Shown: positions 1 to 32,000, counted from the first letter of the stretch. The stretch: 32,000 nucleotides of DNA from Candidatus Saganbacteria bacterium (GCA_026387835.1 JAPLKZ010000010.1:30001-62000), one strand, 5' to 3'. Numbers and translations are program-made. Notes: a model not told the origin generated them from the letters alone.

Positions 1-103
1 CACAAAATCCCCCCATCAAAATTTTTTTGAAATTTTACGAGATTTTGCCCTTCCTATTGGATCAAAACCGAGCTGAATATAATGTTACAACACGCATCAA
101 ATC

Positions 104-132
104 TTGTCAAGGTGGCCTTATTGCATTATAAT
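104..132 (+). promoter_or_regulatory. sigma70-type promoter candidate upstream of the kinase gene
   Basis: TTGTCA at 104-109, 17-nt spacer, TATAAT at 127-132, about 30 nt upstream of ATG 162. Confidence 0.45.
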
Positions 133-161
133 GAAAAGACCTTAAAGGATACTTCGTTATT

Positions 162-725
162 ATGGAACTGATCGGTTTGACGGGACTTAATGCCTCCGGA
201 AAAGGCACGATCGCGGACTTTTTGAAGGAAAAGGGTTTCGTTTATTATTCACTTTCGGATATAGTGCGTGAAGAAGCTACGGCCCTCGGCATGGATCATT
301 CCAGGGAAAGTCTGATTTTTGCGGGCAATAAACTGAGAAAAGACTTCGGGCCTTCCGTACTTGCAAAAAAGATCGCGGAAAAGCTCCGGCAGGCAAATAC
401 TTCAAAGGCCGTGATCGACAGTATCAGGAACCTTGCCGAGATCGCGGAACTAAGAAAACTGCCGGGTTTTGTCCTTATCGCCGCTGACGCGCCGCCGGAA
501 GTCCGTTTTGAACGGGCAAGATCGCGAGGCCGCATTGGGTTTGAGAGGACGCTCGAGGATTTTATCGCCGTGGAACAAAAGGAAAATACATCGGATCCTG
601 ACAGGCAGCAGCTTGCGGCCTGCCTGAAAGCCGCGGATATCACTGTCAGTAATGAGGGGACCGTAGAGGAATTGAAGATTAAGTTGGGAAAATTACTAAT
701 GACTAATTATGGAATAATATTATAA
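162..725 (+). CDS. P-loop nucleotide kinase, dephospho-CoA kinase-like / UPF0200-type
   Basis: 187-aa ORF. N-terminal Walker A IGLTGLNASGKGT. Colinear by memory with small UPF0200/CoaE-like kinases (SLSDIVREEA, IDSIRNLAEIAELRK, PEVRFERARSRGR). Confidence 0.65.
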   Translation: MELIGLTGLNASGKGTIADFLKEKGFVYYSLSDIVREEATALGMDHSRESLIFAGNKLRKDFGPSVLAKKIAEKLRQANTSKAVIDSIRNLAEIAELRKLPGFVLIAADAPPEVRFERARSRGRIGFERTLEDFIAVEQKENTSDPDRQQLAACLKAADITVSNEGTVEELKIKLGKLLMTNYGIIL

Positions 726-766
726 TCCTTCCTTCATTAGACATTAGTCATTAGTAATTAGTCATT
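694..766. repeat. 14-bp perfect inverted repeat plus tandem heptamers at convergent gene ends
   Basis: TACTAATGACTAAT (694-707, inside the kinase 3' end) is the reverse complement of ATTAGTCATTAGTA (743-756). Positions 734-766 read as about 4.5 tandem copies of NCATTAG / TAATTAG. May act as a bidirectional terminator between the kinase (+) and LCP (-) genes. Confidence 0.5.
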
Positions 767-771
767 TCCCC

Positions 772-1635
772 TTATCTCCCGTAAATGACCCTTTCTATCT
801 CTTTTCTCATGCCCTCCTCGTCCGAAAGCATATAATATCCCCTTTCAAGCCTTGCATCGCCGCCCGGGATCACGCCTGTAACAACCGTCCCTGTACGGTA
901 TATCGAAGATATTTTCAGGGCGATCCTTGCAGCCTGTGATATTCCCATGTTCGTTCTCACGTTCGAGGACATCGTATATAATATGTAAGGGAACCTGATG
1001 AGGTTTGAAGGCCTCATCAGCTCTTTTGCCAAAGCCTCAAAAAACTTGTGCTGCCTGTCTATCCTTCCCCAGTCGCTTGTCCTGTCATGCCTGAACCTTA
1101 CATACCCCATCGTTTCGTAACCGGAAAGCCTTTGCCTGCCCTGCGACAGATGAATATGCAGGTCAGCCGCATAGTCGTCATAATATAAAGGTTTTTCGAC
1201 ATCAAGAGTCACACCGCCGATCCTGTCAACAAGGTCCACGAACATGGGGAAGTTCACTTCAATATAATAATATACAGGGATCTTAAGAAAATTAGAGACC
1301 GTGGCGCAAGAAAGCTCCGGGCCTCCGTAAGTGTGAGCGTGGTTTATCTTATCCTGTCCGTGGCCCGGTATATCCACCAACGTATCTCTCGGTATTGAAA
1401 GGATGCCCATCCTGCTGCGCGCGAAGTCGATGTGCACCAGGTTTATCGAGTCTGAACGCGTCTTCAATCCTTCCTTTGTGTCTATGCCCATCACCAGCAC
1501 GTTTATCTGGTCATTCTCTTTTATCAGCCCTCTTTTTATCCCGATAAAAAGACCTGTCGCGATAATAAGCGACATCAGGGATATGAGAACTATTTTTGAC
1601 GGGTTTTGAATGTTCGTCAGCCTTCGACCAGCCAC
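772..1635 (-). CDS. LytR-CpsA-Psr (LCP) family cell-envelope phosphotransferase
   Basis: 287 aa. N-terminal TM helix (IVLISLMSLIIATGLFIGI) followed by the LCP core (VLVMGIDT...RSDSINLVHID...ILSIPRDT...KINHAHTYGG...YYIEVNF..F..LVD.IGGV). Confidence 0.85.
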   Translation of the reverse strand: MAGRRLTNIQNPSKIVLISLMSLIIATGLFIGIKRGLIKENDQINVLVMGIDTKEGLKTRSDSINLVHIDFARSRMGILSIPRDTLVDIPGHGQDKINHAHTYGGPELSCATVSNFLKIPVYYYIEVNFPMFVDLVDRIGGVTLDVEKPLYYDDYAADLHIHLSQGRQRLSGYETMGYVRFRHDRTSDWGRIDRQHKFFEALAKELMRPSNLIRFPYILYTMSSNVRTNMGISQAARIALKISSIYRTGTVVTGVIPGGDARLERGYYMLSDEEGMRKEIERVIYGR

Positions 1636-2159
1636 TTTTCCTCTTTATGGAACCACTGCGCCGGATCGTTCAGATACAGATACGTATCCTGAAGGATGTC
1701 GAAATGGGAATTTTCCTCTTTTGAAAGAAAAGCAAAAAGGCTTTTCGCGGCCGGATCTTCCGTATCCTCCGCCACTTTCTTGTAAAAATCAAACCCTTTC
1801 TTTTCCAGTTCCATGGATATCTCGTAAGCGTGCAGGAGCTCATTCTCCGTCGGGGCCTTATTATCAAGAGAGGTTTTGATATCGTTCAGGATCTCCGTCT
1901 TTATCTTTTCGCTGTCTTTTGTAGTGTTTTCGTCTGCCGGGGAAATTTGAGCGCCGGTCATTTTCGCGTAAAACTCCTCGATTGCTTTTTTGTGGAGCAG
2001 TTCTTTTCCGGCTATCGCCTGCAGCGTGGCCTTGCCCAGCGGATTGCTCGATTTCTTCGCGGCTTCCACGTAGATCGCATAGCCTTCATCCTCCATGTTT
2101 ATGGCGGTCTTTGCGGCATCGGTCAGCTCTTTTGATATGAAACGGATATTTTCCGGCAA
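1617..2159 (-). CDS. ferritin-like / rubrerythrin-family protein
   Basis: 180 aa. Two helical halves with E..E/H-type motifs (INMEDEGYAIYVEAA; ISMELEKKGFDFYKKVA; LSKEENSHFDIL). AAGGAG SD upstream. Overlaps the LCP start by 19 nt. Confidence 0.6.
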   Translation of the reverse strand: MPENIRFISKELTDAAKTAINMEDEGYAIYVEAAKKSSNPLGKATLQAIAGKELLHKKAIEEFYAKMTGAQISPADENTTKDSEKIKTEILNDIKTSLDNKAPTENELLHAYEISMELEKKGFDFYKKVAEDTEDPAAKSLFAFLSKEENSHFDILQDTYLYLNDPAQWFHKEEKWLVEG

Positions 2160-2224
2160 TTTATTCTCCTTATATAAAAGGAACCCTGAGAGGACTGTCG
2201 TTTTATATTTTTTCTGCCATATTA

Positions 2225-2252
2225 ATTATACCTTTATATATTTTATATTCAA
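2225..2252 (-). promoter_or_regulatory. sigma70-type promoter candidate for the ferritin-like/LCP operon
   Basis: On the minus strand: TTGAAT (2252-2247), 16-nt spacer, TATAAT (2230-2225). Followed by an AAGGAG SD and ATG at 2159. Confidence 0.45.
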
Positions 2253-2258
2253 GTATTT

Positions 2259-3482
2259 CTATATCCCCTCTCCCACCGTCCAACCCGTTGACCACGCTGC
2301 CTGAAGGTTGAACCCGCCTGTTTTTCCAACTATATCAAGCACCTCTCCGGCAAAATACAGACCTTTTACGATCTTTGATTCTAAAGTCCTGTTGTCGATC
2401 TCCCTGAGGTCGATGCCGCCGTCGGTCACTATCGATTTGTTCACCATCACATAACTTGAGACCGTAAACTCCATTGCCGTCAGGTTTTTTACCAGGTTTT
2501 TTCTTTCTTCTTTTGATATCTCGTTTGTTTTTTTCTCCGGATCGATACCGGAGATGCCGGCCAATACCGGCGGCAGCGACTCCGGAAGTATCTCTTTTAG
2601 GGCATTGACGATGCTTTTGTTAGGATTACTTCTGAATGTGTCAAGCAACAGCGCGTCATAGCCAGCCTCGTCTTTTTCAGGGAAAAACCCGATCAGTATC
2701 TTCAGCGAACTGAGCTGACTGCTTGACACCTCAAGGCTCGCGTTTATCATCACCGGCCCGGTGAGACCAAAATTCGCGAACATAAGAGGACCTCTTTCTT
2801 TGAAGATGACACCGGAACTGTTCCTGAAGACGATCATTGCATCGGGGATGGAGAGCCCGTTAAGCCGCCTGCAGATATCCGTTTCTTTAACTTCGAAAGG
2901 ATAAAGCGCTTTTTTCGGCGGGACTATCTTATGTCCGAGTTTTTCCGCGATCTTGAAACCGTCTCCCGTAGAACCCGTTTTTTGCTTTGTCTTTCCTCCT
3001 GTCGCGATCAGGACATTCCTGCCTGAATACTCATTATTTTTTGTGATGACGGTCAGGCGCTCCCGCCGTAAGATATCTTTGACCGGTGAACCATAAATGA
3101 TCTCCGTATTATTATTTTTTAATTTTTTCAAAAGGACGTTCAGCACATCTTCGGCTTTGTTGCTTTTTGGAAAAACTCTCTGCTGCGGTTCGGCCTTAAG
3201 AGGCACGCCATTCTTTTCAAAAAATTCCATTACTTCGATATTTGACAGATTGTGAAGCATGCTCAGCATGAACATGGGGTTCTTCATGTAATTTGAAACG
3301 AACAATTGAGGATCTTTTTCCGCGTTAGTGATATTGCATCTGCGGTTCCCGCAGAGAAGTAGTTTTTTTCCCGCGCTGTCGTTTTTTTCCAGGATAACGA
3401 CAGACTTCCCGCGCTCGGATGCCCGTATCGCGGCCATCATCCCGGCAGGCCCCGCACCGATGACGATGAGATCATATATCAT
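2259..3482 (-). CDS. FAD-dependent flavoprotein, HI0933/YhiN (BaiN-like) family
   Basis: 407 aa. N-terminal dinucleotide-binding motif DLIVIGAGPAGMMAA...ILEKN...GKKLL.CGN.RCN.TN and C-terminal GLYFAGEVLDI.G.TGG.NLQ.AWSTG, typical of this family. Confidence 0.85.
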   Translation of the reverse strand: MIYDLIVIGAGPAGMMAAIRASERGKSVVILEKNDSAGKKLLLCGNRRCNITNAEKDPQLFVSNYMKNPMFMLSMLHNLSNIEVMEFFEKNGVPLKAEPQQRVFPKSNKAEDVLNVLLKKLKNNNTEIIYGSPVKDILRRERLTVITKNNEYSGRNVLIATGGKTKQKTGSTGDGFKIAEKLGHKIVPPKKALYPFEVKETDICRRLNGLSIPDAMIVFRNSSGVIFKERGPLMFANFGLTGPVMINASLEVSSSQLSSLKILIGFFPEKDEAGYDALLLDTFRSNPNKSIVNALKEILPESLPPVLAGISGIDPEKKTNEISKEERKNLVKNLTAMEFTVSSYVMVNKSIVTDGGIDLREIDNRTLESKIVKGLYFAGEVLDIVGKTGGFNLQAAWSTGWTVGEGI

Positions 3483-4096
3483 CGGAATTTTCCCAGCATT
3501 CTTTTCAGTAAATTCACCGGGAGCCCTACTACATTATAGTAATCCCCCTCGATCCATTCGACTATCGCCCCGCCTTTGCCCTGGATGCCGAACGCGCCGG
3601 CCTTATCAAGAGGTTCTTTTGTCCTGACGTAATCTTCAATTTCTCTTTTTGAAAGTTTTTTGATCTTCACTTTCGTCAGCTCAAATGTTTTTGTCATTTT
3701 ATTTGAAGGCTTCTCGATGACGGCAAGGCCTGTTATCACATCAAGGATCTTCCCGCTTATAGAACGGAGCATTTTTCTCGCGTTCTCTTTTGTATCCGGC
3801 TTGCCGAGTATTTCTCTTCCGCAGATAACGATAGTATCCGCTCCGATCACAATTCCGGTTTTTATCTTCTTTGAAGCGGAGATAGCTTTCGAGGCCGCGT
3901 GGAATAAAGCAAGTCCTTCCGGCGTCAGGCCTTTCCTGTCTTTTTCCGCGTGAACATGCCCGCAAACACTAAACCTGCTTTTTAGTGCCTTTTTTAACAG
4001 CTCTTTTCTTCTCGGAGAATCCGAAGCAAGATAATATCTTTTCATATCAATATTATGACAGATTCCCGGGGTGGGGATCTTATCAACTTCTTTCAT
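3479..4096 (-). CDS. maf: Maf-like nucleoside triphosphate pyrophosphatase (septum formation protein)
   Basis: 205 aa. LASDSPRRKELL, IGADT.V, KP....A..ML...SG and DKAGAFGIQG motifs. Strong SD (TAAGGAGACCA-ATG) supports the start at 4096. ATGA overlap with the downstream flavoprotein gene. Confidence 0.85.
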   Translation of the reverse strand: MKEVDKIPTPGICHNIDMKRYYLASDSPRRKELLKKALKSRFSVCGHVHAEKDRKGLTPEGLALFHAASKAISASKKIKTGIVIGADTIVICGREILGKPDTKENARKMLRSISGKILDVITGLAVIEKPSNKMTKTFELTKVKIKKLSKREIEDYVRTKEPLDKAGAFGIQGKGGAIVEWIEGDYYNVVGLPVNLLKRMLGKFR

Positions 4097-4126
4097 TGGT
4101 CTCCTTAATTGGTTATAATGATATTA

Positions 4127-5713
4127 ATGCCTTCAAACATCCGCAATTTTTCCATCATCGCGCACATAGACCACGGCAAGTCCACCCTTGCCGACAGGCT
4201 GCTTGAATACACGGGGACCGTTGAAAAGCGTTTCATGAAAGAACAGATACTTGACAGCATGGACCTCGAGAGAGAAAGAGGAGTCACGATCAAGGCAAAA
4301 GCCATCCGCATAGACTATAAAGGATATATTTTAAACCTCATCGATACGCCTGGCCATGTCGATTTCGGATATGAAGTGTCCCGCGCGCTCGCCGCGTGCG
4401 AAGGAGCCCTTCTGGTGGTCGACGCGGCGCAGGGCGTCGAAGCCCAGACGATCGCGAACGCGTTCCTCGCGAAAGCAAATGACCTGAAGATCATCCCCGT
4501 AATGAACAAGATCGACCTTCCGAGCGCTGATCCCGCTATGGTGATGCAGGAGCTTAACCATGTCTTCGGCATCGAAGAAAAAGATGTCGTGCTCACGAGC
4601 GCGAAGAGCGGCATCGGCATCGAGGACGTGATAAAAGCGATAATCGATATTGTCCCTCCTCCGAAAGGAAGCGAAGACGCTCCCCTTCAGGCCCTTATTT
4701 TTGATTCTCACTATGACAGCTACAGGGGCGTGGTGATCTACACCAGAGTATTTAACGGCACTGTTAAAGCCGGCGACAGGATACTGATGATGGAAACAGG
4801 AGCGGAATTCGAAGTGCAGGAAGTCGGGATATTCAAGCTGGAATTTGTCGCCAAAGAGACCCTGTCCGCAGGAGAGGTCGGATATATCATCGCCAACATC
4901 AAGAACATAAGGGACGCTCATGTGGGCGACACGATAACCCATCTGAAGACCCCCGCACCGGACGCGCTGCCGGGTTATAAAAAAGCAAAGCCGATGGTCT
5001 TTTGCGGCCTTTTCCCCACTGACGGGGAGGATTACGGCAATCTGAAGGACGCGCTTGAAAAACTCTCGCTGAACGATGCTTCCCTTTTCTACGAGCCGGA
5101 GAATTCCGCCGCTTTGGGTTCCGGATTCAGGTGCGGGTTTTTGGGGATGCTCCATTTTGAGATCGTCCAGGAGCGCCTTGAAAGGGAATACAAGGTCCCG
5201 CTTATCGCCACCGCCCCGAACGTCGTCTACAGGGTGAACCTTAACAGCAAAAAGACCGTCCTGATAGACAGCCCATCAAAGCTGCCCGACATGTCGACGG
5301 TGGATTCGATAGAAGAACCCGTCTACAAGGTGACGATCCTCTGCCCCGACAGGCATGTGGGCAATATCATGACGCTTTCCTCCGACAAAAGAGGGACGTT
5401 CAGGAACATGGAATACCTCGATACGACCCATGTCATGATGACTTATGAATTCCCTCTTGCGGAAATTATAATAGAGTTCTATGATATATTAAAATCCGTC
5501 TCGCAGGGCTATGCTTCGATGGACTACGAGCTGATCGGGTACAAAGAGGCTGACCTTGTAAAACTGGATGTCCTCGTCAACGAGGAACCGGTGGACGCGC
5601 TGTCGGTGATAATCCCGAGACAGAACGCCCAGTACCAGGGAAGGAAGCTCGTCGAAAGACTAAGGGGGGCGATACCGAGGCAGCAGTTCGAGATACCCAT
5701 ACAGGCGCTTTAA
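4127..5713 (+). CDS. lepA: translation elongation factor 4 (LepA), prematurely terminated
   Basis: [20 protein letters not shown] and NKID GTPase motifs. Colinear with LepA through [10 protein letters not shown]. The track ORF starts at TTG 4109, but ATG 4127 ([13 protein letters not shown]) matches the family N-terminus. A stop at 5711-5713 falls about 65 aa before the expected end. Confidence 0.9.
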
Positions 5714-5865
5714 GGAAAGATGTGATCGCGAAGTGCTACGGCGGCGACGTCACCAGAAAGCGTAAACTGCTTGAAAAACAGAAAGAGGGAAAGAAGAGGA
5801 TGAAGAGGGTCGGCAAGGTAGATATCCCGCAGGAAGCTTTCCTTGCCGTTCTCAAAATAAAATGA
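5707..5865 (+). pseudogene. lepA: out-of-frame 3' remnant of lepA
   Basis: The frame shifted by -1 reads [52 protein letters not shown], the conserved extreme C-terminus of LepA. About 13 codons (AIGxKIxARxTIK in homologues) plus 1 nt are missing at the junction. Confidence 0.8.
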
Positions 5866-5910
5866 AATTTCGGTAAAATAGCATCGATAAATATATGGGA
5901 GAAACCAGAG

Positions 5911-6219
5911 ATGTCTGAAGTTAACGGAAGCAACAATAATAAAGAAGTCCAGTATATCAGGGACCTGGCCAGGAGAGCTTTCAGGAACGTGACGCGCATC
6001 GAAGATACCTCCATAAAGAACGTAGAGGAAAGATTTGACCGGCCGAAACACGTGATGCCAAAGAACAGTTTTCCCGGTCTCGGCATAGGCGTCACCGTGG
6101 GCATCATCATCTGCATTGCCACCTACCTCACAGGCGTACCGTTCAACAGAGTGGAAGCAATATTTGTCACCGCGCAGTTCGGGCTTCTGGGCGCTTTGAT
6201 GAGCTACATCAATTCATGA
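5911..6219 (+). CDS. small hypothetical membrane protein
   Basis: 102 aa. GGGAG SD 9 nt upstream. Two predicted TM helices (GLGIGVTVGIIICIATYL; AIFVTAQFGLLGALMSY). ATGA overlap with hemW. Confidence 0.5.
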   Translation: MSEVNGSNNNKEVQYIRDLARRAFRNVTRIEDTSIKNVEERFDRPKHVMPKNSFPGLGIGVTVGIIICIATYLTGVPFNRVEAIFVTAQFGLLGALMSYINS

Positions 6220-7334
6220 CCTTTGCGGGTCTTTATGTTCACATCCCCTTCTGCAAAAAGAAATGCGGTTATTGTGATTTCACTTCGTCCCGCGGCACAG
6301 AAAGCCTGATCAAACAATATCTTGATGCCCTTTTAACAGAGATCGAAGCGGGCTTAAAAAAATATCCCGAACTTAAAATATCGACCGTATTTTTTGGCGG
6401 GGGGACCCCTACCCTGCTCAAAACAGAAGACCTGGTATTGATCCTTGACAATATCAAAGGTCATTTCCATGTCGATAAAGACGCCGAAATATCCGTAGAA
6501 GCCAATCCCGGAACAGTCGATCTCGAAAAACTTTTGGCGCTCAGAAAAGCCGGGTTCAACAGATTAAGCATCGGCACGCAGTCTTTTGATGATAACGAGC
6601 TGAAGATCCTCGGGAGGATACACTCTGAAAAAGAAATTTATTCGGCATTTGAGAACGCAAGGATAGCCGGATTTTTCAACATAAACATCGATCTCATATC
6701 CGCTATACCCGGACAAACTTTAAGGGCATGGAAAGAAACTCTGAAGAAAGCGACACATCTTGGACCGGAACATATTTCCGCTTATCTCCTTGAGATAGAA
6801 GAGAACACGCCGTTCTATGACAGGTACGCAAAGGACGCGGATGAGGACGGACAGCTGTTGTTCTTCAACGAAACCATTTCGTTCTTAAGATCAAAAGGAT
6901 ACGCCCATTACGAGATATCAAATTTCGCAAAACCGGGATTTGAATGCAGGCATAACATCAACTACTGGAAGAACGGCGATTATTTAGGGTTTGGCCTTTC
7001 AGCCGCGTCTCATATCGAGTTTAACCGGTTTGAGAATACAAAAGAGCTTGAAAAATATCTGAAAGATCCCGTCAACTCTTTTGAAATTTCACCCTTGGAC
7101 AGGACGATAGACGATGACATAAAAGAGACTTTATTTATGGGGCTTAGATTGACCAAAGGGATCGACCTGGGAGAATTTGAACGGAAATATGCCGGAGCAA
7201 ACGATCATTCGAAATATTTACGGCGCATCAATGAGCTTAAAGAAACCGGACAATTAAGGTCATCGGAGAACTTCTTGTTTATCCCTTCGGAAAACCTCCC
7301 CACCTCAAATGAAATATTGAGACAGCTGATATAA
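6216..7334 (+). CDS. hemW: radical SAM heme chaperone HemW (HemN-like, oxygen-independent coproporphyrinogen oxidase family)
   Basis: 372 aa. YVHIPFCKKKCGYCDF radical-SAM CxxxCxxC motif, GGGTPT, and a position after lepA as in many Firmicutes. Confidence 0.9.
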   Translation: MTFAGLYVHIPFCKKKCGYCDFTSSRGTESLIKQYLDALLTEIEAGLKKYPELKISTVFFGGGTPTLLKTEDLVLILDNIKGHFHVDKDAEISVEANPGTVDLEKLLALRKAGFNRLSIGTQSFDDNELKILGRIHSEKEIYSAFENARIAGFFNINIDLISAIPGQTLRAWKETLKKATHLGPEHISAYLLEIEENTPFYDRYAKDADEDGQLLFFNETISFLRSKGYAHYEISNFAKPGFECRHNINYWKNGDYLGFGLSAASHIEFNRFENTKELEKYLKDPVNSFEISPLDRTIDDDIKETLFMGLRLTKGIDLGEFERKYAGANDHSKYLRRINELKETGQLRSSENFLFIPSENLPTSNEILRQLI

Positions 7335-7337
7335 TTC

Positions 7338-7504
7338 CCGACGCTAAACGCGTCGGCTCCTTAATTCCAAACCAACGGAGCCGAACGGCCCGCCTGCATT
7401 CGCATGCGAAGCATTGCGGGCAGGTTTACGTTCGGGTTAAACTAGATGCAGGTCCCGACTCATAACCCTTCGGCTTCGCTCAGGGCAGGATGAGAGCTGC
7501 CCTG
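7338..7504. repeat. cluster of GC-rich palindromes (REP-like intergenic elements)
   Basis: Hairpins CCGACGC-N5-GCGTCGG (7338-7356) and CGGCTCC-N16-GGAGCCG (7354-7383). A 12-bp perfect palindrome TTCGCATGCGAA (7399-7410). CAGGGCA-N10-TGCCCTG (7481-7504). Confidence 0.5.
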
Positions 7505-7587
7505 TAAGCCCCTGCCCCTCTCTGTAGGCTGAATTTACATTGATTTTGTTCCTATAATATGATAAATTTGAACGCGGAGGTGGATAA

Positions 7588-7794
7588 ATGAATATCCGGG
7601 CAGAATACCTTGTTGATGAAAAAGGAGAAAAGAAATCGGTGGTTTTATCTGTCAGAAACTACATGCGGCTTATAGAATATATGGAAGACCTGGAAGATTC
7701 GGCAGATTTAAAAAGAGCAAAAGGATCCGCAAGGGGGTTTATTGACTTTGATACCCTTATAAAAAAGTTAAAAAGCAAAGGGCGCATTCGTTAA
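7588..7794 (+). CDS. putative type II antitoxin, partner of the RelE/ParE toxin
   Basis: 68 aa. GGAGGTG SD. Acidic C-terminal half (MEDLEDSADLKRA). The stop overlaps the toxin ATG (TAATG). Confidence 0.65.
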   Translation: MNIRAEYLVDEKGEKKSVVLSVRNYMRLIEYMEDLEDSADLKRAKGSARGFIDFDTLIKKLKSKGRIR

Positions 7795-8045
7795 TGTATG
7801 GGGTTGTTGTTGAACGCAAAGCTGCTAAGGAAATTGAGTCCCTTCCCGCCGAAGCAATTCAACGCATCACAGATGCAATCGAAAGTTTAAAAGCGAATCC
7901 GCGTCCGCGCGGTGTCAAGAAATTATCAGGGGAAGATGGCTGGCGTATAAGGATCGGAGACTATCGCATTTTGTATACAATAGATGACGGTCAAAGACTT
8001 GTTGCGGTTTATCGAGTAAAGCACCGTCGAGAAGTTTATCGATAA
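7794..8045 (+). CDS. relE: type II toxin, RelE/StbE (ParE superfamily) mRNA interferase
   Basis: 83 aa. Typical pattern ...LKANPRP.G.KKL....GWRIRIGDYRILYTIDD....V.VYRVKHRREVYR. Confidence 0.85.
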   Translation: MYGVVVERKAAKEIESLPAEAIQRITDAIESLKANPRPRGVKKLSGEDGWRIRIGDYRILYTIDDGQRLVAVYRVKHRREVYR

Positions 8046-8140
8046 CTCGCCGGAGACTTACCTCACTTTCGGGCAGTATCAATAGAATCCCGTGAATTTC
8101 TTTATGGCGTTTTGAGAGAAAATCCGAACAAGGAATATTA

Positions 8141-8169
8141 TTGACAACTTAGTTGCCAATTGCTATAAT
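8141..8169 (+). promoter_or_regulatory. consensus sigma70 promoter of the hrcA-grpE-dnaK operon
   Basis: TTGACA (8141-8146), exactly 17 nt, TATAAT (8164-8169). Confidence 0.8.
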
Positions 8170-8195
8170 TAGCACTTGAAGGGGTCGAGTGCTAA
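8169..8195 (+). promoter_or_regulatory. CIRCE operator (HrcA binding site)
   Basis: TTAGCACTT-N9-GAGTGCTAA matches the CIRCE consensus TTAGCACTC-N9-GAGTGCTAA. It abuts the -10 box and ends 1 nt before the hrcA ATG. Confidence 0.9.
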
Positions 8196-8196
8196 T

Positions 8197-8916
8197 ATGA
8201 TATTCGAAGTCCTTGATGACAGGAAACAGAAGGTCCTCCGCATAATAGTAGAGGACTATATCCATTCGGCGGAGCCGGTAGGCTCCAAGACCGTGACGCA
8301 GGACCACCACGTCGAGGCAAGCCCCGCCACCATCCGCTTTGACATGGCGGACCTTGAAAAGAAAGGCTATATCAAAAAGCCCCACACCTCCGCGGGCAGG
8401 GTTCCATCTGACAAAGGTTACAGGTTCTTTATTGACAACATCCTTGAAGAGTCGGAGCTTTCCGGCAGGGAAAGCGAAAGCGTGCGGGAAAAGATGCTCA
8501 AGACGATCAGGGATGACATCTTCGAGATCGCCGGCGAGCTTGTTTCCAGGATGACCGGCAACGCCTCCGTTGTGGTCGATCCGGACAAGAAACATATAAT
8601 TTATATAAACGGCATCTACAGGATGCTCAGGCAGCCCGAGTTCGTCCACGTCGATATGACGAGCGAAGTCGTGGAGCTGATGGAGAAGCACAACGAAATG
8701 ATAGACCTGCTGAATGAATATACCGAGGAGGAAGAAGATGATGTCTCCATCCGCGTCGGAGGGGAAAACTCGCCGAAACAGCTGAAGCAGTGTTCCGTCG
8801 CTTCCGCAAAATACAAAGACAGGGGTATAATAAGCATTGTCGGCCCGACGAGGATGGATTATAAAAGGGTGTCTTCGATCCTGAGATATTTTGCCGACCT
8901 GCTGGAGGAGATCTGA
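8197..8916 (+). CDS. hrcA: heat-inducible transcription repressor HrcA (short form)
   Basis: N-terminal wHTH (RKQKVLRIIVEDYI...EPVGSKT...SPATIR.DMA.LEK.GY...HTSAGRVPSDKGYRFF) and C-terminal IVGPTRMDYKRV. ATG 8197 is preferred over track TTG 8176, which lies inside CIRCE at the predicted TSS. Confidence 0.9.
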   Translation: MIFEVLDDRKQKVLRIIVEDYIHSAEPVGSKTVTQDHHVEASPATIRFDMADLEKKGYIKKPHTSAGRVPSDKGYRFFIDNILEESELSGRESESVREKMLKTIRDDIFEIAGELVSRMTGNASVVVDPDKKHIIYINGIYRMLRQPEFVHVDMTSEVVELMEKHNEMIDLLNEYTEEEEDDVSIRVGGENSPKQLKQCSVASAKYKDRGIISIVGPTRMDYKRVSSILRYFADLLEEI

Positions 8917-9455
8917 TGAAAATAATGGGAGGAAGAAAACAGATGCCGGACAACAAAGAGACGGAAACGCTTCAAAAAGACATCGAGGACCTCGGTAAAC
9001 AGCTCGAGGAAAAAGACACAAAATTCGAGGAGCAGAAGAATCAGATGCTCCGCCTGATGGCGGATTTTGATAATTTCAAAAAAAGGGCGGCTCTCGAAAG
9101 GGAGGATATAATCTGTTTTTCGAACGAGGCCCTTATCCTGGCCCTGCTGCCGATACTGGACAATTTTGACCGCGCCATGCGGCACGCGGACGGCTGCGAC
9201 AAAAAGACGCTGGACGAGGAAATAATCAAAGGTTTCGCTCTGATAAAAAGACAGCTCGAGGATGTCCTTACCAAGATAGGCCTTGCCAGGGTCGAAGCGC
9301 TCGGCAAAAAATTTGACCCGAACTTCCACGAAGCGGTCCTTACGAGAGAATCAAAGGACCACGAAGACGGAACGGTGATAGAGGAGATGCAGAAAGGATA
9401 CACTTTAAGGGATAAACTGATCAGGCCGTCGATGGTTATAGTTGTAAAAAAATAA
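8916..9455 (+). CDS. grpE: nucleotide exchange factor GrpE
   Basis: 179 aa. RL.ADFDNFKKR...E, LLPILDNFDRA and G.V..........GY.L.D.LIRPSMV motifs. An alternative start at ATG 8943 has a GGGAGGA SD. Confidence 0.9.
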   Translation: MKIMGGRKQMPDNKETETLQKDIEDLGKQLEEKDTKFEEQKNQMLRLMADFDNFKKRAALEREDIICFSNEALILALLPILDNFDRAMRHADGCDKKTLDEEIIKGFALIKRQLEDVLTKIGLARVEALGKKFDPNFHEAVLTRESKDHEDGTVIEEMQKGYTLRDKLIRPSMVIVVKK

Positions 9456-9479
9456 AACGGAGAAAGAAAGGAGATCAGT

Positions 9480-11393
9480 ATGAGTAAGATAATCGGTATC
9501 GATCTTGGGACCACTAACAGCTGCTGCGCGGTGGTGATAGGAGGAGAGCCCACTGTCATCCCGACTTCCGAAGGCGAGCGTATCGTGCCTTCGGTGGTAG
9601 GATTTCCTAAACCCGGGGAAAGAGTGGTCGGCCGCGTCGCAAAACGCCAGTCGATCACAAACCCCGAGAACACGGTCTATTCTATCAAGAGGTTCATGGG
9701 AAGAAGGCTGAACGAGGTATCCGAAGAGATGAAGCTCGTCCCGTACAAAGTCGTCGAAGGGCCTAACGGCGCGGCAGTCGTCAAGATCGGGGACAAGACC
9801 TTCACCCCGCCGGAAATATCGGCGATGATACTCCAGAAAATAAAACAGGACGCGGAAGCGTACCTCGGAGAGAAAGTATCAAAAGCGGTCATCACCGTGC
9901 CCGCGTATTTCAACGACAGCCAGAGGCAGGCCACAAAGGACGCCGGAACGGTAGCGGGGCTTGAGGTCGTCAGGATCATCAATGAACCGACCGCCGCGGC
10001 GCTTGCTTACGGGCTCGACAAAAAGAAATCCGAAAAGATCGCCGTTTACGACCTGGGCGGAGGAACGTTCGATATATCCATACTCGAAATAGGAGAAGGC
10101 GTGTTCGAGGTCAAATCGACCAACGGCGACACTCATCTCGGCGGCGACAATTTCGACGAGAGGATAGTGAACTGGCTGATAGACGAGTTCAGGAAAGAGA
10201 ACGGGATTGACCTGCGCAATGACAGGATGGCCCTGCAGAGGCTGCGCGACGCCGGTGAAAAAGCGAAATGCGAGCTCTCGACTGTATTCGAGACGGAGAT
10301 CAATCTCCCATTCATAACGGCCGACGCTTCCGGGCCGAAACACTTTGTCGTGAAGCTCACAAGGGCAAAACTTGAACAGATAGTGAGCGATCTCATCGAT
10401 AAGTCGCTCGGCCCCGTCAAGCAGGCGATGTCCGACGCCAAACTTTCACCTAACGAGATAGACGAGGTCATACTGGTCGGCGGACAGACAAGGATGCCCA
10501 AAGTCCAGGAGCTGGTCAAGAATTTCTTCGGAAAAGAACCCAACAAGAGCGTCAATCCCGACGAGGTCGTCGCTTTGGGAGCCGCGATCCAGGGAGGCGT
10601 GCTCGCCGGAGATGTAAAAGAGATGGTGCTCCTTGACGTCACTCCCCTTTCGCTCGGCATCGAGACGATGGGCAATGTCATGACCACCCTGATAACCAGG
10701 AACACTACTATCCCGACCTCTAAAAGCGAAACTTTCTCGACCGCCGGCGACGGGCAGACGAGCGTAGAGGTCCACGTGCTCCAGGGAGAACGGCCGATGG
10801 CTTTTGACAACAGGACGCTCGGGCGGTTCCACCTTGAGGGCATCCCGCCGGCACCGAGAGGCATCCCGAAGATAGAGGTCACCTTTGATATCGACGCGAA
10901 CGGGATACTTCACGTCAGCGCAAAGGACCATGGCACCGGCAAGGAACAAAAAATATCGATCACCGCTTCTTCCGGCCTTTCAAAAGATGATATTGAAAAG
11001 ATGAAAAAGGAAGCATCCGCCCACGAAACCGACGACAAGAAGAAAAAAGAGGACGCGGAGATACGCAACCAGGCGGATAACCTTGCTTACACTTCCGAAA
11101 AAACGCTTAAAGAAGTCGGGGACAAGGTGGATGCTGCGACAAGGGACAAGATCCTGAAGGACATCGAAGAAACCAGAGACGCTCTGAAGGGAACGGACAC
11201 CGCAAAGATAAAGTCATCGTTCGAAGCACTGCAGAAAGATGTGTACGAGATGTCTTCAAAAGTATACCAGGCGCAGACAGGCCCCCAACAAGGACAAGGA
11301 GAAGCACAGGGACCGGGGCCTTCGGCAAACCCGGGGCAAGACGCTGAAGGAAAGACCATAAACGCCGACTGGAAAGAGACTGATAAGAATTAA
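9480..11393 (+). CDS. dnaK: molecular chaperone DnaK (Hsp70)
   Basis: 637 aa. [18 protein letters not shown] and [11 protein letters not shown] signatures. AAAGGAG SD. Confidence 0.98.
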
Positions 11394-11403
11394 AATTCTC
11401 TGA

Positions 11404-11547
11404 CCCTCACCCCTACCCTCTCCCCGATCGGATCGGGGAGAGGGAGAGTCAATATTTTCTTATTGAATAATTCTAAATTTTTTATATCGCACCCTCTCCC
11501 TCTGGGAGAAGCTTGTCCCGCCTCCTTGGCGGGAGGAAGGGTGAGGG
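11404..11547. repeat. 144-nt GC-rich element bounded by 9-bp inverted repeats, with three internal hairpins (REP/MITE-like or structured RNA)
   Basis: CCCTCACCC (11404-11412) pairs with GGGTGAGGG (11539-11547). A 14-bp perfect inverted repeat CCCTCTCCCCGATC-g-GATCGGGGAGAGGG spans 11416-11444. Also TCTCCC-tct-GGGAGA (11495-11509) and TCCCGCC-N5-GGCGGGA (11516-11534). Confidence 0.55.
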
Positions 11548-11575
11548 CTGCCTATTTAGTATATAATATAAACAT

Positions 11576-12670
11576 ATGCCTTCAAAAGATTATTATCAGA
11601 TACTAGGAGCGTCAAAGAACGCTTCCACCGACGATATAAAATCCGCTTTCAGAAAATTGGCCCGCCAGTATCACCCGGACGTCTGCAAGGAACCCGGCGC
11701 CGACCAGAAGTTCAAGGAAATTAACGAAGCCTACCAGGTCCTGGGCGACCCGGCTAAAAAAGCGCAGTATGACAGGTTCGGCTACGCGGGTCCCGGCCGC
11801 GGCGGTTTCGGCGCGGGCGGCACAAATTTTGACGATATCTTCCAGGGATTTCAGGGGGGAAGCCCTTTCGGCGATCTCGGAGATATCTTAGAATCGTTTT
11901 TCGGAAGTACCGGCGGCGGCGGAAGAAGAAGACAGCGCGGACCGCAGAAAGGGACCGACCTCAGGTTTGACCTTATCCTGACACTGGAGGAAGCTTTTGC
12001 GGGATTTGACAAAGAGATCGACATCTCCCACCTGAGGCAGTGCTCAAGGTGCAAAGGCGCGGGCGCGGAGCCCGGCACTTCCGTAAAAAAATGCGCGGCC
12101 TGCAACGGGTCCGGGGTCCTTCAGCAGACTCAAAGGACCATGTTCGGGAGTTTCGCGAGCACTGTGCCGTGCGCGTCATGCGGCGGCCGCGGAGAGACGG
12201 TCTCCAGCCCGTGCAAAGACTGCAGGGGCTCCGGAAGGATAAAAACTTCAAGCAAGATCAAAATGAAAATTCCGCCGGGGATCGAAAGCGGGTACCGTCT
12301 GCGCGTCGAAGGCGAAGGCGATGCCGGCCATAAAGGCGGCATCCCGGGCGATCTCTATGTTTATATCAGCGTGAGGCCGCACGAAAAGTTCAAGCGCCAG
12401 GGAAATGACCTTTTCACTTCTGAAAAGATAGATTTTGTCACGGCGATCCTCGGCGACGAGATTGACCTGCCGCTTTTTGACGGAAATTTCAGGCTTAAGA
12501 TACCGTCCGGCACCCAGCCGAACACAGTTTTCCGCCAGAGGGGAAAAGGCATGCCGCGGCTTCAGGGCAACGGAAGAGGAGACCTCTTCATAGAGGTGCA
12601 CGTGGAGATCCCGACCAGGCTGTCGCGCGAGCAGACCGACCTGCTGAAAAAGATCAAAGGGATAAAATGA
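11576..12670 (+). CDS. dnaJ: co-chaperone DnaJ (Hsp40)
   Basis: 364 aa. J domain (DYYQILG...HPD), G/F-rich linker, and four CxxCxGxG zinc-finger repeats. Confidence 0.97.
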
Positions 12671-13389
12671 ACAGGTTCTTCGTCCCCAGAGACAATGTTC
12701 TCGGGGACCTCATAATCATCTCCGGCTCGGATGTGAACCATATCAAGAACGTCCTGCGCAAGGACCGCGGCCACAGGATCATCTGCTTTGACAGCAGCGG
12801 GAACGAATACCTCGCCGAGATAAAGGACATCTCAAAGGAAAAAATATCCCTCGCCGTCATATCCAAAAAAAAGAACAGCGCGGAACCGAAGACAAAGATC
12901 ACTCTCGGTCAAAGCCTGCCGAAACTTTCTAAAATGGACCTCGTGATACAAAAAGCGACGGAGCTCGGTGTCTTTGAAATCATCCCCGTAATATCAGAAA
13001 GATCAGTTCCTAAATCCGGCAAACCTGAAAGGTGGAACAAGATCGCAAAAGAATCCAGCCAGCAGTCAGGAAGGACCCATATCCCCGGGGTCATCATGCC
13101 TGTCGGGTTGCCGGATTTTTTCAAAAAGACCAAAGATGCCGGATTAAAACTTATCCCTTTCGAAGGCGAAGACTATACGACCATAAAACATGTACTGAAT
13201 AAAAATGCCGGTATATCAAATATTGCGCTTTTGATCGGACCCGAAGGCGGATTTTCTAATAGTGAGATCGAACTGGCAAAGCGCTCCGGTTTTACCAGCG
13301 TTTCACTTGGAAAAACGATATTAAGGACGGAGACCGCGGCGCTCGCTGCTATTTCCATGATACTTTACGGTCTGGAGATGGACGGATGA
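12667..13389 (+). CDS. rsmE: 16S rRNA (uracil1498-N3)-methyltransferase RsmE
   Basis: 240 aa. N-terminal RFFV, H...VLR, and C-terminal IGPEGGFS..E........LG..ILR.ETA SPOUT motif. ATGA overlap with dnaJ. Confidence 0.9.
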
Positions 13390-15005
13390 ACAGAAAAAAG
13401 CTTGATGTAACAAAACTGAGGGATGACTTTTTTAAGTTGAAACCTGACCCTGAAGATCCCGCGCAGAAAGTCTCGTTCGGGACTTCGGGCCACAGGGGAT
13501 GTCCATCACTCGGGACTTTCAATGAAATGCATATCGCCGCCATCGCACAGTCAATGGTCGATTTCAGAAAAGAGAACGGCATAAACGGCGTTCTTTTCAT
13601 CGGCATGGACACGCACGCGGCCTCGCTTCCCGCGATGCAGGTCGTTCTGGAAGTGCTTGCTGCTAATGATGCGGAAGTGAGGTTCGAAGAAAGACAGAAG
13701 TTCGACGATAAAAGCGGGTTCACCCCTACCCCGGCAGTCTCGTTCGCCATCCTCGAGGAAAATAAAAATGACCAAAAAGCTAAAGCGGACGGGATAATAA
13801 TAACGCCTTCCCATAATCCGCCGGCAGACGGCGGGATAAAATACAATCCGCCGACAGGCGGGCCCGCTGACAGCTCGATGACAAAAAAGATCGGGTCCTA
13901 TGCGAATAATTACCTTAAAGGACTAAATGCCGGAGTGAAAAGGATCCCTCTTGAAACGGCACTGAAGAAAAACAGCGTCCGAAGACATGATTTTGTCACG
14001 CCTTATGTCTCGGCCCTCAAAGATATTATCGATATGGACGCCGTCAAGAGCTCAAAAATAAAGATCGGGGCTGACCCTCTGGGCGGAGCCGCGATCGAGT
14101 ACCTTGAACCCATAAAAAAACTATACGGGATAGAACTGGAAATAATAAATGACGCGATAGACATGACCTTTGATTTCATGCCTTCGGACCATGACGGAAA
14201 AATAAGGATGGATTGCTCCTCCCCTTTTGCAATGGCAAATGTCGTCAGACAAAAAGATGATTTCGACGTCATATTCGCCAATGATACGGACTCGGACCGC
14301 CACGGCATAGTCGCCAGGTCAAAAGGTCTGTTGAACCCGAACCATTTTCTTTCGGTCGCGGTCTGGTACCTGATAAATCACAGGGCACACTGGGAAAAGG
14401 GACTTTCGGTCGGAAAAACAATAGTGACTACCCAGCTTATTGAACGGATCGTGAGTAAACTCGGAAGGATGTTTCTTGAAACGCCGGTGGGATTCAAATA
14501 TTTTGCGGACGGACTTTTTAAAAAGACCCTTTGCTTCGGCGGGGAGGAAAGCGCGGGAGCTTCATTCTTGAGGATGGACGGATCAACATGGACGACCGAT
14601 AAAGACGGGATAATAATGGGCCTTCTTGCCGCGGAAATATGCGCTGTCATGAAAAAAGACCCTGGGATAATTTATGAAGAGCTTACCAAAGAATTCGGAA
14701 TTCCTTTTTATAAAAGGATAGATACACCGGCAAGCCCGGCCTTAAAGAAAAAACTCGGAAACGCTTCCCCGGAACAAATAAAAGCAACCACACTCGCAAA
14801 AGACGCGATCATTTTGATTTCTTCAAAAGCACCGAACGGAGAACCTATTGGCGGGCTTAAGATCTCGACTCAAAACGGCTGGTCTGCGGTCAGGCCTTCG
14901 GGCACGGAAGATATCGCCAAGCTTTATGCGGAGAGCTTTGTGAGCGAAGAACATCTGGAAAATATCATCAGCGACACCCAAAACATCATCAAAAATCTTG
15001 TGTGA
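13386..15005 (+). CDS. pgm: phosphoglucomutase, alpha-D-glucose-phosphate specific
   Basis: 539 aa. All four phosphohexomutase loops are canonical: TPSHNPPADGGIKYN, NDTDSDRHGIV, GGEESAGASF and RPSGTEDIAKLYAES. Confidence 0.9.
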   Translation: MNRKKLDVTKLRDDFFKLKPDPEDPAQKVSFGTSGHRGCPSLGTFNEMHIAAIAQSMVDFRKENGINGVLFIGMDTHAASLPAMQVVLEVLAANDAEVRFEERQKFDDKSGFTPTPAVSFAILEENKNDQKAKADGIIITPSHNPPADGGIKYNPPTGGPADSSMTKKIGSYANNYLKGLNAGVKRIPLETALKKNSVRRHDFVTPYVSALKDIIDMDAVKSSKIKIGADPLGGAAIEYLEPIKKLYGIELEIINDAIDMTFDFMPSDHDGKIRMDCSSPFAMANVVRQKDDFDVIFANDTDSDRHGIVARSKGLLNPNHFLSVAVWYLINHRAHWEKGLSVGKTIVTTQLIERIVSKLGRMFLETPVGFKYFADGLFKKTLCFGGEESAGASFLRMDGSTWTTDKDGIIMGLLAAEICAVMKKDPGIIYEELTKEFGIPFYKRIDTPASPALKKKLGNASPEQIKATTLAKDAIILISSKAPNGEPIGGLKISTQNGWSAVRPSGTEDIAKLYAESFVSEEHLENIISDTQNIIKNLV

Positions 15006-15023
15006 GCTCCTGCTGGTCTGTCC

Positions 15024-16271
15024 TTAATAGACCTTGTCCGACTCTGCCTCGTCGAGTTTTTTCGCGGTGTTTTTTTGATCCGCGGCAGACGTCTCTGCGC
15101 CCTCTTTTTTCAGAAATTTTGACGCCTCAGACCCGGCAAGAGATACTACTTCTCCTCTTCCAGACAACAGGCCGCTTTCCGCAAGGACAAAGCCTTTGAT
15201 CAGGGACAGCTTTTGTTTTTTGTCATCGGTGGTCCAGACTGCCAGGCCGCGGCGTCCATTGCCAAGACCTGTGGGTTGTATTATTACCTGTTTACCGGCT
15301 GCTCTTCCTATGTAAAGGGTCAGTCTTTTTCCGGACAGAGTATATAAATTCAGATAACCCTTGACAAGGCCCTCGGTCGATTCAGCCGGACGGCTCTCGC
15401 CAGTTATCAGCCAGTAAACAAGATGCTTTCTTCCTATGCCTTCGGTCTTTGGCAGATCGCCCTTATACTCCTGAAGTCCTAATGGTATTTTTGTCGGACT
15501 CTCAATGAACTTATCTCCGGTAAAAAGTTTTACTGCCGATTCTGGAAACTCCCTGGTCTTTTTGTCATCGGCAAGAACCCAGAACCGCAGGCCCCTGCTT
15601 TTATCCTTGAAAATTACCGGCTCGCCTTCTATTCCGCTCTTCTTCAGGCGGTCGTCACCGCTCATGGATATCTTCACAGGCGGTAATTTTTTAGAAGCTT
15701 TTTGGAGGGCGTATAGATATACTATTCCAAATTTATCGACTTTCAGAGGTAAAGGGTCCGGCTGGCAGTTTCCCGTGCCAAGCCAGTAGATCAGCTGGCA
15801 GACATTCAGGTCATAGGCGCCAGGCAGACCGCTGCTGCGGAACTTTTCCAGGAACGGGCGAAAGCTTTGCGGAGTATCAAGCAGTTTTCCCCGGTTGTCC
15901 GAAAAAATATATCCCTGAAAAGGAAAAACCATCGCCCCCCTGTCATTGACCGACCAGAATATGGCAGCCTTGCAGTCGTCAAGCAAAACAGGATGAACAA
16001 TAACACCATTCCTGATGATCTCGGGAGCATTGAACGTATATAAGTCCATGGGACTTGTCTGTCCCACATATAATACAATTTTAAAACCCGGGTCCACTGT
16101 CAGGGGGATTTTCCCGGGTATACCGGCCTTGTCTGTAAGCCAGTTGCTCAATCTTGTCCTTTGGGCAAGGGTTGCCTGAACCGGTCTTACTGCGGGAGAT
16201 TTTCTTTGAATGGTTCTTTCTGAGGGGCTCCCTGCTCCTGGCATATTTATATTTTTTGATCTTATCTGCAT
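15024..16271 (-). CDS. hypothetical tandem-repeat protein A (3 copies of an unassigned ~120-130 aa module)
   Basis: 415-aa ORF. No signal peptide or TM helix seen. Module anchors are LSNWLTDK / LIYWLGTG / LVYWLITG, each followed by an ..LY strand and then a (D/G)xSRGLxxW-type motif (KSRGLRFW, GRRGLAVW). Colinear paralogue of 16377-18716. Confidence 0.75.
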   Translation of the reverse strand: MQIRSKNINMPGAGSPSERTIQRKSPAVRPVQATLAQRTRLSNWLTDKAGIPGKIPLTVDPGFKIVLYVGQTSPMDLYTFNAPEIIRNGVIVHPVLLDDCKAAIFWSVNDRGAMVFPFQGYIFSDNRGKLLDTPQSFRPFLEKFRSSGLPGAYDLNVCQLIYWLGTGNCQPDPLPLKVDKFGIVYLYALQKASKKLPPVKISMSGDDRLKKSGIEGEPVIFKDKSRGLRFWVLADDKKTREFPESAVKLFTGDKFIESPTKIPLGLQEYKGDLPKTEGIGRKHLVYWLITGESRPAESTEGLVKGYLNLYTLSGKRLTLYIGRAAGKQVIIQPTGLGNGRRGLAVWTTDDKKQKLSLIKGFVLAESGLLSGRGEVVSLAGSEASKFLKKEGAETSAADQKNTAKKLDEAESDKVY

Positions 16272-16376
16272 GTGATACTTATCACTCCGGTTAATCTATC
16301 GATCACAAAAATATGAGTATTTCACTATTAAGACATTCGCGTAAGGGCCCAAATCGCCCGGCAACCATCCGCCCGT

Positions 16377-18716
16377 TTATTCTTCCATTGATCCATCTGT
16401 GTATTCTCTAGCGGATACTTGATATTCATTTCCGGGCATTGACTCCTCATCTTTTCTGGGTGTTGTCTCTTCTTTCCCGGAACCTTCCTCTTCAAGTCTG
16501 ATAGCTTTTTTTGCATCGGCGGCTGCTTTCGCAGCGTTAGGATCTTTGACAATCACTAATTTTCTTTTTCGCCGTTTACAGCTACTGGCAGCAGCCACCA
16601 GTTTCAGTAATTCAATACGGTCGTTTCTTGCAAGTACGCTGCGGCCCGCTGAATCCAGGCTGACGTTGTTGATGATGTCTTTCACTGCTGCCATCTGCTG
16701 CAGTATTTTCTGCTGCGCCTCTGGTTTATTCTTCAGCTTGGCGGAATTTTTTTTCAATTCGAAATAACGCCTGTTCAGTTCTAATATCAAACTGCTTTTC
16801 TCAAGACACATGATCTCTTTGTCAGACAAGACATGGGGCATAGCCAGAAGCTCGCCACTGACCGTCATACCGGCCTGACCAGCCGGTTTTTCTGCAGTCT
16901 TAGGCGGAGCCGCCAGAATGAAACCCTTTACCGGCCTTATCTTCTTCCCGCTTTCATCGGTCTGCCAGTATAGAAAACCTCTCTGAGCTCCGCTAAATTC
17001 AAAAGGCTCCCGCCATACACTGCCTCCGATTTCAGGAGGGATGGGCAATTCCATAGCCGGCCGCACTCCCGGTAACAGGTTCAGAACATCAGAGCCGTTT
17101 GAAAGTTTAACTGTGATCCCTTCCGGCGGATTGCTGCCGGTGCAAAGCCATGCCAGCTCGTTTAGCATACCGCCTTTCAGGCGGATCACTTCTTCCCTGT
17201 CAAAGAGTCGTCCGTTGCGTGCCAGGACCAATCCCGCTAAATTCGGACCTCCGCATTTTTTTGTTTTATCGAACGCCCGGTCCACAATTCCCCTGAGACC
17301 GTCCGTAAATTGAACCGGCTGCCAGACAATCCATCTGGGCCGGCCGGGCAGCCTGCAGCTGATGGGTTTTTGCGACTTAAGTGAATAAAGATAATGCTTT
17401 CCTTCCTTGATATGGCATTTCTGCTGTCTCGGAATCGCTTGCCCGGTGATAAACCAGTAAGCCAGCTGATATAAATGCCTATCGTTCGTGAGCGGCAGCT
17501 TCCCTGAAAACCCCTCAATGCCAAACAGTATTTTTTTTGGTTTTGTAATAAAATTTCTGCCGCTAAAAAGTTTTGCGGAGGCAAAAGGAAATGGTCTTGA
17601 TCCTCCCGGCCCGACCGGCCAATAGCAGGCACCGCGGCTGCCGTCAGGAAAAACCTGCCGTGTCCTGATCAACCTCGGCCCGAATACGGAAGTGAGCATC
17701 AGAAAGATGCTTTCACTCTCGCCGGACCTTATCTTTGACTGCGGCCTTCTATAAAGGACATCGGCGCCGTCTTTTATCCTGACGGTCTGTTCCCCATCGT
17801 TTTCCCCTTCGCCGGTCGCCAGCCAGCGGATGAACGACCTGGTCTGCGCGGAATATGTTCCAGGCAGCCGGTCAGGCGCGATCTGCGCCAGGTCATCCGC
17901 GACTGGCATCAGTTCTTCCCTGCTTAAAAACCTTCCGCCCTTGAAAAGCCTATAGCTTTTAACAATATCAAGCGTGCGTTTTTCTTTGTCAAGAGGTGTC
18001 AATAAGACTCCCCGGCTCCGGTCCCGGAAAGTTTTTGGCTCTAATCTTGCCGCTCCTATCTCGGTGACCGATCCTCGGAGATTATTATTCGGATTAAGAT
18101 TGAGCGGGCAGCTGTGATTTTTGCCCGCATTAAAATTGTATAGATAGATCTTTCCCACCGAGTCCGCCTTTAATTCGAAGGTCTCCGGCCGGCAGAGACC
18201 GGTGGCAAGCCAGTATCTCAGGTGACATATCCACAGGTCATCGGAACCGGGCTGATTCTCATCCGGCAATTTTTCCAGACCGGGGATAAATCTTTGTTTG
18301 CCATAAATGACCCTGCCGTTTCCTCCGGCCAGAAGGTAACCCGCAAAAGGAAAGCCTTTCTGACCGTTATCTTCTACCGACCATAAGACCAGCCCCCTGC
18401 TAAGCCGGAAGTCCTGGAAAGTCTTTGGTTCCAGGATCACTCCGTTCCTTGATATTTTATCGTCTTGAAATGTGTTAAGCATTGTCTTTTTACGGGTTCC
18501 GGCAGGTAGATATATAACTCTCTCGCAATGATTTACCCAAATGTGAAAAGCGGCAGGTCTCGGGCCCTGATTGGCCAGCCAGGTCAATAAGCGAAACTTG
18601 TTCTTTAAAGTCGCGCCGTTCGACGATGCCCATGACGACGCACTGCTGAATACGTTCCCGACACTTGTTATGTGCTGTACGCTTGTATTTATCGCTATTG
18701 AACTATTGTAATGCAT
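16377..18716 (-). CDS. hypothetical tandem-repeat protein B (5 copies of the same module plus a helical, basic C-terminal tail)
   Basis: 779-aa ORF. Anchors are LLTWLANQ, LRYWLATG, FIRWLATG, LAYWFITG and LAWLCTG. Second anchors are LSRGLVLW, RSRGVLL, GSRGACYW, GLRGIVD and AQRGFLYW. The tail of about 150 aa is rich in K/E/A/L and carries KRRKRK. Confidence 0.8.
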   Translation of the reverse strand: MHYNSSIAINTSVQHITSVGNVFSSASSWASSNGATLKNKFRLLTWLANQGPRPAAFHIWVNHCERVIYLPAGTRKKTMLNTFQDDKISRNGVILEPKTFQDFRLSRGLVLWSVEDNGQKGFPFAGYLLAGGNGRVIYGKQRFIPGLEKLPDENQPGSDDLWICHLRYWLATGLCRPETFELKADSVGKIYLYNFNAGKNHSCPLNLNPNNNLRGSVTEIGAARLEPKTFRDRSRGVLLTPLDKEKRTLDIVKSYRLFKGGRFLSREELMPVADDLAQIAPDRLPGTYSAQTRSFIRWLATGEGENDGEQTVRIKDGADVLYRRPQSKIRSGESESIFLMLTSVFGPRLIRTRQVFPDGSRGACYWPVGPGGSRPFPFASAKLFSGRNFITKPKKILFGIEGFSGKLPLTNDRHLYQLAYWFITGQAIPRQQKCHIKEGKHYLYSLKSQKPISCRLPGRPRWIVWQPVQFTDGLRGIVDRAFDKTKKCGGPNLAGLVLARNGRLFDREEVIRLKGGMLNELAWLCTGSNPPEGITVKLSNGSDVLNLLPGVRPAMELPIPPEIGGSVWREPFEFSGAQRGFLYWQTDESGKKIRPVKGFILAAPPKTAEKPAGQAGMTVSGELLAMPHVLSDKEIMCLEKSSLILELNRRYFELKKNSAKLKNKPEAQQKILQQMAAVKDIINNVSLDSAGRSVLARNDRIELLKLVAAASSCKRRKRKLVIVKDPNAAKAAADAKKAIRLEEEGSGKEETTPRKDEESMPGNEYQVSAREYTDGSMEE

Positions 18717-18852
18717 CTATTTCTTTTTCCAATTGGCTCTTTGATTAACTTATCGTTAAATTAATAAACAAATTTCATCTTATTTTTTTCAAAATATCGA
18801 TTAACTGAAATTTCCCTTAAATTCAAACGATACATCAATTGGATATATCATC

Positions 18853-20565
18853 ATGAACAATACAAGGTTCCCTACAGCTTCGATGTATGACGCAAGACAT
18901 CTCATACAGGGAGCCACATCGGTGCGGCCCAGGCTTCCGTTAAGCGGGATCATCGAGTCTTCAACAAGGAGTTTCAGGCAGGTCGTCTTCAGACATGATA
19001 TTTTTCCGGAAAGATCCGCTGCTTTGGTCGCGGAAGTTGTCGGCAATCTTCAAAAAAATCTTCCGTTCGTCAACCTGTTGATCACACCCGGAAATACGAC
19101 CCTCGGTTTTATGGAAGCGCTTGCGGCAAAAAAGACAGTTAATTGGAACAAGGTCAGGTTCATCCACGGAGCCGAGATCCTCGGTGAAACCCCTGACAGC
19201 CCCCTCTCCCTTGCAAGTTTTGTGAACAGATATTTTATCGGCCTTATGGACCCGAAAAACAGAATAACCGAGATCATCGGGCCTGACCCGATCCATCCGA
19301 GCACTGAAGCATATGCTGCCCGGGTCAGGAAGATCGGAGGGATAGATATCGGCGTTCTCGGCTTGGCTGCTGACGGTGAGATAGTTTTTTGCCCGCAAGG
19401 AACTCTTTTCGACAACCCCGTCTCTGTCGTTAAGCTCAGCAGGGAAAAGATCATAAGCAAAGGTCTCGATGTGAAAGACCCGACGCTTGCCAACTGCTAT
19501 GCGATGTCTCTTGGGCTTGATTTTGTGTGGGCGATCAGACATCTGTTCATGCTTGCGACAACTCCCGAAAAAGCTTCAATAACAAGAACGACACTGTTCG
19601 GCCCTGTGGGTCCGGAAAATCCCGCCTCCATCTGCAGGATCCACCGCAAATGCACGTTCATCGCTGATGAACTTGCCGCCGGGGATCCGGCATCGATAAG
19701 CCATCAGGCCGAGAAATCAGCCAGAGTTATCTGCAGCTGCAAGTGGCCAAGCCTCGATATCAGGGAAAAAGACGGTGAAGAATTTATAGAAAAGATGGCC
19801 AGGTATCTTGAGACATGTGTCACACAAAAAGAAATGGAGCTGCTGCTTTTGTGTATAAAAGCACCCGTCACATCGCTGCACGAGCTTGACCGGCAGCTGC
19901 AGCCGGCGATTTTACGTTACTATATAGAATATTTTGATGAAATAAACAAGCGGGTGTCCGATAAGGGAGATCCTAAAACCCAAAGACTCCTTTTAAGGGA
20001 CCTGTTCCAAAGGGCCGTGACAGTGTATAAATTTAAAACGACCAGAGCTATGGTTTCTGAAAGAAAAGCTCTGCTTTCTTTGTTCCTGTTCATAAATCTT
20101 AGGTCGGGCCATAAATTGGGGTCGTCATTGCGAAGCGATGTATCTCTTGACCTTCTTTTTAATGAGATCATTTCCAGCTCGGATCCGACAATCTTCAAAC
20201 CAGCGCTCGAGATAGCTGTCGAATTCCTTGCGAGTGGAGAAGAAAGTCATAATACCATTTTTTTCCAATGGCTGACGGATTTTCTGGATAAATCCGAACA
20301 CCTGCCAAGGTTTTCAAGGGCTCTGATAGATCTTTTATCGCGCGCATCAGCTGGAGAAGTCGTCCTTTTTGAAATGAAGGACAAAGATGTGTTCTTTTCC
20401 ACCGCCAAGATCGTCGTGGCAAAGATCGTACACAGGTCTGCGAGACTGACCGAAGAATTTAAGCAGTATTCCGCAATGATGACCCGTTCGATGCAGGGAA
20501 CGAATATCCCGCAGATAATCAAGGAAGTGTGGGCTGAGATAGGCAGGCTGAACGGGGGGAAATGA
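18853..20565 (+). CDS. 6-phosphogluconolactonase/NagB-fold domain with non-canonical catalytic residues, fused to an unknown ~290-aa helical domain
   Basis: 570 aa. Residues ~70-277 are colinear with the 6PGL/glucosamine-6-P deaminase family: ITPGNTT matches SGGSTP, VNWNKVRFIHGAEIL matches VDW..V.FF.GDERxV, GVLGLAADGEIVFCPQG matches LGxGPDGHTASLFPG, and the end matches FIADELAAG. The C-terminal half has no motif I recognise. Confidence 0.7.
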   Translation: MNNTRFPTASMYDARHLIQGATSVRPRLPLSGIIESSTRSFRQVVFRHDIFPERSAALVAEVVGNLQKNLPFVNLLITPGNTTLGFMEALAAKKTVNWNKVRFIHGAEILGETPDSPLSLASFVNRYFIGLMDPKNRITEIIGPDPIHPSTEAYAARVRKIGGIDIGVLGLAADGEIVFCPQGTLFDNPVSVVKLSREKIISKGLDVKDPTLANCYAMSLGLDFVWAIRHLFMLATTPEKASITRTTLFGPVGPENPASICRIHRKCTFIADELAAGDPASISHQAEKSARVICSCKWPSLDIREKDGEEFIEKMARYLETCVTQKEMELLLLCIKAPVTSLHELDRQLQPAILRYYIEYFDEINKRVSDKGDPKTQRLLLRDLFQRAVTVYKFKTTRAMVSERKALLSLFLFINLRSGHKLGSSLRSDVSLDLLFNEIISSSDPTIFKPALEIAVEFLASGEESHNTIFFQWLTDFLDKSEHLPRFSRALIDLLSRASAGEVVLFEMKDKDVFFSTAKIVVAKIVHRSARLTEEFKQYSAMMTRSMQGTNIPQIIKEVWAEIGRLNGGK

Positions 20566-20616
20566 TAATTGGTATTATGATCAATTAATTATCCAATAAT
20601 TTCAAAAATGTGTGAA

Positions 20617-20628
20617 ATTTCCGGAAAT
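20617..20628. promoter_or_regulatory. 12-bp perfect palindrome upstream of the phosphohexomutase-like gene (candidate operator)
   Basis: ATTTCCGGAAAT lies 56 nt upstream of ATG 20684, in the 118-nt AT-rich spacer after the 570-aa gene. Confidence 0.3.
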
Positions 20629-20683
20629 CTTTACCGATAATTATATAGGAAGATAATTTAATCAGCAAAGGAGAAAGAGTGAA

Positions 20684-21889
20684 ATGTCTACAGCGAGATT
20701 GACCCCAGTCCAGCAGCATTTATCCGATATCATTGGAAAGACCGCAAGGAGAAGCACATCAACGATCGCGCGGGGACCTATGGAACATGATATTTTCGGA
20801 AGAAGGCTTAATTTACAAGGCCAGTTTGTTGAGACAAGCGACAGCTCAGCAAGGCTTAACACTGCAGCTTTGGATCTATCAGCTGCACTCAAATCGAACA
20901 CCGGGGGTATTGAGACTGCTCTTAAAGGTGAAGTAATGTACTATGATGTACGGTCAAAGACACTGAGACAGCAGCCTGCTCTTGCCGCGCTTATGGCATT
21001 AGCTTATGCAAAGGAACTTCAGGTCAGGAGCGGAAAGCCGGACGGGCATGTCATCAATGTCGCCGTCGATTGCTATGCGAAACATTATGACATGATGTCT
21101 GTGTTCGCAGATACGATAGCCAGGTCCGAAGCAGTTCAGAACGGCGGGGGCGTCATATTTTGGGGGGTCCAGAACGGCGGCTCTATAAGGAACGTCGCGG
21201 AATTCCAATCGGCAGCGAACTTGGCCGGAGGCAATTGGATTTACGGAACAGTTAGCCATTTGGCTAAACCCGAAATTGCCGGAACAAAGCTCGGCATGCT
21301 TGGAAAAGTATTTTGCGGTACAGATCTTATGAAAGATCTTTATGCCAGGCTGACGACAGGCGATTTTGCCGCGCTCAGAGCAGTGGAAAATGCCGCAGAT
21401 AACTTCATCACGGTCGGTGACATGACCGCCCATAATCTTGCGGTAGCCGAAGACATGATCCGCGCAAGGACAGGCGCGACTTGCCCGACAGATGAACTTT
21501 TGGCAGGGTTAAGGATCGGGACTGATATCTGCCACAGTCCTCTCGGTCTGAATTTTTATCTCATGGCAAGTCATTTTGGAGCCGATGTACGCACATTAAA
21601 TGAAAACCTTAGCCCTGATTTCAGTGTGGCTGATATTACCGATCCAAATGAACATGAAACACCTAAGATGGCCGAATTCCGGACCAGGACATATGACAGA
21701 CGCACATGGGGCATCCTTGACCCTGATGCCGACAGAGGTACTTTTATCGCTTTGAACGCGAACGGGGTACCGGTTTCTTTAACGGGAACACATCTTTTAA
21801 AGCTGACAGCATACAATTGGGCGACCCATAACCCTCAGGGCCTGGACAAAGGACCGGATTGGCGATCCAGCTGCTCGTGGAAGCATTGA
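20684..21889 (+). CDS. divergent alpha-D-phosphohexomutase-like protein, N-terminal part (domains 1-3), frame-disrupted
   Basis: AAAGGAG SD. After an ~85-aa polar extension the sequence is colinear with PMM/PGM: YYDVRS matches AYDIRG, GTVSHLAKPEIAGTKL matches TGSHNPPxYNGFK, and LDPDADRG matches FDGDGDR. The ORF ends in out-of-frame residues (DWRSSCSWKH*). Confidence 0.75.
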   Translation: MSTARLTPVQQHLSDIIGKTARRSTSTIARGPMEHDIFGRRLNLQGQFVETSDSSARLNTAALDLSAALKSNTGGIETALKGEVMYYDVRSKTLRQQPALAALMALAYAKELQVRSGKPDGHVINVAVDCYAKHYDMMSVFADTIARSEAVQNGGGVIFWGVQNGGSIRNVAEFQSAANLAGGNWIYGTVSHLAKPEIAGTKLGMLGKVFCGTDLMKDLYARLTTGDFAALRAVENAADNFITVGDMTAHNLAVAEDMIRARTGATCPTDELLAGLRIGTDICHSPLGLNFYLMASHFGADVRTLNENLSPDFSVADITDPNEHETPKMAEFRTRTYDRRTWGILDPDADRGTFIALNANGVPVSLTGTHLLKLTAYNWATHNPQGLDKGPDWRSSCSWKH

Positions 21890-22533
21890 ACGCAAAAGGT
21901 CACAAGATCGGGTTGATAGATGCTGAACCGGGATATCCGTTCTTCATGCGCGCGATGGGAGAGACCACTGCCGCGGCAGCCGTTGAAAATACTTGTCATT
22001 TTTTCTTGGCTCCTAATACAAATCCGCTGTTTGGAGCCCCGATTTCATACCCGGGTGTCCAGGGAGGAGACGATGCGGCGCTGGCGCTTATATATTTATT
22101 GGCAGCCGCTAAACATCAATGGCAGGGCAGAAACCCTGTACAGCAATTGGATTGGATGAGACAGGAATTCGGTATACCTCCTACAATAATCAGGGAATTC
22201 AAGCCGGGTCTTCCGCAGGAATACGCTTTGAAAAAATATGATGTCGCGGAAGCGATGAAGACTTATGTAAAAAAAGAACTGGAACCGACCAGAAACTATA
22301 AAGTAGATTACATGGTTAGTGGAGTCGGAGTGCAGAGCCTCAAGACAAAAGCAACGGTACTGGTCAGGTTCTCAAATACGGGCCCCACCTTTACCACATC
22401 GGGAGAAGCACTGTCCCGGGAAGATTCTGATCAGGCATTCAAACTCGGCGCATCTATTATGGAAAAAGGAGTAAAAGCAGCCGGGGTTGAAAATGTATTT
22501 CTATGGAAGGATCTGGCTCCTTTTAAGCCGTAA
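21859..22533 (+). CDS. same phosphohexomutase-like gene, C-terminal part (domains 3-4) in the -1 frame
   Basis: This frame is open from 21832. AAVENTCHFF matches GEMSGHxFF, GGDDAALALIYLL matches DDGI.AA..LLE, and RFSNTGP matches R(A/P)S(N/G)T(T/E)P. The track start is a TTG inside the overlap, so it is unlikely to be an independent gene. Confidence 0.7.
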   Translation: MAIQLLVEALNAKGHKIGLIDAEPGYPFFMRAMGETTAAAAVENTCHFFLAPNTNPLFGAPISYPGVQGGDDAALALIYLLAAAKHQWQGRNPVQQLDWMRQEFGIPPTIIREFKPGLPQEYALKKYDVAEAMKTYVKKELEPTRNYKVDYMVSGVGVQSLKTKATVLVRFSNTGPTFTTSGEALSREDSDQAFKLGASIMEKGVKAAGVENVFLWKDLAPFKP

Positions 22534-22555
22534 ATATCAATTGCTTGTTGTTCGC

Positions 22556-22623
22556 GTGGGAATCCACCCTCTCTTCCCGATCTGATCGGGACGATACCCA
22601 CCAAATGGATTCCCACTTTTTTT
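22556..22623 (+). terminator. rho-independent terminator closing the 18.8-22.5 kb plus-strand unit
   Basis: The 11-bp outer stem GTGGGAATCCA (22556-22566) / TGGATTCCCAC (22606-22616) encloses an inner hairpin CCCGATC-t-GATCGGG (22576-22590) and is followed by T7 (22617-22623). Confidence 0.8.
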
Positions 22624-22627
22624 AACT

Positions 22628-22655
22628 TTGCCTTTCCCGTCATTTCTGCTATCAT
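22628..22655 (+). promoter_or_regulatory. promoter candidate for panE with the -10 box 7 nt from the ATG
   Basis: TTGCCT (22628-22633), 16-nt spacer, TATCAT (22650-22655), then ATTACCT and ATG 22663. No SD. Confidence 0.4.
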
Positions 22656-22662
22656 ATTACCT

Positions 22663-23613
22663 ATGAAATTCCTTGTGTACGGGGCCGGCTCGATAGGCTG
22701 CGTGTTCGGCGGCTTCCTGGCGAAAGCCGGCGAAGAAGTCGTGCTTCTTGGCAGGCCGGGCCATATCGAGATCATGAAAGCGAAAGGCCTTGATATCACC
22801 GGCATCTGGGGAGACCATCACGTTCCGGGAATACTGGGATACACGAACAGCGCCGACCTTAAAGAGGACCACGCTAATACTTTTGATCTCGTCCTTTTGA
22901 CCGTAAAATCCTATGATACAGTTGCCGCCATGGCGGATATCAGGAATATCGCCAGTGAGAACACTTATGTCCTCTCCCTGCAGAACGGCATCGGGAACGT
23001 GGAGTCGATAGCAAAAATAATAGGCCCGGAAATGACCCTCGGCGGCCGGGTCATATTCGGCGCAGAGTTCGTTGCTCCGGGTTCGGTAAAAGTGACCGTC
23101 AGCGCGGAAGACGTGGCAATAGGGAGGATAAGCCTGAAGACACCGAAAGAACCGGTAGAAGAGATGGCTAATCTGTTCACGCTTTCCGGTATTAAAACGA
23201 TCGCGACAGATGAGATCCAAAAATATATATGGGGAAAAGTCCTTTATAATTGCGCCCTTAACGCTCTCGCTACCCTTCTGGGAATAAACTACGGAGCCTT
23301 GATCGAAACAGAGTACACGCGTGACATCATGAGGCGTATCGTCGCCGAGATCTACGCCGTCGCGCAGAAGAAGGGCATTGAGCTCGAGCTGAAGACAAAG
23401 GAAGAATATATCAAGATACTGTTTAACCGCCTGATCCCCATGACGTCTTCTCATAAACCTTCGATGCTGAGGGATATAGAAAAGATAAAAAAGACGGAGA
23501 TCGATTATCTCAACGGGATGATCGTCCAAATGGGGAAAGATATCGGGATCCATGCTCCGACAAACCAGTTTTTGACGGAACTTATCAAATTCAAAGAATT
23601 AAAACACCAATGA
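22663..23613 (+). CDS. panE: 2-dehydropantoate 2-reductase (ketopantoate reductase, PanE/ApbA family)
   Basis: 316 aa. N-terminal Rossmann motif VYGAGSIGCVFGGFLAKAG, plus KSYD, NG.G, K...N...N.L..L and S.L.D....K.TEID..NG motifs. Confidence 0.85.
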   Translation: MKFLVYGAGSIGCVFGGFLAKAGEEVVLLGRPGHIEIMKAKGLDITGIWGDHHVPGILGYTNSADLKEDHANTFDLVLLTVKSYDTVAAMADIRNIASENTYVLSLQNGIGNVESIAKIIGPEMTLGGRVIFGAEFVAPGSVKVTVSAEDVAIGRISLKTPKEPVEEMANLFTLSGIKTIATDEIQKYIWGKVLYNCALNALATLLGINYGALIETEYTRDIMRRIVAEIYAVAQKKGIELELKTKEEYIKILFNRLIPMTSSHKPSMLRDIEKIKKTEIDYLNGMIVQMGKDIGIHAPTNQFLTELIKFKELKHQ

Positions 23614-24866
23614 CCGATCTTATTAAAAGCTCCCTGATAAATTTCGGCGCTGATTTTGCCGACGTCTTCACAGAGGAAGTTTCATCCACATCCATAGTCA
23701 TCGAGGACGCCAGGATCGACAAGCTGATCGCCGGAAGTTACTCGGGAAAAGGCATCCGTGCCATGAAAGGCCTTGAGGTGGACTATGAATATTACTCTCA
23801 AAAAGAGACCGCGCCCGAAAAACCCGACATCCCGATAGATAAGAAGATCGCCCTTGTCGAAAAAGCGGACCGTGCTGCAAGAAAGATAAGCCCTCTGATC
23901 AGGCAGGTGTCGATCAGCTACGGCGACACCGTTCAGAAAGTCACCTGTTCAAATTCTCTCGGGATACATGCTAAAGGGACAAGGATAAGGACCAGGTTCG
24001 TAGTGAGCGTTATTGCCAGCAATAATGGGGTTTTGCAGACCGGATACGAGACAGCCGGCGCGAGCACGGGCTTTGAGCTTTTTGAAAAAGTAGACGTTGA
24101 AAAGATGGGGGTAATAGCCGCCGAAAGGGCTGTCATGATGCTTGGAGCATCTGCCGCGCCTTCCGGGAAAATGGCTGTAATCATAATGAGCGAAGCTGGC
24201 GGGACTCTGATTCATGAAGCATGCGGCCACGGGCTTGAAGCGGATTTCATTGTAAAGAATACAAGCGTCTACGGCGGAAAGACCGGACAAAAGGTCGCTT
24301 CAGAACTTATAACAGTTATAGACGACGCGACTATTCCGGGAGCTTACGGTTCTTTTGAATTCGATGACGAAGGTACTCCTTCACAGAAAAAGATCCTCAT
24401 AGAGAACGGCATCCTGAAGGGTTTTATGAGCGATATCTATAATTCGAGAATATTAAATATCGGATCCTCCGGGAACGGAAGGCGCGAGGACTTTCAGCAA
24501 AAACCCCAGCCCAGGATGACGAATACTTATATCGAAAGGGGCAATTCCGATCCCGGAGAGATCATCAGCTCTGTAAAGAACGGTCTGCTCGTCAAAAAGC
24601 TCGGCGGAGGCCAGGTCAACGTGACCAACGGTGATTTTGTATTCGAAGTCCAGGAAGGTTACGTTATAGAGAACGGTAAAATAAAAAGGTCTGTCCGCGG
24701 TGCTACTCTTATCGGTAATGGCCCAAAGATACTTGCGGAAATAGATATGGTCGGCAGCGACCTTCATTTCATCATCGGGACCTGCGGAAAGGGAGATCAC
24801 GCTCCTGTATCAGACGCGATGCCTACGGTAAGGGTACCTGAGATAGTGGTTGGTGGGAGAGCTTAA
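23610..24866 (+). CDS. tldD: TldD/PmbA-family metalloprotease (TldD-like)
   Basis: 418 aa. HEACGHGLEADF metal-binding motif and C-terminal G.CGK......V....P...V family signature. ATGA overlap with panE. Confidence 0.85.
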   Translation: MTDLIKSSLINFGADFADVFTEEVSSTSIVIEDARIDKLIAGSYSGKGIRAMKGLEVDYEYYSQKETAPEKPDIPIDKKIALVEKADRAARKISPLIRQVSISYGDTVQKVTCSNSLGIHAKGTRIRTRFVVSVIASNNGVLQTGYETAGASTGFELFEKVDVEKMGVIAAERAVMMLGASAAPSGKMAVIIMSEAGGTLIHEACGHGLEADFIVKNTSVYGGKTGQKVASELITVIDDATIPGAYGSFEFDDEGTPSQKKILIENGILKGFMSDIYNSRILNIGSSGNGRREDFQQKPQPRMTNTYIERGNSDPGEIISSVKNGLLVKKLGGGQVNVTNGDFVFEVQEGYVIENGKIKRSVRGATLIGNGPKILAEIDMVGSDLHFIIGTCGKGDHAPVSDAMPTVRVPEIVVGGRA

Positions 24867-25036
24867 ATATTCCCTTTCCTGACTTTGGCGGCAAATTCTT
24901 TGCTTTTTTGCGGCATAAAATAATACAGAAATCTGTTGAGCTTTTCAAGCCCTTCTAATTTTTGTTGAGGCGATAACCGTTCGAATATTTTTTTTCTCTC
25001 AGCCGAAGAATCCGTTGTTTTCTTTTCTGTTTTCAT
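24863..25036 (-). CDS. unlisted 57-aa basic ORF translationally coupled to the NTase-fold gene
   Basis: Hand translation gives MKTEKKTTDSSAERKKIFERLSPQQKLEGLEKLNRFLYYFMPQKSKEFAAKVRKGNI*. Its start ATG overlaps the upstream stop (ATGA at 25033-25036). It is below the track's length cut-off. Its stop forms TTAA with the tldD stop. Confidence 0.4.
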   Translation of the reverse strand: MKTEKKTTDSSAERKKIFERLSPQQKLEGLEKLNRFLYYFMPQKSKEFAAKVRKGNI

Positions 25037-25545
25037 TTCATTTTCATTCTTTGTTTAAGAAGTTTGATATCTTCCATGTCTTTTTTTCTGCCTGCGATCT
25101 TTTTAAGTTCTATCAGTTCGTCGATACCTACAACAGACACATTTATTCCCCATGCCTCTATCACTATTCTTTTCTTGTATGCTTTCTTAAATGAAATATA
25201 GTTTTCTGTCATTACATCAATATTGATATACGGATTGTCTATATCAATAAATGAAAATACCAGCATCCCCTTTTCCTTCTGCCATTTTTTCACCTTATAC
25301 GGGTCAGCAAGATCTTCCGGATTAACAGGAACTTTGGGTTTTAGCTTGAGTAGCTTCATCACTGAAATGAACTTCAGCAGGTTCCCTCTGTCCATTGAGA
25401 GCATAATATCCATGTCCCCTGTAACTCGCTCAACCCCGTGAAGATTAACCGCGATCCCGCCGATAATAAGGTACTTGACTTTCTTTTTCTCTAATTCTTC
25501 AAAAATATCTTCATAGTATAATTGTCTGTTTTTAGGTTCTCTCAT
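25033..25545 (-). CDS. nucleotidyltransferase-fold protein (minimal NTase, DUF6036/AbiEii-like)
   Basis: YLIIGGIAVNLHGVERVTGDMDIML fits the GG-x-A-x(3)-HG-x(2)-R-x-T-x-D-x-D NTase pattern. ATG 25545 (ATGA overlap with the metF stop) is preferred over track start 25611, which lies inside metF. Confidence 0.6.
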   Translation of the reverse strand: MREPKNRQLYYEDIFEELEKKKVKYLIIGGIAVNLHGVERVTGDMDIMLSMDRGNLLKFISVMKLLKLKPKVPVNPEDLADPYKVKKWQKEKGMLVFSFIDIDNPYINIDVMTENYISFKKAYKKRIVIEAWGINVSVVGIDELIELKKIAGRKKDMEDIKLLKQRMKMK

Positions 25546-26405
25546 ATTTTCTCTGTTATCCGTTTGACTGTTTCCGCATCGTTCATCGTCATGAAGTGAA
25601 CGCCGTCGCATAAAGATTTAAGTTCTTTTATCGTCTCGACCGCGATATCCAGGCCTTCTTTGACCGGATCTTTAGCGGCTTTCATCCTTTTCAGGACCTT
25701 CTCCCCCACTTTCACCCCGGGAACTTTCTGGTCCATAAAGACCGCTGCCGATAAAGATTTTAAAGGGAATATGCCGAGCAGAAGTTTTGCCTTGAGACGG
25801 CCCGCCTTGTCGCGGAACTTTTTGAACAGGTCTGTGTCAAAGACCACCTGTGTCTGGATGAATTCGGCGCCCGCATCTATTTTTTTTCTCAGTTTCATTA
25901 TTTGAAGGTCCATCTGCTCGCTGTTCGGATTGACCACGCAGCCTGTGGTAAGATCGGCTTTGCCCGACAGACCGTTACCGTGAAGATCTTTCCCGCCGCT
26001 AATTTTTTTAATAAGATCTATCAACTGGACCGAATCCACTTCGAACACGGGCTTCGCGAGGACTTTCCCATCCTTGACGGGATAATCTCCGGTGATGGCC
26101 AGGATATTTTTAATGCCGAGCGCTGCCGCCGCGAGTATATCAGATGAAAGCCCCATGCTGTTGCGGTCGCGGCAGGACATCTGATATACCGCATCGACAC
26201 CTTCGCTTACAAGCTTGTGGCAGAGGACAATGGGGTTCATCCTCATCACCGCCCTCTGGTTGTCGGTCACGTTTATCGCGTGTACCGTGTCTTTAAGCTG
26301 CCTGGCTTTTTCCAGAGCGGGGATTATATCGCTTCCCCTGGGTGGGAATATCTCCGCAGTCAATATGAATTCATTGTTATCTATGGCTTTTCTTAAGGTG
26401 TTCAT
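25542..26405 (-). CDS. metF: methylenetetrahydrofolate reductase MetF
   Basis: The 288-aa version starts MNTLRKAIDNNEFILTAEIFPPRG and is colinear with MTHFR (VTDN, LAITGD, FEVDS.QL). The track ORF is over-extended into metV. ATG 26405 overlaps the metV stop (ATGA). Confidence 0.9.
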   Translation of the reverse strand: MNTLRKAIDNNEFILTAEIFPPRGSDIIPALEKARQLKDTVHAINVTDNQRAVMRMNPIVLCHKLVSEGVDAVYQMSCRDRNSMGLSSDILAAAALGIKNILAITGDYPVKDGKVLAKPVFEVDSVQLIDLIKKISGGKDLHGNGLSGKADLTTGCVVNPNSEQMDLQIMKLRKKIDAGAEFIQTQVVFDTDLFKKFRDKAGRLKAKLLLGIFPLKSLSAAVFMDQKVPGVKVGEKVLKRMKAAKDPVKEGLDIAVETIKELKSLCDGVHFMTMNDAETVKRITEKI

Positions 26406-27043
26406 TTTTCGACTTTTCTCGGCCGCAGCGCTGCGGACCAGTCTTTTACCGGCCGGAAATCCCTGATGTCCGAAACGGAATTTATCTGCTTCAGCCTCTC
26501 TTCGATGATCGCCCACGCGCAGTCGTTTTCCTTGTTGACCTCGCATTTGCCCTCTACGGAACCGCCGCACGGGCCGTTCAGGGTGTTTTTAGCGCATCGT
26601 GTTATAAGGCAGATGCCGCCCGTCTTGTCCAGCTGGCAGTCCCCGCAGGTGGTGCACATCTCGTAGAATTTTCCCGCGCGCTCCACTCTTGCCAGGAACA
26701 TGGAATTGAGAGCGGGAAAAGTTTTTTTGCCGATCAGGTCGGCTATCGTCTGGGACCCCGCCCCGCATGACATGACAAGAAAAGTGTCGGCTTCGTCCAT
26801 TTCTTTACGCAGGTCTTTGAGATCTTTTTTGCACAGCCGCTCGTCGCAGGTCGATTCTATTACTTTTGTCCCGGTAACGCGCTTTCCGGCTTTTTCAAGG
26901 GCCTTTTTCATCTCCCTGACCTGTTCTTCGCCGCCGGTATTTGTTGTCGTGGCGCACGAGCCGCAGCCCGCAATAAAAATGCTTTTGCTCTCTTTGAGCA
27001 TCCCAAGTATTTCTTCGATCTTCTTTTGTTCTGTTACGATCAT
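26402..27043 (-). CDS. metV: MTHFR C-terminal-domain protein MetV (cysteine-rich partner of MetF)
   Basis: 213 aa. Cysteine clusters GCGSC, SCGAG, CTTCGDC, C....CAK...NGPCGG and C. Sits immediately upstream of metF, as in acetogen-type metVF pairs. Confidence 0.85.
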   Translation of the reverse strand: MIVTEQKKIEEILGMLKESKSIFIAGCGSCATTTNTGGEEQVREMKKALEKAGKRVTGTKVIESTCDERLCKKDLKDLRKEMDEADTFLVMSCGAGSQTIADLIGKKTFPALNSMFLARVERAGKFYEMCTTCGDCQLDKTGGICLITRCAKNTLNGPCGGSVEGKCEVNKENDCAWAIIEERLKQINSVSDIRDFRPVKDWSAALRPRKVEK

Positions 27044-27044
27044 A

Positions 27045-28553
27045 TTATGTCAAAGGCCTCATGTGCGGGAATAATAATACATCCCTTATCGATGATGAGT
27101 TCGTTATGAGCATTATCAGCCTGTCTATGCCTATACCCAGCCCGCCCGCCGGCGGCATCCCGATCTCGAGCGCTTTTATATAGTCCTCGTCAAGAGATTC
27201 CGTCTCTTCATCCCCGGCTTTTTTCAGCTCCATCTGTTTTTCAAAGCGCTGTCTCTGGTCGATGGGGTCGTTCAGTTCCGAGAACGCGTTGGCAAGTTCC
27301 ATCCCCGCGACAATGACCTCGAACCTTTCGACCAGTTTCGGGTCGTTCCTTTTCTTTTTCGCCAGCGGCGACGTCTCAAGCGGGTAATCCGTGATAAAGG
27401 TCGGCTGGATCAGGTGCGGCTCCACGAACCTGTCGTAAAGTTCATTTATCAGTTTCCCCGAACCGAGCGAACCGGCCTCTTCGATCCCTCTTTCTTTTGC
27501 CAGTTTCCTGAGGTCTTTTTCGGATATGCCGATATCGATCCCCGCGAAGTGCTTCAGGGCCTGCGACAGGGTCATCCTTTTCCAGGGGGCGGAAAAATCT
27601 ATCCCGTGTTCTTTGTACTTTACTTTCAATGTGCCGAGTACGCTGCTGACGGACTCGGAGACAAGTTCCTCGGTCAGTTTCATGATATCTTCATAGTCGG
27701 CATAAGCCTGGTAGATCTCGATCATCGTATATTCGGGGTTATGCTTGAACGACATCCCCTCGTTCCTGAAGACCCTGCCGATCTCAAAGACTTTCTCGAA
27801 ACCTCCCGCGATCAGCCTTTTTAAATATAATTCCGGAGCGATCCTTAAGAACAATTCCATATTAAGCGCGTTATGGAAAGTCTTGAACGGTTTTGCGGCG
27901 GCCCCGCCCTGCATGGAATGGAGCATCGGGGTCTCTACCTCGATAAAGCCTTTTCCTTCAAGCGACCTCCTTATCTGCGAGATCACGCGGCTCCTGGTCA
28001 TGAACACTTCTTTCACCGCGGGATTAACGATAAGGTCGACATACCGCTCCCTGTATCTTGTGTCGGTGTCATGGAGCCCGTGCCATTTTTCAGGTAGCGG
28101 CCTGAGTGATTTTGTCAGAAGGATAAGTTCATGCACTTTAACGGAGACTTCGCCCGTCTTTGTCTTGAATATTTTTCCCTTGACCCCGATGATATCGCCG
28201 ATATCTATCTTCTCGAAAGCCTCGAATATTTTTGCGCCGACAATATCAAGTTTTACATATATCTGGAGCCTGCCTTTTTCGTCCTGGATATGCGCGAAAG
28301 CCGCTTTGCCGTGGCCTCTTTTGAGCATCACGCGGCCGGCAAGCGAGTATTCTTCCCCGCTTTCCTGCCCGTGCTCAAGATCTTTATACTTTTCGAGGAT
28401 AAAGATCGAATCCGTATTTTTTTTGAAGTTGTATGCGAACGGCTCCATCCCGATCGACCTGAAAAAATCCAGCTTCTCCCGGCGGACCTTTAACAGCGCG
28501 CTGAGGTCTTCGGTATTTTCCTGCCTGTTCAGCTCTTCCATATTGCCTTCCAT
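27045..28553 (-). CDS. lysS: lysine--tRNA ligase, class II
   Basis: 502 aa. OB-fold N-terminal domain, class II motifs (FIEVETPML, FRNEG.S..HNPEFT..E.Y, GGLGIGIDRL) and C-terminal LFP.MR. Confidence 0.95.
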   Translation of the reverse strand: MEGNMEELNRQENTEDLSALLKVRREKLDFFRSIGMEPFAYNFKKNTDSIFILEKYKDLEHGQESGEEYSLAGRVMLKRGHGKAAFAHIQDEKGRLQIYVKLDIVGAKIFEAFEKIDIGDIIGVKGKIFKTKTGEVSVKVHELILLTKSLRPLPEKWHGLHDTDTRYRERYVDLIVNPAVKEVFMTRSRVISQIRRSLEGKGFIEVETPMLHSMQGGAAAKPFKTFHNALNMELFLRIAPELYLKRLIAGGFEKVFEIGRVFRNEGMSFKHNPEYTMIEIYQAYADYEDIMKLTEELVSESVSSVLGTLKVKYKEHGIDFSAPWKRMTLSQALKHFAGIDIGISEKDLRKLAKERGIEEAGSLGSGKLINELYDRFVEPHLIQPTFITDYPLETSPLAKKKRNDPKLVERFEVIVAGMELANAFSELNDPIDQRQRFEKQMELKKAGDEETESLDEDYIKALEIGMPPAGGLGIGIDRLIMLITNSSSIRDVLLFPHMRPLT

Positions 28554-29272
28554 ATTAAGTTCAGGCCCTTTAATGTCAGGTCGGGGTCTACAACATCTAT
28601 TATATCAGTTTGGGATGAAATAATTCCCGCCAGGCCTCCGGTGGCGACTACCCTGGTTTTTTTGCCTAGCTTTTCCCTGAACCTTTTGACAAGACTTTCG
28701 ACTATTCCCGCGTATCCGTAGATTATGCCCGACTGCATCGCTGAAACAGTGCTGCCCCCTATCGCTTTTACGGGGACTTTCAGAGCGACCAGGGGCAGTT
28801 TCGCGGTCTTTTCATGTAATGCGTCCCTTGAGATCGCGACCCCGGGTGATATCGCGCCTCCCAGGTAGGAACCTTTTTTATCGACGGCGCAGAATGTCGT
28901 GGCCGTGCCGAAATCGATCACTATCAGGGGCTTTCCGTAAAGGATCATCGCGGCGTAAGAATCGGCAAGCCGGTCCACTCCGATCTCATTTTTATTCTTC
29001 AATAAGATCTTCATAAGGCCGTTGAAAGTGGCCGCGTTCAAAAAGAAAGGCTCTATACCGAACAATCTATTGAGAATTCGCCCGATATTCTTCTCAACAG
29101 CAGGGACCACCGATGAAATAATGACGCCTTCGATGAAAGCGCCTTTAAAAGAGAAGAATTGTTTTTTGTAATCGTTTAAATACGTACTAAATCGGAATTT
29201 CTTTATTAAACGGTCATTTTCAAAAAGACCGGCGACGATATTCGTATTCCCGATATCGACGGTCAAGAGCAT
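28529..29272 (-). CDS. coaX: type III pantothenate kinase
   Basis: 247 aa. LLTVDIGNTN start, DRLA, VIDFGTATT and the GG.A family pattern. Confidence 0.9.
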   Translation of the reverse strand: MLLTVDIGNTNIVAGLFENDRLIKKFRFSTYLNDYKKQFFSFKGAFIEGVIISSVVPAVEKNIGRILNRLFGIEPFFLNAATFNGLMKILLKNKNEIGVDRLADSYAAMILYGKPLIVIDFGTATTFCAVDKKGSYLGGAISPGVAISRDALHEKTAKLPLVALKVPVKAIGGSTVSAMQSGIIYGYAGIVESLVKRFREKLGKKTRVVATGGLAGIISSQTDIIDVVDPDLTLKGLNLIWKAIWKS

Positions 29273-29317
29273 GGAAGGATTATAACATAATGGCTCTAAG
29301 CGCTGATACTTTTATGT

Positions 29318-29560
29318 TTAGCGGGCGGACTTGCTCGGCTGGTAGTTCGAGAGCCTCATCCTCTCGCGCATCGCGATCGGAAGGGTGTTCAGCAGGTTCT
29401 TTACGGTCCCGAACCTTTTTTTCTCGAGGCGGTGGGTGCAGCTTTCAAAGAATTCGCAGGGTTCTCCGACGACGGTGACCTCTTTGCATCGGGGACATTT
29501 GATCTCCCCGTCTTTCATGAGGAGCTTGTTGCATGACGGGCATCTTGTCTCTTTTTTCAT
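29318..29560 (-). CDS. small zinc-ribbon protein (Com-like CxxC...CxxC N-terminus)
   Basis: 80 aa starting MKKETRCPSCNKLLMKDGEIKCPRCKEV. AGGA lies 5 nt upstream of the ATG. May instead be the 3' part of a frame-shifted 117-aa gene (see 29445-29672). Confidence 0.5.
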   Translation of the reverse strand: MKKETRCPSCNKLLMKDGEIKCPRCKEVTVVGEPCEFFESCTHRLEKKRFGTVKNLLNTLPIAMRERMRLSNYQPSKSAR

Positions 29561-29672
29561 CTTGATCCTGCTGCCTTTCCCTGCCCAAAATCCGTTCTAT
29601 TAATGTATCGACAACTTTCCCCCGAAATTTCACTGAAAATTCGATATTATTCAGATCGATATCTTCAGTCAT
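29445..29672 (-). CDS. small ORF; only the first ~40 codons look genuine (possible 5' part of the Zn-ribbon gene)
   Basis: The ATG overlaps the stop of the upstream mutarotase-like gene (AATGACTGA). After an A6 run (29552-29557) the translation turns into R/Q/H-rich out-of-frame-looking sequence. Removing one A fuses it to the Zn-ribbon frame. Confidence 0.3.
   Translation of the reverse strand: MTEDIDLNNIEFSVKFRGKVVDTLIERILGRERQQDQDEKRDKMPVMQQAPHERRGDQMSPMQRGHRRRRTLRIL
29624..29640 (+). repeat. copy 1 of the 17-nt exact repeat GAAATTTCACTGAAAAT
   Basis: Identical to 30947-30963. Flanks are also similar: a shared TATCGA 12 nt upstream, and TCGATATT versus GCTATAAT downstream. Contains the palindrome TTTCA-c-TGAAA. 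Confidence 0.7.
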
Positions 29673-30882
29673 TCTGGAGCTTGTCTATCATCCTGATCTG
29701 CCTGACACTTGTTCTCAGCGTTGTTTCTCCCGGTTTTAATATCCACATTCCGGCCGGATTGAAACCTCTTTCCTTTGTTACAGGGAACTTTCGCCAACCC
29801 GGATTAAAGGGATCAGTGACACACGGTGCGAATTCAAAGCAAATTGCATTCGCGGCTAACGGGTTGCTGCTTTTCGGCGGAGCATATACCTGCAGGGCAT
29901 GTATCAAAGGAAAATCCTTCGGGAAAGGCGTGGACACCTCCACTCCCCATCCCGCGGAAGGATAAAAGGCTCTTGCGGCATACTGTCTGAAATCTGTGTT
30001 GCCCGGCATCTGCTCTTCTCTCAATCGGATAATACAATGGTCAAGAAATTTATCCCCTAAAACGCGGTCCTTGAGCGGGCCGCAGAACAGATCATCGAAG
30101 GGGGTTTCCTGTCTGTCAATAAAAGGGTTCGGTTTAAAAACAGGGAGCAGTGTCTCTCCCTTCACGAACGGATCGGTTTTTGTCCGGATAAAGCTGTCTC
30201 CGGCGAGACTTATCATGACTTCGCTCCTCTTTTGTCCCTTTGGGATCTTAAAATAAGCATGGTCGGTGTCTGAAAAGAATGTCGGAACATTGCCGGGATT
30301 GGAAGGGTAAGTGCTCCTTCCCAGAACCCCGTCTGTCAAACTGATCGTCTGGAACAATTGAATAGTTGAGAACCACTCTGTCTCCGGTATAGTAGCCGTT
30401 GCGGTGATCGCCGCGGAATTATTGCAGGTATTTAAATTCACATCTACAATTTTCCATTCAAGAAGCGACCCGTACCCGTGAAGCCCGAGCCCGTGAAGCA
30501 TTACACCGTCTGCATCCACAGGTATCACCTGTGTGTGGCCGTTGATTTTTATAGTTCTCATACCGTCTCCGTATTTCTCAATCGCCTTGACCCTGTTCTG
30601 CACCGGACAAATATAAGCACCGAACATCGCGCTGCCCCAGGTGCGGCGTTCATCGTTACCGATCCAGCCCACGGATTGCCGGTAAGACGGCATGGTCCTT
30701 ATCAGGTCCACCCGTCTGCCGCTGTTATCCGTTCCTTTGATATCCAGGACAGTCATCCCTTTTAAGCGGACACCAACCGTGTCGATAATTCCTTTTCTGC
30801 CTTTATTATGCAACACGAAGACATCATCACTGGCGTTTTTGGTCCCGAAATGTAGGGCTTTGATTCCGCAAGTATTTCCCAT
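29665..30882 (-). CDS. aldose 1-epimerase (galactose mutarotase)-like fold protein
   Basis: 405 aa. AAAGGAG SD. Family-like landmarks are LHGLGLHGY....W, DHAYFKIP, LQVYAP and ICFEFAPCVTDPFN (compare HG...W, H.YFNL and c.EPq...d..N). The assignment is motif-level only. Confidence 0.55.
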   Translation of the reverse strand: MGNTCGIKALHFGTKNASDDVFVLHNKGRKGIIDTVGVRLKGMTVLDIKGTDNSGRRVDLIRTMPSYRQSVGWIGNDERRTWGSAMFGAYICPVQNRVKAIEKYGDGMRTIKINGHTQVIPVDADGVMLHGLGLHGYGSLLEWKIVDVNLNTCNNSAAITATATIPETEWFSTIQLFQTISLTDGVLGRSTYPSNPGNVPTFFSDTDHAYFKIPKGQKRSEVMISLAGDSFIRTKTDPFVKGETLLPVFKPNPFIDRQETPFDDLFCGPLKDRVLGDKFLDHCIIRLREEQMPGNTDFRQYAARAFYPSAGWGVEVSTPFPKDFPLIHALQVYAPPKSSNPLAANAICFEFAPCVTDPFNPGWRKFPVTKERGFNPAGMWILKPGETTLRTSVRQIRMIDKLQND

Positions 30883-30946
30883 TCTTTTTATTCTCCTTTT
30901 ATATTTGTGTTAACTTCGACTATATTCTTATCGAACGTTATTTTCA

Positions 30947-30963
30947 GAAATTTCACTGAAAAT
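30947..30963 (+). repeat. copy 2 of the 17-nt repeat, embedded in a larger palindrome in the divergent promoter region
   Basis: ATTTTCAG-AAATTTCA-CTGAAAAT (30940-30963) has 8-bp inverted arms. It lies directly upstream of TATAAT (30966-30971) of the GAF-ANTAR gene, and upstream (on the minus strand) of the mutarotase-like gene. Confidence 0.7.
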
Positions 30964-30974
30964 GCTATAATTCC

Positions 30975-31703
30975 ATGGTAATGCCAAAGACTAAGCCGCA
31001 CAAAAAACAGCCGTTAAAAGAACAGATATTGGCCTTCAGCGAGATAAGCAAGGCGATCTCCTCTGACCTGTCGCTTGATGACATATTGCGCCTGGTCGTG
31101 AACGTCACCGCGAAGCTTTTAAAATCTAGCATCTGCTCCATCCAGCTCATCGACAAGGAGAAAAAAGAGCTCGTGATCCGCGCCACGCACAGCATGAGCG
31201 AGGAGTACAATAAAAAACCGCCGCTCAGGATCGGCGAAGGCATCGCCGGCAAAGTTGTGCTGGAGAACAGGCCGATAGTCGTGAAAGACATCGCGAAGGA
31301 ACCGGAATACAAATATAGGGATATCGCCAGGAAAGAAAAGCTCAGATCATTACTCTGCGTTCCGCTTACTGTAAAAGGAAAGGTCATCGGCGTGGTAAAT
31401 TCGTACACTTCAAGACCACACTCCTTCACTCATACCGAGATCGCAGTCCTGTCTTCGATCGCATGCCTCGCGGCCGTAGCCATTGAAAACACGGATATAC
31501 TGACCATGGCCCACGATATGGAAGAAGAGCTCAGGACGAGAAAACTTGTCGAAAGGGCCAAAGGCATCCTCATGAGGGACGAGAAACTGACCGAGGAAGA
31601 GGCTTATCTCAAGCTCCAGAAGTTCTCGATGGATTCCCGCAAAAGTATGAAGGATATTGCGGAGTCCCTGATAGTAAGTTATAATCTGAGAAGATTAAGG
31701 TAA
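30975..31703 (+). CDS. GAF-ANTAR RNA-binding antitermination-type regulator
   Basis: 242 aa. GAF domain (..GEGIAGKV......V.D........R.......RS.L.VPL...G.VIGV.N.Y) followed by an ANTAR helix bundle (R.LVERAKGILM....L.EEEAY..LQK.SMD.RKSM.DIAE.L). Possible start at ATG 30981. Confidence 0.85.
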   Translation: MVMPKTKPHKKQPLKEQILAFSEISKAISSDLSLDDILRLVVNVTAKLLKSSICSIQLIDKEKKELVIRATHSMSEEYNKKPPLRIGEGIAGKVVLENRPIVVKDIAKEPEYKYRDIARKEKLRSLLCVPLTVKGKVIGVVNSYTSRPHSFTHTEIAVLSSIACLAAVAIENTDILTMAHDMEEELRTRKLVERAKGILMRDEKLTEEEAYLKLQKFSMDSRKSMKDIAESLIVSYNLRRLR

Positions 31704-31708
31704 CAACC

Positions 31709-31750
31709 GCACAAAGTCCGTGCTTTCAGTTTGAACACCGTCCGTTCAAA
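31709..31750 (+). promoter_or_regulatory. tandem hairpins with matching A-N-N-G-T-C-C loops in the gdhA leader (candidate ANTAR target)
   Basis: GCAC-aaagtcc-GTGC (31709-31723), a 6-nt linker, then TTTGAAC-accgtcc-GTTCAAA (31730-31750). Located between the ANTAR gene stop and the gdhA SD. Confidence 0.35.
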
Positions 31751-31782
31751 AAAATCGCTTATTCTATTAAAGGAGCAACGAC

Positions 31783-32000
31783 ATGTTAAACAGCGTAGAA
31801 GATTTTATGAAAAAGGTGATGGAAAGGAATCCCAACGAACCGGAATTCATGCAGGCAGTGAGCGAAGTGGTCGAATCCGTGATGCCGTTCATCGAAAAGA
31901 ACCCGAAATACCAGAAAGCAAAGGTACTAGAAAGGATGGTCGAGCCTGAGAGAGTGATAATGTTCAGGGTCCCCTGGCTCAACGATAAAGGGGATATCCA
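31783..32000 (+). CDS. gdhA: NADP-specific glutamate dehydrogenase, 5' end (truncated by the window edge)
   Basis: Hand translation from ATG 31783 (AAAGGAG SD 7 nt upstream) gives MLNSVEDFMKKVMERNPNEPEFMQAVSEVVESVMPFIEKNPKYQKAKVLERMVEPERVIMFRVPWLNDKGDI, colinear with the GdhA N-terminus. It is missing from the ORF track because no stop falls in the window. Confidence 0.9.
   Translation, partial: MLNSVEDFMKKVMERNPNEPEFMQAVSEVVESVMPFIEKNPKYQKAKVLERMVEPERVIMFRVPWLNDKGDI

Follow-up and report, generated by a model that had tools for sequence, protein, structure and literature searches.

Two adjacent paralogous genes of a Candidatus Saganbacteria bacterium encode tandem arrays of a previously undescribed domain of about 110 residues

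Two neighboring minus-strand genes of a Candidatus Saganbacteria bacterium, located in an analyzed stretch of 32,000 nucleotides (here called the window), encode paralogous proteins built from three and five tandem copies of a previously undescribed domain of ∼110 residues (the module), which matches no described family and no searchable solved structure. Gene B (16377..18716, minus strand) encodes 779 aa, comprising a 33-aa leader, five tandem modules (residues 34 to 612) and a 167-aa C-terminal tail; gene A (15024..16271, minus strand) encodes 415 aa, comprising a very basic 31-aa leader (pI 12), three tandem modules (residues 32 to 382) and a short charged tail. The original prediction, made from sequence alone, had called both open reading frames at these coordinates and lengths, and the peptides it quoted were found in the translations. 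The public record of B is a 701-aa protein that starts at M79, leaving it 78 residues short and cutting module B1 in half, so the 779-aa frame corrects the public gene call. The C-terminal tail of B (residues 613 to 779; 16377..16880 including the stop codon, minus strand; pI 9.0) is basic and helical, carries the patch KRRKRK and is acidic at its end; it matched neither the module nor Pfam. Between the genes lies a 105-bp spacer (16272..16376, minus strand) with a GGAG sequence 13 nt upstream of the ATG of A; a search of the spacer for a minus-strand terminator-like site found none. With A following B on one strand at a distance of 105 bp, the two genes are probably co-transcribed as one operon, B first.

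The proposal that A and B are colinear paralogues of one repeated module was borne out by BLASTP, in-register alignment, leave-one-out profiles and a six-frame scan. BLASTP of A against B gave an alignment over 359 columns (E = 2e-37, 30% identity) and three more that were out of register (5e-22, 3e-16 and 1e-10), a signature of internal repeats. Anchor sites of the form W-[LF]-x-[TND]-[GKQ] occur at residues 44, 163 and 287 of A (spacing 119 and 124 aa) and at residues 46, 169, 298, 421 and 523 of B (spacing 123, 129, 123 and 102 aa). A family profile was built from 40 modules, and all eight window modules scored 66 to 85 bits against it over profile positions 2 to 100. On the minus strand, those of B are B1 (residues 38 to 142; 18291..18605; 76 bits), B2 (161 to 269; 17910..18236; 79.5 bits), B3 (290 to 395; 17532..17849; 70.7 bits), B4 (413 to 510; 17187..17480; 71.8 bits) and B5 (517 to 612; 16881..17168; 77.7 bits), and those of A, on the same strand, are A1 (residues 36 to 136; 15864..16166; 66 bits), A2 (155 to 261; 15489..15809; 84.8 bits) and A3 (279 to 375; 15147..15437; 78.8 bits). 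A1 is the most divergent copy, with the conserved Arg-Gly changed to Lys-Ala. The eight copies align in register at 19 to 35% pairwise identity, and the best cross-protein pairs (A1-B1, 35%; A2-B2, 36%; A3-B4, 32%) indicate that A and B are colinear. Profiles built from seven modules scored the held-out eighth at 27 to 70 bits (shuffled sequences: mean about −2, maximum 7.5), and a six-frame scan of the 32-kb window with the family profile found exactly eight modules, all within A and B. There is no tandem repeat at the DNA level, and the module copies are thus old.

The motif first described from the window agrees with the 40-module consensus, which runs from an L-x-x-W-L-x-T-G-x3-P helix through an LY-ending strand and a variable insert to E/P-x-x-F-x-D-G-x-R-G-x-x-Y-W and then F-P-x-x-x-Y-x-L-x-x-x-G-x-F. 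The module could not be placed in any known repeat family when it was first described, and this still holds across Pfam, NCBIfam, PHROGs, PADLOC and PDB sequences. At E ≤ 1, neither A nor B matched a Pfam family, and NCBIfam offered only TIGR02059, on the leader of B (E = 0.17; 12 bits, where the cut-off is 40). With the 40 modules scanned individually, no Pfam or PHROGs family recurred; Phage_gp53 and Rv3651-like_N each appeared in one or two modules only and were taken as chance matches. PDB sequences searched with the 8- and 40-module profiles gave no match to the module, those to an antibody Fab and SoxS (E ≥ 0.33) being taken as chance. None of these libraries yielded a high-probability match to a described repeat domain. 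Classical short repeats (TPR, Kelch, FG-GAP, LRR, WD/WG and WGR) would be expected to show a unit of 20 to 60 aa that builds a solenoid or propeller. None of these families, including the WD/WG beta-propellers, gave a profile match, and the unit found here, at ∼110 to 125 aa, is predicted to be an autonomous domain of one helix and seven strands. One relative, P0003, matched DUF7229 (PF23875) weakly as a whole protein (E = 3.7e-4, 21 bits) on the C-terminal half of a module. This score lies below the 27-bit gathering score, contains no individually significant stretch and was not reproduced in the 40 modules scanned singly at E ≤ 1, and membership was therefore rejected; no literature on DUF7229 was found.

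AlphaFold2 modeling of module A3 (A residues 273 to 382, 40-row alignment) gave a pLDDT of 90.9 and a pTM of 0.83, with all five models at a pLDDT of 87.5 to 90.9. The model has a helix at model residues 7 to 18 and strands at 26 to 29, 34 to 40, 43 to 48, 56 to 65, 68 to 76, 82 to 93 and 96 to 104, so that the module, as judged from this one modeled copy, is confidently predicted to be a compact alpha+beta domain with an N-terminal helix and a seven-stranded antiparallel meander, with no sign of disorder. Single-sequence AlphaFold2 of full-length A reached a pLDDT of 32. Foldseek with the A3 model gave best E values of 0.6 in the PDB and 0.4 in BFVD (TM ≤ 0.38). The top of the list, none of it significant, was occupied by ligand-binding folds in which a sheet wraps a helix. 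Hotdog thioesterases, START/AHSA1-like 3uid, SnoaL/NTF2-like folds and gC1qR/p32 resemble the module in having one helix and a long antiparallel sheet, but at E ≥ 0.6, probability ≤ 0.14, TM ≤ 0.28 and an rmsd mostly >10 Å, with no sequence similarity and no common catalytic residues. A hotdog-fold thioesterase or dehydratase was rejected on its match (E 0.6 to 3, TM 0.16 to 0.24, rmsd 10 to 13 Å) and because the N terminus of the helix conserves neither a catalytic acid nor a nucleophile. Also rejected were a circularly permuted PH-like fold, with no PH structure among the Foldseek matches listed, and an Xis/AlpA-type winged helix-turn-helix (wHTH) for the anchor helix, with no wHTH among the matches listed and a single helix preceding the sheet.

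Conserved columns of the module are those of a hydrophobic core, Gly/Pro turns and aromatics, and in the anchor helix only L, W/F/Y, L, T and G are conserved. As the original prediction held, no catalytic motif is apparent: the module alignment contains no catalytic-looking constellation of conserved His, Cys, Ser or Asp. It seems very unlikely that the module is an enzyme with an unrecognized active site, or that A and B are nonfunctional or spurious open reading frames. Just two charged residues are well conserved, one Arg (35/39) and one Glu (28/40; a Glu/Asp position), and although these could hint at an active site, the Glu is replaced in four of the eight window modules, and multicopy arrays of enzyme domains are rare. 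Codon bias in A and B is weak relative to their housekeeping neighbors, as spurious frames might show. Against this stand the length of the two open frames, purifying selection for a single fold across the eight copies, the homologues from other phyla and the well-scored A3 model, which together uphold the earlier view of real, selected proteins.

Relatives are rare. Among 1.84 billion representative proteins, a profile search picked out only 12 further true carriers of the module (P0013, a low-complexity false positive, was lost from the iterated profile). This adds to the original prediction that the module also occurs in about a dozen distant carriers beyond this genome. Most are giant multi-domain proteins from metagenome-assembled genomes of Omnitrophota, Nitrospirota and Gemmatimonadales, giving a patchy spread over four phyla (Saganbacteria, Omnitrophota, Nitrospirota and Gemmatimonadota). 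Omnitrophota carriers P0004, P0008/P0016, P0010 and P0012/P0017 are 760 to 5,023 aa long with tandem arrays of one to six modules, and the tandem period is ∼100 to 130 aa in nearly all carriers (similar in P0003 to P0009 and P0015 to P0017). A homology search with B returned only B itself, and one with a concatenation of 18 diverse modules only P0003 and P0004; B against GTDB genomes and A against JGI metagenomes returned nothing. Scanning with a tighter module alignment (A5) gave only the two known Omnitrophota contigs as true finds, a 38-residue match (L011) being spurious, with neither open reading frames nor a profile match. The window and the loci of relatives had no common gene neighborhood and no other domains in common at a BLASTP threshold of 1e-4. 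Giant multi-domain Omnitrophota proteins have been described (West-Roberts et al. 2023, bioRxiv 10.1101/2023.11.21.568195; 2026 preprint 10.64898/2026.06.07.730766), and neither preprint mentions the module or sigma or HTH domains. The module forms tandem arrays in previously unannotated regions of such proteins, whereas A and B are small array-only proteins that come from another phylum (Saganbacteria) and have only the module in common with them and with the genes beside them. An Archaeovorin- or dockerin-type giant protein (very long, anchored in the membrane, with HEAT or dockerin/TSP3 repeats) does not fit A and B, which at 415 and 779 aa lack TM segments, HEAT repeats and dockerins; an Archaeovorin-like domain set is found only in the distant relative P0012/P0017.

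In relatives, the module arrays adjoin MarR-type winged helices, sigma-70 domains, other HTHs, a methyltransferase and TPRs, and Omnitrophota carriers also combine them with TPR, HATPase_c, radical-SAM-type, methyltransferase and HTH/sigma domains. In P0008/P0016, three modules are preceded on the N-terminal side by three MarR-type wHTH domains (70.9 bits); Sigma70_r4 (31.6 bits, above the cut-off) and r2 precede the modules of P0010; and HTH_23 (28.1 bits, above the cut-off) lies between module pairs in P0007. Directly after the array of P0003/P0015, a segment resembles RpoS regions 3 and 4 (E = 0.0024) and also the sigma domain of P0010 (hhalign E = 0.0095). Several of the HTH/sigma associations in relatives are subthreshold, and since their sources are a small number of fragments, some of them overlapping, of Omnitrophota proteins that resemble one another, they amount to few independent architectures (∼3 to 4). 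Neither A nor B contains an HTH or sigma domain. Our preferred, though tentative, reading of these data is that A and B are cytoplasmic, nonenzymatic, multivalent binding or scaffold arrays of the undescribed domain, with a possible link to transcription or nucleic acids.

The same neighbors bear on a different role, in which the module would be a small-molecule sensor (like PAS, GAF or WYL) controlling the adjoining HTH, sigma, kinase-ATPase or methyltransferase, with A and B as stand-alone sensor arrays acting in trans. HTH, sigma-70, HATPase_c, SAM methyltransferase and TPR domains are the usual partners of sensors, for which a size of ∼110 aa, an alpha+beta architecture and tandem use are typical, and the nonsignificant top Foldseek matches (hotdog, START-like 3uid, SnoaL) are ligand-binding folds. 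WYL/Sm-like, PAS and GAF accessory domains do occur in a similar context (small, alpha+beta, often tandem, cytoplasmic and beside HTH/sigma, kinase-ATPase or methyltransferase domains), but neither they nor any other sensor family matched the module in sequence (no profile match at E ≤ 1 over 40 modules) or in Foldseek, and a WYL/Sm-like ligand-sensing domain was rejected, with no WYL profile match and no Sm-like helix and five-strand barrel in the fold search. Apart from the one Arg and one Glu there are no conserved polar pocket residues, array-only proteins lacking an output domain are unusual among sensors, and up to six copies of nearly identical length with conserved linkers, atypical of WYL, PAS and GAF, look more like a scaffold. 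We therefore regard a sensor role as unlikely.

We give little credence to an extracytoplasmic adhesin or surface repeat akin to the Ig-like, dockerin/TSP3 and CBM-like repeats of giant Omnitrophota proteins, for which prediction often places tandem beta-rich repeats outside the cell (10.1101/2023.11.21.568195). P0015 has a hydrophobic signal- or anchor-like segment at its N terminus, directly before the modules, and P0012/P0017 contain TM segments; however, P0003, a full-length homologue of P0015, has no such N-terminal segment, and the modules of P0006, which has a single TM segment followed by an Arg-rich stretch, are placed inside by the positive-inside rule. Fusion partners such as sigma-70, MarR wHTH and SAM methyltransferase are cytoplasmic domain types, and A and B, as originally noted, have neither a signal peptide nor a lipobox nor any TM-like segment.

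A role as fused immunity-type or conflict modules (fast-diverging, horizontally spread and noncatalytic, neutralizing toxins or defending against phages and mobile elements) appears improbable. The patchy distribution across four phyla and the weak codon bias of A and B would suit it, as would the loci of some relatives: P0003 neighbors an IS200-type transposase, a PLD-family nuclease and an N6/N4 DNA methylase, P0017 adjoins an rve integrase, and the P0015 contig carries HicAB. Yet PADLOC was negative for A, B and five relatives, no relatives were found in 50,697 phage records, 72,556 plasmid records or IMG/VR, and no partner gene is conserved. Housekeeping genes make up the whole neighborhood of A and B in the 32-kb window, where no toxin, nuclease, integrase, mobile gene or tRNA was found.

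Returning to the binding or scaffold array, A and B would be real, soluble, cytoplasmic proteins made almost wholly of tandem copies of the alpha+beta domain, in which the L-x-x-W-L-x-T-G-x3-P anchor would form the N-terminal helix and the seven-stranded meander would bear the LY, E-x-x-x-F, R-G-x-x-Y-W, F-P-x-x-x-Y-x-L and G-x-F signatures. A nonenzymatic binding or scaffolding unit is the likeliest role for this domain. The linkers between modules hardly vary in length and conserve a pattern of hydrophobic residues and proline, so that an array is probably a multivalent platform of some rigidity. All eight window modules are basic (pI 8.1 to 10.3), as are A and B as a whole (pI 9.62 and 9.72), and 29/40 family modules have a pI >8 (11/40 are acidic or neutral). 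The basic window modules, together with the arrays beside HTH and sigma-70 domains in relatives, point to a polyanionic or protein partner, which the platform may bind within assemblies associated with transcription or nucleic acids. In this Saganbacteria bacterium, the array would have been released as two stand-alone paralogues, B and then A. Giant proteins combine many unrelated domains (10.64898/2026.06.07.730766), and domain co-occurrence is accordingly weak evidence of a common function. A bolder version, in which the module is a new fold and its arrays use sigma factors, RNA polymerase or nucleic acid as docking sites, making up an unrecognized class of transcription-associated repeat proteins in uncultivated lineages (Saganbacteria, Omnitrophota, Nitrospirota and Gemmatimonadota), both stand-alone (A and B) and as arms of giant sigma/HTH polypeptides, is decidedly speculative and rather unlikely to hold in full.

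Being small, soluble and array-only, A and B lend themselves best of all members to expression, structure determination and binding assays. If its fold is truly new, the module would be a confidently modeled candidate for a new domain family, and would annotate part of the unexplained fraction of the giant Omnitrophota proteins described in the two recent preprints. That it is repeatedly fused to sigma-70 and HTH domains offers a testable lead to what may be an accessory module of bacterial transcription in lineages without cultured representatives.

Protein A (15024-16271, 415 aa) and protein B (16377-18716, 779 aa) were both recovered on the minus strand as exactly the open reading frames (ORFs) of the original prediction, and the peptide strings quoted for them were present in both translations. 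When compared by BLASTP, A and B shared 30% identity over 359 columns (E = 2e-37), and three more alignments were offset by at least one repeat unit (5e-22, 3e-16 and 1e-10), as internal repeats produce such alignments. The anchor W-[LF]-x-[TND]-[GKQ] occurred at three sites in A (residues 44, 163 and 287) and five in B (residues 46, 169, 298, 421 and 523) with a period of 102-129 aa; the eight modules delimited at these positions (A1-A3 and B1-B5) aligned in register at 19-35% identity. Given that the closest A-to-B pairs were A1-B1, A2-B2 and A3-B4, the two proteins are colinear paralogues, B having two additional units. Leave-one-out profiles from the other seven modules scored each held-out module at 27-70 bits, against a mean of about -2 bits and a maximum of 7.5 for 200 shuffles per module. 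Scanned in all six frames with a family profile of 40 module instances, the whole window contained exactly eight modules, every one inside A or B. Alignment, anchor spacing, leave-one-out scores and six-frame scan thus all upheld the proposed arrays of three and five tandem modules. Tandem Repeats Finder detected no DNA-level repeat, which indicates that the module copies are old.

The deposited form of B (hypothetical protein NTZ10_04345, from a 364-kb contig of a Candidatus Saganbacteria metagenome-assembled genome [MAG]) has 701 aa and begins at M79, so that half of module B1 is lost together with the first 78 codons (18483-18716). In the ORF starting at 18716, B1 is complete (profile positions 2-99, 76 bits), and there is no other in-frame start between M1 and B1; 779 aa is therefore the better call, and the public gene call is probably too short. 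B and A share a strand and are 105 bp apart; the spacer has a GGAG ahead of A and, on that strand, no terminator-like site, and the two genes probably form an operon.

The window is ordinary chromosome, in which no tRNAs or mobile-element genes were found. The plus-strand genes hrcA-grpE-dnaK-dnaJ-rsmE-pgm (up to 15005) precede A, with A and B convergent with pgm. Divergent from B lies a NagB-like gene with a long extension (18853-20565, plus strand, 570 aa), whose product carries a diverged glucosamine-6-phosphate deaminase-like domain at residues 55-280 (PDB 2bkv, E 3e-10) that falls far under NCBIfam cut-offs; its C-terminal extension of ~290 aa had no match. Two overlapping orphan-like ORFs follow on the plus strand (20684-22533): one of 401 aa with only a weak PGM_PMM_II match (E 4e-4), and one of 224 aa with no match. 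These could be a single frameshifted or very divergent mutase-like gene. Beyond them are panE, pmbA, MTHFR, lysS, coaX and others. The MTHFR ORF (25542-26570, minus strand) overlaps that of the MTHFR C-terminal domain DUF5981 (26402-27043, minus strand) by ~170 nt as listed; this overlap is probably not real and would stem from start-codon choice in the mechanical ORF list. Codon bias of A, B and the next three genes (15024-22533) was weaker than that of housekeeping genes, which would fit either low expression or horizontal acquisition long ago.

In a word-indexed search of 5.8 billion proteins, B had no match other than itself. The same type of search with the eight-module alignment missed even B, the source of five of its rows, and its negatives are untrustworthy here. 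When the eight-module profile was run exhaustively with HMMER against 1.84 billion 50%-identity representatives, B scored 562 bits and 15 proteins passed E ≤ 1e-3, namely A, B, 12 true carriers and one low-complexity false positive (P0013) that was lost on profile iteration. After local iteration the family numbered 40 module instances, spread over 14 proteins whose arrays hold one to six copies at an unchanged period; two larger cluster members, P0016 and P0017, contain three copies each. Carriers came from MAGs of Omnitrophota (P0004, P0008/P0016, P0010 and P0012/P0017), Nitrospirota (P0007) and Gemmatimonadales (P0006), from an unclassified bacterium (P0003) and from unbinned metagenome contigs. 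Module identity was comparable between the window and other phyla (26-35%) and among window modules (24-32%). No further carriers emerged from GTDB species genomes, JGI metagenomes, IMG/VR, phage genomes or plasmids. The module family is thus real, but extremely rare and phylogenetically scattered.

Neither A nor B matched any Pfam family (hmmscan, E ≤ 1), and their sole NCBIfam match was insignificant and lay on the leader of B. When the 40 instances were scanned singly, no Pfam or PHROGs family recurred, and 177,635 PDB sequences searched with the 8- and 40-module profiles gave no credible match. One relative matched DUF7229 weakly as a whole protein (21 bits versus a 27-bit cut-off); as this did not recur for single modules, the match was dismissed.

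AlphaFold2 gave no usable model of A from its single sequence (pLDDT 32). Module A3 (A residues 273-382), supplied with the 40-module alignment, reached a mean pLDDT of 90.9 and pTM of 0.83 (87.5-90.9 across five models). The predicted fold opens with a helix at model residues 7-18, formed by the W-L-x-T-G anchor, and continues as an antiparallel meander of seven consecutive strands (26-29, 34-40, 43-48, 56-65, 68-76, 82-93 and 96-104). Conserved columns of the alignment comprise a hydrophobic core, Gly/Pro turns and aromatics. Among charged residues, only an Arg (35/39, in the R-G-x-x-Y-W strand) and a Glu (28/40) are well conserved; in half of the eight window copies, Gln, His or Thr takes the place of the Glu. 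These columns follow the pattern of a domain with a structural or binding role, unlike that of an enzyme; that the module is an enzyme after all, or that A and B are spurious ORFs, is highly improbable. Linkers between modules are of near-constant length with a recurring [IF]-P-x-x-[LI]...[LI]-P, both in A and B and in distant relatives, which suggests ordered arrays instead of a beads-on-a-string arrangement. Tandem arrays could also be surface adhesin repeats, yet neither A nor B has a TM-like window or signal-peptide-like N-terminus, and we give this reading very little credence. We hold with high confidence that the domain is real, repeated, undescribed, confidently folded and non-exported.

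Domain neighbors in the relatives bear on function. P0008/P0016 runs from three MarR-type winged helices (HTH_24, 70.9 bits) through three modules to a region annotated by NCBI as a class I SAM-dependent methyltransferase. P0010 has TPRs and sigma-70 regions N-terminal of its modules (r4 31.6 bits, above cut-off; r2 weaker), and P0007 alternates two module pairs with HTH segments (HTH_23 28.1 bits, above cut-off) before TPRs. Directly after the arrays of P0003 (residues 965-1130; locus L001) and P0015 (residues 468-640; locus L003), of which P0003 is the full-length homologue, lies a segment with weak likeness to sigma-70 regions 3-4 (RpoS E 0.0024; hhalign to the P0010 sigma region E 0.0095; Sigma70_r3 E 0.07; below Pfam thresholds) that could represent a cryptic sigma-like domain within proteins of 1800-2450 aa. 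Three to four architectures thus place the module beside DNA-binding domains, and all are of cytoplasmic domain types. P0012/P0017 joins three modules to HATPase_c, UPF0489 and TPRs. A module beside such domains might be a small-molecule sensor, which we consider unlikely. Co-occurrence must be read with caution, as giant Omnitrophota proteins combine many unrelated domains (10.64898/2026.06.07.730766); neither of two papers on these proteins mentions the module, sigma or HTH domains. P0004 (residues ~1000-1200) and P0010 (residues 1-190) also share a second unannotated beta-rich repeat, recurring as '...DKDGKPILDKEGKPL.V..E..I..Q...', which differs from the present module and has no Pfam match.

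Around the relatives, other giant genes adjoin, occasionally with IS elements, a PLD nuclease or a DNA methylase; no neighbor is conserved or homologous to any window gene. The genes flanking P0003 (2451 aa; JAHJDO010000055.1) encode an IS200-type Y1 transposase, a PLD-family (PLDc_2) protein and an N6/N4 DNA methyltransferase (575-3648 and 12891-13736), which looks like a mobile or defense-island setting. In contrast, no such setting was seen around A and B, and PADLOC found nothing in A, B and five relatives; a role as an immunity or conflict-system module is accordingly rated as improbable.

Both A and B are basic (pI 9.62 and 9.72), as are all eight of their modules (8.1-10.3) and 29 of the 40 in the family (pI > 8). 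The best overall explanation, which we advance tentatively, is that A and B would be cytoplasmic, non-enzymatic array proteins of a previously undescribed alpha+beta domain that may act as a multivalent unit for binding or scaffolding. Their basic charge and the repeated HTH/sigma fusion point weakly to nucleic acid or the transcription machinery as partners. The module offers a rare family with a well-defined domain and a testable transcription-linked hypothesis, and A is a tractable protein for laboratory work.
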